Origin: Elusimicrobiota bacterium
GTDB taxonomy: Bacteria; Elusimicrobiota; Elusimicrobia; UBA1565; UBA9628
Direction: 5' to 3'
NCBI GenBank assembly: GCA_016204945.1
Contig: JACQJQ010000097.1
Location: 1-46,517, forward strand
Length of the DNA: 46,517 nt
In this document: positions 1 through 46,517 of the stretch, one piece after another
How the letters are laid out: each line of letters begins with the position of its first letter
Numbering within the stretch: the first letter of the stretch is position 1
Program-made: the position numbers and the translations under genes
The notes under the pieces: model-generated
Told to the model about the DNA's origin: nothing
The model's input: the letters and a program-made list of their open reading frames with translations, nothing else
The model's database searches: none

Positions 1-1334
1 TCGGCGTCGGCGGCTTCTGCCTCTACCGCGGGGCTCCGAGGACCGTCGCCGCGTTGACGTCCCGTTTGCGCCGCCTGGCCAAGCGGCCGCTCTTGATATG
101 CGCGGACTACGAAGAAGGCGCTTGGGGGCATGTTTCCGGGTCCACGCCCCTGCCGACCAGCCTCGGCGTCGGCGCGTCCGGCTCCGCGGCGATCGCGCGC
201 GAAAAAGGCCGGATCACGGCGCGCGAGGCGCGCGCGATGGGCGTCGATTGGGTGCTGGCTCCCGTGCTCGATCTTCTCAGCGAGCCGAAAAATCCGATCG
301 TGAACCTCCGCTCTTTTTCCGCCGATCCGAAAGAAGCCGCCCGCCTCGCGCGGGCCTACCTATCGGGCCTGCGCGCGGGCGGCGCGCTCGGCTGCCTAAA
401 GCACTTTCCCGGCCACGGCTCCACGACCCAGGATTCGCATCTGGATCTTCCGATCGTGAACGCGCCGCTGAAGCTGCTGATGAGGCGGGAACTGGCGCCC
501 TTTAAAGCCCTGGCGCGCCGCGCCGACGCCGTCATGCTCGGCCACTTGGTCGTTCCGGCGCTCGATTCCTCGAAACTGCCCTTTACGTTGTCTCCGGCCG
601 GTCCGAGGCTGCTGCGGCGCTGGGGTTTTCGCGGACTGATCGTCACCGACGCGCTCGACATGGGCGCCATCGCCAAGCATTGGGGGCAGAGGGAGGCGGC
701 GCTGCGGGCGCTTCGCGCGGGCGCCGACATCCTGCTCGCGCCCCAGGACGCCGCCGGGCTGATCGCCGAACTGCGCGTCGAAGCCGGGCGCGACGCGGCT
801 TTCGCGCGGCGCTGCGCCGAGGCGCGGCGCCGCCTGGACGCGGCTTTGCGCCGCGCGCGCTCCCCGCGGCCGGGCTTGTCCGTCGTGGGCGGCGCCGCGC
901 ACGGGCGTGCGGCCGCCCCTCTGTTCGCCGCCTGCGCGCGGTGGACGCGGCGTCCTTCATGGCCCGCTCCGAAGCGCGTCGCGTACTTCGAGCCGCAGGG
1001 CGGCCCCCTCGCGGGCGCCGCCTTCGTCGCCGCCCTGAGGCGCGTCGGGGTCCGCGTCCGCATCGCGCGCGGCGGCGGGACCAGGAAGGGGGAGACCTTG
1101 GCGGCGGGAATATTCCTCGGGCCGCGCGCGTACTCCGGCCGCATCCGCCTCGACGGCGCGTCCAGCGCGCGCCTCGCCGCGGCGCTTTCGGCCGCGCCGG
1201 GCTCCGTGGCCGTCAGCTTCGGCAGCCCCTTCGTTTTAGCGGGCCTTCCCGCGAAAACCGCCGGACTTTGCGTCTACTCGCGCGCCGCCGGGGCTCAAGC
1301 CGCCGCCGCGCGCATCCTGGGAGAAAAGAAATGA
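1..1334 (+). CDS. nagZ: Glycoside hydrolase family 3 beta-N-acetylhexosaminidase (NagZ-like), 5' end outside the window
   Basis: The frame is open from nt 3 (GVGGFCLYRGAPRTVAALTSRL... precedes the ORF-track TTG at 54). GH3 hallmarks are present: ICADYEEG, KHFPGHG, IVTDALDMGAI. Stop at 1332-1334. Confidence 0.85.
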   Translation, partial: GVGGFCLYRGAPRTVAALTSRLRRLAKRPLLICADYEEGAWGHVSGSTPLPTSLGVGASGSAAIAREKGRITAREARAMGVDWVLAPVLDLLSEPKNPIVNLRSFSADPKEAARLARAYLSGLRAGGALGCLKHFPGHGSTTQDSHLDLPIVNAPLKLLMRRELAPFKALARRADAVMLGHLVVPALDSSKLPFTLSPAGPRLLRRWGFRGLIVTDALDMGAIAKHWGQREAALRALRAGADILLAPQDAAGLIAELRVEAGRDAAFARRCAEARRRLDAALRRARSPRPGLSVVGGAAHGRAAAPLFAACARWTRRPSWPAPKRVAYFEPQGGPLAGAAFVAALRRVGVRVRIARGGGTRKGETLAAGIFLGPRAYSGRIRLDGASSARLAAALSAAPGSVAVSFGSPFVLAGLPAKTAGLCVYSRAAGAQAAAARILGEKK

Positions 1335-2854
1335 ACGAAGGAGCTTCTTGGTTCGCGGGCGGAACGGCGCTGACCTTGGCGGACTTCACCGTCCTTCTCG
1401 GCACGCTCGGCCTCATGTTCCTCATCGGTTGGTGGGGCGGGCGCGGCGCCAAGGACACGAATGATTTCTTCCTGGGCGGCCGGCGCATTCCCTGGTGGGC
1501 CGCGATGCTCTCCTTCGTCGCCACCGAGATCAGCGCGATGACCATCATCGGCGTGCCGGCGACGACCTTCCGCGAGGACTGGAGCTATATGCAGTTCTTC
1601 ATCGGCTCCTCGGGCGCGCGCATCCTGATCGCGTTCCTGTTCATTCCCGCCTTCTACAAGTACAACAGCACGACGATTTACGAGTACCTGCGCCAGCGCT
1701 TCGGCGCGCGCAGCCAGTACACGGCCACCGGCTTCTTCTTCGTCACGCGCCTGCTCGCCTCGGGCGTGCGCTTGATGGCCGCGAGCGTCGCGGTCAGCGT
1801 CCTGCTCGGCTGGCACATCGCGCCGACGATCCTCCTGTTCACCCTCGTCAGCGTCGCCTACATCGCGTACGGCGGCATCGAGTCGGTGGTTTGGACCAAC
1901 GTCCTGCAGGCCCTGACTTTTCTCGGGGTCGGAATTCTCACGATAGCCTTCCTCATTCACCGCATCGAGGGCGGCCTTCCCGCCGCCATAGGCCTGGCGT
2001 CCGACGCCGGGAAGCTGCGGATATTCAACTGGGGTCCGAACGTGCTGGAGCCCGGATTCCTCGCCAAGTTTTTCGGGAATCCGAACATCATCTGGATCGC
2101 CATCCTCAACGGCTTCATCGGCTCGACGGCCGCGTTCGGCACGGACCATGAGATGACGCAGAAGCTGCTGACCGTCGAGACGCGCCGCGACAGCCAGAAG
2201 ACGATCCTGCTGTCGATCGCGGGCTCGTTCCTGACGCTCTGCGTTTTCGTCGGCGTCGGCTCCCTGCTCTTCGTCTTCTACAAGCAAAACCCGGGCCTGG
2301 CCCTGCCGACCCAGCTCGACAAGATCTACCCGCACTTCGCGGCGACGGTGATGCCGCGCTTCCTGCGCGGCGCGGTGCTGACGGCGATCGTGATGGCCTC
2401 CATCGACTCTCCGCTCGCGTCCTTGACCGCGGTCTTCGTCAACGACCTCTACAAGCCGCTGGCCGCGAAGGCGGCGTCCCAGGAGCATTACATGAAGGTC
2501 TCGCGCGTCTGCGTGGCCCTGTTCGCCGCGGCGCTCGGCGGCATCGCCTACTTCTTCAGCTTCTTCGACAAGATGCTGTGGCTGGCGTTCAAGATCGGCG
2601 GCGTGACCTACGGCTCCCTGCTCGGCGTGTTCCTGCTCGGCATGCTGACCAAGCGCAAGGGCGACAAGGCCGTGGTCGTCGCGATGGGAACGATGGCCGC
2701 CGTCAACGCGGTGCTGCTCGTGCTGTCGGAAAAGGGGATGGTGCCGCTCGGCTGGAGCTGGCTCGTGATCATCGGCACGGCCGGGACGTTTGGATTAGGC
2801 TGGGCGCTCGCTCCGGCCCTCGACGGGGAGGGCCGCGCCGCTTCGGCGGCTTGA
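1331..2854 (+). CDS. Sodium:solute symporter (SSF) family transporter
   Basis: ATG 1331 overlaps the nagZ stop (ATGA) and follows GGGAGAAAAG. The 508-aa multi-TM protein has an SSF-type N-terminus (GGRRIPWWAAMLSFVATEISAMTIIGVPA). The ORF-track start at 680 is an Arg-rich read-through of nagZ and was rejected. Confidence 0.85.
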   Translation: MNEGASWFAGGTALTLADFTVLLGTLGLMFLIGWWGGRGAKDTNDFFLGGRRIPWWAAMLSFVATEISAMTIIGVPATTFREDWSYMQFFIGSSGARILIAFLFIPAFYKYNSTTIYEYLRQRFGARSQYTATGFFFVTRLLASGVRLMAASVAVSVLLGWHIAPTILLFTLVSVAYIAYGGIESVVWTNVLQALTFLGVGILTIAFLIHRIEGGLPAAIGLASDAGKLRIFNWGPNVLEPGFLAKFFGNPNIIWIAILNGFIGSTAAFGTDHEMTQKLLTVETRRDSQKTILLSIAGSFLTLCVFVGVGSLLFVFYKQNPGLALPTQLDKIYPHFAATVMPRFLRGAVLTAIVMASIDSPLASLTAVFVNDLYKPLAAKAASQEHYMKVSRVCVALFAAALGGIAYFFSFFDKMLWLAFKIGGVTYGSLLGVFLLGMLTKRKGDKAVVVAMGTMAAVNAVLLVLSEKGMVPLGWSWLVIIGTAGTFGLGWALAPALDGEGRAASAA

Positions 2855-2872
2855 CGGTTTCCAGAAACAGTT

Positions 2873-4111
2873 CTAGTACAAAAGAACCGAACGGCGCGCG
2901 GCTTCGAAGTCGCGCGGCCCCTTGTCGAACAGGGCCAGGAAGGCCTCGTCGCCGGCGCCCGTCTCCCATAGGAGGCGGAACTCATCCACGCCGACCATGC
3001 GCCTGACCTCGTCCCAACGCCATTCGAATTCCTTGGGATTATGCTCGCGCAGGGCGAGCGCCAGGTGCCGGAACACCGCGAGCGGACGCATCGCGTCGCG
3101 GTCGGTCACGGTGATTTTTACGCCGCGGCATAATTGGCCCGCGAAGACGCTTTTGCTCGGCGTGTAGTCCTGGACCGAGAACTCGACTCCCTCGACGGTC
3201 CCTTTCAGGCGCGAGACGATCTCCGAGGCGTTGAGCCACGGCGCGCCGATCCAGCGAAACGGGATGGGCGTGCCGCGCCCGACGGCGAGGTTCGAGGACT
3301 CGAAAATGCCGATGCCCGGATAGAGGGCGGCGGCCTCGATGTCGGGCATGTTGGGCGAGGGGGGGACCCAGGGCAGGCCGGTCTGGTCGTGCCACAGCGC
3401 GCGCGTCCAGCCGCGCAGCTTGACGACGCTCAGGTGCTGGTGTCCGACGGAGCGGTTGTGCCACAGCGCCATCTCGCCCGCGGTGAGCCCGTGGCGGACG
3501 GGAACCTGGAAGTAGGCGGTCGGGGTGACGAAGCGCAGGCTCGGGTCGGCGAGGATCGGGCCCTCGACGACGTCCCCGCGGATGGGGTTGGGGCGGTCGA
3601 GGACGACGAAGTCCACGCCCGCGGCCTTGGCCTCCTCGAGCGCCATGGCCATCGTGGCGAGGTAGGTGTAGAAGCGCGCCCCGATGTCCTGGATGTCGAA
3701 GACAAGCACATCCAGGCCTTGGAGCTGCTCGGGCGTGGGGCGCATGCCCTTGATGCCGCCCGCGTAGAGGCTGTGCAGCGGAATCTCTTTGCCGCGAACG
3801 CGGGTGAAGCCGGAGGCGATGTTCTCCGATTCGCTGGCGGCGGCGTAGCCGTGCTCCGGCGTGAAGATCGCGGCGAGATCCACGCCGGGCGCCGCGGCGA
3901 TCAGCTCCACGATCGCGCGCCCGCGGCGGTCGACGGCGGTGCTGTTGGCGAGCACGCCCACCCGCTTGCCGCGCAGGGGGCGGAAGCCGTCCGCGACGAG
4001 GACGTCGAGCCCGGACATCGCGCCGGAGAGGGATGAGCGCCGCGCGGCGGGCCCGGCGCAGGCGGCGAGGCCGGCGGCGAACGCGAGAAGAGCGAAGCGG
4101 GCCGTTCTCAA
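2873..4111 (-). CDS. namZ: DUF1343 family protein, exo-beta-N-acetylmuramidase NamZ-like, secreted or lipoprotein
   Basis: TTG start with a signal peptide ending LAACAG. DUF1343 motifs as I recall them: GLDVL, RVGVLANSTAVD, FTPEHGY, FDIQDIGARFYTYLATM, VLDRPNPIRG, VRHGLTAGEMA. Confidence 0.75.
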   Translation of the reverse strand: MRTARFALLAFAAGLAACAGPAARRSSLSGAMSGLDVLVADGFRPLRGKRVGVLANSTAVDRRGRAIVELIAAAPGVDLAAIFTPEHGYAAASESENIASGFTRVRGKEIPLHSLYAGGIKGMRPTPEQLQGLDVLVFDIQDIGARFYTYLATMAMALEEAKAAGVDFVVLDRPNPIRGDVVEGPILADPSLRFVTPTAYFQVPVRHGLTAGEMALWHNRSVGHQHLSVVKLRGWTRALWHDQTGLPWVPPSPNMPDIEAAALYPGIGIFESSNLAVGRGTPIPFRWIGAPWLNASEIVSRLKGTVEGVEFSVQDYTPSKSVFAGQLCRGVKITVTDRDAMRPLAVFRHLALALREHNPKEFEWRWDEVRRMVGVDEFRLLWETGAGDEAFLALFDKGPRDFEAARRSVLLY

Positions 4112-4512
4112 AGGGATTTATCCAGCCGCACCGTCACGCCGCGATCGCCCGGATGGGCCGGCTCCGGCCTGCGGCCCTCGAGGTCCCCCGGCTTCGGGGC
4201 GTCGAGGGTGCCGTGCGCGTTGAGCCGGGCGACGATGGTGAGGTGCTCGTTGCGGCGGATGCCGGGCACGAGCAGGTCCTGCGGGGACATCGCGAACGCG
4301 GCGGGAAACTCGGGATTGACGATGCGGTGCACGGCCAGGGGAACGCCGCCGCCGTTCTGCGCGATGACGAAAAGGACCGAGTTGGTCTTCGGCGCCCGGG
4401 CCTCGAGCTGCGGCGCTATCTCGACCTTGCCCGAGAGCCGGAAGTCCCCGGTCAGCCAGTCGCAGCCGCCGGCCAGGGCGGCGAGCAGGGCCAGCGCCGC
4501 GCCGGTTCTCAA
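4108..4512 (-). CDS. Small hypothetical lipoprotein
   Basis: TTG 4512 overlaps the upstream stop (TTGA), and its own stop overlaps the namZ TTG (TTGA). Signal peptide and lipobox LRTGAALALLAALAGGC. The rest of the 401-aa track ORF (4513-5313) is Arg-rich shadow of the DUF1189 gene. Confidence 0.5.
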   Translation of the reverse strand: MRTGAALALLAALAGGCDWLTGDFRLSGKVEIAPQLEARAPKTNSVLFVIAQNGGGVPLAVHRIVNPEFPAAFAMSPQDLLVPGIRRNEHLTIVARLNAHGTLDAPKPGDLEGRRPEPAHPGDRGVTVRLDKSL

Positions 4513-5297
4513 ACGACCGGGGTCGCGGCGGCCGCGTTGGCCTTCACGGCCAGCCAGAGGTAGATCATGGTGGCCGTGATCGAGGCGGCGCCGGAAAAGG
4601 GAATCGAAAACGGCAGAAAGGCCATGGCGATCCGCGCGAGAAGAGCGGCCGTCTGCGCGTGGATCGCGATCTGGTAGAGCGAGCCGAAGGCGAGTGCGCC
4701 GCCGGCGGCCGAGTTCAGCGGCATCGCGAAGAGGGCGTAAAGCAGCCCGGCGAAGGCCGTCCAGGCCGCCGCGAACGCGAACACGGCGAGGATCGCGAGG
4801 GGATAGACGACCGTCTTCAGCGCGCCGGCGGCGTCGCGAAAAAATGCGGCGTCCACGACCATCGGGCGCTCGAGCGCGGCCTTCGACAGGTCGTAAACTT
4901 CGATTTGATCCCGGTGCTTCGCGAGGTACAGCGCGTTGTTGGTCAGGTAGGCGAGCACCTTGGCGTCCCGCATCGCCTGCAAAGTCACCGGCTCCACGCG
5001 CGCCGTGTCGATCATGACGGCGATCTCGGACGCCCGGGGGTGCACCAGCCGCTTCGGGGCGGGCTCGGAGCTCGAGACCTTGCCGGCGGAGAAGGTCAAG
5101 GTCGGCACCTCCGCGCTGAGCCAGACGAAGGTCTCGTCGACGACGGGCCCGACGCGCAGGCGCATCGCGGCGCCGCCTCCGACGGTGAACAGGAGGCTGA
5201 GGAAGAAAAGATAGAGGGCGGTGCGGCCGGGCTTCTCCGCGGCGAAGCGGCGGTAGGCTTGCGTCGAGGCGATCGAGCCGAGCAGGTCCTGGATCAT
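4509..5297 (-). CDS. DUF1189-like integral membrane protein
   Basis: 262 aa. N-terminus YRRFAAEKPGRTALYLFFLSLLF, followed by several C-terminal TM helices. Preceded by TAAACT-N6-ATG. Confidence 0.7.
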   Translation of the reverse strand: MIQDLLGSIASTQAYRRFAAEKPGRTALYLFFLSLLFTVGGGAAMRLRVGPVVDETFVWLSAEVPTLTFSAGKVSSSEPAPKRLVHPRASEIAVMIDTARVEPVTLQAMRDAKVLAYLTNNALYLAKHRDQIEVYDLSKAALERPMVVDAAFFRDAAGALKTVVYPLAILAVFAFAAAWTAFAGLLYALFAMPLNSAAGGALAFGSLYQIAIHAQTAALLARIAMAFLPFSIPFSGAASITATMIYLWLAVKANAAAATPVV

Positions 5298-5303
5298 GCC
5301 GAC

Positions 5304-5309
5304 AGTTTA
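5304..5309 (-). promoter_or_regulatory. -10-like box TAAACT, 6 nt upstream of the DUF1189 ATG (candidate leaderless promoter)
   Basis: The minus strand reads gattgcTAAACTgtcggcATG. This is part of a recurring TAnnnT-N6-start pattern. Confidence 0.4.
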
Positions 5310-5313
5310 GCAA

Positions 5314-6528
5314 TCAGCGGCGGCGAGGCGGAAGCTTTTTGAGAATGAGGTACAGCTCGCCGGAATCCCACACCTTGGCGGCCTCGGTCTTGGCGTCGGG
5401 GCCATGGCCCAGGAACAGGTCCACGCGGCCCGGGCCTTGGATGGCGCCGCCGGTGTCCTGGCACAGGACGAAGCGCCCGGATTCGGCCTTGCCGAGCAGC
5501 CGTCCTTGCGCGTCCGCTTGCGGCAAGGGCAGCCGCGCGTAGGCCGGGACGCCCAGGGGGATGGACTTGGGATCGACGGCGATGGAGCGGCCTGGAGTCA
5601 GCGCCCGCTCGATGGTGCCGAAGGGCATGCCGTCTTCCGGCGCCTCCGACACGTCGAAGAACACGTAGCGGGGGTTTTGGCTAAGCAGCCAGCCCTCCCC
5701 TTCCGGGTGCTCGATGAGGTACTGCTTGATCGCCGCCTTCGTGGCCTCCTCGCGCGTCATGGCGCCGGAGCCGACCAAGGCCATGCCGGCGCTCTTATAC
5801 GGCGCCCCGTTGTTGGCGGCGTACTTGGCGATCATGAAGCGCCCGTCCGGAAACCGGAGTAAGCCGCTCCCTTGTATGTGGAGATCGAGCCGGTCGAAGC
5901 CGTTGTCGAGCCAGGCGGCCTCCAAGCCGCGGCCCTCGAGCTGCTTGCGCACGTCGATGTCGCGGCGATTGAAGTAAGGAACGAGCCGGCCCCCCGCGTC
6001 CAGGCGCGCGCTGATGGTCTCCCCGTTGTATTTGGGGTTGAAGGCTCCCAAGTCCACGGTCACGAGGTCGGGGGGGCGGCGGTACAGAGGGTAGGCGAAG
6101 CGTTCGGTGCGCTTGGGACTGGCCGGCAGAATGGGTTGATAATAGGCGGAGAAGAAGGCGCCTCCGCCCTGAGTCGCGCCCATGACGCGGAAAAGTTCGA
6201 AGCCGTCCTTCAAGCCCGTCTCGAGCTCCGCGGGCGTGCCCGCCTTGCGGCGCAGCTCGAGCAGAGCCTCGACGCTTTCGACCAAGCGCCGCGCGCCGAC
6301 CGTGCTCGCGCCGATCAGGAACGTCTTCTCGCCGAGGCCGCGCAGATAGGAGAGATTATGTTCGGAGGCGCGAGCGAGCGAGTCGAGATCGAGGTCGTCC
6401 TGGATCCTCGGCCACTCGTCCGCGGGTAAAGGCCGGATCGCCTGACTCGTTGGAGCGCCGCGGGGAGGGGCGGCGCAGGCGACGAACAGAAGGGCGGCGA
6501 ATAGCGCCGGAAGGAATCGAGAAGGCAT
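5314..6528 (-). CDS. mltA: Membrane-bound lytic murein transglycosylase A (MltA family) lipoprotein
   Basis: MltA-like body (YYQPILPAS, LHIQGSGLLRFPDGR, SIAVDPKSIPLGVPAY, CQDTGGAIQGPGRVDLFLG). Start chosen at ATG 6528 (MPSRFLPALFAALLFVACAA lipobox) because TATCAT sits exactly 6 nt upstream. ATG 6543 is the alternative. The track start at 7077 is a shadow extension. Confidence 0.85.
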   Translation of the reverse strand: MPSRFLPALFAALLFVACAAPPRGAPTSQAIRPLPADEWPRIQDDLDLDSLARASEHNLSYLRGLGEKTFLIGASTVGARRLVESVEALLELRRKAGTPAELETGLKDGFELFRVMGATQGGGAFFSAYYQPILPASPKRTERFAYPLYRRPPDLVTVDLGAFNPKYNGETISARLDAGGRLVPYFNRRDIDVRKQLEGRGLEAAWLDNGFDRLDLHIQGSGLLRFPDGRFMIAKYAANNGAPYKSAGMALVGSGAMTREEATKAAIKQYLIEHPEGEGWLLSQNPRYVFFDVSEAPEDGMPFGTIERALTPGRSIAVDPKSIPLGVPAYARLPLPQADAQGRLLGKAESGRFVLCQDTGGAIQGPGRVDLFLGHGPDAKTEAAKVWDSGELYLILKKLPPRRR

Positions 6529-6534
6529 GCGGAG

Positions 6535-6540
6535 ATGATA
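6535..6540 (-). promoter_or_regulatory. -10-like box TATCAT, 6 nt upstream of the mltA ATG 6528
   Basis: The minus strand reads atgTATCATctccgcATG. Confidence 0.4.
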
Positions 6541-6575
6541 CATGAGTCGCGGGGGGCGGGTCCCGCGCTCCCGTT

Positions 6576-7595
6576 CTAGATTCCGTTCGGCGCCGGGAGG
6601 GGACAGGAGAAGTAGAGCGCGGGATCCGCTCCGGCGGCGCGCAGGGCGCCGAAGATCTTGACCAAGGACGGGCCCCAGGCGGAATTTTCCAGGAATTCGT
6701 CGCGCGTGTTCCCGCCTCCGGCCAAGACACCGACGATCCTGCCCTGTGAGTCGAAGATCGGGCTGCCGCTCATACCCGAGAAGCCGTCGGCGTTCATAAG
6801 GATCAGCGCCCCCGAGGCCACGCCGGGACCGTGGACGCGGTAGGCGTTTTCCCGGCTCACCGGGCTCATCTTCTTCAGCCACCCGCTGGAACGCATGTCG
6901 GCGACGGCTTCTCCGTAGGTGACGTGCTGGGAGGCGCCGAGGGAACCGGGGGCCCGCGGGCGCCGCGCCTCGGCGGGGTAGCCGACGGTCCACAGCGGCT
7001 CGCCCGGAGGAACGGCTCTGACCTCGGCCGGAGCGCAGGGCGCGTTCGTCGCATTTTCCGCCTTCACGATGGCCCAATCGCCGCCGGCCCCCAGCTCGGC
7101 AAGACGCGGGAAGAGCTCCGGACGGCCTTCCAGGCCGCTGAAGTCCAGCAGATCATGGAAGGGCAGGAGGTAGGCGTAGCCCCGGCCGGCGGCCAGCAAG
7201 ACGAGGGGGCTGCCGTCGACGCTTAGGTCCGTGGGGGCGGAGTCGTAGAAGGTCGCGTCCTTGCCGTGATCGGTCAGCCGAAGCGGAGCGGCCGTTTCAT
7301 GCGCGGCCCGCGACATCGCCTCCTCGACGCAATGCGCGTTGGTCAGGATATGGCCTTGTCTGGAGATGTAGCTTCCCGAGCAGTGCATGCCCGATGGCCC
7401 CTGCAATTTGGGCGCGGAACCGAGGCGCGCGAGAACGCCGCCGCGCCGCGGAAGAGTGTCGCGGTCGTAAAACCCCTCCGCGGTCTTGAGAAAACGAAAT
7501 CCGTCGTTGAGCGAGGCGGCGAAGACCGCGTCGGATCCGGCGCGGGCCGGGAGCGCGCAGGCTAGGGTCAGGGCCAGGAAAATCGAGCTTTTCAT
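6576..7595 (-). CDS. Secreted trypsin-like (S1/S1B) serine protease
   Basis: Signal peptide MKSSIFLALTLACALPARAGS. His motif ILTNAHC and Ser motif GMSGSPIF. Start 7595 is preferred over 7664, which lacks a signal-peptide context. Confidence 0.75.
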   Translation of the reverse strand: MKSSIFLALTLACALPARAGSDAVFAASLNDGFRFLKTAEGFYDRDTLPRRGGVLARLGSAPKLQGPSGMHCSGSYISRQGHILTNAHCVEEAMSRAAHETAAPLRLTDHGKDATFYDSAPTDLSVDGSPLVLLAAGRGYAYLLPFHDLLDFSGLEGRPELFPRLAELGAGGDWAIVKAENATNAPCAPAEVRAVPPGEPLWTVGYPAEARRPRAPGSLGASQHVTYGEAVADMRSSGWLKKMSPVSRENAYRVHGPGVASGALILMNADGFSGMSGSPIFDSQGRIVGVLAGGGNTRDEFLENSAWGPSLVKIFGALRAAGADPALYFSCPLPAPNGI

Positions 7596-7673
7596 GGGTA
7601 TAGCATGCCCGGGAAGCCGTCGAAGTGCATGGGCCTTTAGGGCGCTGATTTTTAGGCCCGACATGGGTCCGTT

Positions 7674-8441
7674 TCAGCGCGCGTCGCGGCGCGAGGCGAC
7701 GAGGACGCAGGCGATCATCATGGCGGCCGCGAAGGCCGCCAGCGCCGCGAGGCACGCGTTCATCGAGGGGGCGCCCTCCGCGACGACGGCGGGAAGCAGG
7801 GCGCGCTGCAGGCCGGCGACCGCGTAGGACACCGGGTTGGCCGCGATCACGATTTGCAGAAAGCGCGGCGCCGCGGCGGCGGGAAACAGCGCGCCGGACA
7901 GCATCCACATCGGAATAAGGAAAAGATTCATGACGGCATGGAAGCCCTGCGAGGAGTCGAGCACCCACGCGATGCAGAAGCCGAGGCCCGTCAGGCCGAT
8001 CGAGGCGAGCGTCAAGACGAGCGCGGCCCAGGCGTAGCCGTGCGGGCCGGGATGCAGGCCCGCGGCGCCGGCCAGCAGGAGGAAGGCGAGGCCCTGCGCC
8101 AGCCCCACCGTGGAGGAGCCCAGCACCTTGCCGAGCACGATGGACAGGCGCGAGACCGGGGCGACGAGGACCGACTGCAGGAAGCCCTCGCGGCGGTCCT
8201 CGATGATGGAGATCGTCGCGAAGATCGAGGTGAACAGCACGATGAGCACCAAGGTCCCCGCGTAGAAGAACTGGAGGAAGCTCAGGCCCTCGGGCGCGCC
8301 GGGCACGCGCACGGACGTGCCGAGGCCGGCGCCGATCAGGAGCCAGAACACGATCGGCGGCACGAGGCCGCCGATCACGCGCGGCCTGTCGCGGAAGAAG
8401 CGCACGATGTCGCGTTCCCAAAGAGTCAGCATGGCGCTCAT
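7674..8441 (-). CDS. ABC-2 type transporter permease
   Basis: ATG 8441 overlaps the ATPase stop (ATGA). 255-aa polytopic protein: MLTLWERDIVRFFRDRPRVIGGLV..., six hydrophobic segments. Confidence 0.85.
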   Translation of the reverse strand: MSAMLTLWERDIVRFFRDRPRVIGGLVPPIVFWLLIGAGLGTSVRVPGAPEGLSFLQFFYAGTLVLIVLFTSIFATISIIEDRREGFLQSVLVAPVSRLSIVLGKVLGSSTVGLAQGLAFLLLAGAAGLHPGPHGYAWAALVLTLASIGLTGLGFCIAWVLDSSQGFHAVMNLFLIPMWMLSGALFPAAAAPRFLQIVIAANPVSYAVAGLQRALLPAVVAEGAPSMNACLAALAAFAAAMMIACVLVASRRDAR

Positions 8442-9385
8442 GCGGCGGCCTCGGCGTCGGCGAAGCGGCGGCCCGCGTGGTGCAGGAACGCGTCCTCGAG
8501 GCTCGGGCGCGAGAGGCTCACCGCGCGCAGGCGCCCGGGGAAGGCCTCGACGAGCTGGGGGATGAAGGCGTGCCCCGAGGCGCGCTCGAGGCGCAGCTGG
8601 CCGCCGAACGCCCGCGGCGTGACGCCGAAGCGCTTGGTGATCTCGTCGCGCAGGCCGGAGGCGTCGTCGGCCTCGATGGTGATCACGTCTCCGCCGATCT
8701 CGGCCTTGAGCGCCGCGGGCGTTCCCATGGCCACGATCTTTCCTTGATCGAGGATGGCGACGCGGTCGCAGCGGTCGCCCTCGTCCATGAGATGCGTGGT
8801 CGTCAGGATCGTCGCGCCCTCCGCCTTGAGCGCCAGCAGGTGCTCCCACAGGTCCTGGCGCGCGGCGGGGTCGAGGCCGGTCGACGGCTCATCGAGAAGA
8901 ACGACCTTCGGCTTGTGCAGCAGGCTCTTGGCGAGCTCGACGCGCCGGCGCAGCCCCCCGGACAAGGTTCCGCAGAGGTCGCCCGCGCGGGCGGCCAGGC
9001 GGTAGCGGGAGAGCATCTCGTTGATGCGCACCGTTAAGTTCGTTCCGGAAAGGCCGTAGAGCCGTCCGCCATGGACAAGGTTCTCGCGCACCGTCAATTT
9101 ATTGTCGAGAGACGGGCTCTGGAACACGACGCCGAGAAACGGGCGCGCCGACGCGGGGTCGGCGATGAGATCGCGGCCGAGGATCGTCGCCGAGCCGCTG
9201 GTCGGAGAAAGAGACGTCGCCAGGATTCGAAACAGCGTGCTCTTGCCTCCGCCGTTCGGACCCAAGAAGCCGAAGATCTCGCCCTCGGCGACGGAAAAAG
9301 AAACGTCGTTGAGCGCGCGTCGAGCGGGGGATTTTCATTTGGCGGGGTACTCGTGAAGGACGCCCTTGACGACGATCGCGCTCAT
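8438..9385 (-). pseudogene. ABC transporter ATP-binding protein interrupted by an in-frame TGA at 9335-9337
   Basis: ATG 9385 overlaps the upstream stop (ATGA) and encodes the ABC beta-1 strand MSAIVVKGVLHEYPAK. TGA follows. The same frame then continues KSPARRALNDVSFSVAEGEIFGFLGPNGGGKST (Walker A), LSGGLRRR (signature) and VLLDEPSTGLD (Walker B). The ORF-track start (TTG 9265) falls at the Leu immediately before Walker A (F-L-GPNGGGKST). Confidence 0.7.
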
Positions 9386-9957
9386 TTTTTTAATCCGGTC
9401 CACGGCGTCTCGGCATGGCCGGTTTGCTTATTGACAAAGCGCGCGGCGACGAACAGCCAGGTCGAGAAGCGGTTGAGGTAGACGACGACGCCCTCCGGCA
9501 GCGGCTCGGCCGCGGCCAGCTCGACGACCGCGCGCTCGGCGCGGCGGCTGACGGCGCGCGCCAGGTGCAGGGCGGCGCCCGCGCGCCCGCCTCCCGGAAG
9601 GATGAAGGTCTTGAGCGGAGGCAGGTCCTTGGCCCAGGCGTCGATCTCGGCCTCGAGGCGCTTCGCGGCGTCGGGGGGAAGGCCGGCGTCGAAAGGCGCG
9701 GAGAGCTGTCCGAGCTTGTCGGCGGGAGTCGCGAGCAGGGCGCCGATGACGAAGCACTCGGCCTGCGCGCGCGCCAAGCCCCGCTCGACCGAGGCGAGGG
9801 CGGGGTCCTCTCCGAGCTCCGCGCGCGCGGCGCCGAGCGCGCTGTTGAGCTCGTCGATTTCCCCGTACGCCGCCACGCGCGGATGGCTTTTGGGCACGCG
9901 GCCGCCGCCGAATAGGCCGGTCTCGCCCTTGTCGCCCGTCCGCGTGTAGATCGCCAC
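9382..9957 (-). CDS. PduO-type ATP:cob(I)alamin adenosyltransferase
   Basis: GTG start. IYTRTGDKGETGLFGG N-terminus and a C-terminal four-helix-bundle region typical of the PduO/MMAB family. Confidence 0.9.
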   Translation of the reverse strand: MAIYTRTGDKGETGLFGGGRVPKSHPRVAAYGEIDELNSALGAARAELGEDPALASVERGLARAQAECFVIGALLATPADKLGQLSAPFDAGLPPDAAKRLEAEIDAWAKDLPPLKTFILPGGGRAGAALHLARAVSRRAERAVVELAAAEPLPEGVVVYLNRFSTWLFVAARFVNKQTGHAETPWTGLKK

Positions 9958-9958
9958 T

Positions 9959-10687
9959 CTAGAACTGGGCGCCGAGCCCGAGGTCGAAGCCCGGGATGCC
10001 GTGGCGCAAGGTGTAGGCGCCGCGCAGGCTGACTAAGGGGAGTGGGTGCAGGTCCACGCCGGCCGAGAAGCGCGAGCCGCGCGCGGTGGCCTTCGCGCCG
10101 GAGACGCCCGCCGTCGCCGCCGCGCCGACCTTCACCTCGGTGACGTCGAAGCCGGCGAGAAAGAACGGCTTGACGATCGGCAGGTTCCAGGTCGCGACGG
10201 CGTTGAAGGCGCCGTGCGTCGCGCTGAAATACTTATGGTTGACCTTGTCGGCGAAGGCGGAGACCGAGACGTTCGGCAGGAAGGTGTCCACGAGCTCGGT
10301 GCGGTACAGGCCGTAGCGCAGGCCGGCGCCGTAGATCGAGGCGCCCATGGCGCTGATGCCGTGCACGATGACGTCGATCTTGAACGGCAGTCCCACGCCG
10401 ATCTCGATCAAGGGCACGCCGAAGGCCTTGACGCCCGCGTCGCGCAGGACGCGATCGTCCCGGTCCGGCCGGAACTGGACCGCGGCGACGCCGCCCGCCC
10501 AGAAGCCGGGAAGGCCCAGCGCGCGGCCGGTGTGGGCCGAGGCGCCGCCCAGCACGCCGCCCAGGTCGAGGGCGAAGGGCTTGACGTAGTCGGTCTGGAT
10601 GCGGGTTTGGAAGTCGGAGAAGGGATCGGCGTGCGCCGGCGCGGCGAGCAACGCGAGCGCGGCCAGGAGAGCGGGGATCGTTTTCAT
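9959..10687 (-). CDS. Uncharacterised outer-membrane beta-barrel protein
   Basis: Signal peptide MKTIPALLAALALLAAPAHA. Alternating Gly/aromatic strands. C-terminal ...GLGAQF ends in Phe. Confidence 0.6.
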   Translation of the reverse strand: MKTIPALLAALALLAAPAHADPFSDFQTRIQTDYVKPFALDLGGVLGGASAHTGRALGLPGFWAGGVAAVQFRPDRDDRVLRDAGVKAFGVPLIEIGVGLPFKIDVIVHGISAMGASIYGAGLRYGLYRTELVDTFLPNVSVSAFADKVNHKYFSATHGAFNAVATWNLPIVKPFFLAGFDVTEVKVGAAATAGVSGAKATARGSRFSAGVDLHPLPLVSLRGAYTLRHGIPGFDLGLGAQF

Positions 10688-10696
10688 AGGGACATT

Positions 10697-10726
10697 TTGC
10701 CAAATTCGGAACGATTGCGGTACACT
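10697..10726 (+). promoter_or_regulatory. Sigma70-like promoter TTGCCA-N18-TACACT, with the -10 box 6 nt before the PAP2 ATG
   Basis: -35 at 10697-10702, -10 at 10721-10726, ATG at 10733. It overlaps a minus-strand CAAAAT-N6-ATG (10694-10699) for the divergent barrel gene. Confidence 0.5.
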
Positions 10727-10732
10727 GCGCGG

Positions 10733-11641
10733 ATGGCATTATCCCGCGAGGACCGGTGGCTGGCGTTCTGGCTCCTGGCGGCCCTTCTCATCGCGGCGGG
10801 ATTATTCGCCGTCAACGCATTCTTCTTCCGCTACACCGGGATATCCTACTTTCCGCGCGAGTGTTGGTGGCTCGCCTTCGTCGCTCTCGATCTGGCGGTT
10901 TTTGGCTATTGGATTCGAGACCGGTCGCCGCACGCGTCGTTCGCATCCGTCAATCTCGCGTTCTACGCCCTGACGGCGGCGGTCATGGGCGTGCTCACGA
11001 CCGCGATCCAGTACTCGCCCTTCCCTCGAATAGACGACATGCTGGCGAGTTGGGACGCCAGCCTCGGTTGGGACACGGTGGCGGTTCTGCGCCGGGTGTC
11101 CGAGCGTCCGTCTCTGCGGTCCTTTCTCAATCTCTGCTACAACTCGACCGAGCTCCAGCTCGCGCTGGCGCCCTTCGTCGCGGCGCTGGCCCATGACCGC
11201 CGCCGCCTGCGCGTGCTGCTCTATGGGACCGTCTATTCCTCCATCGCGGGCAGCCTCTTCTATTATTTCTTCCCGAGCTCGGGCCCGGCCGGGGTCTTTC
11301 AAAGCCCCGACTTCCTCCCGGTCCAGCGCCTGACGCATTTAAAATTCGAGCAGGTTCATCATTTCCAGCCCGTGACGACCTTGCTCGGGGGTTTGATCGC
11401 CTTCCCATCCTTTCATGTCGCTTGGTCGGTGCTCGCGACCTACGCCGCCTTGCCGCGGCCGCGGCTGTTCGCGGCGGCCTTAATCCTGAATGCGTTCGTG
11501 ATCGCCTCGACCGTCCTGCTCGGCTGGCACTACCTGGTCGATCTTCCCGCCGGCATACTGCTCGCGCTGTCGTGCTTGTGGGCGGGGGAGGTCACGCATC
11601 GCGAGGTCTGCGATGGTCCTGGGAACGAGGTTTCAATATAA
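10733..11641 (+). CDS. PAP2-superfamily membrane phosphatase / phosphotransferase (Aur1/Ipt1-like PAP2_3)
   Basis: Polytopic. C2/C3 motifs FPSFHVAW and GWHYLVDLPAG. The track start at 10046 is an antisense shadow of the barrel gene. Confidence 0.75.
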   Translation: MALSREDRWLAFWLLAALLIAAGLFAVNAFFFRYTGISYFPRECWWLAFVALDLAVFGYWIRDRSPHASFASVNLAFYALTAAVMGVLTTAIQYSPFPRIDDMLASWDASLGWDTVAVLRRVSERPSLRSFLNLCYNSTELQLALAPFVAALAHDRRRLRVLLYGTVYSSIAGSLFYYFFPSSGPAGVFQSPDFLPVQRLTHLKFEQVHHFQPVTTLLGGLIAFPSFHVAWSVLATYAALPRPRLFAAALILNAFVIASTVLLGWHYLVDLPAGILLALSCLWAGEVTHREVCDGPGNEVSI

Positions 11642-11658
11642 TCTTCCCCCACGAACCG

Positions 11659-13311
11659 ATGCTTTTTACCCTCTTCTTCGCAGGGCTGCATTGCGCCGCA
11701 TACGCCTCGGCGCCCGCCGGCCCTTCCCTGCTGCCGTCCTCGGCGACCCGCATCGAGCGCGTGATCGTGCGCGCCGAGCACGCGCATGTCTGGGACGTTC
11801 AGCGCTCCGTCCTTATCAATGAGGCCGTGTCCGCGGGCGACCGCCTCGTCGCCCGGTTTTCCATGCGCTCGGCGGATCCTCGCGGCCGCCCCGCGCGGCT
11901 TGAAATGGTCTTCGAAGGCCGCGCTCCCCGCTACGAAAAAGCCGTGGCGCGGCACTACGCCGCCGGCCCCCGGTGGCGGACTTTCCAAGTCGCTTTTCGC
12001 GCGCTCCGGGACTACGCGCCCGGCGAAGCTGGCCTAAAGCTCCGCTTCGGCTTCGGCCCCCAGGAGCTGGAAACGGCGGAACTTTCCCTCGTCAACGCCG
12101 GCCCCGGCCGCGTCGAGGATATACCGTCCACCCCCCTCGACTATCAAGGCCGCAAGTTCGACGCGCCCTGGCGGCGGGAGGCCCTGCGCCGCATCGGCCG
12201 CCTCCGCACCGCGGAGCTTCAGGTGAGAGCGGTCGATTCCCGAGGCCGCCCGATACCCGCCGCCAAGATACGCGTACGCATGCTCCGAAGCGCCTTTCAC
12301 TTCGGGGCGGTCGTGCGCGACGGACTGCTCTTGAAGCGCCGCGCGCCGTACCGCAGGATATTGGAGGATTCCTTCAACTCCGCCGTCATCGAGAACTCGC
12401 TGAAGTGGCCGTTTTGGAACGGCAAGCGCCGGGAACGCGCCCTGGAGGAACTGCGCTGGCTCAACGAGCGCGGCCTGCGTGTTCGGGGCCATTGCCTCGT
12501 TTGGCCGGGCTGGTCGCACTTGCCGGCGGAGCTTGCCGCCTTGGACAACGCCCGCCTGGCCGAAGCGGTGATCAGCCACGTGACCGAGGAGGTCTCCACC
12601 CTCAAGGGCCTCGTCGCCGAGTGGGATGTCGTCAACGAACCCATCGATAATCGCGACCTCTTCGAGCGTCTCGGCGCGGATGCGGACGCCGCGTGGTTCT
12701 CCGCGGCGCGGGCCGCCGATCCGGGGGCTCGATTGGCCGTGAACGATTTCGGCCAGCTCGGGGACGGCGGCGGCCATCTGGCGCACAAGCGGGCTTTCGA
12801 GGCTTACGTGGACCGTCTCCTCAGGCTCCGGGCCCCCCTCGATCGGATCGGCCTGCAGGCGCACTTTGACGAGCGCCTCCCCGCGCCCGAACGCTTGCTC
12901 GCGGATCTCGACCGTTTGTCCCGCTGGGGGATGCCGCTCGAAATCACCGAACTCGAGATATCCATCGCCGATGAGCGCCTGCAGTCCGATTATCTGCGCG
13001 ACGTCCTTCTGGCGGCCTACAGCCACCCTGCCGTCTCCGGAGTGACGCTGTGGGCGCTGTGGGACGGCGGCGGCGACCGGTCTTCCGCGCTCTATCGCCG
13101 CGACTGGACGCCCAAGCCCTCCGCGCGCGCCTGGAACGACCTGGTCCGGAAAGCCTGGAGGACCGACTCCGTCGTCGAGGCCGACGCTCACGGACAGGCT
13201 CGCGTTCAGGGGCATCTCGGACTCTACGAGATCTCGGAGGAAGGCGGGGCCGCTCTGCGGATGGAACTTCCAGTCTCCGGCGCCGTCGTCACGTTAAAAC
13301 GACGGCGCTAA
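11659..13311 (+). CDS. Secreted GH10-family glycoside hydrolase (endo-beta-1,4-xylanase-like) with an N-terminal extra domain
   Basis: Signal peptide MLFTLFFAGLHCAAYASA. Acid/base motif WDVVNEP and nucleophile motif LEITELEI. TATAAT lies at 11636-11641, 17 nt upstream. Confidence 0.8.
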   Translation: MLFTLFFAGLHCAAYASAPAGPSLLPSSATRIERVIVRAEHAHVWDVQRSVLINEAVSAGDRLVARFSMRSADPRGRPARLEMVFEGRAPRYEKAVARHYAAGPRWRTFQVAFRALRDYAPGEAGLKLRFGFGPQELETAELSLVNAGPGRVEDIPSTPLDYQGRKFDAPWRREALRRIGRLRTAELQVRAVDSRGRPIPAAKIRVRMLRSAFHFGAVVRDGLLLKRRAPYRRILEDSFNSAVIENSLKWPFWNGKRRERALEELRWLNERGLRVRGHCLVWPGWSHLPAELAALDNARLAEAVISHVTEEVSTLKGLVAEWDVVNEPIDNRDLFERLGADADAAWFSAARAADPGARLAVNDFGQLGDGGGHLAHKRAFEAYVDRLLRLRAPLDRIGLQAHFDERLPAPERLLADLDRLSRWGMPLEITELEISIADERLQSDYLRDVLLAAYSHPAVSGVTLWALWDGGGDRSSALYRRDWTPKPSARAWNDLVRKAWRTDSVVEADAHGQARVQGHLGLYEISEEGGAALRMELPVSGAVVTLKRRR

Positions 13312-14357
13312 GCCGGCTCGGACGGGAGGCGCCATTCGTAGACTTCACAGCCGTCGACGACGCGTCCGGCGGGCTTGAAGTCGAAGCGGCCCAGCAAAGG
13401 CTCGATGGCGTGCTTGGTCACGGAGACGGCGTCGATCGCGCCGTGCTTCTGCATGTGTCCGGCGATGTCGATGACGCGGTCCGTCATCTCCTCCATCGGG
13501 ATCAGCTCGTCGTAAGAGACCTCGCCGGCGTTGACGCCGATGCGCAGGGCGAAGTCATGCTTGATGGTCTTCACGCGCCGATTGAATTCCGCGAGGCCGC
13601 GCACGATCTCCTGCCCCGCGCCCACGGCGTCATCCACGGAGTTGAAGCAGATCATCACTCCGTCCGGAGTCCAGGCCGACTTGAGGCTGCGATGATTGTT
13701 GAGGGCGCGCTCGACCATCTTCTTATATAAGATGAAATCGCGCTCGGCCGTCTCGCGGGCCTCGCCCAGCTTCATCCCCGTCGAATTGACGACGTCGATG
13801 GAAAGGAAGGCGACGTAACGCTTCTGCTTTTCGAGCGTTTTCTTTGTTTCGGCGTATATCTGAAGCAGCTTGCGGCGATCCAGCGACTTCCCGCTCGCCA
13901 GCGCCTTCAAGGTGTGCTGGAGGTCGACCATGTCCCCCTCGTTCACCCCGCCGTCGCGGCGCCGCCGAGCTCGCGCCGCGACCTCGGCGAGCCGCTCCGC
14001 CCAATGTCCGAGATTTGTCGACAGAACGTAAATGAAGAAGGCGAAAAGCCAGCGGGAGATATCGCTGCCTTTGAAGTTCGTGGGCATGGCGCGCTTGATC
14101 AGCGATGTCGCCGGGCGCTCCACGTCCGCCTGCGCGGCGACGAGGCGCGCATAACCGCGGTGCCTGCCCAGGTCGCTGAAAAAGGCGAGCCCGGTCGCCG
14201 CGAAGAAGATCAGCAGCTCAAGCAGCAGCGCCAGTTGCAGCGCGCGCAGCGCGTATCCTCCGCCCGCGCAGGCGGCGATTTTCGCCGTCAGCAGGCGGCG
14301 ACCGCGGTTTGCCCCGGCCGGAGCCGCGGCCTTAGCGTCGCGTGAGGTCCCACTCAT
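13308..14357 (-). CDS. Membrane-anchored class III adenylate/guanylate cyclase
   Basis: Two N-terminal TM helices, then the cyclase homology domain: VAFLSIDVVNSTGM, WTPDGVMICF, RIGVNAGEV. The start is uncertain: ATG 14357 overlaps the upstream gene by 26 nt. Confidence 0.8.
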   Translation of the reverse strand: MSGTSRDAKAAAPAGANRGRRLLTAKIAACAGGGYALRALQLALLLELLIFFAATGLAFFSDLGRHRGYARLVAAQADVERPATSLIKRAMPTNFKGSDISRWLFAFFIYVLSTNLGHWAERLAEVAARARRRRDGGVNEGDMVDLQHTLKALASGKSLDRRKLLQIYAETKKTLEKQKRYVAFLSIDVVNSTGMKLGEARETAERDFILYKKMVERALNNHRSLKSAWTPDGVMICFNSVDDAVGAGQEIVRGLAEFNRRVKTIKHDFALRIGVNAGEVSYDELIPMEEMTDRVIDIAGHMQKHGAIDAVSVTKHAIEPLLGRFDFKPAGRVVDGCEVYEWRLPSEPA

Positions 14358-15105
14358 AGAACCAGGTCAGATAGGCTTGGATCGCGCGCTCGGTGCGCTT
14401 CAACTCGGGATAGTAGCGCCAAGCCTGCTCAAGGCCGAGCTGCATGGGGCCGCGGCCGAACTCCAGGCCGGCCGCCGGCCCGTGGACGTTGAAGTAGCGC
14501 CGGTTTTCGCTGCGCAGGCGCCAGCGGTACGCGGCGAACGGAGTCACCAGGACCGCCCCGGGCAGGCGAATGATGTCGACGCCCTGCTGAACCCAGCCCT
14601 GCGTGCCGTTGCCCTCGATTCCGTCGAGGTCGCGCGTGAGCCGCCCCCAGGTCGAGAGCGGAACTCCCAGCAGTGGACCGCCGAACAGCGCCGGCTTATG
14701 TCCACGCGCCAAGTCGACGCGCTTGTACCAGGCTGCGAACAGCTCATGGTGGTCTTCGCGCAGCCCCAGTTCCGGGTACCTCTGCCAGTGGAAGTCGGTG
14801 CCCAGCGAAAGGAAGTCCTTGCTTATCTCGGCGCTCAGCGCCGGTCCATGGGCGTCGAAGTAGGGGCGATTCTGCGTCCGCGAGCGCACGCGATAGTAGG
14901 CGAAGGTCTGCAGGGGCATTTCCCCGGGGAGCATGGTCCAGGTCACGCCCTGCTTGATCCAACTCTGGACGCCCCAGCCCTCAAACCCGGAGAAATCGCG
15001 CGAAGCGTTGCCCCAAATGGCCCCGGGGTAGCCGAGCGGGGCGTAGGCGGACGCCGGCGCCGCCAGCAGCGACATCATGGCGAGGAGGCCGCTAACTCGT
15101 CGCAT
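14332..15105 (-). CDS. Secreted aromatic-rich protein built from two homologous repeats of about 100 aa (possible outer-membrane partner of the synthase)
   Basis: Signal peptide MRRVSGLLAMMSLLAAPASAYA. The internal duplication is visible by eye (see findings). Its ATG overlaps the bcsA-like stop by 14 nt. Confidence 0.6.
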   Translation of the reverse strand: MRRVSGLLAMMSLLAAPASAYAPLGYPGAIWGNASRDFSGFEGWGVQSWIKQGVTWTMLPGEMPLQTFAYYRVRSRTQNRPYFDAHGPALSAEISKDFLSLGTDFHWQRYPELGLREDHHELFAAWYKRVDLARGHKPALFGGPLLGVPLSTWGRLTRDLDGIEGNGTQGWVQQGVDIIRLPGAVLVTPFAAYRWRLRSENRRYFNVHGPAAGLEFGRGPMQLGLEQAWRYYPELKRTERAIQAYLTWFYEWDLTRR

Positions 15106-17413
15106 TTTCCAGCTCCTCGATGATCGCGGGGCTCAGGTGCTCCGGAACCAGGAATTTAAGCCCGCAATGGACGGGGCGGCCGTCGCGCAAGGCGAACTTC
15201 TGCCGGGCCCCGATCCTCGTCTCGTGCACTCGGAGGCACCGCACCTCGACCGGTTGCTCGCCCGCCAGGAAGCTGAGCGCGACGCGCTCCGGCAGGCGCG
15301 TCATCGGAGGCATCCGGATGGTGGCGCCGATGACGCTCAAGCCCACCATGCGGACGGGGATGTTCATGCTCCCGGAGCGGATGACCGCCTCTTGGTTGAG
15401 ATGGATGCGCGCGCGCGCGCGGCGCGCGCGCCGCGGCTTGCGCATGCGCGGGCGCAGCAGGGAGGAGACGATGTGGGCCATGGCGGTCAGCGAGCCGACG
15501 AACGGCCGCTCATGCTCGTCCCAGGAGTCCGGCGCGGAGAACATCTGCCTCAAGAGGCTCTCGTGCCGCTGCGGCGTCATATCCGTGAATTTAATCCCGC
15601 TCCAGCTGCCCCGGCCGCGGATGTCCTGATGCACGACCTCGCCGTCGAGCTCGGTCATCTCTCCGCTCAGCCCGTTGGCGCGGTCGTAGTCGCTGCTGTA
15701 GATGTGTATGCGGAGCACGGGCGGAAGATGTTCGTCGGTCTCCAGTTGCACCAGCGCGCCGGACTCGCCCAGCACCGCGGCGACGCCGTTGAAGCGGCGC
15801 CCGTGATAGCGCAATTCCGCCGCCAGGCTGCGGTGGACCCGGTAGCCCGCGCGCAGATTGGGCCGCTCGCGCGTTCCCTCGATGGCGCAGCCGAGCAATA
15901 TGGAGTTAAAGGATGCCCAGAGGCAGCTCAGGGAGTAGAGGTCCAGCTTGAGCCCGTACGACGCCATCCGGCGCGTCGCCAAGATGACGCCGGCGAGCAG
16001 CAGGACCAGCAGGACGGTGTGCGGCAGCACGTAGAGCCAATGGACCTGGTGCGGCCGCTGCTTGGCCTCGCCCTTCGGGGTCACCTTGAATATCAGGCGG
16101 TTCGGGTGGAGCACGGTCACGAGCGCCGTCCAGCTCAAAGAGAACGCCGAGGCGGCTTCGTAGACGTCGGACCAGAAAGGGTTCCGGAATTCCCGGCAGA
16201 TGACCAGCGCGGCCAGATGCGCGAAGACGTAGTGGGGCAGAAAGTAGGTCATCAGCGTGAACACGTCGCTGATGACGGGCTGGGTGTTGCCGTAAAGGAA
16301 CGCCAGCGGGATCAACAGGAAGACTAGACGCGCCCAGCCGTGGAAGAAATAGAGAATTGACGAGAAATAAGACAGCCTCTGGGCCAGGGAAAGCCCCGGG
16401 CACAGCAGCGGGTTGTCCAGCACGAAGAGCTGGATGCCGCCGCGCGCCCAGCGCATGCGCTGGGTGAGATAGCCGGAGTAGCTCTCCGGGGAAAGTCCGG
16501 CCGAGACGGCCCGGTTGTGATAGATGCCTTTCCAACCCTTGGCCTGGAGCCGCATGCTGGTGTGCGTGTCTTCGATGGCGCAGATCGTCTGGATGCCGCC
16601 GATCGAATCGAGCGCCGCGCGCCGGAGCACCGCCGAAGTTCCGGCGAACATGACTGAATTCGTTCTTTCCCGGCCCGGCTCGATGACCTGGAAGAACAGG
16701 TCCTGCTCGTGGACCAGCTCGTTGTCCAGGTGGAGGTTGTGTTGGAAGATATCCGGGTTGTAGAAGTGCTGAGCCGTCTGGACGAAGGCGACCTTGGAAT
16801 CCTGGAAATAGCCGATGGTCTCGCGCAGGAACGAGCGGACCGGGACGTGGTCGCAGTCGAGCGACAGGATGAACTCGCCGCGGCTGTGTCGCAGGGCGTT
16901 GTTCAGGCTGCCCGCCTTCGCGTGCCGGCGGTCGGGACGGGTCAGGTAACGGCAGCCGTATTTCGCGGCCATCTCGCGGACCGAGTCGCGCGGGCCGTCG
17001 TCGAGCACGTATATCGAGAGGCGGTCGCGGGGATAGTCGAGCGCGGCGCAGGCGACGAGAGTTACGTGGAGGACGTGCAGGGGCTCATTATAGATCGTGA
17101 TGAAAACGTCGACGGCGGGCAGCGAGCGCTCGGGAACCTCGACGATCTTGTGGCCCACCGGCTGGCGCGCCTGGAAGTAAAACAGGAAGACGGAAACGCA
17201 GCCGTAGACCTCCGCCGCCAACAGCGCGAAACTGATGGCCGCGTGCAGCGGCGTCGCCGTGTTGAGCGTCGATGCGGCCCGCCAAACCAAGTAACGGACG
17301 CTCATGAACACGCTGATCGCGATCAGCGGCTTGCGGAGATCGATGAGGGTCGCGAAAAATCTCGCCGCGCGCGGATTGTCGCGGATGATGTTGGGCTTGG
17401 TCGTTCGAGACAT
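15092..17413 (-). CDS. bcsA: Cellulose synthase catalytic subunit BcsA-like (GT2) with a C-terminal PilZ region, apparently tandem
   Basis: VFITIYNEP, VLDDG, HAKAGSLNNAL, LDCDH, IEDTHTS, QRMRWARGG. After the last TM helices comes RPNLR...LGESGALV, then RRARRARARIHL...GLSVIGATI. AAGGAAA precedes the ATG, and GATAAT lies 14 nt upstream. Confidence 0.85.
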   Translation of the reverse strand: MSRTTKPNIIRDNPRAARFFATLIDLRKPLIAISVFMSVRYLVWRAASTLNTATPLHAAISFALLAAEVYGCVSVFLFYFQARQPVGHKIVEVPERSLPAVDVFITIYNEPLHVLHVTLVACAALDYPRDRLSIYVLDDGPRDSVREMAAKYGCRYLTRPDRRHAKAGSLNNALRHSRGEFILSLDCDHVPVRSFLRETIGYFQDSKVAFVQTAQHFYNPDIFQHNLHLDNELVHEQDLFFQVIEPGRERTNSVMFAGTSAVLRRAALDSIGGIQTICAIEDTHTSMRLQAKGWKGIYHNRAVSAGLSPESYSGYLTQRMRWARGGIQLFVLDNPLLCPGLSLAQRLSYFSSILYFFHGWARLVFLLIPLAFLYGNTQPVISDVFTLMTYFLPHYVFAHLAALVICREFRNPFWSDVYEAASAFSLSWTALVTVLHPNRLIFKVTPKGEAKQRPHQVHWLYVLPHTVLLVLLLAGVILATRRMASYGLKLDLYSLSCLWASFNSILLGCAIEGTRERPNLRAGYRVHRSLAAELRYHGRRFNGVAAVLGESGALVQLETDEHLPPVLRIHIYSSDYDRANGLSGEMTELDGEVVHQDIRGRGSWSGIKFTDMTPQRHESLLRQMFSAPDSWDEHERPFVGSLTAMAHIVSSLLRPRMRKPRRARRARARIHLNQEAVIRSGSMNIPVRMVGLSVIGATIRMPPMTRLPERVALSFLAGEQPVEVRCLRVHETRIGARQKFALRDGRPVHCGLKFLVPEHLSPAIIEELENATS

Positions 17414-17504
17414 TTTCCTTGTGTGACATTATCGCTCATCCAACGGACGCGCGCATAGGCCCATCGGGCAGCCCCCGCGGCCGATCGGCCCACGCCATCC
17501 GAGG

Positions 17505-17510
17505 TATAAT
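17505..17510 (+). promoter_or_regulatory. Consensus -10 box TATAAT, 8 nt upstream of the bcsG ATG
   Basis: gaggTATAATggcatctcATG. I found no good -35. Confidence 0.35.
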
Positions 17511-17518
17511 GGCATCTC

Positions 17519-19060
17519 ATGGCCGGCTGGCATTTTTACTTCCTGGGAAAGCTGCTGCTGCACGTTGTCGGCCGCCTGCAATTGAACGCGCTCGCCGATG
17601 CGCTGCTGTTGTGCTTCGTCGTATTCCCCTTGCCGTCCATGCCGGAGTCTCGCGCCCGGCGCTGGCGGCGCGGCCGGGCCGCCGCCGCCGGCGTCGCGGC
17701 CGCCGCGCTGGCCTGGCACGAATCCTGGCTGCCTCCTCCGATGACGGTCGTGCATTTTATCGCCGACGCCGACCTTCGCCCTTCCCTGGGCTATGCCCTG
17801 GACTTCCTCGCGCGTACCGCGGACTGGAGGCTGGCGGCGGGCGCCGCCGCGCTGGGCGGCGCCATTCTCGGGGCTTCGCGCAGCGGCCTATCCCTGACCC
17901 CCCTGCTGATCCTGGGGCTGGCGGCCGTCGCCGTCAACGACGCATCGCGGCGGCCGTTCGGTCCCGCCGGGAGCGCGCTCGAGGGATTCCGAGCGTCCGA
18001 GGCGGCGCGGATCGTCCGCCTGCCGTCCGTCGCCGCCGAGCCCGACTTCGACGTCATCATCGTGCACGTCTGCTCGTTGTCCTGGGACGATCTGCGCGTC
18101 TCCGGCTTCTCCGGCGACCCGTTTTTGGGCTCCTTCCACGTTCTTTTGACGCGCTTCAACTCGGCCGCAAGCTACAGTAATCCCGCCGCGCTGCGCCTCC
18201 TGCGCGCGCCCTGCGGCCAGGGTCCGCACGACGCCCTCTACGGGCCGGCCGCTCCGGACTGCTACCTTCTGGACGTCTTGCGGAGGAGGGGCTTCGTCAG
18301 CTGGGCGGCCGCCAACCACGACGGCGCCTACGCGCGCATGGGCGAGGAGCTGCGCGCCGGAGCTCATGCTGATGCCCCGCTGCCCCTTGACGGCTTGCCG
18401 GCGCCCAAACTGAACTTCAACGCGGCGCCCGTCTATGACGACGGGGCCGTGCTGGACCGGTGGTGGCAGGTTCGGCAGCGTTCGGGCGCCAAGCGCGCCG
18501 TCCTCTACTACAACACGGTCAGCCTCCATCAAGGCGTCCATCGCCCCGGACAGGCCGACGCTTGGCGCCAGGACCGCATGCGCGCTTATCGCGATTCGGC
18601 CGGCGCCCTGTTCGGCGACCTGCGCCGTTTTTTCGCCGCGATCGAGAGCTCGCGCCGTCGCGCCGTGATCTTCTTCGTTGCCGAGCACGGCGCGGCGCTC
18701 GAAGGTTCCTCGATACAGGTCCCCGACCTGCGCGACATTCCTTTGCCGGCTCTGACGCTGGTCCCCAGCGCCGTCATGTTCTTGGGGCCGGGCGCCCCGC
18801 CCGCCGCGCGCGCTCTCTGGCCCCGGCCGGCCAGCTACTTGGCGCTCACCGAACTGTTGGGCCGGCTGCTGGAGCGCTCCCCGTTCGGTCGAAGCGCCCT
18901 GCCCGTCGACGCCTACCTTCGCGGCTTGCCCGAGACCACGTTCCTCGCGGAGAATGAGAACGCCTTGGTGCTGGAGGACCGCGGACGCTATCTTATGCGG
19001 AGCAACCGGGGGGGCTGGAAGGAATTGCCTTCCGACGCCGCCCGCGATGCGACGCCATGA
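17519..19060 (+). CDS. bcsG: Cellulose biosynthesis protein BcsG (phosphoethanolamine transferase)
   Basis: Collinear with E. coli BcsG as I recall it: GWHFYFLGK, IIVHVCSLSWDD, FNSAASYSNPAALRLLRAPCGQ, DCYLLD, APVYDDGAVLDRW, YYNTVSLHQG, AEHGAALEGSSIQVPDLRDIP. Confidence 0.85.
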   Translation: MAGWHFYFLGKLLLHVVGRLQLNALADALLLCFVVFPLPSMPESRARRWRRGRAAAAGVAAAALAWHESWLPPPMTVVHFIADADLRPSLGYALDFLARTADWRLAAGAAALGGAILGASRSGLSLTPLLILGLAAVAVNDASRRPFGPAGSALEGFRASEAARIVRLPSVAAEPDFDVIIVHVCSLSWDDLRVSGFSGDPFLGSFHVLLTRFNSAASYSNPAALRLLRAPCGQGPHDALYGPAAPDCYLLDVLRRRGFVSWAAANHDGAYARMGEELRAGAHADAPLPLDGLPAPKLNFNAAPVYDDGAVLDRWWQVRQRSGAKRAVLYYNTVSLHQGVHRPGQADAWRQDRMRAYRDSAGALFGDLRRFFAAIESSRRRAVIFFVAEHGAALEGSSIQVPDLRDIPLPALTLVPSAVMFLGPGAPPAARALWPRPASYLALTELLGRLLERSPFGRSALPVDAYLRGLPETTFLAENENALVLEDRGRYLMRSNRGGWKELPSDAARDATP

Positions 19061-19230
19061 GCGGGCCGCATGCTGGAGCATGAGATCGTGATGTCGCTTC
19101 CCGCTGCCGGCCAGGCGCGCCTCCGTGTCCCGTTGGAGGGCGGGAAGCGAGGCAACGTTGGTCATGGCCTGGGAGATCCACGCTTTGAGTTCCGTGGCCC
19201 GGGTCAGCAGCACGTAAAGTTTACGTCAAG

Positions 19231-19896
19231 TCAGGCGTGGTCCCGCCGCCCCGCCCAGTTGTAGATGAAGAGCCAGTGCAGCAGCGCGCCGACGATGACG
19301 AGGACGTGGAACAGCTCGTGCGCGCCGATGACGCCCGTCAGGATCACGGGCCCCTCCAGGGAGTCGATGAGCGCGCCGGCGACGTAGGAGATGCCGCCGA
19401 GGAAGAGGAGCGAGGATTCCTTCCAGCCGTAGCGCGCCGTGATGTGGGCGTAGGAGACGACGCCGAGCGAGGCCACGCCGATGTAGGCGGAGACGATCGA
19501 CCAGTACGGCAGGCGGGTGAAATACACGTCGATGAGGACGAGGCAGGTGAGCGCCGCGCCCCAGAACAGCGAGATCAGGCCCCAGCGCCAGCGGCCCTTG
19601 AACAGAAGGATGTGCACGGGCGTGGCCGAGCCCGCGATGACGATCCAGATGCCGGCGTAGTCGAGCCGGCGGAAAATGGTCCGCCACGGGCCCGGCGGCA
19701 GGGCGTGGTAGACGCCGCTCATGGAGAACAGGAACAGCAAGGAGGCGCTGAAGATCATGAGGGAGGAACTGCGCAGGGCGTCGCCCCGCCCCTTCCTGTA
19801 CAGGAAGTGGGAGCCGCCCAAGGCGGCGACCGCGGCCAGGATATGGCTCACGCTCGAGACGGGGTCGTTGAGGCCGAAATAGTGCACGAGCCGCAT
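19231..19896 (-). CDS. Hemolysin III / PAQR family channel protein
   Basis: 7-TM protein of 221 aa with the C-terminal motif HELFHVLVIVGALLHW. The ATG shares 1 nt with the upstream stop (TGATG). The track start at 20892 is a shadow extension. Confidence 0.85.
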   Translation of the reverse strand: MRLVHYFGLNDPVSSVSHILAAVAALGGSHFLYRKGRGDALRSSSLMIFSASLLFLFSMSGVYHALPPGPWRTIFRRLDYAGIWIVIAGSATPVHILLFKGRWRWGLISLFWGAALTCLVLIDVYFTRLPYWSIVSAYIGVASLGVVSYAHITARYGWKESSLLFLGGISYVAGALIDSLEGPVILTGVIGAHELFHVLVIVGALLHWLFIYNWAGRRDHA

Positions 19897-20990
19897 CAGA
19901 GCGCTCCCCTCTCGCGGTCGTGGCGCTTTTCCAGACGCTCCCGGAGCGCGCCGCGCAGGACCCTCGCGCCGAAGAGCTTCGAGGCCTCGACGAGAAGCCT
20001 GACGCCGCCCTCCACGTCCGACAGGCGCACCTTCTCGGGCGCCACCGCCCGGGCGCCCCAGCCGTTGTGGTAGTTGACGAGGGGAATCGCCACGCCGCCG
20101 GCCTCGTAGCCGAAGGCGAGATAGGCGGTCGCCTCGCAGGTGCCGCCCGTCAGGCGCAGGCGCTGGACCGCCGTGCCGCGCCCGCGCAGGACCGCGGCCG
20201 CGTCGTCGAGCAAGGCGGTCAGGTTGGGGTCGAAGGCCGTGGCCTTGTCGCCGAGGCGGATCGTGGGGCCGCGGCCGGGCTTGGAGCCCGGCAGCTCGCG
20301 CGAGGACTCGATCGACAGGTACGAGTCGCGCGCGGACAGGATTTCGGAGCGGAGCATGTCGAGGGCCCCGATGAAGCCGACCTCCTCGGCGCGGTTGAGC
20401 AGGACGGTCAAATTGACCTTCGCGCGGGCCTTCGCCAGCCGCCGCATCGCCTCGAGGCTGATCGCGCAGCCGAGCAAGTCGTCCACGGAGCGCGAGAGGA
20501 GCCAGCCCCTCGAGACCTCGCACGCGGGCAAGGCCAGCACCGCGAAATCGAGCTTGGCGCCCGCCTTCGGCGCTTCGGTCCATCGGATGGTCCACGGTCC
20601 GCCGTCTTTTTTCGGCCGCGGGCCGAGCACGCCGCGCGCGAGGGGGCGGTTGTCCTTGGGCGCGCGGGCGAACGCCTCGACGCGGGCGCCCGCCAGCAGG
20701 TGCGGGGGCAGGCCGCCGCGCAGGCGGGCCGCGGCGCCGGCGCGCGAGACCTTGAGCAGGTCGAAGGCGGGGTGATCGAGATGGGCCGCCAGGCACAGCG
20801 CCGGGCCGGGGCCCGCGCCGCGGTAGGAGACGATGAAGCCGCCGCGCGCGCGGCGGACCTTGACCCGCGCGCCCAGGTTCGCGCGGATCCATTCGAGGGC
20901 CTTGCCCGACACGGCCGCCTCCCGGAATGGGGCGGTGGGGATGGAGGTCAGGCGCCGGAAGAGGGGGAGAACGCCGGGCTCGGCTTTCAC
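19896..20990 (-). CDS. M42/M20-type metallopeptidase-like protein (FrvX/CelM-like)
   Basis: GTG start. Metal-ligand-like motifs AHLDHP, VDDLLGC, RAEEVGFIGA. The family call is tentative. Confidence 0.55.
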   Translation of the reverse strand: MKAEPGVLPLFRRLTSIPTAPFREAAVSGKALEWIRANLGARVKVRRARGGFIVSYRGAGPGPALCLAAHLDHPAFDLLKVSRAGAAARLRGGLPPHLLAGARVEAFARAPKDNRPLARGVLGPRPKKDGGPWTIRWTEAPKAGAKLDFAVLALPACEVSRGWLLSRSVDDLLGCAISLEAMRRLAKARAKVNLTVLLNRAEEVGFIGALDMLRSEILSARDSYLSIESSRELPGSKPGRGPTIRLGDKATAFDPNLTALLDDAAAVLRGRGTAVQRLRLTGGTCEATAYLAFGYEAGGVAIPLVNYHNGWGARAVAPEKVRLSDVEGGVRLLVEASKLFGARVLRGALRERLEKRHDRERGAL

Positions 20991-20994
20991 CCGG

Positions 20995-22815
20995 CTATTC
21001 TACAATTGCCGGAGCCAGGGAGAGGTGCTCGGCGAGGAACGCCTCGGCCTTGGCGTAGAAATCGAGGCGGTTGGAGGGCTTGGCGAAGCCGTGGCCCTCG
21101 TCGGGATACAGCAGATACGCGACGGGCTTGCCCTTGGCGCGCAGGGCCGCGACGATCTGCTCCGCTTCCGCCTGCTTCACGCGCGGGTCGTGGGCGCCTT
21201 GGGCGATCAAGAGCGGAATATCGATCTTGTCGACATGAAACAGCGGGGAACGGGACTTCAGGAATTCTTCTTCGCGCTCGATGGAGCCGACGCGCAGGTC
21301 GAACACCCGCTTCATCGGCTCCCAGTAGGGAGGGATCGATTTGATCAAGGTGACGAGGTTCGAGGGTCCGACGACGTCGATGGCGCAGCGGTAGACGCCG
21401 GGCGTGAAGGCGGCGCCGGCGAGCGCCGCGTAGCCGCCGTAGGAGCCGCCGTAGATCGCGACGCGCGCGGGATCGGCGATGCCCCGCGCGACCGCCCAGC
21501 GGACGCCGTCGGTGAGATCGTCCTGCATCTTGGCGCCCCACTCGCGGTCGCCGGCGTGCAGGTGGCGCTTGCCGAAGCCGGATGAGCCGCGGTAGTTGAG
21601 CTGGAGCGCGGCGCAGCCGAGGCTCGCGAGCCACTGCGCCTCGGGGTGGAAGCCCCAGCGGTCGCGCACCCACGGGCCCCCATGGACGAGCACGACGAGG
21701 GGGAGTTTCTCGGCCGCGGCGCCGTTCGGCGTCGTGAGGTAGCCGCGCACCGTCAGGCCGTCGCGCGCCGCGTATTGCACCGGGGTCATCGGGGCCAAGG
21801 TATAGGGCGCGAGCCTGGGGCGCGCGGCGAAGAGGGGAGAGGCGGCGCGCTTGAGGCGGTCCCAGCGCAGGAAGGCGGGGGAGCGGTCGGGCCTGTCCAC
21901 CAGGACGTACCAGACGGCGTCCGCGTCGTCGCGGCTGACGATGGAGACGTCGCCGTCGAGGGCGGAGAGCGCCGCGAAATCGGCCTCGAGCTTGGGGTCG
22001 AGGACGCGCCAGGCGCGCCGGTCGAGCTCGAAGGCGGCGGCCTCGACGGCGTGGTCGCGCGGATGGAGCAGGACGGCGCCGAGGTCGGACTCGGGGTGCT
22101 CGGCGATGATTTTCCCGGGCCCGCCCGCGAGCGGGGCCTCGAACAGCGCGGTCGTGTCGCGATCCACGCTCGACTCGATGTAAATATTTTGACCGTCGGG
22201 CGAAAATCCGTGCGCGCCCAACTGGTCGTCGGGGCCGCATGTCAAGAAGTCGCGCCAACCCGCGCCGTCGCGGACGCGCAGAATCGTGCCGCCGTCCGGG
22301 GCCGCCGCCTTGTGCAGGCCGATCTTGAAATCGCGGTCCGGCAGCCAGCCGATCGCGTCGCCGGGGTTCGTCGCCTCGAGCGCGCGCTCGCCGGTTTTGA
22401 GGTTGAGGCGCCAGACGTCGTGCAGCTTGGGGTCGCGGTCGTTGAGCGCGACGAGGATCTCGTCCGGGAAGCCGGGCTCGGTCGCGACGATCTGCGCCTG
22501 CACGCCCGGGTAGGGGGTCAGGTCGCGGGCGACGGAGGTTTCCAGGTCGGCCTGGTAGAGGTGCCAGTTCTCGTCCCCGTTGAGGTCTTGCAAATAAAGA
22601 ATCGAGCGCTCGTCCTCCGCCCACAGGAAGACGCGGATGCCGCGGCCGCGGTCGCGGGTGAGGGGCTTGGCGGGCCCGCCCTCGGGGCCGACCCAGATGT
22701 TGAGGACGCCCTCGTCCGGGGCGAGGTAGGCCCAGAGCTTTCCGTTCGGGGAGATCTTCGGCGAGGCCTTCTCCGGGTTGCCGAAGAGCAGCTCGCGCGG
22801 GACGCGTTCGTTCAT
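20995..22815 (-). CDS. S9 family prolyl oligopeptidase / dipeptidyl aminopeptidase
   Basis: N-terminal beta-propeller region. C-terminal alpha/beta hydrolase with nucleophile GGSYGGY, then QGAHDPRV and DEGHGF. Confidence 0.85.
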   Translation of the reverse strand: MNERVPRELLFGNPEKASPKISPNGKLWAYLAPDEGVLNIWVGPEGGPAKPLTRDRGRGIRVFLWAEDERSILYLQDLNGDENWHLYQADLETSVARDLTPYPGVQAQIVATEPGFPDEILVALNDRDPKLHDVWRLNLKTGERALEATNPGDAIGWLPDRDFKIGLHKAAAPDGGTILRVRDGAGWRDFLTCGPDDQLGAHGFSPDGQNIYIESSVDRDTTALFEAPLAGGPGKIIAEHPESDLGAVLLHPRDHAVEAAAFELDRRAWRVLDPKLEADFAALSALDGDVSIVSRDDADAVWYVLVDRPDRSPAFLRWDRLKRAASPLFAARPRLAPYTLAPMTPVQYAARDGLTVRGYLTTPNGAAAEKLPLVVLVHGGPWVRDRWGFHPEAQWLASLGCAALQLNYRGSSGFGKRHLHAGDREWGAKMQDDLTDGVRWAVARGIADPARVAIYGGSYGGYAALAGAAFTPGVYRCAIDVVGPSNLVTLIKSIPPYWEPMKRVFDLRVGSIEREEEFLKSRSPLFHVDKIDIPLLIAQGAHDPRVKQAEAEQIVAALRAKGKPVAYLLYPDEGHGFAKPSNRLDFYAKAEAFLAEHLSLAPAIVE

Positions 22816-22818
22816 GGG

Positions 22819-23859
22819 CTAAAAGCGGTATGCCGTCGAAACCTGCAGGCGGCGCACGAAGGTGCCGCCGGAACGGTCCTCGTATTCGCCGTCGAGCTTC
22901 AGCTCCAAACTGTCGAAAGGCTTCATGCCCAGGCCCAGGTGATACACCGAGGCGGTGAAGGAGTTGAGCGAGCCCGAGCCCGCCTCGAAGGGCTCCTCAT
23001 AGCGGCCGAACGAGGGGCTGAACCGGAAGGTCTCTCCCCGGGCGTGCAGGTTCGAGGAGAGCAGGTAGCCCCAGCGCAGCAGCGCGGCGCCGCCTCGGAA
23101 CTGGGTGGTCGTGGCGCTCAGGCGCGCGCCGAGCTCGGCGTAGGGCCGCGGCCAGAAGTAGAGGGCGGCGGACTGCGTGTAGACGTGGGTGGGAGCGTAC
23201 TCGGAGACGCGCGCCGATCCTTCGGCGTGCAGGCCGGGTATCAGGGAGCGTCCCCAGGATCCCTCCCAGTTCCAGCGCGGCAGCACGGCCGCGCGAGGCG
23301 CCACGGACAGGCGCATGTAGCCTCCATGGGTCGGCCCCCTCCAGGCGGCTCCCAAGGACTGGGACTGGTCCGTGTTGTGAAAGCGGCGCAGCCTCTCGGC
23401 GCCCGCCAGGAAGGACCAGCCGCGGCGGACGGGGACGACGGCGTCCATGCGCCAGGAGTATCCCGGGCCCATGCGGTTGTACCGCTCGCTGCCGTAGGCC
23501 AACTCCACCTTGGGAGGGGCGACGGGCGAGCGGAGAAGCTCCGCGTTCTCCTCGCGCGGTCGCGACCACGAGAGCACGTCGGCCAGCCCCGATGCCGCGT
23601 CCCCGTGATCCGGGCGGGCGGCCAGGATCCTGCGGTACAGCGCCTCGGACTCGGGGTAGCGCTTGCTCCAGGAGTAGAGCTTGGCCAGGCGCGCGGCGGC
23701 GTCGAGATTCCCGGGATCGGAGGAGACGAGCGGCTCCAGCAGGCCGATCGCCTTGGTCCAATCGCCGGCCTTCTCCGCCTCGATCGCGCTCTCGAGGGCC
23801 GGCTGGGCCCGCGCTTGGAGGGCCGTTCCCGCGAGCAGCAGGACCAGGAGCAGCCTCAT
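22819..23859 (-). CDS. Outer-membrane protein with an N-terminal TPR region and a YaiO-like beta-barrel
   Basis: ATG 23859 overlaps the GT2 stop (ATGA). Signal peptide MRLLLVLLLAGTALQARA. TPR-like helices, then Gly/aromatic strands ending ...STAYRF. Confidence 0.65.
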   Translation of the reverse strand: MRLLLVLLLAGTALQARAQPALESAIEAEKAGDWTKAIGLLEPLVSSDPGNLDAAARLAKLYSWSKRYPESEALYRRILAARPDHGDAASGLADVLSWSRPREENAELLRSPVAPPKVELAYGSERYNRMGPGYSWRMDAVVPVRRGWSFLAGAERLRRFHNTDQSQSLGAAWRGPTHGGYMRLSVAPRAAVLPRWNWEGSWGRSLIPGLHAEGSARVSEYAPTHVYTQSAALYFWPRPYAELGARLSATTTQFRGGAALLRWGYLLSSNLHARGETFRFSPSFGRYEEPFEAGSGSLNSFTASVYHLGLGMKPFDSLELKLDGEYEDRSGGTFVRRLQVSTAYRF

Positions 23860-25244
23860 GCTTTCGCCATGCCCCGGCGCTCCATGTCTCCCCAATTCTT
23901 GGAGCCGCGCGCGAGGTCCCACAGGGCCCGGGTGCGGATGAAGGCCAGCGCTTGGCGGTAGCCGAAATTCTCCAGGATGCCGGTGGCGATCAGGCGGCCG
24001 AGGTCGAGCAGCTTCGGGTATCTCTCCATGGACACCTCCTCGATGAGAATGGCGAGCAAGGACAGCAGGATGCCGATGAGGATCGCCAGGGAAAAGAAAA
24101 TGCCGAACGACTCCCAGTTGATCGTTCCCGTGAGAGCCCCGGCCAGGAACACGGCGTAGCCGAAGGCCTCGACCAAGGGGCTCAAGGCCTCGACGAAGAT
24201 GAAGTAGGGCATGGCGACCAGCCCGATCCAGCCGTGGCGGGGGTTGAAGAGCATGCCGATATGCGCCGCGAGGCTTTCGCTGAGGCCCCTCTGCCAGCGG
24301 TTGCGCTGGCGCGACAAGACGCGCCAGCTCTCCGGCACCTCGGTCCAGCAGACCGGATCCGGCATGAAGTGGAAGCGATAGCGCTGCTTCTTCTTCGATA
24401 AGAGCTGATGCAGGCGCACCACCAGCTCCATGTCCTCTCCGACCGTGTCGGTGCGGTAGCCGCCGGCTTCCAGCACCGCCTCTTTCTTGAAGATGCCGAA
24501 GGCGCCGCTGATGATGAGAAGGGCGTTCATCTTGCTCCAGCCCAGGCGGCCGGAGAGGAACGCGCGCAGATACTCCACGATCTGGAACCTGACCAGCCAG
24601 CGCTTGGAGAGCGAGGCGTCGGAGATCTCGCCTTGGCGGACGCGGCAGCCGTTGACCGCCCGCACGATGCCCCCGGTCGCCGCCGTCTCCACGTAGGCCT
24701 CCATGAACGGGTGGATGACGCGCAGCAGGGCCTCGTTTTCCAGGATGGAATCGGCGTCGAGCGAGCAGATCAGGGGGTAGGTGCTGAAGTTGATCCCCGC
24801 GTTGAGCGCGTCGGCCTTGCCGCCGTTCTCCTTGTCGATGACGACGAGGTTGGCGACCTCCGCGGAGCGGTAGATTCCGCGCACGTCCTTGCTGGGGAGC
24901 ATCTTGTGGTAGATCCGCTTGGTCTTGCGCAGCTTGAAGCGCTCGGTGAGCGCGGCCATCGTCTTGTCCTTGGAGCCGTCGTTGATGACGATGATCTCGA
25001 ACTCGGGGTAGGACAGCTTGCGCAGGGACAGGACGCTGTCGACGACTCCTTTCTCCTCGTTGTAGGCGGGTAGGAGCACCGAGACGGGCGGGGTGATGCG
25101 CGCCTTGAGGATCTCCTGGGGGGTGGCGAAGCGCGCGCGCAGCTGGTGCCGGATGATCGCCCAGAAGGAGACGGCGAACATGATCAGATAAACGACGCTG
25201 ACCCCGAGAAAATACAGGATGATCGAAGAGCTAAGAATTTTCAA
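23856..25244 (-). CDS. Processive family-2 glycosyltransferase (PgaC/IcaA/NfrB-like exopolysaccharide synthase)
   Basis: VSVLLPAYNEE, VINDGSKD, SLDADS, VGEDMEL, RQRNRWQRG, plus N- and C-terminal TM helices. TTG start, overlapping the HEAT gene by 14 nt. Confidence 0.85.
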   Translation of the reverse strand: MKILSSSIILYFLGVSVVYLIMFAVSFWAIIRHQLRARFATPQEILKARITPPVSVLLPAYNEEKGVVDSVLSLRKLSYPEFEIIVINDGSKDKTMAALTERFKLRKTKRIYHKMLPSKDVRGIYRSAEVANLVVIDKENGGKADALNAGINFSTYPLICSLDADSILENEALLRVIHPFMEAYVETAATGGIVRAVNGCRVRQGEISDASLSKRWLVRFQIVEYLRAFLSGRLGWSKMNALLIISGAFGIFKKEAVLEAGGYRTDTVGEDMELVVRLHQLLSKKKQRYRFHFMPDPVCWTEVPESWRVLSRQRNRWQRGLSESLAAHIGMLFNPRHGWIGLVAMPYFIFVEALSPLVEAFGYAVFLAGALTGTINWESFGIFFSLAILIGILLSLLAILIEEVSMERYPKLLDLGRLIATGILENFGYRQALAFIRTRALWDLARGSKNWGDMERRGMAKA

Positions 25245-26331
25245 GTTCGTCCAGCCATTGCGCGGCCATGTCCCGCGCGAATCGGTCCGCGGAGCCCTTT
25301 TGCGCCCGGCGCAGGGCCGCGCGTCCGGGCGCGCCCAGCGCCGCCAGCGCCTCGCCGGAATTGCGGCGCACCCACCACTGCCGGTCCTCCAGGCCGCGGC
25401 AGAGGACCGGGATGGCGCCGGAGGCTCCGACTCGCCCCAGCGACTTGGCCGCCTGGGCCCGGAGCTCCCAGACGCCGTCGTCCGCGCATGCGGCCAAGGT
25501 CGCCTCGGCGCGAGGGTCGGCGAAGCCGCCCAAGGCCTTGACGGCGGCGATCCGCACCCCCACCGGCTGGGGGGGCTTGGCCATGCCCAGCACCGTCTCG
25601 AAGGAGCGCGGGTCCCTGAGCTCGCCCAGAAGATGCACGACCAGGAGGCGGACCGCGGCGTCGGGGTGCCCGCAGACGGCCAGAAGCGGCTCCACCGCCT
25701 TCTCGCCGAGCTCGAAGACCGTGGAGGAAAGCCGCATCCCGGCCAGGCGCGAATAGCCCACCAAAGCGGTGATGATCGGCTCGACGACGTCCGCGTCGCC
25801 GATCCGCCCGAGCGCCCAGGAGCCGAGCAGGCGCACCTCCAGCACGCCGTCGCGCAGGGCCTCGAGCAGGCGGCCCTTGGCGGGGCGGCAGCGCATCTGC
25901 CCCAGGCAGCGGGCGGCCTCGGCGCGGACCCACCAGAACGGGCTGCGCAGGCGCCTTAAATCGCCGTCCATGAATCCCAGCTTTTCGTAGGCTTCGGCCA
26001 GCCGCGCGTGCGTCTCTCCCTCGGCCCCGAAGCTCCGCCGCACCAGGAGGTACCGCGCCGCCTCCGGGGCCCGCCGCGCCTGCGACGCCAGGGGCTCCAG
26101 GCGGCGGGTCGGGCCGGAGAGATGCTCCTCCAATAGCGGCGCCAGGACCGCGGTCCAATAGGCTTCCCGGCGGCGGCTGAGTATGCGCCCGGCCTTCATG
26201 AGCAGCAAGGCGACGATCAGCCCCGCGACCAGGAGCGCGAGGGCCTGGGTCGAGGCCCGCATCATTAGAAAGAGCGTCTCTTGGCTGAATCTCACGCGAT
26301 CTTTTGGGATTGTATGATTTCTCGCGTCCAT
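25231..26331 (-). CDS. Membrane-anchored HEAT-repeat protein
   Basis: One N-terminal TM helix, then repeated HEAT/PBS-lyase-like units: VRLLGSWALGRIGD, AVRLLVVHLLGELRD, VRIAAVKALGGFAD, ELRAQAAKSLGRVG, WVRRNSGEALAALG. The start is uncertain. Confidence 0.7.
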   Translation of the reverse strand: MDARNHTIPKDRVRFSQETLFLMMRASTQALALLVAGLIVALLLMKAGRILSRRREAYWTAVLAPLLEEHLSGPTRRLEPLASQARRAPEAARYLLVRRSFGAEGETHARLAEAYEKLGFMDGDLRRLRSPFWWVRAEAARCLGQMRCRPAKGRLLEALRDGVLEVRLLGSWALGRIGDADVVEPIITALVGYSRLAGMRLSSTVFELGEKAVEPLLAVCGHPDAAVRLLVVHLLGELRDPRSFETVLGMAKPPQPVGVRIAAVKALGGFADPRAEATLAACADDGVWELRAQAAKSLGRVGASGAIPVLCRGLEDRQWWVRRNSGEALAALGAPGRAALRRAQKGSADRFARDMAAQWLDELENS

Positions 26332-26361
26332 TTGCCTCGACGTCGCCGGAATTGGTAAGAT
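26332..26361 (+). promoter_or_regulatory. Candidate tRNA promoter TTGCCT-N18-TAAGAT
   Basis: -35 at 26332-26337 and -10 at 26356-26361, about 30 nt upstream of the tRNA 5' end. Confidence 0.4.
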
Positions 26362-26390
26362 GAGGTTCCCAACCTCCTCGGGGTTCTGGT

Positions 26391-26467
26391 GGCGCGTTCG
26401 TCTAGCGGCCTAGGACGCTTCCCTCTCAAGGAAGAGACCACGGGTTCAAATCCCGTACGCGCCACCA
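26391..26467 (+). tRNA. tRNA-Glu (anticodon CUC), CCA encoded
   Basis: Acceptor GGCGCGT/ACGCGCC. Glu-type D region TTCGTCTAGCGGCCTAGGAC. Anticodon stem CTTCC/GGAAG with loop CTCTCAA (CTC at 26425-26427). T arm ACGGG-TTCAAAT-CCCGT, discriminator A, then CCA. Confidence 0.9.
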
Positions 26468-26500
26468 GGCCTCCGAGGATTTTTTATTCCGGACAATGAA

Positions 26501-26528
26501 GAAGGCCCCCGCTCGCGCGGGGGCCTTC
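26501..26528 (-). terminator. GC-rich hairpin (12-bp stem, 4-nt loop) downstream of the SWIB gene
   Basis: GAAGGCCCCCGC-tcgc-GCGGGGGCCTTC. On the minus strand it is followed by TTCATTGT (only moderately U-rich). It sits between the tRNA and the convergent SWIB gene. Confidence 0.45.
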
Positions 26529-26561
26529 CGACTTCCGGGACGAACCGGAGCGTCTAATGCG

Positions 26562-26819
26562 TTAGCTGAGGTGCTTGCTGACGAGCTTCGTCATCTCGAA
26601 CATGTTGACGGTGGCCTTGCCGGCGAACACGGCCTTGAGCGTCGCGTCGGCGTTGATGTTGCGGCGGTTCTTCTTGTCCTGCAGGTTGTGCTTCTTGATG
26701 TACTGCCAGAGCTTCTTGACGACCTCGGTGCGGGGGAGCGGCTTGCTGCCGACGATCTCCGCGAGCTTGTCGCTCGGGGTGAGGGGCTTCATGAACGCCG
26801 AATTCGCCTTCTTCGCCAT
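26562..26819 (-). CDS. Stand-alone SWIB/MDM2 domain protein
   Basis: 85 aa: PSDKLAEIVGSKPLPRTEVVKKLWQYIKKHNLQDKKNRRNINADATLKAVFG...MFEMTKLVSKHL is the canonical SWIB fold signature. GGAG lies 9 nt before the ATG. Confidence 0.85.
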   Translation of the reverse strand: MAKKANSAFMKPLTPSDKLAEIVGSKPLPRTEVVKKLWQYIKKHNLQDKKNRRNINADATLKAVFAGKATVNMFEMTKLVSKHLS

Positions 26820-26900
26820 GTGAGTTGTCTCCTGGAAGCCGGCGCCTCAAAGGGCTTTCCCGGCGTTAACGCCCAATTCAACATGATTTCCCCTCGGAGG

Positions 26901-27374
26901 TCAAGGATTCTCCGTCGAGGCCTCGACGAGGCGGATGGCGTCGCGGCCGGACTCGCGAACCTCGTCGGGGACGTGGGGCAGTCCCAATTCCTCGTGGGTA
27001 TGCCAGCGGATGTCGTCGCTTTCATCCGGGCGATGGGCGTGGGCGCCCGCCTTGGCGCGCAGGTAGTAGATGAAGTCGATGTGGTGGTTGTGCCCGGGGA
27101 TTTCCTCGATCTGCACCCGCTGGGGCTCGTGCAGGGACTCGACGCGGCCGCCGCGCAGGACGGGCGCTCGCGGGGGCGAGATGAACTCGGCCTCGAGGCC
27201 GGTCTCCTCGCGCACCTCGCGCAGGACGCCCTCGTCCGTGGTCTCTCCCTCCTCGATGTGTCCGCCCGGGGGCAGCCACATCCCGAGCTTTTTGTGCTTG
27301 AGGAGGAGGGTCCGGCCGTCCCGGACCAGGTAGCCGGTGGCGACGAAGCAGCAGCGCCGCTTCGCCGCGCTCAA
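26901..27374 (-). CDS. NUDIX hydrolase
   Basis: Nudix box GGHIEEGETTDEGVLREVREETGL. The TTG start overlaps the upstream stop (TTGA). Confidence 0.9.
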   Translation of the reverse strand: MSAAKRRCCFVATGYLVRDGRTLLLKHKKLGMWLPPGGHIEEGETTDEGVLREVREETGLEAEFISPPRAPVLRGGRVESLHEPQRVQIEEIPGHNHHIDFIYYLRAKAGAHAHRPDESDDIRWHTHEELGLPHVPDEVRESGRDAIRLVEASTENP

Positions 27375-27829
27375 GGCGCCTGGTGGGAGGTGTCGAACGT
27401 GCGGCGCGCGGCGATGCGCTTCATTTCGGCGGCGGCGGCCGGATTCTCCCGAAGGACGAACTTGAAGTCGTCTGCGACCAAGGTGAACAGCGAGGTCGGC
27501 TCGGCGCAGACGACGCCGGCGTTGCGCGGCTCGTCGGAGATCAGCGCGGTCTCTCCCAGGAAGTCGCCGGCCCTCAAGGTCGCGACCTTCTTCGAGAGCA
27601 CGAGCCAGCGCCGCAGGCGGATCTCGACGCTGCCCTGGTGGACGATGTAGAACGCGTCGCCCTTCTGGCCCTGCGAGAAGACGGTTTCGCCCTTGTCATA
27701 GGAGTAGAGCATGATCGAGGGCAGCACGCGGTCGAGCTGGCCGACGGTGAGCGGGGTGAAGAACTCGACCTTGCGCAGCATGTTGGCGAGGAGCCCGAGC
27801 GCGTCCGCGCCGATCTCGATTTTTTTCAT
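27371..27829 (-). CDS. Stand-alone cyclic-nucleotide-binding (CAP-effector type) domain protein, with no output domain
   Basis: 152 aa. Beta-roll with an intact phosphate-binding cassette: GDFLGETALISDEPRNAGVV. No HTH or other domain follows. Confidence 0.85.
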   Translation of the reverse strand: MKKIEIGADALGLLANMLRKVEFFTPLTVGQLDRVLPSIMLYSYDKGETVFSQGQKGDAFYIVHQGSVEIRLRRWLVLSKKVATLRAGDFLGETALISDEPRNAGVVCAEPTSLFTLVADDFKFVLRENPAAAAEMKRIAARRTFDTSHQAP

Positions 27830-27843
27830 GAGACGACTTTACT

Positions 27844-30800
27844 TTATTTCCGGGCGGGTTTCGCGTGCAGCTCGGCTTCGAGCAGGGCGGTGAACGCCTT
27901 CACCGCGGCGTCGAGGTTCTGCTTCGCGGTGGTCCTCGCGCGGCCCTGCCGGAAGGCGCGGGCCCGGCTGACTTCCGCGAGCGGCCTCTCCGCCTGGCCG
28001 GCGAAGATCTCGGCGAGCCGGGAGTCCGCGCCCAGGAAGGCGTCGTTGCGGCCGGGGTGAAGGTAGCCGATGACCTCGTAGAACTCGCTCTCCGTCAGGC
28101 CGCCGGCCTTGGCGAAGCGGGCGATTCGGTCCCGGTACCAATTTTGGTCGTGCGCCTCGAGCAGATCGGCCACCAGCTGGTTTTCCATCCGCCGCAGGAT
28201 GAGCCCGAGCTTGTCCACGGTCTCCGGCGGCAAGGACGAGAAGAACGCGTACTGCGACCCCCCCTCCGCGCCGAAGCGCTCGATGGTGCCGCCCCGGGGA
28301 TCGAAGCCGAGCTCGTAGACCGCCTTCCAGAGCAGCTTGGTCGCCTGCAGGATGTCGTTGGAAGGGCCCGGCGTGACGTCCAGCACCGAGAGGTCGCCGC
28401 GCGGGTCCTTGCTCATGAAGATCCGCTCCATCGCCCGCGAGCCGAGGGCGGAATAAAGCCGCGCGATCACGCTTCGCGCCGTCTGCTCCTGGGCGGCGTA
28501 CTTCACGTAGCCGCCGACTCCCGGCTTAGGGGGGACGGCCGTCGCGTACTCGAAGCGCAGGCCTAGCCGGACGGCGGCGTAGGCATGGCCGAACTCGTGC
28601 ACCGCCGTCTTGATCCGCTCCACGGGCAGGCGGCCCGTCGCGGCCAAGGGCGGGAAGATCAGCGCGATCTCCTTGCGGTAAAGCTCCAGTTTTTTGCGCG
28701 AGGCGCCGCTTCGAGGCGCGAGCGTGGCGATGATCTCGGACTTGCCGGGCTTGAAGTCGAGGATGATGGTCGCGGGCGCCGTGGCCAGGCGCGAGGACTT
28801 GGGGATGCGGGCCAGGGCCTCCTCCAAATGGGAGGCGATGCGGTTCTGCGCGACGACGACGGTGTTGCGCGCCCCTTCCGAGGGGATGACCGTCTCGCCG
28901 AACAGGTAGCGGCGGTAGGCGGGCGTCATCTCGACGGCGAGCCGGCTTTTGTCCGTCAGACGGGTCTTGGCGACCTTGTCGGCCTGAAGCGCGATGAGCT
29001 TCCTGTAGTCGGGAGCGTCGAGCGGATTCATGATGTGCGCGCGCGGCATGAGCCGGCTGACGGTCTCGGGCAGGAACATGCGTCCCAGGACCTGCTTGAG
29101 CGCCGACGGCGTCATGGCCAAGGTCCGCGCCGCCCGCCGGGTGTCCTCGATGCTGGTCAGCCGCGGGTCGGCCTCGAAGCCGAACAGGTCGCCGCGGAAG
29201 TTCATGGTGATGATGTTGTAGGCGTCGCGTATGTCGATGACTTTATCGCGCCCGTAATCGCTTTTCGCCGGGATCGACGCCGTGCCGTCCTGCAGCAGGT
29301 CCTTGATGGCCGCCATGATGGGGCGGTTGACGACCATGCCCTGCTGATCGACCTCGAAGACCTTGTCGAGCTCCTCGAACAAGACGACGAACTTGCCGCC
29401 CTTGGCCTCTTTGCGGGCCACGGCGATGCCTTCGGCCAGGGTCTGTCCGAAATTCGCCAGGGCGTCCTGGGCGTCCGACGAGAAGGCCTGCATGTTGACG
29501 CGGACGGCGGGAAGATCGAGGTGCTTGGCGGCCAGATTGGCCAGCTCCGACTTGCCGATGCCGGGGAAGCCGGCGAACACGAGAAAGGGGGGCTGGCTGG
29601 CGACGGGTCCCGGGCGGTTGAGATAGGCGTTGAGCTCCTTCTCCACGAGCCGGCTGTGCTCCTCTTGTCCTATGAGGGACGCGTTGATCTTCTCGGCCAA
29701 CCCGGCGGCCAATTTCCGGCTCTTGGGGAAGCGGGCGGCGAAGACCTCTTTCTTGGTCGTGCGTTTTTCCTTCTCGGCCTGTTCCGGGAAATCGGGAGGG
29801 GCCGAGGCGATGCCGTCGGGCTGGGCGAAGAGCTTGGCGCTCGCGTCGAACTGCGCGGAGAACGTGAAGGCGGTTCCCGCCGCCGGTTTGCCGGAGCGCG
29901 ATAGCCGGGGAGTGACGGTCACTTCGGCCCGTTCGGTCTCGGGATTGAAATCCAAGGAGATCAGGCGCGGCTGGGCGAGAGACGGATCGCCCTCCCTGGA
30001 CGCCTTGGCGCCGAAATGAATCAACTGCTCGGCGAGAGCGTTGACCTTGGCGATCGTTTCGCGGGCGCCCGACGGAGCGAACACCGCGTTCCGGCGCAAG
30101 AACTCCATGAACGCCTTCGTATAGGAGACCGAGAGCCGCTTCGCGGCGTTGTCTTCCGTCGTCTCCTTTTCGATCGTGGCGTCGAGGGTCAGCTTGACGA
30201 TTTGAGCGTAGTCCGAGGCCGAGAGCGGCTTCATGATGACGGTGTTCGGAGCCAGGCGGCTGACCGTGTTGGCGCGGAACAGGCTGCTGAGCAGCTTGTA
30301 GCGCGCCGCGGAGTCCTTCTGGATCCAGGCGTCGAAGGCCTGGAAGTCGTCGATCGTGAAGTCGTAGTACTTCTTGGAGGTCTTGAGCGCGCTCGCGGAG
30401 AAATCCTCGATCTCCTTCGGACTGAAGTTCATCGTGGTGATGATCATGGCGTTGGAGAATCGGACTTCCGTCGCGTACTCCCCGGAGAGGAAGCCGTCGG
30501 TCAGGATTTGGTTGAGAGCCCCGATGAACGGAGTCGTTTCCTCCCCGGTCGCCGTGATTTCCGGCAGCTTGTCGATTTCATCGATCAGCAGGATGTACGG
30601 CTTATCCTTGTTCCTATCCGCGATTTCTCTGAGATCGTCCGCGTAGTCCGACGCGTTTCCGCCGCCTTTGACGTACTTCTGGACGTCGAGGCGCTCCACC
30701 TTGAATCCCAGCCGGGCGATCGCGTCCAGGATAGCGGTTTTCCCGATCCCGGGCAGGCCGATCAGGTGGGCGGCGATGGGGTCCTTGGTCCGCGAGCCGA

Positions 30801-31365
30801 AGCCCTCGAAATACTGGACGAGCCGGTCCTGCACGATCTTCGTCGCGCGGTCCTGCCCGATGATCCTGCGATCCACGAGCTCCTTGAGGCTGCGCGCCTG
30901 CTTGATGAGAGCTTGGCGTTCGTCCTCCCCGAAGCGCGCGGCCGCGATCTCGCGCTTGCGGTAAGGCGCGGACGTCTCGGCGCGCGCGGCGCCGTTTTCC
31001 GGCGCGCCGCCCTCGAAGGCGGCCGCGGCGGCGTCGGCGGACTTGGATGCGCCGTCGAGCGCGGCCTTGGCCGCGACCGGCTGGTCCTGGGCGGGGGTCG
31101 CCGCGGGAACGAGGCCGGCGGCCGGCGTCAGGGCGATCGGCGCGGCGAGAGGCGTGAGCGCGAGGTTCGCGGGCGCGGGCGTCATCGAAAGGTTCGGAGC
31201 CGGGGACAGCCCGCCCAGCGCGGGGCCCACGGCGGCCGAGACGCCGGTCCCGGAACCGATCGGAGCGACTCGTCCCAGCGTCTGCGACCGCGCTTCGCGC
31301 GCTCCCGGTAAAGCGGCGAGAAAGGCGGCCAATGCCAAGCGCGAGAGGATGCCGTTGAGGGTCAT
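27844..31365 (-). CDS. 1173-aa protein: N-terminal hydrophobic signal/anchor, Ala/Pro-rich leader, two ClpB-D2-like (AAA_2) ATPase modules, and a C-terminal FtsH-type M41 zinc peptidase
   Basis: Module 1: IIGQDRATK..., GLPGIGKT (30736-30759), ILLIDEIDK, MIITTMNFS, SRLAPNTVIMKPL. Module 2: LIGQEEHSR..., GFPGIGKS (29548-29571), VVLFEELDK, NIITMNFRG, SRLMPRAHIMNPL. Peptidase: HEFGH (28585-28599), then GPSNDILQATKLLWKAVYELGF, which parallels FtsH GASNDIERAT. Confidence 0.8.
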   Translation of the reverse strand: MTLNGILSRLALAAFLAALPGAREARSQTLGRVAPIGSGTGVSAAVGPALGGLSPAPNLSMTPAPANLALTPLAAPIALTPAAGLVPAATPAQDQPVAAKAALDGASKSADAAAAAFEGGAPENGAARAETSAPYRKREIAAARFGEDERQALIKQARSLKELVDRRIIGQDRATKIVQDRLVQYFEGFGSRTKDPIAAHLIGLPGIGKTAILDAIARLGFKVERLDVQKYVKGGGNASDYADDLREIADRNKDKPYILLIDEIDKLPEITATGEETTPFIGALNQILTDGFLSGEYATEVRFSNAMIITTMNFSPKEIEDFSASALKTSKKYYDFTIDDFQAFDAWIQKDSAARYKLLSSLFRANTVSRLAPNTVIMKPLSASDYAQIVKLTLDATIEKETTEDNAAKRLSVSYTKAFMEFLRRNAVFAPSGARETIAKVNALAEQLIHFGAKASREGDPSLAQPRLISLDFNPETERAEVTVTPRLSRSGKPAAGTAFTFSAQFDASAKLFAQPDGIASAPPDFPEQAEKEKRTTKKEVFAARFPKSRKLAAGLAEKINASLIGQEEHSRLVEKELNAYLNRPGPVASQPPFLVFAGFPGIGKSELANLAAKHLDLPAVRVNMQAFSSDAQDALANFGQTLAEGIAVARKEAKGGKFVVLFEELDKVFEVDQQGMVVNRPIMAAIKDLLQDGTASIPAKSDYGRDKVIDIRDAYNIITMNFRGDLFGFEADPRLTSIEDTRRAARTLAMTPSALKQVLGRMFLPETVSRLMPRAHIMNPLDAPDYRKLIALQADKVAKTRLTDKSRLAVEMTPAYRRYLFGETVIPSEGARNTVVVAQNRIASHLEEALARIPKSSRLATAPATIILDFKPGKSEIIATLAPRSGASRKKLELYRKEIALIFPPLAATGRLPVERIKTAVHEFGHAYAAVRLGLRFEYATAVPPKPGVGGYVKYAAQEQTARSVIARLYSALGSRAMERIFMSKDPRGDLSVLDVTPGPSNDILQATKLLWKAVYELGFDPRGGTIERFGAEGGSQYAFFSSLPPETVDKLGLILRRMENQLVADLLEAHDQNWYRDRIARFAKAGGLTESEFYEVIGYLHPGRNDAFLGADSRLAEIFAGQAERPLAEVSRARAFRQGRARTTAKQNLDAAVKAFTALLEAELHAKPARK

Positions 31366-31369
31366 CGTT

Positions 31370-33148
31370 TCAGTACCAATCCTCGATTTCCGTGGATGTG
31401 CCGCGCCAAAGCTTCCTTTCGGCGGCGCTCAGGAAGCGCTTGTGGACCACGATCTCGAAGACGTTCTGGTCGAACCACTCGCGGTAGAGATGGTAGACGC
31501 CCTTGTTGCCGGCCTGCTCGCCCCAGGAGTTCTCCACCTTGAACTTGACGACGGGCTTCCGGGGGTCCGGCTGGTCGAGGCCGGTGAGGACCATGGCGTG
31601 ATTGACTCCGATCCGGCCGAAGTAGGCGGCCTGCTTGCGCGTCAGGGACGGCGTCGCCTCGTCCGGCGTGAACTCATAGAGCGGCGCGCGGTCGAAGACG
31701 TCCGGGTGCATGATGCCGGTTTTGTGGTCGATGTCCCGGCCGGCGTCGGCCGCGAACCAGACCGGCTGGCCGCCCCTGATCGCCCGGGCGGCCAAGGCGG
31801 CGAGGCGCTCCGAGCGCACGTTGAGGAAGCGGAGGTCGAAGCCGGGTTGCCCGGGCGAGGATTTGCCGATGGCGGAGTTCCTCACCTCGTAGACCTTATC
31901 CGTCTTTTTGCCGGGGTAGCTCGAGACCGAGAGATAGTCGTTCGGGTTGAACTTCACGAAGTCGCGGGCGAACTCGCGCGGAGTGTAGGTCTTGAGGCGC
32001 GCTTGCGTGCTCTGGACGCGGCCGGACGTCCGCGTCCGGCCCGCGCGCCGATGCTCGAAGCGCGACGGAGGCGCGCCGAGGTGCGTGACGAGGATCTTCC
32101 AGACGCGCGTCATGCCTCGCTCCTGGATGTCCCGGGCGAGGCTCGCCTCGCGGCCGGCCTTGTACTGCTTGGCGTTGGCCAGCATCTCCGCGCCGGTGGC
32201 GGCCAGGCTGTCCTGGAGCTCCGCGAGCATCGCCTCGGTCGCTCCGGAGCTGATGGTCTCGCCCATGGCGCTCTTGGGGATCAGGCCGTATTTGGAGACG
32301 AGGAAGGCGAAGTACTCGTACCAGCCTCCGTCCCCGAGATTGGGGGTGACGGCCATGCGGCGCCGGTCGGCGGGAAAATCTTTCGGCGACGAGCGCCGAT
32401 AGACCTTTCGGGCGACCTCCTCGAGGTGCCGGTTGGATTTTTCCAGCATGTTGAAGAAATGGAGGTAGTTTTCCGAGAACTCGAAGTCCTTCGGCGCCGT
32501 CTTGTCGGCCAGCAGCGTGGACCGGATCATGTTGAGGCCGGCGAAAATCCAGCAGCGTCCGGACTGCTGCTGATCGGTGATGGGGCCCATGGGAATCTCG
32601 ACGGTGTAGGCGTCGGCGTGATTCTCGAGAACCCGGCGGTTGATCGCGGCGTTCCGGAATCCCACGCGCTGGACGATGTCCTGCAGGCGCCGGCTCTGGG
32701 CGTCGGCGGACCGGCCGCGGGCGATCATGGCGTCGATCCACGGCAGCGGGATGCCCTCGCCCGGACGCTGCGGGCCGCTTCCATCGAAGGCGGCGTCGGC
32801 GCCGGACTTGGACGCGTCGTCGCTCGACTCGGGGGCGCCGAGGGCCACGGCCTGGAGCGCCGCGCCTTCGAGCGCGGCATGAGCGGCTGCCGGCCTATCC
32901 TCGGAGGAAAGCGCCGTCGGGACGAGGCCGGGGGCGGGCGTCGGAGCGAACAGGAGCGCGGCGTCCGGATTCGCGGGCAAAAGCGCCGAGGCCGGGATCG
33001 GCGCCGCCGAGGCCGCGCCGAGCGGCGCGCCGACCGCGCCCAGGCCCGGAACCGCCGCTCCGATCCTAATCGCGGTCTGCGCGTGAAGCGGGACTCCGGA
33101 AAAAACGGCGAGGAGGGCGCTCAGCAGGGCGCGCGATATGGGTTTCAT
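31370..33148 (-). CDS. C1B-family cysteine peptidase (aminopeptidase C / bleomycin hydrolase-like) with signal peptide and Ala/Pro-rich leader
   Basis: MKPISRALLSALLAVFSGVPLHA signal. Catalytic motifs QQQSGRCWIFAG, VNHAMVLTG, VENSWGEQAGNKGV. Its stop lies 4 nt before the next ATG. Confidence 0.85.
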   Translation of the reverse strand: MKPISRALLSALLAVFSGVPLHAQTAIRIGAAVPGLGAVGAPLGAASAAPIPASALLPANPDAALLFAPTPAPGLVPTALSSEDRPAAAHAALEGAALQAVALGAPESSDDASKSGADAAFDGSGPQRPGEGIPLPWIDAMIARGRSADAQSRRLQDIVQRVGFRNAAINRRVLENHADAYTVEIPMGPITDQQQSGRCWIFAGLNMIRSTLLADKTAPKDFEFSENYLHFFNMLEKSNRHLEEVARKVYRRSSPKDFPADRRRMAVTPNLGDGGWYEYFAFLVSKYGLIPKSAMGETISSGATEAMLAELQDSLAATGAEMLANAKQYKAGREASLARDIQERGMTRVWKILVTHLGAPPSRFEHRRAGRTRTSGRVQSTQARLKTYTPREFARDFVKFNPNDYLSVSSYPGKKTDKVYEVRNSAIGKSSPGQPGFDLRFLNVRSERLAALAARAIRGGQPVWFAADAGRDIDHKTGIMHPDVFDRAPLYEFTPDEATPSLTRKQAAYFGRIGVNHAMVLTGLDQPDPRKPVVKFKVENSWGEQAGNKGVYHLYREWFDQNVFEIVVHKRFLSAAERKLWRGTSTEIEDWY

Positions 33149-33154
33149 CGGCCT

Positions 33155-33160
33155 ATTCTA
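33155..33160 (-). promoter_or_regulatory. -10-like box TAGAAT, 6 nt upstream of the C1B peptidase ATG
   Basis: The minus strand reads ccgtTAGAATaggccgATG, within the 74-nt gap after the acyltransferase gene. Confidence 0.4.
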
Positions 33161-33222
33161 ACGGCATTGGGCGCGCGCGCGCGTGGGCCAACGGGGCCGG
33201 GAGAGGCGGGGAAAGGGCCTAT

Positions 33223-34125
33223 CTAAAGGGGGGCCAAACGGTCCGACCAGTCGACGTTCTTGAAGCGCCGGTGCGCCCACAGGGCCTGGGCGGGCCTCGC
33301 GCGCATCCAGCCCTCGAGGTGGGTCGCCAGGCGCTGGTTGTCGGCCTTGTCGTCGTCGGTCAGCGGGATCTCGGGCTCCAGGATGACCACCAAGCGGCCG
33401 TCGGCTTCGCGCCGCGCGGACGCGGGCAGGATCGCCGCGCCGGTGCGGCGGGCCAGCGGGGCGATCGCGGCCACGGTGTGGACCTTGACGCCGAACAGGC
33501 GCATCGGCTCGCCCATGGGCGGGGGCATGTACTGGTCCATGACGAAGATGACCCCGCGGTTGTCGCGGAGGGCTTTGAGGACGGCCGGGAGCGTGCGCGG
33601 CTGATAGGCGGCCGTCACGCCGACGGAGAGGCGGGTCTTCTCCATCCACTCGTGAAGCCACGCCGGCTTCAGCCGGCGCGTGACGATCGTCAGGCGCATG
33701 TCCGTGACGGCCCCGATGGATATGGCGATCTCCCAGTTCGCCATGTGCGAGCCGAGAAACAGCACGCCCTTGCCCCGCGCCGCCGCCTTCGCCCAGTTCT
33801 CGTGGCCCTCGATCGCGATGATGCGCTTAATGTAGGAGGGGAAATGGCCCGGCAGCGGCGCGAACATGTGCGCGAGCTCGAGGACCATCCGGCCGTAGTG
33901 CTCGTAGTTCTCCCTCAGCAGGGCGCGTCTGCGCGCGGCGGAGAGCTCCGGCAAGCAATGCGCGATGTTCTCCGCGGCGATCCGGCGGCGCTTGGAATCG
34001 ACGATCAGCGCCGCGCGGCCCAGGAACGCGCCGAGCGCCATCTCCCAGGAGCGCGGCAGGGCGGCGGCGAAAAGACCGATTCCGTGCAGCGGGACGCGCA
34101 GCAGCAGCGCCAGGACCGGGTTCAC
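33223..34125 (-). CDS. Lysophospholipid / lipid A biosynthesis acyltransferase (LpxL/HtrB family)
   Basis: GTG 34125 overlaps the upstream stop (GTGA). A 300-aa protein with an N-terminal anchor and the acyltransferase region LGSHMANWE (H-x4-E/D type). The track start at 34911 is a shadow extension. Confidence 0.8.
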   Translation of the reverse strand: MNPVLALLLRVPLHGIGLFAAALPRSWEMALGAFLGRAALIVDSKRRRIAAENIAHCLPELSAARRRALLRENYEHYGRMVLELAHMFAPLPGHFPSYIKRIIAIEGHENWAKAAARGKGVLFLGSHMANWEIAISIGAVTDMRLTIVTRRLKPAWLHEWMEKTRLSVGVTAAYQPRTLPAVLKALRDNRGVIFVMDQYMPPPMGEPMRLFGVKVHTVAAIAPLARRTGAAILPASARREADGRLVVILEPEIPLTDDDKADNQRLATHLEGWMRARPAQALWAHRRFKNVDWSDRLAPL

Positions 34126-34976
34126 GCGCGGCGCGGCAAGGTCGGGAGCACGGCGCGCGCGATGCTCGGCACGAACTCGGGGCGCAGGAGCCGCGGGTCG
34201 TAGGGCTTCAGGCGCCTCTCGTTCTCGCGCAGGCACAGCTCGACGAACGCGCGGGGGGAGACGTCGCCGAATTGGGAGTGGGCGTTCATCGTGAAGTTGT
34301 CCTGCCCGCTCTCGGCCTCGCCCTTGATGCGCATCGCCGTCTTCAGCCGGCTCAGCGCCTGGAGCCACATGGCCAGGCCGCGCCGGAACACGTAGCGCGG
34401 CCGGCCGGCGTAAGGCAGGCGGGCCTGGTTGTAGGCGACCCAGTTCACGTGGAAGATGATGTGGCGGCCCTCCTCCTGCATGATCGGCTCGAAGAGCTCG
34501 ACGAGCGAGGGGGGAAAGAAGCCCGAGTCGCGCGCGAGCGCGAACAGGCCGAACGCGAAGAACGAGTCGAAGCACTCGCCGTAGCCGATGCGCATGAACG
34601 CCCAGCTCGGGTCGGAGGGCGCGGCGGGGGAGAACGCGGGGACGGGGATGCCGTACTTCGCGGTCAGGAGCTTTAGGATCTCGGCGTGGCGCTGCTCCTC
34701 GTAGCCCTGCAAGGCGATCGCCCGGGAGAGGACGGGGTCCTTTTCCGCGGCGCCCATGGTCAGCACGGCCAGCGCGGTCTCCGCCTCGGTGCGCACCGCC
34801 TCCCCCCAGATCGGCAGCGCCCGCAGGCGCGCGATCACGGCGGCGTCCAGCTCCGGCCAGTTCAGCGCGTCCGGGCGGTAGGGATCGTGGCTGTCCGTGA
34901 AAAAAGAGCACAGAAGCTCCTTGTGCTCCGGCGAGCCCGCGGCGATGGGGGAGGAGGCGGGGATCAAGGTCTGCAT
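34122..34976 (-). CDS. Ferritin-like di-iron carboxylate protein (oxygenase/desaturase-like)
   Basis: Two ExxH motifs (GYEEQRHAE and MQEEGRHIIFH) in a helical protein. ATG 34976 was chosen because TAGAAT lies 16 nt upstream. GTG 35087 is the longest alternative. Confidence 0.6.
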   Translation of the reverse strand: MQTLIPASSPIAAGSPEHKELLCSFFTDSHDPYRPDALNWPELDAAVIARLRALPIWGEAVRTEAETALAVLTMGAAEKDPVLSRAIALQGYEEQRHAEILKLLTAKYGIPVPAFSPAAPSDPSWAFMRIGYGECFDSFFAFGLFALARDSGFFPPSLVELFEPIMQEEGRHIIFHVNWVAYNQARLPYAGRPRYVFRRGLAMWLQALSRLKTAMRIKGEAESGQDNFTMNAHSQFGDVSPRAFVELCLRENERRLKPYDPRLLRPEFVPSIARAVLPTLPRRA

Positions 34977-35100
34977 GGGGTCTTCGACGGAAATTCTACA
35001 AAATCGGCGATTGGGCGCCACGTAAAATTTGTCGCCGCGGACATCGGCACGGAACTGAATCGGGAGGATGTTTTTCTCCCAGTTCACGGGGTTTTAGACC

Positions 35101-35124
35101 CCAACTGTTTCCGGAAACAGTTGG
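35101..35124. repeat. Perfect 24-nt palindrome CCAACTGTTTCCGGAAACAGTTGG in a divergent intergenic region
   Basis: Read directly: the 12-nt arm CCAACTGTTTCC is immediately followed by its reverse complement. The function (operator or RNA hairpin) is not established. Confidence 0.9.
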
Positions 35125-35198
35125 ACGGTTGGTACAGACCGGGATCACAGGCAACAGGTAGGTATTGGCTTCCCCGACAACGGGGACATGTTTTTATG

Positions 35199-35227
35199 TT
35201 GACGCTCGCCCCGGCGGAAGTTATGCT
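35199..35227 (+). promoter_or_regulatory. Sigma70-like promoter TTGACG-N17-TATGCT, with the -10 box 6 nt before the TRL gene ATG
   Basis: -35 at 35199-35204, -10 at 35222-35227, ATG at 35234. Confidence 0.55.
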
Positions 35228-35233
35228 TCCAGG

Positions 35234-35581
35234 ATGAGACACCTCCGCCCGCTCGGGCTTTCGCTGCTTGCCGCGACCATGTGCTCCTGCGGCATCCTTT
35301 ATACGAACATCAAGGTGCCGCGCGGCTACCGGACGGCGACTCCCGCCGAGGTGAAGTCCGCGCCGGACGACCCCACGGTGACGGGCCAGGCCTGCAACCG
35401 CTCGGCGATCTTCCTGTTCGCCTGGGGCGACGGCTCCTACGCGGCGGCGGTCCGCAGCGCGCTCGGCGAGCGCGACGGCATCCTTTACGACGTGCGCGCC
35501 GACATCAAGGTCAACGCGTACGTGCTGGGCCTGTACACGAAGGTGTGCACGGTGCTCAGCGGCAAGGTCGCCAAGCCGTGA
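35234..35581 (+). CDS. TRL-like family lipoprotein
   Basis: MRHLRPLGLSLLAATMCSCG lipobox. TRL-type body GILYTNIKVP...GQACNRSAIFLFAWGDGSYAAA...DVRADIKVNAYVLGLYTKVCTVLSG. Confidence 0.75.
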   Translation: MRHLRPLGLSLLAATMCSCGILYTNIKVPRGYRTATPAEVKSAPDDPTVTGQACNRSAIFLFAWGDGSYAAAVRSALGERDGILYDVRADIKVNAYVLGLYTKVCTVLSGKVAKP

Positions 35582-36030
35582 GCGCGCGCGTTTGCCTGCT
35601 CGCCGCGGCCCTTCTCGGGGCGCTTGCGCCCGCCGTCCGCGCTCGGGGCGAGAACGACGAGGATGTGGCGTCTCCCGGCCTCATTCCGGCGGGCAGCTTC
35701 ATGCTGTTCTACAAGACGCAGGGCCCGCTGTCGTTCGTCGCCATGACGCCGAAGGACCGCCCCAAGGGCGCGCGCGAACTCGGCACGGTCAAGGGCGTCT
35801 CCTGCCAGCACGGCCTCTCCATCCCGATCTCGGCCGACGTGCGCGGAACCAGCATCACGGGGGCTTACGGCAACGGGAGCTTCGTGAAGGCGATCGAGCG
35901 CATCAAGAAGGAGAAGCCCGAGGTCGTCGGAATCTACGACGTGCGCACCGATCTGCGCATATTCAGCCTCCTCGGCATCTACCGCAGGCTGTGCACCGAA
36001 GTGACCGCGCGCGCCTTCGCCCTCTCATAA
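35578..36030 (+). CDS. TRL-like family secreted protein (paralog)
   Basis: GTG 35578 overlaps the upstream stop (GTGA). Signal peptide VSARVCLLAAALLGALAPAVRA. ...GVSCQHGLSIPIS...GNGSFVKAI...YDVRTDLRIFSLLGIYRRLCTEVTA. Confidence 0.7.
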   Translation: MSARVCLLAAALLGALAPAVRARGENDEDVASPGLIPAGSFMLFYKTQGPLSFVAMTPKDRPKGARELGTVKGVSCQHGLSIPISADVRGTSITGAYGNGSFVKAIERIKKEKPEVVGIYDVRTDLRIFSLLGIYRRLCTEVTARAFALS

Positions 36031-36031
36031 T

Positions 36032-38269
36032 TCAGTCCTTGCGCAGCATGCGCTGGAGCCAGCCCGCGAGCCCGCCGCGGTGCAGGGCGCAGTCGCTGCG
36101 CGGCTCGGTGCCGGCGGCGAACCATTCGCCGCGCCTCCCGGGGCAGCCGGAGCGCGCGACCATGCCCGACTCCGGGCAGACGACGACCGAGACGACGTCT
36201 TCCGGACGGGCGGCGGGCTCCCCGGGGCGCTCCGCGGCGGCCTCCTTCATGAACGCGGCCCACAGCGGCAGCGCGTCCGCGGCGCCGGTGAGCCTGAGCG
36301 CGCGATTGCGGTCGTCTCCGACCCAGACGCCGGCGAGCAAGGACGGCGTGTAGCCCACGAACCAGGCGTCGCGGCCGTCGTTGGTCGTGCCGGTCTTGCC
36401 CGCGGCCGGGAAGGTCGCGCCGAGATTCTTGAGGCCGCGCGCTGTGCCTTCCTTGACCACGCCTTCGAGCAAGGAGTTCATCAGGAACGCCGTCGCCGGA
36501 TCGAGCGCCGCCGAGGTTTCGGGTTCCGCCGCCTCGAGCACGACGCCCTCGGAGTCCACGACCGAGGTCACGAGGCGCGGCGCGGAGCGGACGCCGCCAT
36601 GGGCGAAGGGCGCGTAGGCGCTCACGAGCTCGAGCAGGCCGACCTCGGAGGAGCCGAGCGCCAAGCCCAGGTCGTCGCTCAGGGGGCTCGTGATGCCGCA
36701 GTCCCGGGCCGTTTCCTGGATGCGCCTGAGTCCGACGCGCTCCGCGAGGTCGAGGGTCGCCGCGTTGAGCGAGCGGGCCAAGGCCCGGCGCATCGTCGCG
36801 GTGCCGAGGTAGACGCCGTCGTAGTTGGCCGGGGACCAGTCCTTTCCGGCGCCGGGCCACGTTTTCGGCTTGTCGCGCAGGATCGTCGCCGGCGTCAAGC
36901 CCATCCGGAGCGCCGCGGCGTAGACGAAGGGCTTGAACGCCGAGCCGGGCTGGCGCAGGGCCTGCGTCGCGCGGTTGAACTGGCTCTCGCCGAAGCTGCG
37001 GCCGCCCGCCAGCGCCAGGACCGAGCCGTCGCGCGGGTCCATGACCGCGAGCGCCGCCTGATGCCGCGACGCGGCGAGCGTCCTGCGCGCGAGGCCCTGC
37101 AGGACGGGATCCATGGCGGTGTGGACCGAGAGGCCGTGGCGATTGAGCGAATCGCCGCCGTAGCGCGGCAGGAGCCGGCGCACGACCTCGGCGGCGTAGT
37201 AGGCGGAGTCGCGCCGGTCTTCCTGCGCGGCGCCGCGCGCCGTCGCGAGCGGCGAGTCGAGCGCGGCGTCCAGCTCGAAGCGCGAGATCATGTTCTCCTC
37301 GCGCATCCGGCGCAGGACGTGGTCGCGCCGGGCCTGCGCCGCCGCGGGGTCGCGGAAAGGGTTGTAGGCGCCGGGGCCGGGTATGATTCCGACGATCAAG
37401 GCCGACTCCGGCAAAGTCAGGTCGGAGGCCTCCTTGGAGAAGTAGTGGCGCGCGGCGGAGCGCACGCCCATGACGCTCGAGGGGCCGTCCTGGCCGAGGT
37501 AGATGTGATTGAGGTAGAGGGTCAGGATGCGCTTCTTGTCGAGCCGCAGCTCGAGATAGACGGCGAGCGCCGCTTCCGCGAGCTTGCGCCGGAGGGTGCG
37601 GCGCGGAGAGAGGAAGAGGTTCTTCGAGAGCTGCTGCGTGATCGTGCTGGCGCCCTGCAGATCGCCGCCGCGCAGATTGGAGAGCGCCGCGCGCGCCATC
37701 GCGCGCGGGTCCAGGCCGTGATGGCGCCAGAAGCGCTTGTCCTCGGCGGCGACGACCGCGTCCTTGAGCGACGCGGGAATCTGCTCCCACGAGGCGGGCT
37801 CGCGCCGCTCGGCGCGGGCGCCCGAGAGTTCGACCATGAGCTCGGGCTCGAGCCGTATCTCGGGGATCGTGGCGCCCGACTCGTCGAAGACGCTCCACGC
37901 GCCCACGGCGGAGCGGCGCAGGATGAAGACCCCCTCGTTCTGCTCGGAGCCGGGGATGCGGTGGCCGCGCAGGAAGACGGCGAGCTCGGGCGGCGTCCAG
38001 CGGTACTCGCCCTTGGCGGGCATCTCCTCCGCGCGGCGGTAGCCGAGTCGCTCGAGGCGCTCGATGAGCCGCTCGGCCTCGCCGCGGCCGCCGTCTTGGA
38101 TCGGAAACGGCGCCGCCCAGATGCGCGTCGAGAAGCTCACGCCCAGACCGCCGAGCACGAGCGAGGAAAGCTTGCGCTCGGCCTGGAACACGAGCCAGAG
38201 CGACGCGAGGGCGGCCGCGGCCAGGAGAGCCGCCGACGCCCGGAGCCAGCCGGAGGACCGGCGCGGCAT
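36032..38269 (-). CDS. Class A penicillin-binding protein (bifunctional transglycosylase/transpeptidase)
   Basis: GT51 motifs EDKRFWRHHG, GASTITQQ, RKLAEA. Transpeptidase motifs SAFKP, SLN, KTGTT. N-terminal TM anchor. Confidence 0.9.
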   Translation of the reverse strand: MPRRSSGWLRASAALLAAAALASLWLVFQAERKLSSLVLGGLGVSFSTRIWAAPFPIQDGGRGEAERLIERLERLGYRRAEEMPAKGEYRWTPPELAVFLRGHRIPGSEQNEGVFILRRSAVGAWSVFDESGATIPEIRLEPELMVELSGARAERREPASWEQIPASLKDAVVAAEDKRFWRHHGLDPRAMARAALSNLRGGDLQGASTITQQLSKNLFLSPRRTLRRKLAEAALAVYLELRLDKKRILTLYLNHIYLGQDGPSSVMGVRSAARHYFSKEASDLTLPESALIVGIIPGPGAYNPFRDPAAAQARRDHVLRRMREENMISRFELDAALDSPLATARGAAQEDRRDSAYYAAEVVRRLLPRYGGDSLNRHGLSVHTAMDPVLQGLARRTLAASRHQAALAVMDPRDGSVLALAGGRSFGESQFNRATQALRQPGSAFKPFVYAAALRMGLTPATILRDKPKTWPGAGKDWSPANYDGVYLGTATMRRALARSLNAATLDLAERVGLRRIQETARDCGITSPLSDDLGLALGSSEVGLLELVSAYAPFAHGGVRSAPRLVTSVVDSEGVVLEAAEPETSAALDPATAFLMNSLLEGVVKEGTARGLKNLGATFPAAGKTGTTNDGRDAWFVGYTPSLLAGVWVGDDRNRALRLTGAADALPLWAAFMKEAAAERPGEPAARPEDVVSVVVCPESGMVARSGCPGRRGEWFAAGTEPRSDCALHRGGLAGWLQRMLRKD

Positions 38270-39190
38270 TTAGAAGCGCACGCCGAAGCCGACGTGGTGG
38301 GCCTGGCCCAGAGTGCGCTTTTCGGCCATGGCGTAGTCGAGCGAGAAGCGGCCCTCGCGCATGCCGACGCCCACGGTCAGGCGCGCGAAGTCGGAGTTGA
38401 GGCGCCAGCCGGCGCGCAGGGCGATCGAGGTCGCGGCGCCGAAGTCCATCGCGAGCTCGGAGCCGAGCGCGCCGATGAGCGCCTCATCCCGCGTCTTGAT
38501 CGCCTCGGCCGAGGCGAGCAGGCGGGTGACGGTGACATACGAATCGACGTCCTTGGCCTCGCCGCTTTTCCAGGACCAGGACGCGCCGCCGCGCGTCGTG
38601 AGGGGAAGGGGATCGCTTTCCCGCTCGAACTTCACGCCCGGCCCGGCGTTCTGGAGGGCGGCTCCCAGGCTCAGGCCCGGGAGCGGCGTCTTCCATTGGG
38701 CGCCGACGTCCGCGGCGAAGCCCGCGGCCCGCGCCTCCTGGGCCAGCTCGAAGCGGTAATGCTTGCCCGCGGCGCCCACCGCGAGGCCGCCGGGAAGCGG
38801 CAGGCCCCAGGCCAGGTGCCCGACGTAGTCGCGCTGGGCGGTCCGCGTCTCCGCCGCGCCGTTCGCGAAATGAAGGTCGACTTTCCCGGCGTCGTAGTAG
38901 GAGAGGCCCGCGGCGGCCGCGCCGGCGGGCAAGGGCTGGGCCCAGCCGATGAAGCCGAAGGAGTCGTCGAGCACGCCGCTGGTGAAGGCCGTTTCGAGCT
39001 GGGCTCGCCGCGCGGCGGCGCGCCCGGCGGGGTTGGCGCCCAGGGACGAGAGCCCGCCGGGAACCGCCGCGTACGCGTCGGCCATGGCGGCGGCGCGCGG
39101 GGAGAGCGAGCGGCGCAAGGTGGGCGAGCCGGCCGCTTGCGTCGGGGCGGCGGACAGGAGAAGGAGGGCCGCGAGCCCGAGCCCGCTCAT
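38270..39190 (-). CDS. PorV/PorQ-like (UPF0164-type) outer-membrane beta-barrel
   Basis: ATG 39190 overlaps the upstream stop (ATGA). Signal peptide, then AMADAYAAVPGGLSSLGANPAG, typical of this barrel family. Ends ...HHVGFGVRF. The track start at 40648 is a shadow extension. Confidence 0.6.
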   Translation of the reverse strand: MSGLGLAALLLLSAAPTQAAGSPTLRRSLSPRAAAMADAYAAVPGGLSSLGANPAGRAAARRAQLETAFTSGVLDDSFGFIGWAQPLPAGAAAAGLSYYDAGKVDLHFANGAAETRTAQRDYVGHLAWGLPLPGGLAVGAAGKHYRFELAQEARAAGFAADVGAQWKTPLPGLSLGAALQNAGPGVKFERESDPLPLTTRGGASWSWKSGEAKDVDSYVTVTRLLASAEAIKTRDEALIGALGSELAMDFGAATSIALRAGWRLNSDFARLTVGVGMREGRFSLDYAMAEKRTLGQAHHVGFGVRF

Positions 39191-40944
39191 CGGATGACCA
39201 CGATCTTGCTCTTGATCGCGATCTTGGGGCCGTTGACCGCGACGAAGTACAGCCCGCTTGGGACCGCCGCGCCGGAGGCGTCCTTGCCGTCCCAGGCTAC
39301 GGTGAAGGCGCCGGCGTCGCGGTGATCGTCGAACAGCGTGCGCACCGGCCGCCCGTCCGAGTCGTACACGCGCAGCGAGACGCGGCCGGAGGAGAAGATC
39401 GTCGTGTCGATCGTCGTCGGCGTCGCGTCCCGAGGGCGCAGGAGATTGCCCGTCAGCACCACGGAGCCCGGAGCGTAGTCGATGAGCAGGGCGTTGGCCG
39501 CCGTGGCCGCAACGCCGTCGGCGTTCGTCACGGTCAGGTCCCAGTTCCCGAGCTCCTGATTCTGGGTCGCGAACGTCGCGGTGATGTGCTGGTCGTCGGT
39601 CCGGTTGACGCTCGTGCCCGCGATGGTGACGGCGCCCTTGGTGATGGAGACCGACGGGAGCAGGGAGAAGATCTCGCCCGCGACGGTCAGGGGAATCGAG
39701 CCCGCGCTTTGGTAGACCGTGGACGGCGACAGCGAGACGGGAGCGGGCGCGCCGGTCAAGGCCGAGCGGACGTCCCCGGTCGAGAAGGAAGCCTCGTAGT
39801 AGGAGTAGTACAGGCGCCAGCGGAAGGAGTCGGTGGAGCGGACCGGAACGGGGGAGGAGAGCGCGCCCGAGGCGACGGCGGTGGAGACGCGAACGCCCGA
39901 CTCCAGCGCGAAGGAGGAGCCCAGGGCGTCGCTCGACAAGGCGCTCAGGATGACGGTGGCGCTCGATGCCCCGCTTTGCGGCTGGGAGTAGAAAAGGCGG
40001 ATGGTGCCGTCGGTCAGCTTGGCGGCTCCGGACTCGTAGGCGGTCGTGGACAGGACGACCGACGAGGCGCCCCACGTGGCGCCCTCGTCGGTCGAGCGCG
40101 CCGTGAAGATCTGGCGGTCCGCGAGGTCGTCGCCCCCGTTGAAGTCGCGCGTGTAGTACAGGCGCCAGTCGCCGGAGTCCAAGACGACGAGGCGCGGCAT
40201 GCCGACGTAGGTCGCCGCGCCGTCGACCGCCGCCGCCGTCTCGTTGGCCCAAGCCAGGCCGTCGGCCGAGGTCGCGCTGTGGATGCGGAAGGCGCCGGTC
40301 GTCGAGACGATGGAGTAGAGCATGCGGAAGCCGCCCGCCGCCAGCGGCTGGAGCGCGCAGCCCGTGATTGCGACGGCCGACACCGAGGGCACGGTGTTCG
40401 TGTCCACGCGCACTCCCGCCTCGCCGGCCCAGGCGACGCCGTCGACCGACGTCGCCGAGAGGATCGCCGTTCCCGAGCTCGCGTGCGGGGCGCCGCTGGA
40501 GACCGCGGGGAGGTAATACATGCGCAGCGGCGCGTAGGCCGCGCCCCCCGTGTCGCCGGTGAAGGCCTGGGCGGTCGCCGAGGAGAGGACGATCGCGCTC
40601 TCCTTGTCGAACACGGGAATCGCGCGCGCGGGCGAGGCGGCGGCCCATAGCAGCGTCCAGATTCCGACGGCCCGGCTCAAGGTCCGCGCCGCTTTCTTGA
40701 GGAAAGCGAGCTTTTCGGCGCGCGCGAGCGCCTTGATCCGGGCTTCCTCGATCAGGGCGGCGGAGCGGGTCAGCCCGTTCTTGCGGTAGACGAGGCGGAC
40801 CGGCCGCCGGCTTCGCGTGTAGGCCGCGCCTCGCCCCAGGTTGTGGGCGCGGATGCGCGCGGCGACGTCCTTGGCGATGCCGGTGTACAGGCTCTTGTCG
40901 GCGCAGCGCGCCAGATAGACGGACCAGACCGCGGAAGGCTTCAC
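39187..40944 (-). CDS. One continuous ORF: GIY-YIG (YhbQ-like) domain, signal-peptide-like helix, BNR/sialidase-like repeat region, and a FlgD-Ig / T9SS-type C-terminal domain
   Basis: GTG 40944 is preceded by AGGA (8-nt spacer). WSVYLARCADKSLYTGIAKDVAARIRAHNLGRGAAYTRSRRPVRLVY is the GIY-YIG part. An internal TTG at 40680 would give MSRAVGIWTLLWAAASPARA. Asp-box STDEGATWG. Tail: RVYDSDGRPVRTLF...WDGKDASGAAVPSGLYFV...KIVVIR. Confidence 0.65.
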   Translation of the reverse strand: MKPSAVWSVYLARCADKSLYTGIAKDVAARIRAHNLGRGAAYTRSRRPVRLVYRKNGLTRSAALIEEARIKALARAEKLAFLKKAARTLSRAVGIWTLLWAAASPARAIPVFDKESAIVLSSATAQAFTGDTGGAAYAPLRMYYLPAVSSGAPHASSGTAILSATSVDGVAWAGEAGVRVDTNTVPSVSAVAITGCALQPLAAGGFRMLYSIVSTTGAFRIHSATSADGLAWANETAAAVDGAATYVGMPRLVVLDSGDWRLYYTRDFNGGDDLADRQIFTARSTDEGATWGASSVVLSTTAYESGAAKLTDGTIRLFYSQPQSGASSATVILSALSSDALGSSFALESGVRVSTAVASGALSSPVPVRSTDSFRWRLYYSYYEASFSTGDVRSALTGAPAPVSLSPSTVYQSAGSIPLTVAGEIFSLLPSVSITKGAVTIAGTSVNRTDDQHITATFATQNQELGNWDLTVTNADGVAATAANALLIDYAPGSVVLTGNLLRPRDATPTTIDTTIFSSGRVSLRVYDSDGRPVRTLFDDHRDAGAFTVAWDGKDASGAAVPSGLYFVAVNGPKIAIKSKIVVIR

Positions 40945-41030
40945 GGGTCCAATCCTAGCAGTCCTATGGGCGTCCGTCCAGAAGCGGCGGCGTAGGTCTT
41001 TAGGCCCATGCGAATCCATGCGCAAAGGCC

Positions 41031-41036
41031 TATGAT
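41031..41036 (+). promoter_or_regulatory. -10-like box TATGAT, 6 nt upstream of the PLD gene GTG
   Basis: ggccTATGATcgcgggGTG. I found no convincing -35. Confidence 0.35.
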
Positions 41037-41042
41037 CGCGGG

Positions 41043-42218
41043 GTGAAGATCCTGGGAGGCGCCCTCGCCCTCCTGCTGGCCGCCGGCTCGCCCGCGGGGG
41101 CCGGCCTTCCCGGCGCTCCTTGGCCTTCCGCCTTCCCGGTTCCGCTGCCCGGCCGGGCCGCGCGGCCTCCCGCCCTCGCCGCGCCCGCGGTCCCCGACGT
41201 CGTCTTCAAGGGACGGGCGATCAAGGGCGTCCAGTTCAGCCGAGGCGACCGCATACCGGCCTCCCTCGTCGAGGCCATCGACCTCACCGAGAGGACCCTG
41301 CTTCTCGCGCTCTACGATCTGCGCCTGCCCGAGGCGGCCGACGCGATCCTGCGCGCGAAGGCCCGCGGCGTCGAGGTCCGCCTGGTCTACGACGAAAGCC
41401 ACGCCAAGCTCGACGGCGCCGAGATCCTGTCCGGGCCTTCCGACGAGTACCGGGCCCTCGTCGCCGCGGGCGTGCCGACGCGGCTGCTCAAGGGCGGCGG
41501 CTCCTTCGGGATCATGCACCATAAATACGCCGTGTTCGACGGCGAGCTCCTGATGACGGGCTCGTTCAACTGGACGCGCGCGGCCGACGACAGGAATTTC
41601 GAGAACGCGGCGTTCAAGACGGACCCGGCGCTCATCGCGGGCTTCACCCGCAACTGGGAGTGGATGTGGAGCCTTTCCGGGGCCGCCGCCGGCGCGCCGC
41701 CCGCCGACCCGCTCAGGCCGATCGTCTTCGCCGGCGGCCGGTACCCGCGCTACGCGTTTTCCCCGCGGGGCGGCGTCGAGGATATGCTCGTGGACGCCTT
41801 CGGCCGCGCGCGGCGCACGATCGACGTCGCGATCTTCAGCTTCTACTCCCGGCGCGCGGCCGACGCGCTGATCGCGGCTCGGGCCCGGGGCGTCGTCGTG
41901 CGCGTCGCGGCCGACTCGTCGCAGTCGCGCCGCTCCCAGGCGCTGCTCGCCTTGCGGAGCGCGGGCGTCGATCTGCGCCTGAGCGCGGGCCGGGGCGGCC
42001 TGGGCGTGCTTCATCATAAGTACGCGCTTGTCGACGGCGCTTTGCTGGTCGGCGGCTCCTACAACTTCTCGCAGAACGCCGAGCTCTACAACTTCGAGAA
42101 CGACCTGTTCACCGTGGAGCCCGGCGAGGTCGCCGCGTTCGGCGAGGAGTTCGCCGCGGTCTGGGATCAGGCGCACTTGCCGGCTCCCGGTGAGCTTCCC
42201 GTTCCGGACGGGCCGTGA
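41043..42218 (+). CDS. Secreted phospholipase D superfamily protein with two HKD motifs (Nuc/PLD-like)
   Basis: Signal peptide MKILGGALALLLAAGSPAGA. MHHKYAVFDGELLMTGSFNWT and LHHKYALVDGALLVGGSYNFS. Confidence 0.85.
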   Translation: MKILGGALALLLAAGSPAGAGLPGAPWPSAFPVPLPGRAARPPALAAPAVPDVVFKGRAIKGVQFSRGDRIPASLVEAIDLTERTLLLALYDLRLPEAADAILRAKARGVEVRLVYDESHAKLDGAEILSGPSDEYRALVAAGVPTRLLKGGGSFGIMHHKYAVFDGELLMTGSFNWTRAADDRNFENAAFKTDPALIAGFTRNWEWMWSLSGAAAGAPPADPLRPIVFAGGRYPRYAFSPRGGVEDMLVDAFGRARRTIDVAIFSFYSRRAADALIAARARGVVVRVAADSSQSRRSQALLALRSAGVDLRLSAGRGGLGVLHHKYALVDGALLVGGSYNFSQNAELYNFENDLFTVEPGEVAAFGEEFAAVWDQAHLPAPGELPVPDGP

Positions 42219-42222
42219 CGCG

Positions 42223-42708
42223 ATGAGCCCCGAGGCCGTCTGGCTGCTGACCTTCCTGCTCATCTCCGCGGGCATCGCGGGCTCGATCCTTCCCGCCTTG
42301 CCCGGCGCGCCGCTGATCCTCGTCGCCGCCGTCCTGCACCAGCGGCTGCTTCCCGGCCACGTTTCGACGTGGACGATCGCGGCGCTCGCCGTTTTCTCGC
42401 TCTTGACGTTCGCCGCGGACGCGGCGTGCGGCGTCCTCGGCGTGCGGCGTTTCGGCGGAGGGCGGCGGGCCATGCTCGGAGCGGGCGTCGGCGCCGTGAT
42501 CGGGCTTTTCCTCGGCCCGCTCGGGCTGATCCTGGGCGCCGTCGCCGGCGCCGCGCTGTGCGAGATGGCCCTCGATCGCCGGGCTTGGGACGACGCTCTT
42601 AAGACCGGGATCGGCGCGGGCCTGGGCCTGCTCGTCGGCGCCGCCGCGCGCCTGGGCCTCGCGCTGCTGATGGCCGCGTGGCTCGCCGCCGACCTGGCCC
42701 TGAATTAG
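42223..42708 (+). CDS. DUF456 family membrane protein
   Basis: 161 aa. Gly/Ala-rich TM helices with LPALPGAPLILVAAVL near the N-terminus. Starts 4 nt after the PLD stop. Confidence 0.75.
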   Translation: MSPEAVWLLTFLLISAGIAGSILPALPGAPLILVAAVLHQRLLPGHVSTWTIAALAVFSLLTFAADAACGVLGVRRFGGGRRAMLGAGVGAVIGLFLGPLGLILGAVAGAALCEMALDRRAWDDALKTGIGAGLGLLVGAAARLGLALLMAAWLAADLALN

Positions 42709-42709
42709 C

Positions 42710-43654
42710 TCAGGGGCGCGCTTCGCCGTCCGCGCCGAGCGACCGCATCAGCGCCGCGAGCGACGGGGAGATCTCCGCCGCTCGGTCGCGGTGCATGATG
42801 CCCGGCAGTCGGCCCGAGACCGAGCTGATCTTCGTCACGTGCTCGCCGCCGCAGCCCTCGTTCGCGCAGACGTTGGAGACGCGGCAGGAGCCGCGGTACA
42901 CGTAGTCGGTCTCGCCGCGCACGAGGATGCCCTCGACGAGCCCGGTGGTCGCGTTGAACACGGCCGAGCCCGAGTTGCCCCCGTAGGTGTCGAGGTTGGC
43001 GACGAAGTAGCCGCTCGGGGCGGCGTCGCGGACCGTGGCGCCGCCGGCGATCTTCGTCGGCAGTCCGGCGGGATGGCCGATCACGACGAGCGGCGTCTTG
43101 TTCGTGATCGCGCCCGTCAAGTTGAGCTTGAGCGCCGCGTGCCCCGCCGCCGGGCGGTCGAGCTTGATGAGCGCCCAATCGGCGCCGTCGTTGACCTGCT
43201 CGCGGCCGAGGAGCTTCTTGCAGCCGTACACCTCCTTGGTCGGGACGGCGAGCGGCATCTTGCCCTTCTCCTGGACCGCGAAGCCGAAGACGAACTTCGT
43301 GTCCGCGCAGGCGGACTCGGAGGTGACGCAGTGTCCGGCGGTCATGACGACGTCGGGCGCCACGAGCGAGCCGGAGCAGAAGGCCGCGGTGACCTGGCTG
43401 TAGAAGGGCTCTTCCTTGCAGAGGCCCATGCCGGAGCCGTAGGGCGTGGTCGTGAGCCGGGAGACGCCGCCCTCGGTCTTGACGGCGTAGGAGTGCATCA
43501 GCGCGACGGTCGAGTCCGCCAGGGAGCGCAGCTGCGCGTTCTGGGTCTGGTACAGGTCGAGACGGTCGTCCGCGCCGTAGATGACCCGCCCGCGGACCTG
43601 CGCGAAGGCCGGAACGGACGCGAGCACCAGCGCCGACACGATGATTCCCTTCAT
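42710..43654 (-). CDS. Secreted trypsin-like serine protease (S1B, Glu-endopeptidase-like)
   Basis: Signal peptide MKGIIVSALVLASVPAFA. VMTAGHC, DWALIKL, GGNSGSAVF. GGGGGA lies 7 nt before the ATG. Confidence 0.8.
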   Translation of the reverse strand: MKGIIVSALVLASVPAFAQVRGRVIYGADDRLDLYQTQNAQLRSLADSTVALMHSYAVKTEGGVSRLTTTPYGSGMGLCKEEPFYSQVTAAFCSGSLVAPDVVMTAGHCVTSESACADTKFVFGFAVQEKGKMPLAVPTKEVYGCKKLLGREQVNDGADWALIKLDRPAAGHAALKLNLTGAITNKTPLVVIGHPAGLPTKIAGGATVRDAAPSGYFVANLDTYGGNSGSAVFNATTGLVEGILVRGETDYVYRGSCRVSNVCANEGCGGEHVTKISSVSGRLPGIMHRDRAAEISPSLAALMRSLGADGEARP

Positions 43655-43717
43655 GAGCCGATCCCCCTTGCACGAAGCCGCGGCAGCAGGATTTCAGCAT
43701 AGCGCCGGGGAGGAGTC

Positions 43718-43765
43718 AAGAAAAAAAGGACTTAAGGCCCAAGTCGCTTGCGGGCCTTAAGTCCT
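43718..43765 (-). terminator. Rho-independent terminator of the RND/DUF2892 operon
   Basis: 14-bp perfect stem AGGACTTAAGGCCC / GGGCCTTAAGTCCT (43727-43740 and 43752-43765) with an 11-nt loop. It starts 3 nt after the TAA stop and is followed on the minus strand by TTTTTTCTT. Confidence 0.85.
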
Positions 43766-43768
43766 ATT

Positions 43769-43987
43769 TTACGGATTCTCGCGTCGCCGGGAATTGGACG
43801 GACCATCGAGGCCCGTACTGCGCAGGATGTCTTCCATTAGGCAGCAACGCGTGAACGCCGACTGCAGAAGGTTCGCCCCTACGAAGGCGGTCAACCACAA
43901 GAACCGCGCGTCCACCCAGTGGGCGAGCGCGAGGCTGGCGAGCACGATGACGCCCGCGATGGCGCGGATGCGGTGGTGAAGGCTCAT
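43769..43987 (-). CDS. DUF2892 (YgaP-like) small membrane protein
   Basis: 72 aa. ATG overlaps the RND stop (ATGA). HHRIRAIAGVIVLASLALAHW...FVGANLLQSAFTRCCLMEDIL. Confidence 0.7.
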   Translation of the reverse strand: MSLHHRIRAIAGVIVLASLALAHWVDARFLWLTAFVGANLLQSAFTRCCLMEDILRSTGLDGPSNSRRRENP

Positions 43988-46517
43988 AGCTCCTCCCTTT
44001 TCTTGAGCATGTAATACAGCACGGGCACTGCCATGCGTGACAACAAGGTGGACGCGACCTCGCCCGACATCAACGCGACGGCCAAGCCCTGGAAGATGGG
44101 GTCGAAAAGGATGACGCCCGCGCCCGCGACAACAGCGGCGGCGGTCAGCAGCATCGGGCGAAAACGCACCGCTCCGGCGTCGATGACCGCGTCGCGCAAG
44201 GCCATGCCTTCGCGTCGGCGCAGCTCGATGAAGTCCACGAGAATGATGGAGTTGCGCACCACGATGCCCGCGCCCGCGATGAACCCGATCATCGAGGTGG
44301 CGGTGAAAAAAGCGCCCATGGCCCAATGCGCGGGCAGGATCCCCACCAAGGTCAGCGGGATGGGGGCCATGATGACCAGGGGCACGGTGAAGGACTCGAA
44401 CCAGTAGACGACCAATGCGTAGATGAGCAGCAGCACCAAAGCGAAGGCGGCGCCCATGTCGCGGAACACCTCGTAGGTGATCTGCCACTCGCCGTCCCAT
44501 TTCAGGGCGGTTTTGGACGGGTCGTTGGGGAGGTTGGCGTACCAGGTCTCCAATTCGAGGCCGGATTCCTTGGCGAGCGTGTCGATCGGATTCTTGAGGC
44601 CTAGCAGCGCGTAGATCGGGCTTTCCGTGCGCCCGCCGGCCTCGGCGATGACGTAGGAGACCGGGCGGCCGTTTTTGCGGTAAAGAGGCGCGTCTTCCTC
44701 GATGCGGACGGCGCGCGTGAGCGCGCCCAACGGCACCGCCGTGCCCGCCCGCGAGATCAAAGGCACGGCCGACACGCCTTCCAAGCCGCGGCGGCGCTCG
44801 ACGGGCAGGCGGAGGCGGATGTCGACGGGCTCGCGCGCCGTCTCGTCGTGCGCGAGGCCCAAGGTCTCGCCGGCCAGCGCCAGCCGGGCGGCCGAGGCGA
44901 CCTGCGCGGGAGCGATTCCGTTGAGGGTGGCCTTCTCGCGGTCCACGACCAGGCGGTCCAGAGGTTCCAGGTCGTAGAGGTAGGTGTCGACGTCGGTGAT
45001 TCCGTCGGTTCGTTCCAGGAGGACCCGTAATTTCCGGGCGAAAGCGTCGCGGACGGCCGCGTCGGGGCCGTACACCTCGAACACCAAGGTGGACAAGACG
45101 GGCGGACCGGGGGGGACCTCGGCGACCTGCACGCGCGCGCCGTGGCGCCGGGCGATGTCGGCGATGACGGGACGCACGGCCTTGGCGACGGCGTGGCTTT
45201 GCTGTCGCTCACCTTTGGGTTTGAGCGAGACGACGATATCGGCCAGGTTCGGTTCGGTGCGCAGGAAATAATGCCGCACCAGCCCGTTGAAGTTGTACGG
45301 TGCGCCAAGGCCGAGGTAGGACACGACGCGTTCGACGTCGGGACGGACGGTGAGTGCGGCGGCGATCTCGCCGGAGGCGGCGCGTGCCGCTGCCAAGGAG
45401 GAGCCCTCGGGCAATGTCAAAACGACCTCGAAGTCCTCCTTGTCGTCGAAGGGGAGCATCTTGATGACGACCGCTTTCAGCGGCACCAAGGCCATCGCGG
45501 CCAGCAGGAGGCCGCCCATGACGTACAGGAAGCGGCGGCGTGTCTTTTCGTTATCGAGCAGACGGCCCATGACCTTGCGGTACAAGCGGTCGAGCGCGCT
45601 TTCCTCACCGTGTCCGGCATGAGCAACCGGGCGCCAGCGCTCGAGCACCTTCACGAAGGCCCAGGGCGAGACCACGAAAGCGATGAAGGCTGAGAACACC
45701 ATGGCTACCGAGGCGCCGACCGGGATGGGGCGCATGTAGGGGCCCATCAGACCGCCCACGAAGGCCATGGGTAAAATCGCCGCGATGACGGCCCAGGTCG
45801 CGAGCAAGGTCGGGTTGCCCACCTCGTCGACCGCGTCCACGGCGAGCTTCCACGTGGGGCGCCCGTCGTTCATGGCGAAGTGGCGGTGGATGTTCTCCAC
45901 GACGACGATGGCGTCGTCGACCAAAATGCCGATGGAGAAGATGAGGGCAAACAAAGTGATCCGGTTGAGCGTGTAGCCGAACAACCAGTACACCATCAGC
46001 GTGAGCGCGAGCGTCACCGGCACGGCGATGAGCACGACCAGGGCCTCGCGCAGGCCCAGCGCGAGCGCGACCAAAGCGGTCACCGAGAGCGTGGCCAGTA
46101 AGACGTGAAAGAGCAGTTCGTCGGATTTGTGTTTGGCGCTGTCGCCGTAATCGCGCGTGACCGAGATCTCGAGGCCCGCCGGGAGCCGCTTGCGGGCCGT
46201 CTCGACGCGCTCGCGGGCGGCACGAGTCACGGCCGCGGCGTTGGCGCCGCGACGTTTGGACACCTGGAGGGTAACGGCGGGGCGCTCGCCCGCGACGTCG
46301 CGCAATAACACCTCGCGTTCGTCTTCATCAGGGCCGTCCACGACGGAGGCGATGTCGCCCACGGTCACCGGCCGGCCATCTGACACGCCGACGACGACCC
46401 GGCGCAGGTCGTCGGCGCCGCGCACGAAGGCGTCGGCTTCGACCTTCACCGCGCGGCCGGGGGCGTCCGCGGTCCCGGCGGGCAGGCGTATGTTGGAGGC
46501 GCGCAGGCGCTCGGCCA
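43984..46517 (-). CDS. RND-family efflux transporter permease (AcrB/CzcA superfamily), N-terminus outside the window
   Basis: The frame stays open to the window edge (…AERLRASNIRLPAGTADAPGRAVKVEAD…). Typical RND TM blocks include ALIFSIGILVDDAIVVVENIHRH and IGFIAGAGIVVRNSIILVDFI. Confidence 0.9.
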   Translation of the reverse strand, partial: AERLRASNIRLPAGTADAPGRAVKVEADAFVRGADDLRRVVVGVSDGRPVTVGDIASVVDGPDEDEREVLLRDVAGERPAVTLQVSKRRGANAAAVTRAARERVETARKRLPAGLEISVTRDYGDSAKHKSDELLFHVLLATLSVTALVALALGLREALVVLIAVPVTLALTLMVYWLFGYTLNRITLFALIFSIGILVDDAIVVVENIHRHFAMNDGRPTWKLAVDAVDEVGNPTLLATWAVIAAILPMAFVGGLMGPYMRPIPVGASVAMVFSAFIAFVVSPWAFVKVLERWRPVAHAGHGEESALDRLYRKVMGRLLDNEKTRRRFLYVMGGLLLAAMALVPLKAVVIKMLPFDDKEDFEVVLTLPEGSSLAAARAASGEIAAALTVRPDVERVVSYLGLGAPYNFNGLVRHYFLRTEPNLADIVVSLKPKGERQQSHAVAKAVRPVIADIARRHGARVQVAEVPPGPPVLSTLVFEVYGPDAAVRDAFARKLRVLLERTDGITDVDTYLYDLEPLDRLVVDREKATLNGIAPAQVASAARLALAGETLGLAHDETAREPVDIRLRLPVERRRGLEGVSAVPLISRAGTAVPLGALTRAVRIEEDAPLYRKNGRPVSYVIAEAGGRTESPIYALLGLKNPIDTLAKESGLELETWYANLPNDPSKTALKWDGEWQITYEVFRDMGAAFALVLLLIYALVVYWFESFTVPLVIMAPIPLTLVGILPAHWAMGAFFTATSMIGFIAGAGIVVRNSIILVDFIELRRREGMALRDAVIDAGAVRFRPMLLTAAAVVAGAGVILFDPIFQGLAVALMSGEVASTLLSRMAVPVLYYMLKKREEL

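What the first reader, a model, noticed from the sequence alone, without database searches (positions are those of the whole stretch)
27844..31365. Unusual protease architecture: two ClpB-D2-type AAA+ modules replace the FtsH ATPase in front of an M41 peptidase
Classical FtsH has two TM helices, one classical-clade AAA module and the M41 peptidase. Here the M41 region is clear: HEFGH at 28585-28599, and GPSNDILQATK paralleling FtsH GASNDIERAT. It is preceded by two consecutive Clp/Hsp100 D2-like modules. Each has the IIGQ(D/E) entry motif, a Walker A (GLPGIGKT 30736-30759; GFPGIGKS 29548-29571), a Walker B (LLIDEIDK; VLFEELDK, where the usual D is E), the ...TTMNF / ...ITMNF sensor-1 region and the SRLxP...IMxPL small-subdomain motif. 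The two modules are clearly paralogous to each other, indicating internal duplication. A Clp-type unfoldase covalently fused to an FtsH-type peptidase would be a new self-compartmentalising protease design.
Basis: partly seen in the sequence, partly recalled or inferred. Interest (0 to 1): 0.75.

Follow-up and report, generated by a model that had tools for sequence, protein, structure and literature searches.

The report
Exported Clp-type AAA+ / M41 fusion protease
This gene encodes a real, conserved but undescribed protease in which two ClpB-like ATPase modules are fused to an FtsH-like zinc peptidase, and it starts with a secretion signal, which is odd for an enzyme that needs ATP.

Summary
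ORF 27844-31365 (- strand, 1173 aa) has two paralogous AAA+ modules (28% identity, E 6e-27). By profile and predicted fold they are closest to the D2 ring of ClpB/ClpC/ClpA. A C-terminal domain follows whose profile and predicted fold match only M41 peptidases (FtsH, AFG3L2, YME1). HEFGH and the Asp zinc ligand are invariant in it.

It is not a chimera. About 86 sequence clusters keep the same ~1100-aa architecture, all from uncultured Bdellovibrionota and Elusimicrobia and named only "AAA family ATPase". I found no paper describing it.

- At least 61 of 72 full-length members begin with a textbook Sec signal peptide and are nearly cysteine-free, so the family looks exported.
- In this lineage a ~110-aa Ala/Pro-rich leader follows the signal. 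The adjacent PepC-like peptidase shares it, and so do a Lon and two Hsp100s in a sister genome.
- Both ATPase modules keep every catalytic residue but lack the aromatic pore-1 loop of threading unfoldases.

Best reading: an autonomous, ATP-dependent, probably exported metalloprotease. Its location and its mode of substrate handling are unproven.

The parts
27844..31365 (-). Whole ORF, 1173 aa (stop codon at 27844-27846): signal, leader, AAA+ module 1, AAA+ module 2, M41-like peptidase.
   Evidence: Homologues of 36-69% identity keep the same architecture.
31285..31365 (-). Residues 1-27: Sec-type signal-peptide-like segment (MTLNGILSR / LALAAFLAALPGA / REARS|Q).
   Evidence: Of 72 full-length family members, 61 have an N-terminal hydrophobic core, many followed by an AxA|D/E/Q site. 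The cleavage position is inferred, because no signal-peptide predictor was available.
30964..31284 (-). Residues 28-134: disordered Ala/Pro/Gly-rich leader with an 'AAKAALDGA...AAAFEGG' motif.
   Evidence: pLDDT is about 30. It is 39% identical over 131 aa to the leader of the upstream PepC-like gene. The same kind of leader is found on P0045 and on the 1353-aa Hsp100 in L017; the contig-truncated LonA there begins with a leader-like end motif.
29836..30963 (-). Residues 135-510: AAA+ module 1. It comprises the YRKREIAAARFG entry helix, IIGQD, the large subdomain, the small subdomain and a terminal beta subdomain (467-507).
30736..30759 (-). Walker A of module 1, GLPGIGKT (K209 invariant).
30568..30594 (-). 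Walker B of module 1, ILLIDEIDK (E263, D265 and K266 invariant).
30529..30567 (-). Residues 267-279: conserved hairpin after Walker B (LPEITATGEETTP), at the pore-loop-2 position. It is a 9-residue insertion relative to ClpB D2.
30256..30258 (-). R370, the arginine finger of module 1 (invariant).
   Evidence: alignment to ClpB.
30061..30069 (-). GAR 433-435, sensor-2 of module 1 (invariant).
28669..29754 (-). Residues 538-899: AAA+ module 2, a paralogue of module 1. It ends in a beta subdomain (865-899).
   Evidence: 28% identity, E 6e-27.
29548..29571 (-). Walker A of module 2, GFPGIGKS (K605 invariant).
29362..29388 (-). Walker B of module 2, VVLFEELDK. The first acidic residue is Glu rather than Asp. 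E664 and E665 are nearly invariant, and D667 and K668 are invariant.
29320..29361 (-). Residues 669-682: conserved hairpin after Walker B of module 2 (VFEVDQQGMVVNRP). E671, R681 and P682 are invariant and G676 is nearly invariant.
29155..29184 (-). Residues 728-737: the highly conserved FGFEADPRLT loop just after sensor-1 (N722) of module 2. It lies at the position of the ClpP-docking IGF/IGL loop of ClpX and ClpA.
   Evidence: Conservation. The positional analogy to the IGF loop comes from my knowledge of Clp structures and was not tested.
29053..29055 (-). R771, the arginine finger of module 2 (invariant).
28867..28875 (-). GAR 831-833, sensor-2 of module 2 (G831 and R833 invariant).
27847..28668 (-). 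Residues 900-1173: M41 (FtsH-type) zinc metallopeptidase domain with a helical C-terminal extension.
   Evidence: model pLDDT 87; the Foldseek top 50 are all M41 proteases.
28585..28599 (-). HEFGH 923-927, the zinc-binding and catalytic motif (invariant).
28354..28362 (-). SND 1002-1004. D1004 aligns with the third zinc ligand of FtsH (invariant).
31370..33148 (-). Upstream gene in the same operon (4-bp gap): a PepC/bleomycin-hydrolase-like C1 peptidase carrying a homologous signal and leader.
27371..27829 (-). Downstream gene (14-bp gap): cNMP-binding protein. A NUDIX gene follows at 26901-27374 with a 4-bp overlap. The pair is syntenic with L017.

Best explanation
The ORF encodes a member of an undescribed family of single-chain ATP-dependent zinc metalloproteases.

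Shown:
- The protein consists of two paralogous Clp/Hsp100-D2-type AAA+ modules followed by an M41 (FtsH-type) peptidase domain.
- Every ATPase catalytic residue is invariant in both modules: Walker A Lys, Walker B Glu, sensor-1 Asn, arginine finger and sensor-2 Arg.
- The peptidase residues HEFGH and Asp are invariant too.

Inferred:
- Like Hsp100s and FtsH, it assembles with ATP into a hexamer. Two stacked ATPase rings would sit on a ring of peptidase domains.
- Nucleotide binding and hydrolysis would control substrate access to the peptidase chamber.
- The canonical aromatic pore-1 loops are missing. Substrate handling therefore probably relies on the conserved hairpins after Walker B (the pore-2 position), or ATP mainly licenses assembly and activity.
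- The N-terminus is a Sec signal peptide, followed in this lineage by a disordered Ala/Pro-rich leader. The mature enzyme would therefore work outside the producer's cytoplasm, where ATP must come from elsewhere. The most plausible place is a prey or host cell, given that most members come from Bdellovibrionota.
For: Architecture:
- Pfam finds AAA and AAA_2 twice, plus M41.
- The profile against the PDB has ClpB D2 on top at 1.8e-17, and FtsH matches only through the M41 part.
- The C-terminal profile hits only FtsH and AFG3L2, at 5e-7.
- Foldseek on the C-terminal model (pLDDT 87) returns only M41 proteases in the top 50; the TM-score to the isolated FtsH protease domain 2di4 is 0.63-0.69.
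- The full-length model (pLDDT 82) matches two-ring ClpC, ClpA and ClpB at E 4e-18.
- The internal duplication has E 6e-27.

Selection on catalysis: the invariant columns are K209, E263, N313, R370, G433-A434-R435, K605, N722, R771, G831, R833, H923-E924-F925-G926-H927, E980 and D1004; E665 is nearly invariant (69 of 72 members).

Real family:
- 44 homologues of 36-69% identity.
- 86 clusters at 50% identity with E<1e-30 among 1.84 billion proteins.
- 15 loci in species-representative genomes, all Bdellovibrionota or Elusimicrobia MAGs.

Export:
- 61 of 72 full-length members have an N-terminal hydrophobic core. Many are textbook signal peptides, such as MKKLILLTLILFTTQTFA|QDP and MRALAAILAISFCFLQAHA|EPN.
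- There is no later transmembrane segment.
- The query has 0 Cys in 1173 aa against 0.77% in the window's other genes (naive p about 1e-4). The family median is 2 Cys.
Against: - Both modules lack the aromatic-hydrophobic-Gly pore-1 loop that all characterised threading AAA+ unfoldases use. The loop is only 4-6 residues long (KGGGNA and SSDA). The aromatic residue that HMMER aligns to the ClpB pore tyrosine is F/L and sits inside a helix.
- By textbook knowledge the periplasm and the medium contain no ATP, so an exported ATPase has no obvious energy source.
- Signal-peptide status rests on my own heuristics, not on a trained predictor.
- The charge balance around the hydrophobic segment is not decisive (N-side +1.45, C-side +1.0). 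A conserved basic Y(K/R)(K/R) cluster follows the segment closely.
- Cys-poverty is also common in cytoplasmic Hsp100s.
- Hexamer formation, ATPase activity and proteolysis are all untested.
- The single-sequence Pfam M41 score is 0.9 bits below the curated cut-off.
Confidence: 0.55

Rival explanations
1. It is a membrane-tethered cytoplasmic protease. The N-terminal hydrophobic segment would be an uncleaved anchor with N-out/C-in topology. The Ala/Pro-rich leader would be a flexible tether that holds the hexamer at the inner face of the membrane, making it a functional analogue of FtsH for membrane-protein quality control with cytoplasmic ATP.
For: - It removes the ATP paradox.
- A conserved basic cluster, Y(K/R)(K/R)xxIxxARFG, follows the hydrophobic segment within 5-15 residues. 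The flanking charge difference is small.
- Some members have hydrophobic runs of 20-28 residues.
- One leader-bearing Hsp100 in L017 has an additional TM-like segment at 210-233 after the leader.
Against: - Many members have short hydrophobic cores of 13-17 residues, followed by a polar c-region, small residues at -3 and -1, and an acidic +1/+2. This is typical of cleaved signal peptides and too short for a TM helix.
- The n-regions carry K/R, which favours N-in.
- The PepC-like neighbour and other clearly secretory proteins of the relative L017 use the same 'AxA|Q' type of site.
Confidence: 0.17
2. It is not a threading unfoldase. The two Clp-like modules would act as an ATP-dependent assembly or licensing switch, and the M41 domain would cleave unfolded or peptide substrates. 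For an exported enzyme this would keep it inert until it reaches an ATP-rich compartment such as a prey or host cell. This rival concerns mechanism and is compatible with the export reading.
For: - The pore-1 aromatic loops are absent in both rings, while all nucleotide-binding and hydrolysis residues are invariant.
- Hsp100 hexamerisation is nucleotide-dependent (established knowledge for ClpA, ClpB and ClpC).
Against: - The hairpins after Walker B, at the pore-2 position, are highly conserved in both modules (E269/E275/T277; E671/G676/R681/P682). This suggests a conserved axial-channel function.
- Two complete hydrolysis-competent rings are costly for a mere switch.
Confidence: 0.25
3. It is an artefact: an assembly chimera, a fused gene call or a decaying pseudogene that joins a Clp gene and an FtsH gene.
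For: None found. The local GC is slightly lower than in the flanks, at 0.64 for 29001-31000.
Against: - The same ~1100-aa architecture recurs in more than 70 full-length proteins from independent assemblies of two phyla.
- The reading frame is uninterrupted, and GC3 of 0.90 matches the neighbours.
- Catalytic residues are invariant across 36-69% identity.
Confidence: 0.01

Closest known systems
FtsH / m-AAA (AFG3L2) / i-AAA (YME1): M41 AAA+ metalloproteases
   Same: - It is a single chain that joins an AAA+ ATPase to a C-terminal M41 peptidase.
- It has the HExxH motif and an Asp ligand in an 'xND(I/L)xxAT' motif.
- It has the same fold.
- As in i-AAA, the catalytic part would face away from the cytoplasm or matrix if it is exported.
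   Different: - The ATPase is not the classical-clade FtsH module. It is two Clp/Hsp100-D2-type modules with a pre-sensor-1 hairpin and a GAR sensor-2.
- It lacks the two-TM plus periplasmic-domain N-terminus and has a signal peptide instead.
- It has no FVG pore loop.
- The M41 domain is divergent (about 20% identity, Pfam score just under the cut-off) and has an extra helical C-terminal extension.
Class I Hsp100 proteins: ClpB/Hsp104, ClpA and ClpC (with ClpP)
   Same: - It has two stacked AAA+ modules per chain.
- Both modules are closest to the D2 ring by sequence and fold: VVGQ entry, Walker A and B, pre-sensor-1 hairpin, arginine finger, GAR sensor-2 and a D2-small-like lid.
   Different: - Both modules are D2-like (an internal duplication). 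There is no D1, no Clp_N and no middle domain.
- The GYVG pore-1 loop is absent.
- It has a 9-residue hairpin insertion after Walker B, as in ClpX and HslU.
- The peptidase is fused, and it is a metallopeptidase rather than ClpP.
- It has a signal peptide.
Lon (LonA/LonB)
   Same: It is a single-chain AAA+ protease whose ATPase belongs to the same HCLR clade as Clp D2. In the sister genome L017 a LonA begins, where the contig cuts it, with the leader's end motif.
   Different: Lon has one AAA+ module and a Ser-Lys S16 peptidase. The protein here has two modules and a Zn M41 peptidase.
Torsins (eukaryotic ER-lumen AAA+)
   Same: Torsins are the one well-known case of a Clp-D2-related AAA+ protein that carries a signal sequence and lacks aromatic pore loops. 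There is a weak partial Pfam Torsin hit at residues 554-616.
   Different: - The arginine finger and the GAR sensor-2 are present here, whereas torsins lack the finger and borrow it from LAP1/LULL1.
- No torsin appears among the 60 PDB profile hits shown, which reach down to E about 6e-6.
- The Torsin Pfam score is below the cut-off.
- The protein here has two modules plus a peptidase.
Other Clp-FtsH hybrid architectures seen here (P0046, P0144, P0148)
   Same: A Clp-D2-type AAA_2 module and an M41 peptidase sit in one chain.
   Different: Those proteins keep a complete classical FtsH AAA module (Pfam AAA 1e-41 to 1e-49, M41 1e-25 to 1e-29) and merely add a Clp-like module upstream. P0046, the only one whose sequence was inspected, has no signal peptide and many cysteines (20).

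Membership tests
Clp/Hsp100 D2-type AAA+ (HCLR clade) | Walker A GxxGxGK[ST] and Walker B hhhh[DE]E | tested here: met
   K209 and K605, and E263 and D265, are invariant, as are D667 and K668; E664 and E665 are nearly invariant. The first acidic residue is D or E in both modules across the family.
Clp/Hsp100 D2-type AAA+ (HCLR clade) | Sensor-1 Asn, arginine finger and sensor-2 'GAR' | tested here: met
   N313 and N722, R370 and R771, G433-A434-R435, and G831 and R833 are invariant. They align to the corresponding ClpB D2 positions.
Clp/Hsp100 D2-type AAA+ (HCLR clade) | Pre-sensor-1 beta-hairpin insertion | tested here: met
   The model shows hairpins at 292-302 and 695-711 between helix alpha3 and the sensor-1 strand. 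The sequence aligns to ClpB 'DDGRLTDSHGRTVDF'.
Clp/Hsp100 D2-type AAA+ (HCLR clade) | Best profile and fold matches are Clp D2 rather than another AAA+ clade | tested here: met
   ClpB, Hsp101, Hsp104, ClpC and ClpA score 1.8e-17 to 1e-9. By comparison HslU scores 3e-7, ClpX 2.5e-6 and the FtsH AAA module 2.7e-6. The Foldseek top 50 are all ClpC, ClpA or ClpB.
Clp/Hsp100 D2-type AAA+ (HCLR clade) | Aromatic-hydrophobic-Gly pore-1 loop (GYVG) | tested here: not met
   The loop is 6 residues in module 1 (variable, G/N/D-rich) and 4 residues in module 2 (SSDS consensus). The aligned aromatic position is F/L inside a helix.
Clp/Hsp100 D2-type AAA+ (HCLR clade) | ClpB_D2-small lid domain | tested here: inconclusive
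   PF10431 scores 20.8 bits against a cut-off of 21.9 in the query and 27.2 bits in the homologue P0038. The helical lid is present in the model.
Class I Hsp100 (ClpA/B/C) as a protein family | Clp_N domain, a D1 ring with AAA_lid_9, and (in ClpB and ClpC) a middle domain | tested here: not met
   No Clp_N or AAA_lid_9 hit. Module 1 is a paralogue of module 2. This is therefore not a ClpA, ClpB or ClpC orthologue.
Peptidase family M41 (FtsH-type peptidase domain) | HExxH motif plus a downstream Asp as third zinc ligand | tested here: met
   HEFGH 923-927 and D1004 are invariant. They align to FtsH HEaGH and 'GAxND'.
Peptidase family M41 (FtsH-type peptidase domain) | M41 fold | tested here: met
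   The model has pLDDT 87. The Foldseek top 50 are exclusively FtsH, AFG3L2, YME1 or FtsHi, with E down to 2e-6. The target-normalised TM-score to the isolated protease domain 2di4 is 0.63-0.69.
Peptidase family M41 (FtsH-type peptidase domain) | Pfam PF01434 above the gathering score | tested here: inconclusive
   The score is 29.0 bits against a cut-off of 29.9, covering profile positions 7-116 of 191. The family profile against PDB FtsH scores 5e-7.
FtsH (whole protein) | Two N-terminal TM helices flanking a periplasmic domain, and one classical-clade AAA module with a second region of homology | tested here: not met
   The only N-terminal feature is a single signal-like hydrophobic segment. 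The ATPase modules are Clp-type. NCBIfam FtsH_fam scores 26.8 bits against a cut-off of 600.
Torsin | Signal sequence plus a Clp-like AAA+ that lacks the arginine finger and has a non-canonical sensor-2 | tested here: not met
   The arginine fingers and GAR motifs are present and invariant. Pfam Torsin scores 24.9 bits, below the cut-off of 27, and is partial. No torsin appears among the 60 PDB hits shown.
Sec-exported proteins (SPase I signal peptide) | Positive n-region, 7-15-residue hydrophobic core, and small residues at -3 and -1 | tested here: inconclusive
   My heuristic scan finds 61 of 72 members with an N-terminal hydrophobic core, many with AxA|D/E/Q. No trained predictor was available, and the query's own c-region (PGAREARS|Q) is atypically charged.
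Self-compartmentalising hexameric AAA+ protease | Nucleotide-dependent hexamer with an enclosed proteolytic chamber | not testable with these tools
   Only monomer models could be made.

The most novel reading that the evidence does not exclude
A family of ATP-dependent proteases is genuinely exported through Sec. In the window's Elusimicrobia lineage it belongs to a whole exported, cysteine-free proteolysis kit, in which LonA, two Hsp100s, the Clp-M41 fusion and a PepC-like peptidase carry the same kind of leader (the contig-truncated LonA shows only its end motif). These enzymes would work outside the producer's cytoplasm. The most plausible site is inside prey or host cells, whose ATP they would use to dismantle folded proteins. 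ATP-dependent assembly would keep them inert in the ATP-free periplasm. This would be the first extracytoplasmic AAA+ protease system in bacteria, and a marker of predatory or parasitic lifestyles in uncultured Elusimicrobia and Bdellovibrionota.
Probability: 0.3. Interest if true: 0.9.

Novelty: new variant of a known kind. Interest (0 to 1): 0.72.

Why it matters
All well-studied AAA+ proteases pair one kind of motor with one kind of peptidase: ClpXP and ClpAP, HslUV, Lon, FtsH and the proteasome. This family shows that evolution also joined a duplicated Clp-D2 motor to the FtsH peptidase. That gives a natural experiment on how motors and peptidase rings can be interchanged, and on what a ring without aromatic pore loops does.

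The conserved secretion signal matters more. It challenges the textbook rule that ATP-dependent proteolysis in bacteria is confined to the cytoplasm. If the signal is functional, it points to ATP-dependent protein destruction delivered to prey or host cells. It also gives a concrete, testable handle on the lifestyle of uncultured Elusimicrobia and Bdellovibrionota.

Tried and rejected
- Conserved operon partners: tblastn of 12 window neighbours against 15 homologous loci found none conserved next to the gene. Neighbourhoods of P0025 and P0002 differ; a canonical ClpB sits upstream in one Bdellovibrionales contig only.
- Defence-system membership: PADLOC gives only generic ClpB-like hits (DolB 3.8e-14, IetA). 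These reflect the AAA fold and were rejected.
- Torsin membership: rejected (see the membership test).
- Tat signal: P0045 has 'SRRATAM', but the query, the PepC-like protein and the 1353-aa protein have no twin arginine. Rejected by inspection.
- Leader-only homology search: no hit with E <= 0.01, not even the query itself, presumably because of composition filtering. The set of proteins that carry the leader could not be listed this way.
- Search from the single-module relative P0132: only itself and one weak hit. Its contig is an ordinary bacterial housekeeping region.
- Literature: five full-text searches on combinations of AAA+, M41, Hsp100, signal peptide, Bdellovibrio, Elusimicrobia and periplasmic or secreted AAA+ found no description of this architecture or of an exported bacterial AAA+ protease.
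- Promoter and terminator scan: nothing informative between the genes, which is consistent with one operon.
- The aromatic residue that HMMER aligns with the ClpB pore tyrosine (Y241) was considered as a vestigial pore loop. It was rejected because the position is F/L in the family and lies within a helix.

Full report
**1.

The window contains an uninterrupted ORF at 27844..31365 on the minus strand. It encodes 1173 residues from an ATG. Its third-position GC is 0.90, the same as the flanking genes.
- GLPGIGKT = residues 203-210 = 30736-30759.
- GFPGIGKS = residues 599-606 = 29548-29571.
- HEFGH = residues 923-927 = 28585-28599.

**2. The ATPase part**

Pfam finds AAA (2.3e-17) and AAA_2 (1.2e-11) twice, plus a weak ClpB_D2-small hit. 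NCBIfam's best hits are ClpB, ClpA, ClpV and ClpK, all through their D2 regions. A single-sequence search of the PDB gives ClpB D2 first.

A profile of 38 family members gives ClpB, Hsp101, Hsp104, ClpC and ClpA at 1.8e-17 to 1e-9. HslU, ClpX and the FtsH AAA module score only 1e-6 to 1e-7. The full-length AlphaFold model has mean pLDDT 82. Its best fold matches are two-ring Hsp100s aligned over about 780-860 columns at E 4e-18.

The model shows a pre-sensor-1 beta-hairpin in each module, which is the mark of the HslU/Clp/Lon/RuvB clade. The family alignment shows these positions to be invariant:
- Walker A lysines: K209 and K605.
- Walker B glutamate: E263 (the module 2 equivalent, E665, is nearly invariant).
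- Sensor-1 asparagines: N313 and N722.
- Arginine fingers: R370 and R771.
- Sensor-2: GAR 433-435 in module 1, and G831 and R833 in module 2.

The two modules are paralogues. Residues 140-492 align with 541-885 at 28% identity, E 6e-27. Both start with an 'ARF' helix and end in a small beta subdomain. The classification as two Clp-D2-type modules is therefore supported.

**3. The peptidase part**

The single-sequence Pfam M41 hit falls 0.9 bits short of the curated cut-off. I built an alignment of the C-terminal 294 residues from 24 members.
- Its profile hits only FtsH and AFG3L2 in the PDB, at 5e-7. The alignment runs through HEaGH, 'GRAAE' and 'GAxNDxxxAT'.
- Its AlphaFold model has pLDDT 87. 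The Foldseek top 50 are exclusively FtsH, AFG3L2, YME1 and FtsHi chains, and the TM-score to the isolated FtsH protease domain 2di4 is 0.63-0.69.
- HEFGH, E980 and D1004 are invariant. D1004 is the equivalent of the third zinc ligand.

The domain is a divergent but catalytically intact M41 peptidase.

**4. It is a real, rare family and not a chimera**

The first homology search returned 44 relatives at 36-69% identity with the same length and order of domains. They are named, if at all, 'AAA family ATPase' or 'ClpA'.

An exhaustive HMMER scan of 1.84 billion cluster representatives with the C-terminal profile found only 86 proteins at E<1e-30. The complete ones are about 1000-1265 residues long.

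A scan of one genome per prokaryotic species found 15 loci. All are metagenome-assembled genomes of Bdellovibrionota (Bdellovibrionales, Bacteriovoracia, Oligoflexia) or Elusimicrobia. The window's closest relatives (67-69% identity) include one protein annotated as Elusimicrobia and two from unclassified or unnamed assemblies, so the window is probably from that phylum. I did not verify this with marker genes.

Five literature searches found no description of the architecture.

**5.

Nearly all members start with a positively charged n-region, a short hydrophobic core, and a polar stretch ending in small residues at -3 and -1, often followed by D, E or Q. Examples are MKKLILLTLILFTTQTFA|QDP, MRALAAILAISFCFLQAHA|EPN and MFVNTLVFILNLLLIPHLLIA|ADE. 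The conserved Y(K/R)(K/R)xxIxxARFG motif that opens module 1 follows directly.

Of 72 full-length members, 61 pass a simple hydrophobic-core test. Most of the rest are visibly truncated at the N-terminus. No other membrane-spanning segment exists.

The proteins are also almost free of cysteine. The query has none in 1173 residues, against 0.77% in the other genes of the window (naive binomial p about 1e-4). The family median is 2.

Taken together this looks like a Sec-exported family. I could not run a trained signal-peptide predictor. The charge balance across the hydrophobic segment is not decisive, so I treat export as likely rather than shown.

**6. The leader in this lineage**

In the query the signal-like segment (residues 1-27) is followed by about 107 disordered Ala/Pro/Gly-rich residues with pLDDT about 30.

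The gene immediately upstream (31370-33148) is a PepC/bleomycin-hydrolase-like C1 peptidase (Pfam 1.2e-82). Only 4 bp separate it from the query gene. It carries a homologous signal plus leader, 39% identical over 131 residues.

A contig from a close relative, L017, has a nearly identical cNMP-binding and NUDIX gene pair. At the syntenic position it carries three consecutive genes: two Hsp100-like proteins with full leaders of the same kind, and a complete LonA that is cut by the contig end and begins with the leader's end motif. All three have zero cysteines.

In this lineage a set of normally cytoplasmic ATP-dependent proteases and chaperones therefore shares one N-terminal targeting module.

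**7. Mechanism**

Shown: both ATPase sites and the zinc site are under strong purifying selection.

Inferred from family knowledge: the protein forms nucleotide-dependent hexamers, with two ATPase tiers stacked on a ring of M41 domains.

There is an unexpected gap. The aromatic pore-1 loop (GYVG in Clp, FVG in FtsH) is missing in both modules.
- Between strand beta2 and the following helix there are only 6 residues in module 1 (KGGGNA, variable in the family) and 4 in module 2 (SSDA, consensus SSDS).
- The residue HMMER aligns with the ClpB pore tyrosine is F/L and lies inside the helix.

Instead, each module has a highly conserved hairpin after Walker B:
- Module 1: DK(V/L)PEIxxGxExTxP.
- Module 2: DKVFEIDPxGxxVNRP.

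This is a 9-residue insertion relative to ClpB D2. It lies where ClpX and HslU have their pore-2 loop. Module 2 also has an almost invariant F-x-F-x-ADPRxT loop just after sensor-1. This is the place where ClpX and ClpA carry the ClpP-docking IGF/IGL loop; that analogy comes from memory and was not tested.

Either substrates are moved by these non-canonical loops, or ATP mainly governs assembly and activation. The second option would fit an exported enzyme, which would stay inert until it meets ATP.

**8. Location and the ATP paradox**

If the protein is exported, it needs ATP outside the producer's cytoplasm. Most carriers belong to a predatory phylum, so delivery into prey, or into a host for Elusimicrobia, is the most economical explanation. 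Nothing here tests it.

The mundane alternative is that the hydrophobic segment is an uncleaved N-out/C-in anchor that tethers a cytoplasmic protease to the membrane, like FtsH. Short hydrophobic cores and canonical cleavage motifs argue against this, but it cannot be excluded. I give it about 0.17.

**9. Comparison with known families**

It works most like FtsH or Lon, as a single-chain AAA+ protease. It is not FtsH, because the ATPase clade and the N-terminus are wrong. It is not a ClpA, ClpB or ClpC orthologue, because it has no Clp_N, no D1 and no GYVG. It is not a torsin, because arginine fingers and GAR motifs are present.

Related but different architectures turned up in the searches:
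- Single-module relatives of about 660-700 residues without a signal peptide: P0131, P0132, P0134 and P0135.
- Proteins that add a Clp-like module upstream of a complete classical FtsH: P0046, P0144 and P0148.

**10. Verdict**

This is a new variant of a known kind, the AAA+ proteases, and it has no published description that I could find. Location, oligomeric state and activities remain to be shown experimentally.

Noticed in passing
window 31370-33148 (-): A PepC/bleomycin-hydrolase-like C1 peptidase (Pfam Peptidase_C1_2, 1.2e-82) sits 4 bp upstream of the AAA-M41 gene. It carries a homologous signal plus Ala/Pro-rich leader (39% identity over 131 aa). Its only cysteine is the catalytic one. 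PepC-type enzymes are normally cytoplasmic hexamers.
   Followed up: partly
L017:1-10770 (ENA ERZ13692956 NODE_1447), syntenic with window 27371-33148: A close relative has three consecutive genes at the same position, upstream of a nearly identical cNMP-binding and NUDIX pair: a complete LonA, and two ClpB-like Hsp100s of 1058 and 1353 aa that carry the same kind of leader. The LonA is cut by the contig end and shows only the leader's end motif. All three have 0 Cys. The 1353-aa protein has an extra TM-like segment at residues 210-233.
   Followed up: partly
Homologues P0006-P0042 and P0048-P0111, C-terminal 5-15 residues: Most Bdellovibrionota members have a single conserved cysteine in a C-x-x-hydrophobic-hydrophobic tail at the extreme C-terminus, and are otherwise nearly Cys-free. 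It is absent from the query and its closest relatives (P0002, P0003, P0005). It might form an inter-subunit disulfide or act as a zinc-capping 'cysteine switch'. Neither was tested.
   Followed up: no
P0131, P0132, P0134, P0135 (657-701 aa); L018:6001-8106: These are single-module relatives: an ARF motif, one AAA module resembling module 2 (with the ADPxxTSIED loop), a beta subdomain and the M41-like domain. They have no signal peptide. P0131 has EEFGH and P0134 has lost HExxH. P0132 lies among housekeeping genes (PNPase, S15, GltX).
   Followed up: partly
P0046 (1211 aa), P0144 (1538 aa), P0148 (975 aa): Another hybrid architecture exists: a Clp-D2-type AAA_2 module upstream of a complete classical FtsH AAA module plus M41. 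P0046 has no signal peptide and 20 cysteines.
   Followed up: partly
window 29155-29184 (-), residues 728-737: An almost invariant F-G-F-x-A-D-P-R-x-T loop lies right after sensor-1 of module 2. This is the position where ClpX and ClpA carry the ClpP-docking IGF/IGL loop. It may contact the fused M41 ring.
   Followed up: no
L013 (CAILEP010000031.1), locus of P0025: In one Bdellovibrionales MAG a canonical ClpB (866 aa, with Clp_N) lies directly upstream on the same strand as the AAA-M41 gene. This was not seen in the other loci.
   Followed up: partly
window 26562-26819 (-): An 85-aa stand-alone SWIB/MDM2-domain protein (Pfam 3.6e-31). This domain is uncommon in bacteria. It lies just downstream of the NUDIX gene.
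   Followed up: no
window 19896-22815 (-): Two further peptidase genes lie nearby: an M42-like aminopeptidase and an S9 prolyl-oligopeptidase-family enzyme. Neither has a signal peptide. The region is therefore peptidase-rich.
   Followed up: no
window 17519-19060 (+) and 23856-26331 (-): A BcsG-like cellulose-modification protein (1.7e-117), a family-2 glycosyltransferase and an adjacent HEAT-repeat protein suggest an exopolysaccharide locus next to the protease operon.
   Followed up: no

Follow-up and report, generated by a model that had tools for sequence, protein, structure and literature searches.

Two adjacent genes on the minus strand of a 46,517-nt contig from an Elusimicrobiota bacterium (JACQJQ010000097.1, all of which was analysed and is here called the window) raise the question of where bacteria can carry out ATP-dependent proteolysis. 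Such proteolysis is taken to be cytoplasmic, since the periplasm is considered free of ATP. Gene A encodes an AAA+/zinc-protease fusion and gene B a C1B cysteine peptidase, and according to the original prediction both products, although normally cytoplasmic in type, begin with a signal-like segment followed by a homologous leader. The interval concerned, 30991-33148, takes in the whole of gene B and ~125 codons at the start of gene A. The 4-nt spacer at their junction makes it probable that the two genes form one operon, possibly with translational coupling; a GAGGA lies 13-17 nt upstream of the gene A ATG (Table 1).

Table 1. Features of genes A and B in the window (residues are numbered from each initiator Met; a slash marks the predicted signal peptidase site)
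Feature	Coordinates	Strand	Extent	Basis or remark
Gene B	31370-33148	minus	592 aa	C1B cysteine peptidase
Gene B signal peptide	33080..33148	minus	residues 1-23 (MKPISRALLSALLAVFSGVPLHA)	predicted cleavage LHA/QTA
Gene B disordered Ala/Pro-rich leader	32741..33079	minus	residues 24-136	AF2, homology to A leader, GC3 0.85
DNA-level homology core, B copy	32862..32963	minus		blastn
Gene B F121-D-G motif	32780..32788	minus	16 residues before catalytic domain start (W137)	alignment
Gene B C1B (PepC/bleomycin-hydrolase-type) catalytic domain	31370..32740	minus	residues 137-592 + stop codon	PF03051, 4k7c, AF2 pLDDT above 90
Spacer, gene B stop codon to gene A ATG	31366..31369	minus	4 nt	junction ...GATTGGTACTGAAACGATG...
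Gene A	27844-31365	minus	1173 aa	two ClpB-NBD2-like AAA+ modules fused to FtsH-like (M41) zinc protease
Gene A signal peptide	31285..31365	minus	residues 1-27	predicted cleavage ARS/QTL, in register with LHA/QTA of B
Gene A disordered Ala/Pro-rich leader	30964..31284	minus	residues 28-134	AF2 pLDDT below 50, residues 19-132
DNA-level homology core, A copy	31049..31147	minus		blastn
Gene A F117-E-G motif	31009..31017	minus		F117 is the sole aromatic residue of the post-signal leader
Gene A AAA+ module 1, ClpB-NBD2-like	29986..30963	minus	~residues 135-460	Pfam AAA and AAA_2; PDB ClpB NBD2 1.2e-8
Gene A AAA+ module 2, ClpB-NBD2/HSP101-like	28786..29754	minus	~residues 538-860	Pfam and PDB matches
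Gene A FtsH-like (M41) zinc-protease domain	27844..28653	minus	residues 905-1173 + stop codon	PF01434, TIGR01241 local match

The gene B product is a clear member of the PepC/bleomycin hydrolase/Gal6 group (MEROPS C1B). It matches Pfam Peptidase_C1_2 (PF03051) at 1e-82 (278.5 bits, cut-off 22), and aminopeptidase C (4k7c, 1.8e-55) in the PDB, and the catalytic Cys, His and Asn are kept: C199 (in QSGRCW), H517 and N540 are invariant across its clade. Characterised C1B members are cytoplasmic, leaderless hexameric rings; B differs from them in carrying a 136-residue leader that starts with a signal peptide. Its clade consists of Elusimicrobia and Bdellovibrionota sequences that always have a signal peptide, plus either a long leader or a cysteine tag of the form CxxLL. 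Signal peptides are also common in C1B at large, with 26 of 71 remoter complete homologues extended at the N-terminus by sequence that includes a hydrophobic stretch. The premise that both enzymes are normally cytoplasmic was thus overstated for the peptidase, and only the ATPase is truly paradoxical.

In protein A, two AAA+ modules, each followed by a small beta domain (residues 467-507 and 865-899), precede the zinc protease. Module 1 has an invariant Walker A (G203/G206/G208/K209), E263, N313, R370 and GAR at 433-435 (R435 being sensor-2); in module 2, G599/G602/G604/K605, N722, R771 and G831/R833 are invariant and E664/E665 nearly so. By sequence A is therefore predicted to be a competent ATPase, with the Walker A Lys, Walker B Glu, sensor-1, Arg finger and sensor-2 of AAA+ enzymes all present. 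The zinc site, H923-E-F-G-H927 with D1004, is invariant in 39 sequences. This conservation indicates that ATP hydrolysis and zinc proteolysis are under selection in the family, clearly so for the ATPase sites. The GYVG pore-loop segment is deleted or shortened and variable in both modules, and because neither has the canonical pore loop, substrate threading of the classic kind is uncertain. The AF2 models give pLDDT above 90 for the catalytic domains of A and B. Protein A contains no cysteine in 1173 aa, where the window's other genes would predict 8.3 (P = 2.5e-4), and its homologues, with 0-3 each, are almost cysteine-free.

Like FtsH, A has AAA+ ATPase sequence N-terminal to an HEXXH zinc protease, in which an Asp within a 'GA..DI..AT'-type motif provides the third zinc ligand. 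FtsH is membrane-anchored with its domains in the cytoplasm, whereas A has two AAA modules of the Hsp100 NBD2 rather than the classic FtsH type, a single signal-peptide-like N-terminal hydrophobic segment instead of a transmembrane-helix pair, and a predicted location outside the cytoplasm; it also scores below the family cut-offs, only just for Peptidase_M41 (PF01434, 29.0 bits against a curated 29.9) and widely for TIGR01241 (26.8 against 600). With ClpB, ClpA and ClpC it shares two stacked AAA+ modules (the top Foldseek hits, E ~1e-17, are to subunits of ClpC, ClpA and ClpB hexamers), a GAR sensor-2 and an 'F.P..V.R' arginine motif that matches the one in ClpB NBD2. Unlike these proteins, A aligns to NBD2 with both modules, lacks an N-domain, a middle domain, a ClpP-binding loop and the GYVG pore loop, has its protease fused rather than separate, and carries a signal peptide; its scores of 46.6 for TIGR03346 and 42.5 for TIGR02639 are far from the cut-offs of 1232 and 993. 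Signal-peptide-bearing relatives of Hsp100/NBD2 do occur in eukaryotes: Plasmodium HSP101 (PTEX) in the parasitophorous vacuole and Torsins in the ER lumen. HSP101 structures 6e10 and 6e11 are among the PDB sequence matches to module 2, there is a weak Torsin match (PF06309, 24.9 bits, under the cut-off of 27), and A shares with Torsins the lack of canonical pore-loop aromatic residues. Neither eukaryotic protein has a fused protease, however, and Torsins have no arginine finger and a sensor-2 cysteine, whereas A has invariant arginines and no cysteine. The resemblance may point to a possible mode of working, not to family membership.

Both N-termini look like Sec-type (SPase I) signal peptides: the n-regions are positive (net +2 in B, +1 in A), the hydrophobic regions are within ~7-15 residues, short of a transmembrane helix (13 aa in B; LALAAFLAAL, 10 residues, in A, where AF2 places a helix at residues 3-17), and each has a -3/-1 site. 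The predicted cleavage sites align, each directly before a shared Gln-Thr. A lipobox ([LVI][ASTVI][GAS]C, SPase II) is absent, with no Cys in either leader; so are a Tat twin-arginine motif (S/T-R-R-x-F-L-K; the n-regions MTLNGILSR and MKPISR have no RR, which occurs in the n-region of few homologues only) and, at both N-termini, a type IV prepilin motif (short leader ending in Gly, then F/M-T-L-I/L-E). Signal peptides are found on every complete homologue of both enzymes in Elusimicrobia and Bdellovibrionota. Using a simple script of our own on 39 AAA and 39 C1B complete N-termini, we found a net positive n-region in 34/39 AAA and 35/39 C1B proteins, a hydrophobic core in all of them (median 14 and 12 residues, respectively) and a -3/-1 cleavage-type site, with cleavage itself predicted, in 39/39 of each. 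Export, one of the readings put forward earlier, is thus the best fit to the sequence evidence, but it leaves the source of ATP without explanation.

The similarity between the two leaders is not merely compositional. BLASTP with composition adjustment aligns them over 133 aa at 36% identity (E = 4e-6), and their Smith-Waterman score of 156 compares with 59.6 +/- 9.2 in 2000 composition-preserving shuffles, none of which reached it (z = 10.5; z = 8.9 without the signal peptides). The homology extends, collinearly, to DNA: blastn aligns 102 nt at 72.5% identity (E = 1e-12). Among the 375 six-frame ORFs of the window, leader A matches leader B alone, and vice versa. Leader GC3 (0.85-0.87) equals that of the remainder of each gene, so the leaders are coding. 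By these statistics the two leaders are homologous, as the original prediction held, and the low-complexity objection that it attached to its own claim falls away.

What follows the signal peptide is largely disordered in the models (in B, pLDDT stays below 50 from residue 16 to 117, and weak helices appear at 88-100 and 113-121). It ends in a conserved weak helix and an [FYW][DE][GN] motif, and the motif precedes both catalytic domains by ~15-35 residues. The leaders have few other aromatic residues; the strict motif occurs in 17 of 32 long leaders against 0.41 expected (the maximum in 2000 shuffles was 4), and a motif of this type is present in six of seven long-leader AAA homologues. A leader HMM searched against 1.84 billion representative proteins, with high bias scores, also found P0167, P0168 and P0170/P0171, whose C-terminal regions differ and have no Pfam match, so that at least two or three unrelated elusimicrobial protein families carry the leader besides the A and B types. 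The leaders, also when submitted alone, had no match in Pfam (E up to 0.01) or NCBIfam (E up to 1), and at least five further signal-peptide proteins of the window are without the leader. Judged by this distribution, the Ala/Pro-rich extension is an N-terminal tag that is modular and confined to Elusimicrobia, which goes part of the way towards the earlier idea of a new sorting or scaffolding tag.

The tags differ between the two phyla, and do so in parallel in both enzyme families. Elusimicrobial members of both carry the long leader and no tag cysteine (AAA 0/7, C1B 0/25). Bdellovibrionota members have a short leader and a single-Cys CxxLL tag, which the AAA protein carries C-terminally (32/34) and the C1B protein at its mature N-terminus (9/10). 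This co-variation supports the suggestion that the enzymes act together, whereas gene order does not: B-A adjacency was seen in this window only, ~25 other AAA loci having no C1B gene within 6-10 kb. Nor did a comparison of ~20 loci find any other gene to be a conserved neighbour. All members of both families come from uncultured organisms.

We would give about equal belief and doubt to the explanation that we prefer, namely that both enzymes are exported, bear a tether or docking tag that is modular and specific to the lineage, and come together outside the cytoplasm. A and B would leave via the Sec pathway, the cleavable signal peptide being removed before Gln-Thr to expose the homologous disordered Ala/Pro-rich extension of ~110 residues with its weak amphipathic helix and [FYW][DE][GN] at the end. 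The extension would most likely serve as a flexible tether, with the terminal motif docking on a partner in the envelope that both enzymes share, or on the other tagged proteins. Docking would bring the double-ring AAA+/M41 protease together with the C1B aminopeptidase in an extracytoplasmic location, and there the pair could degrade proteins stepwise to amino acids; by analogy with characterised members, the hexameric C1B ring would geometrically suit a hexameric AAA+ partner. We infer export, cleavage, docking with co-localization and joint action of A and B from these patterns; against docking, the AF2 monomer models show the motif undocked, and the partner is hypothetical. We also know of no ATP pool in the bacterial periplasm, which counts against export of A, given that its ATPase sites are under selection. 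The ATP might perhaps come from prey or host contents, or from lysate.

More tentative, and in our estimate somewhat doubtful, is a wider version in which some Elusimicrobia and Bdellovibrionota export an ATP-dependent degradation machine, AAA+/M41 with hexameric C1B, that is joined by phylum-specific tags and works in an ATP-containing space. In Elusimicrobia the tag would be the Ala/Pro leader with its FDG-type motif, in Bdellovibrionota a single-Cys CxxLL that forms disulfides, and the site could be an invaded or lysed prey cell, compare HSP101 in the parasitophorous vacuole.

Alternatively, the leader could be a generic disordered, protease-resistant spacer, present on some exported elusimicrobial proteins, that intragenomic recombination has made alike in A and B, with no cooperation between the enzymes and no partner. 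The predicted disorder, the presence of the leader on unrelated proteins, the lack of conserved synteny and the 102-nt DNA match, which is compatible with exchange between A and B, would all fit. We nevertheless consider this rather unlikely, as a spacer of this kind accounts poorly for the strong conservation of the terminal helix and [FYW][DE][GN] where aromatics are otherwise rare, for the other tag, CxxLL, shared by both families in Bdellovibrionota, and for the other exported proteins of the window that are without the leader. The combination of N-terminal signal and spacer is itself familiar: TonB/TolA-type tethers and LpoA/LpoB-type linkers begin with a membrane or export signal, after which a ~50-100-residue Pro/Ala-rich or disordered spacer positions a functional domain across the periplasm. 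The leaders of A and B share this plan but have no sequence similarity to those proteins and no lipobox Cys; their cleavage-type sites suggest removal of the signal peptide, and their FDG-type terminal motif has no counterpart there.

The ATP problem would be solved if the hydrophobic segment were a reverse (N-out/C-in) signal-anchor, as was also proposed earlier, or a monotopic one, holding both enzymes by a flexible linker at the cytoplasmic face of the inner membrane, as in FtsH, the nearest protease relative, which is membrane-anchored. The invariant ATPase residues would agree with this, as would the flanking charges of protein A, which are ambiguous in being higher on the C side (+2) than on the N side (+1). 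We regard this reading as improbable: n-regions are net positive in most members of both families, median cores are short for an anchor, every member has a -3/-1 site, cysteine is nearly absent from the AAA family with one conserved terminal Cys in the Bdellovibrionota members, and an ordinary signal peptide is a frequent feature of C1B relatives.

Still less probable in our view is a pro-peptide, that is, a leader that maintains both hydrolases in an inactive or soluble state while they are exported and is cut near [FYW][DE][GN] on arrival. In its favour, many secreted proteases, including those of the papain family, are made as zymogens, and the motif lies a short, fixed distance ahead of both catalytic domains; however, the leader is disordered with no predicted contact to either catalytic domain, it also occurs on proteins without a recognizable hydrolase domain, and Bdellovibrionota orthologues work without a long leader. 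Finally, a compositional artefact of low-complexity sequence, rich in Ala, Pro and Gly, in a genome of 68% GC, for which the strong bias of both leaders and the high HMM bias scores could speak, is refuted by the shuffles, BLASTP, the collinear DNA homology and motifs kept in register across orthologues, and is very improbable indeed.

A whole family of AAA+/zinc-protease fusions whose ATPase sites are intact, and which have Sec signal peptides and hardly any cysteine, calls into question the view that bacterial ATP-dependent proteolysis is confined to the cytoplasm; alternatively, it could mean action inside prey or host cells. We know of no exported AAA+ protease in bacteria, and if the wider version is true, the degradation machine would to our knowledge be the first. 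Phylum-specific tags shared by the same two enzyme families are a concrete, testable lead to a new co-targeting or assembly mechanism, and may also point to predation or scavenging as a way of life for some Elusimicrobia.

The leaders also resemble one another more closely within one genome, across enzyme families, than between orthologues. The best match of leader A among all leaders is leader B (z = 8.8-9.5), whereas orthologous leaders reach a z of 6 at most, and the leader of P0167 matches that of the C1B protein P0050 with z = 18. By these comparisons the leader undergoes concerted evolution within genomes, an unusual behaviour in a signal or linker region.

The N-terminal leaders of the AAA+/M41 protein (A) and the C1B cysteine peptidase (B) are homologous, as the original prediction had it: composition-adjusted BLASTP aligns them with E = 4e-6 and 36% identity over 133 aa. 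In Smith-Waterman comparisons the full leaders score above all 2000 composition-preserving shuffles (z = 10.5), with z = 8.9 for the leader after the signal peptide and z = 8.5 for its distal part; since the shuffles never reach the observed score, a purely compositional artefact, the objection raised along with the prediction, is refuted. The similarity extends to the DNA (72.5% identity between the leaders across 102 nt, E = 1e-12), and the only match of each leader in the window is the other. Leader GC3 (0.85-0.87) is the same as in the remainder of both genes, from which we conclude that the leaders are translated. The structural models of both proteins have a short N-terminal helix, the signal peptide, and predicted disorder (pLDDT <50) at residues 19-132 of A and 16-117 of B.

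Behind its atypical leader, B is clearly a C1B cysteine peptidase: Pfam Peptidase_C1_2 matches residues 147-591 with 278 bits, the closest solved relative is aminopeptidase C (4k7c, 1.8e-55), and C199, H517 and N540 do not vary within its clade. A consists of two AAA+ modules followed by a C-terminal M41-like domain, for which Peptidase_M41 scores 29.0 bits, slightly below the cut-off of 29.9. Both modules align with the second nucleotide-binding domain (NBD2) of ClpB, ClpA or ClpC, and in structure the AlphaFold2 (AF2) model (mean pLDDT 82; catalytic parts >90) best matches subunits from the double-ring hexamers of ClpC, ClpA and ClpB. Across 39 aligned homologues, the residues that are invariant or nearly so comprise, in module 1, K209 (Walker A lysine), E263 (Walker B glutamate), N313 (sensor-1), the arginine R370 and residues 433-435 (the GAR sensor-2); in module 2, K605, N722, R771, G831/R833 and the nearly invariant E664/E665; and, in the protease domain, HEFGH 923-927 and D1004. 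Nucleotide hydrolysis and zinc proteolysis are therefore both under selection. The GYVG pore-loop segment of canonical Hsp100 NBD2 is deleted in both modules across the family, leaving just Q-x-[YF], so classic substrate threading is not assured. Behind each AAA module the model places a small beta-sheet domain, predicted with confidence, that has no Pfam match. By curated scores or defining features A falls outside FtsH, ClpB, ClpA and Torsin, being made up of a signal peptide, two Hsp100 NBD2-like modules and an FtsH-like zinc protease. Plasmodium HSP101, which is among the PDB matches of A, and the Torsins are signal-peptide-bearing Hsp100-type ATPases that work outside the cytosol; the Torsins, like A, presumably also lack the pore-loop aromatic residues.

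Coordinates of genes, regions and tags discussed in the text
Feature	Position	Strand	Details
Gene B	31370-33148	minus	592 aa; upstream of co-directional gene A
Gene A	27844-31365	minus	1173 aa; 4-nt spacer after B; GAGGA upstream of its ATG
Predicted cleavage sites	33080 (B); 31285 (A)		
Pore-loop regions of A	29700-30700; 28500-29500		A residues ~225-250 and 622-650
Small beta domains of A	29845-29967; 28669-28773		residues 467-507 and 865-899; AF2 model
Cyclic-nucleotide-binding protein	27371-27829	minus	starts 14 nt after gene A
NUDIX hydrolase	26901-27374	minus	4-nt overlap with cyclic-nucleotide-binding gene
Window peptidase genes	6576-7664; 19896-20990; 20995-22815; 42710-43654		
BcsA-like glycosyltransferase	15092-17413		PilZ domain
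Second GT2	23856-25244		TPR and HEAT-repeat proteins on its flanks
Possible exopolysaccharide clusters	13308-17413; 22819-26331		
Composite ORF	39187-41025	minus	GIY-YIG nuclease, BNR-repeat and FlgD-Ig-like matches in a single ORF
PLD-like (PLDc_2) protein	41043-42218	plus	
Bdellovibrionota CxxLL tags			C-termini of P0006-P0042; N-termini of P0063-P0094; loci L010, L012, L013, L017, L019-L022

The A family is small (~44 clusters, 36-69% identity) and was found in 15 of 185,579 species genomes scanned, three or four of them Elusimicrobia and the remainder Bdellovibrionota; all 15 are metagenome-assembled, and all sequences come from uncultured organisms. B's clade has the same taxonomic range. 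In either family only elusimicrobial members have the long leader (100-200 residues); in the Bdellovibrionota members the catalytic domain follows the signal peptide almost directly.

Aligned long leaders share one order of elements: the signal peptide, a spacer rich in Ala, Pro, Ser and Leu, a weak helix and an FDG-type motif, [FYW][DE][GN], 15-35 residues upstream of the catalytic domain. The signal peptide is often followed by Gln at the predicted +1 position and a short alternating hydrophobic/basic stretch (QTAIRI, QTLGRV, QVVKIQ). Of 32 long leaders, 17 contain the strict motif, where shuffling predicts 0.41 (maximum 4 in 2000 shuffles), and the motif's phenylalanine is the sole aromatic residue of A's post-signal leader. 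A search for other carriers, as originally proposed, with a profile built from 21 leaders against 1.84 billion representative proteins recovered both families and three further proteins, P0167, P0168 and P0170. These and P0171, a full-length relative of P0170 (548 aa, Elusimicrobia MAG), keep the leader plan, with the ends ARFDGS, SMFDGS and RLFDGG; their C-terminal regions are unrelated, and no Pfam family was found in them. Being present on such unrelated proteins, the leader is a modular element not limited to the A and B enzymes. A word-indexed search of 5.8 billion proteins returned one fragment, which is not evidence of absence because low-complexity words saturated the prefilter. A local leader HMM, run on the six-frame ORFs of the window plus those of 23 related loci, detected the known AAA and C1B genes only. 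The leader is absent from at least five other signal-peptide proteins of the window, including two trypsin-like peptidases, and, judged on these, appears selective as to its carriers. The suggestion of a new sorting or scaffolding tag thus stands as regards modularity, a conserved end motif and the lack of a matching model in the libraries searched, Pfam and NCBIfam; sorting or docking would be its putative role.

Leaders of different enzyme families in one genome are closer to each other than leaders of orthologues are. The best match of A's leader is B's (z = 8.8) and that of B's is A's (z = 9.5), with orthologous leaders at z <=6; between P0167, an unrelated protein, and the C1B protein P0050 the leader match reaches z = 18. 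This likeness reflects concerted evolution or leader exchange, which would be expected if a leader must fit a genome-specific partner or the other leader copies. The two families also change their accessory tags together, and named genomes confirm the split by phylum. Long-leader members lack the tag cysteine (0/7 AAA, 0/25 C1B). Among short-leader AAA proteins, 32 of 34 carry a sole or near-sole Cys within C-x-x-[LI]-[LF] in the last ~10-30 residues, at the extreme C-terminus; nine of ten short-leader C1B proteins carry [DE]C[AS][AS]LL directly after the signal peptide, ~11 residues upstream of where the catalytic domain starts, and the tenth, N-terminally truncated, has the motif as well. 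A lone conserved Cys in an otherwise Cys-free, presumably exported protein suggests that the proteins are joined by an intermolecular disulfide or share an attachment. CAAX-type prenylation was rejected, as the motif is usually off the exact C-terminus and is N-terminal in C1B proteins.

This co-variation is the best sequence-level evidence for a functional link between the two enzymes. The idea that they act together draws its support from the tags and not from synteny: neither B-A adjacency nor a conserved partner gene recurs at the other loci scanned (neighbour clustering at ~20 AAA loci; scans of ~25 AAA loci and the C1B locus P0049). A shared contig for the relatives P0008 and P0055, both listing a longest contig of 4379 bp, was rejected, there being no room for both genes. 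If the extension were a generic, disordered spacer and leaders were swapped, both the modularity and the absent synteny would be accounted for; we consider this unlikely, as it leaves the conserved motif and the parallel Bdellovibrionota Cys tag unexplained.

All complete A-family members begin with a signal-peptide-like N-terminus. By our own simple script (39 sequences per family), the hydrophobic core has a median of 14 residues in the A family and 12 in the B clade, n-regions are net-positive in 34/39 and 35/39, and a -3/-1 site is present in 39/39 of each. Lipoprotein, Tat and prepilin signals are ruled out by sequence. A contains no cysteine in 1173 residues against 8.3 expected from the other window genes (P = 2.5e-4), and its homologues contain 0-3; this scarcity is consistent with an oxidising, extracytoplasmic site. 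A reverse or monotopic anchor keeping both enzymes at the cytoplasmic face, one of the earlier readings, would remove the ATP problem but conflicts with the n-region charges, short cores, cleavage-type sites and cysteine pattern, and has only a slim chance of being right. The premise that C1B peptidases are normally cytoplasmic is overstated, since exported ones are not unusual: 26 of 71 more distant homologues are extended at the N-terminus by a segment that includes a hydrophobic stretch. The real oddity is the exported ATPase, not the exported peptidase.

From these comparisons we infer export, cleavage, docking and cooperation of A and B. Sec would export both, with the signal peptide probably cut just before the common Gln-Thr; the disordered Ala/Pro-rich extension would act as a flexible tether, and the terminal helix with the FDG-type motif would dock on a shared partner or on further tagged proteins, so that the ATP-driven endoprotease and the aminopeptidase would be co-localised outside the cytoplasm. 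The C1B enzymes characterised so far form hexameric rings, a shape that would allow them to stack on, or cluster with, an AAA+ protease that is itself a hexamer. As for ATP, the enzymes might in both phyla be deployed where it is present, for example in prey or host contents or lysate. That the leader is a pro-peptide, which is compatible with export, is the least probable of the alternatives still standing. Gln occupies predicted +1 in about a dozen long leaders (LHA/QTA, ARS/QTL, AWA/QVV, SQA/QFV among them, slash at the cleavage site); after cleavage, pyroglutamate could form from this Gln and make the N-terminus resistant to aminopeptidases.

The cyclic-nucleotide-binding and NUDIX genes may belong to the same operon as A; they are not conserved beside AAA homologues elsewhere. 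The window is peptidase-rich, which suggests a protein- or peptide-degrading lifestyle: of four further peptidase genes, two code for trypsin-like serine peptidases that have plain signal peptides, one for an M42-like aminopeptidase and one for a member of the S9 prolyl-oligopeptidase family. Two regions, with the BcsA-like glycosyltransferase and the second GT2, resemble clusters for exopolysaccharide synthesis that c-di-GMP controls. The composite ORF is an unusual fusion, unless ORF calling has joined two genes. In the PLD-like protein the signal peptide is followed by an Ala/Pro-rich stretch of ~45 residues without an FDG-type motif, possibly a simpler relative of the leader or a mere linker.

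Follow-up and report, generated by a model that had tools for sequence, protein, structure and literature searches.

Several described systems bear on the locus reported here. In Bradyrhizobium japonicum, the product of a single gene, fbcH, reportedly gives rise to cytochromes b and c1 through cleavage at an internal signal peptide, an arrangement said to have been described by Thony-Meyer et al. in PNAS in 1991. Type II bitopic proteins, such as RodZ and the RseA-type anti-sigma factors, have their N-terminal domain in the cytoplasm, cross the membrane with one hydrophobic helix and end in a periplasmic part, the anchors of the RodZ and RseA type being about 20 residues long and uncleaved. 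Rosetta-stone fusions join overlapping, translationally coupled genes, and T9SS cargo proteins of Bacteroidota with a type-A C-terminal domain (CTD) are served by a PorV shuttle. For the bacterial UPF0213/YhbQ family of small GIY-YIG proteins we know of no established function. YhbQ and YazA are merely listed as Slx1 relatives in PMC7017083. Literature searches on YhbQ and GIY-YIG, on Elusimicrobia and T9SS, and on internal signal peptide polyproteins returned nothing specific.

The window analysed here, a stretch of 46,517 nucleotides from an Elusimicrobiota bacterium, carries on its minus strand an open frame spanning 39187..41025, within which a fused CDS (39187..40944) runs from GTG 40944 to the TGA at 39189-39187 and encodes 585 aa plus stop. 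As the original prediction had described, an 88-codon YhbQ-like GIY-YIG domain begins at GTG 40944 and continues, with zero stop codons in between, into the hydrophobic segment LSRAVGIWTLLWAAASPARA|IPVF; TTG 40680, the STDEGATWG motif and an AGGA 8 nt before GTG 40944 were likewise located as it had stated. In this single frame, GC3 is 0.91 in the GIY-YIG part, 0.90 in the signal peptide and 0.95 in the mature part, and it falls to 0.63 upstream of 40944. A GC3 of about 0.9 across all parts thus indicates continuous coding, as opposed to a frame left open by chance in GC-rich sequence. A protein identical to the window's fused product (P0001) is present in the public protein collection, 93 of the 120 best homologues combine PF01541 with the exported part at 47-79% identity, and the in-frame fusion also occurs in 24 other species-level Elusimicrobiota genomes. 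Recurrence in about 90 homologues and 24 further species-level genomes is far beyond chance; the fusion of a GIY-YIG domain to an exported propeller is real and conserved, and its carriers are a group of groundwater Elusimicrobia. In public annotation, these exported proteins of 565-620 aa are named 'GIY-YIG nuclease family protein' or 'putative endonuclease', a nuclease name that misdescribes five sixths of the fused protein.

The N-terminal module (aa 1-88; 40681..40944, minus strand) is of the UPF0213/YhbQ type, with an Slx1-type URI domain. Pfam GIY-YIG (PF01541) matches aa 7-77 (40926-40714) above its gathering score (E 4e-11; 43.4 bits against a cut-off of 22.6), UPF0213 structures in the PDB match the module (1zg2, E 1.4e-10; 1ywl, E 5.9e-10), and the AF2 model is an alpha/beta fold with pLDDT of 75-93. 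In length and motifs (Y..YTG, R, H-N and E), residues 1-88 correspond to a full-length YhbQ/YazA family member, including the C-terminal helix ending ...IKxLxRxxKlxll. The nearest relatives of the module are stand-alone proteins of 90-140 aa, whereas the module itself has no stop, and its last helix leads directly on to a signal peptide followed by an exported protein of 477 residues. Longer YhbQ-type proteins are sporadic fusions in which the downstream partner is unrelated, for example a DUF2461-like or YidD-like protein, and the combination of GIY-YIG with a signal peptide was not seen elsewhere among the 150 nearest representatives.

The exported part opens with a beta-propeller (aa ~112-397; 39754..40611, minus strand) of about five blades, modelled by AF2 with pLDDT of about 90 as 19-20 strands in groups of four. 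Asp-box-like SxDGxxW motifs (e.g. STDEGATWG) lie near aa 166, 226, 284, 337 and 371, and Foldseek retrieved sialidase 1eut (E 1e-12) and the GH43 structures 4qqs and 5c0p, with TM scores (target) of 0.69-0.73. The confident all-beta model and the Foldseek matches establish a propeller fold with repeated Asp-box motifs; sialidases, however, have six blades, whereas the strand count suggests five here, and Pfam BNR_2 (PF13088) reaches 24.5 bits against a gathering score of 31.4. A middle Ig-like beta-sandwich follows (aa ~401-490; 39475..39744, minus strand), recognized from AF2 secondary structure at pLDDT 89-96 and weakly matched to a CoaZ repeat (E 0.015). The last domain is a FlgD-Ig or T9SS type-A-CTD-like beta-sandwich (aa ~494-585; 39190..39465, minus strand; C-terminal end ...SGLYFVAVNGPKIAIKSKIVVIR), in which FlgD_ig (PF13860) matches aa 518-571 (E 4e-11; 43.1 bits against a cut-off of 27). 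The NCBIfam model TIGR04183 (Por_Secre_tail) scores 19.2 bits against a cut-off of 23, and PorZ (5m11) is among the fold-search matches. The domain description of the original prediction is correct overall, its BNR and T9SS-tail calls being sub-threshold resemblances.

The likeness to T9SS type-A CTD cargo lies in this C-terminal beta-sandwich of about 90 residues, ending G-LYFV...K-KIVVIR, and in the PorV/PorQ-family barrel gene that adjoins the cargo gene. That gene (306 aa; 38270..39190, minus strand) matches NF033709 PorV_fam with 107 bits against a cut-off of 90, overlaps the TGA of the fused gene with its ATG (ATGA), and is the next gene after the propeller gene in all loci inspected. 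The differences are that the host belongs to the Elusimicrobiota, that TIGR04183 stays below its cut-off and that the equivalog scores fall short (32 against 250 for PorV and 41 against 220 for PorQ). None of the T9SS core genes SprA/Sov, PorK/L/M/N and PorU was found among the window ORFs scanned. A gene for a class A penicillin-binding protein with transglycosylase and transpeptidase domains (36032..38269, minus strand; Pfam Transgly 2.7e-60, Transpeptidase 5e-33) abuts the PorV-like gene in a conserved gene string, with synteny in about 25 loci. On the other side lies a divergent two-HKD PLD-family gene (41043..42218, plus strand; PLDc_2 6e-46) with an N-terminal signal peptide and its own TATGAT 6 nt before GTG 41043; both its synteny and the design of TAnnnT, 6 nt and GTG are kept in about 20 loci. 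In a PADLOC search for defence systems, neither the fused protein nor the PorV-like protein had a match, and the PLD neighbour shares with DrmC just the generic PLD domain.

Unfused orthologues reveal how the fusion came about. The same order (divergent PLD, GIY-YIG, propeller, PorV-like, PBP1) is found in syntenic loci of sister and basal lineages (L028, L029, L034, L040 and L041), where the GIY-YIG and exported parts are two separate genes, a point that the original prediction had proposed to check. In four of these loci the stop codon of the GIY-YIG gene and the start codon of the signal-peptide gene overlap (GTGA), and in L034 the junction reads TAG, one nucleotide and ATG. The junctions fit a 1-nt frame change, unfused ...AGKRP*/VRAPLL... 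against fused ...KKAGRVLAAALL..., with the fused frames joined without a linker; given the GTGA overlap, a 1-nt indel suffices to explain the fusion. The comparison shows the ancestral arrangement to be a YhbQ-type GIY-YIG gene of about 90 aa, a GTGA overlap, an exported propeller/Ig/CTD-like gene with an N-terminal signal peptide, and a PorV-family gene. A stop codon was thus indeed lost, as had been suggested, in evolution and not in the assembly of this window. In a tree built by neighbour-joining only, with 200 bootstrap replicates, the first fused clade has a support of 199/200, the unfused trio (200/200) is its sister at 176/200, the basal group, which includes unfused members, has 200/200, and the node of the second fused clade has 133/200; the fusion probably arose twice, in the window's clade and independently in the second one. 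In turning a GTGA overlap into one frame by a single-base change, these events resemble Rosetta-stone fusions. The difference is that the downstream partner is an exported protein, so that its signal peptide comes to lie after a folded domain of 88 residues, and yet the merger has been kept in two clades.

The buried segment (aa 89-108, LSRAVGIWTLLWAAASPARA; 40621..40680, minus strand) has the build expected of a Sec-type signal peptide, for which a basic n-region, a core of 7-15 residues and small residues at -3 and -1 are typical, and a predicted signal peptidase I site at A108|I109, between nucleotides 40621 and 40620. It starts at residue 89; in the unfused orthologues, and only there, the same segment stands at the N terminus, with the same cleavable features. 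In the window, K83, K84 and R87 immediately precede the hydrophobic segment, and about four K/R residues precede the core in the fused homologues. Across 63 of these, the core averages 13.7 residues (range 10-17) and the uncharged span 15, position -1 is Ala in all 63, position -3 is A, V, S or C in all 63, and position -2 varies with an entropy of 1.95 bits; Arg stands at -18 in 46 of the 63 proteins, and Pro is common at -4. Two other kinds of export signal were rejected: the lipobox Cys of a lipoprotein is absent, and the RSRRP considered as a Tat signal is part of the GIY-YIG fold, where it represents the YTRxRRP motif of this family, and precedes the hydrophobic core by 40 residues.

From these features we consider it rather likely that the fused protein is a precursor whose nuclease stays in the cytoplasm and which signal peptidase I cuts at the internal signal into two proteins. 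The basic 88-residue GIY-YIG domain would remain cytoplasmic under the positive-inside rule, the internal signal would enter Sec as a hairpin, and signal peptidase I would cleave after A108. A propeller protein of about 50 kDa would be freed into the periplasm and passed, via its C-terminal domain, to the outer-membrane PorV-like barrel. The nuclease would keep the signal-peptide remnant and either be tethered to the inner membrane or be released after signal-peptide proteolysis. The fusion would then exchange translational for covalent coupling, with two proteins in two compartments still resulting. This resembles FbcH, in which one gene with an internal Sec-type signal peptide and a signal peptidase site also yields two mature proteins (a predicted outcome in the window's case), and the modules here are separate genes in the five unfused loci, joined by a signal peptide with a conserved site. 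FbcH, however, joins two subunits of one membrane complex, whereas the window's gene joins a soluble cytoplasmic nuclease domain to cargo bound for the outer membrane, with cleavage predicted.

The alternative that survives best is a permanent bitopic inner-membrane protein, in which an uncleaved signal-anchor keeps the nuclease covalently linked in the cytoplasm and the propeller, Ig and CTD domains in the periplasm, from where they may reach the PorV-like barrel. A basic N-terminal domain, one hydrophobic helix and extracytoplasmic beta domains make up the common type II bitopic topology, the arrangement has long been maintained, probably after two origins, and AF2 models a single continuous helix over aa 75-102 that links the nuclease with the hydrophobic core. 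Such a helix would also be the expected look of a signal-anchor; in the same model a low-confidence hinge at aa 100-105 separates it from the propeller. Against permanence, the core, at 10-17 residues, and the uncharged span, at about 15, are of signal-peptide length and no longer than in the unfused relatives, in contrast to the anchors of RodZ or RseA type, and the A-x-A site is invariant although position -2 and the core vary. Moreover, the unfused orthologues and those without a GIY-YIG gene show the exported part working as a free protein, and the CTD with its PorV partner implies an outer-membrane destination. Because the segment retains everything that marks a signal peptide as cleavable, a permanent anchor is less likely than cleavage, and we regard it as possible but unlikely; the bitopic reading offered by the original prediction does describe the topology of the precursor. 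It is improbable that the uncleaved protein forms a trans-envelope bridge, with an inner-membrane-held GIY-YIG nuclease joined through the propeller and two Ig domains to the PorV-like outer-membrane barrel; if it did, an envelope or surface event would be physically coupled to DNA cleavage or processing. In a milder variant, cleavage happens, the remnant tethers the nuclease to the membrane, and this localization may be the selected function.

Two products from nested starts had also been suggested. In the version weighed here, most of the exported protein would be initiated internally, at TTG 40680 in the window's case, and the long form would be minor or non-exported. TTG 40680 is well placed for an n-region, GTG or ATG codons lie nearby in some orthologues, and the ancestral GTG is retained in L020 as an internal Val codon. 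However, no in-frame ATG, GTG or TTG between the nuclease domain and the hydrophobic core is conserved in position, and nine fused species (L009, L010, L015, L017, L019, L022, L024, L025 and L031) have no usable internal start at all. TTG 40680 itself has neither a Shine-Dalgarno motif at proper spacing nor a TAnnnT before it, and is not conserved. The junction RNA shows no structure beyond chance (fold z = -0.37) and no Rfam family, the best match (E 0.11) lying below the gathering score.

The start of the operon bears on the same question. A conserved promoter-like element (40952..40982, minus strand) comprises a -35-like TGGACG (40980-40975), a 17-nt spacer and an extended -10, TGC-TAGGAT (40960-40952), and ends 7 nt before GTG 40944. 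A -10-like hexamer stands 6-8 nt from the start codon in 31 of 31 loci, reading TACGAT, TACCAT, TATAGT or TAAGAT in orthologues with T-A-x-x-x-T constant. The AGGA noted upstream of GTG 40944 is present; a Shine-Dalgarno as its main reading was set aside, since the orthologous hexamers differ in sequence and behave as a -10 box at this distance, and it is more likely part of the conserved extended -10 box (TGnTAnnAT). A sigma-54 promoter at TGGACG...TGCT was rejected for its wrong spacing. A simple consensus promoter scan called nothing, the element falling below threshold because only 8 of 12 positions match. Because the extended -10 box lies so close to the start codon, the mRNA is predicted to be leaderless: the operon would be transcribed from this promoter, the message would begin at GTG 40944, and ribosomes would enter solely at the nuclease start. 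In E. coli, leaderless mRNAs that initiate at GTG work poorly, which counts against this model. For a leaderless message, ribosome loading at its 5' end speaks further against nested starts, which we consider distinctly improbable.

Still less probable, and in our view very unlikely, is that codons 1-88 are what is left of a nuclease gene, untranslated or in decay, with the exported protein alone being of consequence. The GIY-YIG gene is wholly absent in some relatives (L001, L003, L004, L026, L033, L035 and L037). Where present, however, it is the best-conserved part, with 69-71% identity between distant orthologues against 48-53%, or about 50%, in the exported part; its motif residues are nearly invariant, Y20, R30, H34, N35, E67 and others being at least 90% conserved among 70 homologues; in-frame GC3 is high; and start codon and promoter are kept in all 31 loci. 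The residues of the nuclease domain are thus shown to remain under purifying selection. Finally, although fused and unfused orthologues do differ by single-nucleotide frame changes, and frame breaks in L032 and L042 are possible errors, an error of sequencing or assembly in the window, by which a stop codon disappeared or the frame moved, is hardly conceivable, for the junction (40620-40720) is identical and without indel in contigs from three independent runs (X1, X2 and X3) and the same frame recurs in the other species and proteins noted above.

Taken together, the locus offers a long-lived natural example of a folded cytoplasmic domain ahead of a bacterial Sec signal peptide, probably arisen twice, in which a single-base change at a GTGA overlap replaced translational with covalent coupling on an apparently leaderless operon. 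If the cleavage is true, this would be a second kind of bacterial precursor from which one gene gives two proteins in two compartments, and a useful test of the N-terminal cargo tolerated by Sec and signal peptidase; as a counterpoint to the precursor model, an 88-aa domain that has already folded in front of the signal could make Sec targeting slower. That a YhbQ-type nuclease is persistently paired with an envelope operon of propeller, PorV and PBP1 genes may, in turn, give a handle on the function of the UPF0213 family.

The minus-strand open reading frame (ORF) extends from 41025 to 39187, and a conserved GTG start at 40944 gives a protein of 585 residues. Two Pfam domains exceed their cut-offs, GIY-YIG at residues 7-77 (43.4 bits against 22.6) and FlgD_ig at residues 518-571 (43.1 bits against 27), and the nuclease part runs into the signal-like segment LSRAVGIWTLLWAAASPARA|IPVF with no intervening stop codon. 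Because the DNA of the window is about 70% G+C, long ORFs alone carry little weight; however, within a single frame third-position G+C is 0.91 in the nuclease part, 0.90 in the signal part and 0.95 in the mature part, and it drops to 0.63 upstream of 40944. The domains, the continuous frame and this composition bear out the original prediction of a stop-free fusion between a GIY-YIG domain and an exported protein. The predicted BNR repeats and T9SS-like tail fared less evenly: FlgD_ig is above its cut-off, but BNR_2 (24.5 bits, cut-off 31.4) and the T9SS tail model TIGR04183 (19.2 bits, cut-off 23) fall below theirs. The stop codon of the fused gene overlaps (ATGA) a PorV/PorQ-family barrel gene on the minus strand (39190-38270; 107 bits, cut-off 90), directly followed by a class A PBP gene, while a two-HKD PLD gene with a signal peptide diverges from 41043. 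No T9SS core or DNA-repair genes were found within the window, and no defence-system model matched the fused or the PorV-like protein. Elsewhere in the window, an unusually long FtsH/Clp-like ORF of 1194 residues (27844-31428, minus strand), which has a pair of AAA+ modules together with an M41 peptidase match below threshold, precedes a cNMP-binding protein (27371-27838).

Mis-assembly is excluded by independently assembled contigs from three groundwater metagenome runs, which agree across 40620-40720 without an indel (one has a single substitution, at 40771), by 93 of the best 120 homologues (47-79% identity, nearly all from Elusimicrobia MAGs), in which the GIY-YIG domain likewise belongs to the one polypeptide, and by 24 of 35 loci from species-representative genomes that hold both parts in one frame. 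A stop codon lost or mis-assembled in the window itself is thus not borne out, and the fusion is real and conserved. Two of the orthologous loci, L006 (CALRXP010000152.1, labelled 'Candidatus Endomicrobium trichonymphae') and L015 (DATLLK010000448.1, labelled 'Planctomycetota'), are probably mislabelled, since they have 68-71% G+C and are 72-79% identical to Elusimicrobia MAG genes that share their synteny.

The nuclease part is a typical UPF0213/YhbQ protein (matching PDB 1zg2 and 1ywl), whose nearest relatives stand alone at 90-140 residues, whereas here it is fused. Among distant orthologues it is 69-71% identical, compared with 48-53% for the rest, and across 70 sequences the GIY-YIG motif residues hardly vary; it is evidently translated and under selection. 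Ribosomes must then run on into the signal segment, because there is no stop codon. A nested start at TTG 40680 had also been proposed, but this codon is neither conserved nor preceded by a ribosome-binding motif. The stretch from the nuclease domain to the hydrophobic core holds no conserved ATG, GTG or TTG, nine fused species lack a usable internal start codon, and the RNA at the junction shows no structure out of the ordinary; nested initiation cannot be the general route to the exported protein.

The AGGA noted 8 nt before GTG 40944 is present, but a Shine-Dalgarno role is argued against. It lies within TAGGAT, part of a conserved extended -10-like element (TGC TAGGAT) that, with a -35-like TGGACG, occupies 40952-40982 on the minus strand and ends 7 nt before the GTG. 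In 31 of 31 loci a TAnnnT hexamer (TAGGAT, TACGAT, TACCAT, TATAGT, TATAAT or TAAGAT, half of them not Shine-Dalgarno-like) precedes the start codon by 6, 7 or 8 nt, any other spacing occurring at most twice; it follows TGn in 29 of 31, and 17 nt upstream there is a TRGACG-like -35. The pattern reads as an extended -10 box with a transcript that would begin at the start codon, and this fixed spacing would imply a leaderless mRNA. A consensus promoter scan did not call the 40952-40982 site. Orthologues of the divergent PLD gene have TAnnnT exactly 6 nt before GTG in about 20 loci (TATGAT, 6 nt and GTG at 41031-41045, plus strand, in the window), so that both genes may be read as leaderless. In L024 and L030 the same arrangement is found before upstream genes that are unrelated, and leaderless initiation may be frequent in the lineage. 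Reading both genes as leaderless would fit a design that leaves downstream cistrons reliant on coupling (GTGA, ATGA) or fusion. The 98-bp region between the divergent genes is dense in ATRGGNC-type half-sites (40985-41035), including the inverted repeat TAGGCCCATGCGAAT/ATGCGCAAAGGCCTA, two copies of CCATGCG and TAGGTCTTTAGGCCCA, partly conserved in orthologues (TAGGTCCAAAGACCTA in L005); it could be an operator array. Some of this sequence is the -10 box of the PLD gene as it appears on the opposite strand.

The orthologous loci share a gene order (divergent PLD, then GIY-YIG, propeller protein, PorV-like and PBP1), and some keep two separate genes, as the proposed orthologue comparison showed. 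In L028, L029, L040 and L041 the GIY-YIG stop (after 88-121 codons) overlaps the next GTG start (GTGA); in L034 one base separates TAG from ATG. In these loci an ordinary signal peptide (V/M-R-x-hydrophobic-AxA|xPxF) forms the N-terminus of the exported protein. Joining AGKRP-stop to VRAPLL with a one-base frame change yields the sequence of fused clade 2, KKAGRVLAAALL, and L020 retains the ancestral GTG as an internal Val codon. Other relatives, in different contexts, have no nuclease gene. In a neighbour-joining tree of the mature region (200 bootstrap replicates), fused clade 1, to which the window belongs, is recovered in 199/200, and its sister at 176/200 is the unfused trio L029/L040/L041 (200/200); a second clade of fused and GIY-less members has 133/200, and a basal group, some of whose members are unfused, has 200/200. 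On this distance tree the simplest history would be ancestral separate, overlapping genes, two independent fusions and some losses.

Several loci deserve separate mention. In L042 (2678-3010) the GIY-YIG ORF stops at TGA and the next signal peptide (RRLIAAAALSAWPALAGA|LPVF) lies in another frame with no ATG, GTG or TTG upstream; either the contig has a 1-nt error within a fused gene, or a fusion has broken recently. The orthologue in L032 (6001-7726; CP096137.1, a 'complete genome') is split over tblastn frames 1, 3 and 2, probably through indel errors of long-read assembly rather than biology. In L034 the unfused GIY-YIG gene has a tRNA-Cys gene (5871-5946) 48 nt upstream, and the promoter/GIY-YIG/propeller/PorV block has a different upstream context, as if moving as a unit. 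In the GIY-less L001 (3166-6001) and L003 (3154-6001), the DNA-repair gene uvrA ends 0-18 nt before the propeller gene, whose counterparts in other loci come after a UvrC-like GIY-YIG nuclease; this may be coincidence. YhbQ-type domains are also fused N-terminally to unrelated partners in the proteins P0144, P0245, P0262 and P0185 (DUF2461-like, YidD-like with a hydrophobic segment, GNAT-like region), as sporadic read-through fusions. Since small GIY-YIG genes are occasionally fused to such other downstream partners, read-through fusion is suggested to be a risk that comes generally with their compact and overlapping placement.

In 63 fused proteins the hydrophobic core spans 10-17 residues (mean 13.7), position -1 is always Ala and -3 always A, V, S or C, -2 varies freely (entropy 1.95 bits), Pro often occupies -4 and Arg is retained at -18, values that match those of unfused relatives. 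The pattern is the classical one for signal peptidase I and is maintained by selection; the core was not extended into an anchor. The AF2 model (pLDDT 87) predicts the nuclease fold at residues 1-71, a single helix running into the hydrophobic core (75-102), a low-confidence hinge (100-105), and a propeller of about five blades, resembling sialidases and GH43/GH130 enzymes, with two beta-sandwiches. Because the signal peptidase pattern is kept and the core is not lengthened, we favour a precursor whose nuclease domain would stay inside, with a predicted cut after A108 that would yield the same two proteins as the ancestral operon. The proposed precursor resembles the fbcH cytochrome b-c1 precursor, though cleavage here is inferred; the proposed processing offers the fusion a plausible and testable mechanism. 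No description of the fusion was found in the literature searched; it is a variant of two known kinds, the Rosetta-stone fusion and the precursor with an internal signal peptide. Public names for P0010, P0023, P0060, P0074 and other homologues, 'GIY-YIG nuclease family protein' or 'putative endonuclease' for the whole 565-620-residue protein, hide that its majority is an exported propeller/Ig protein.
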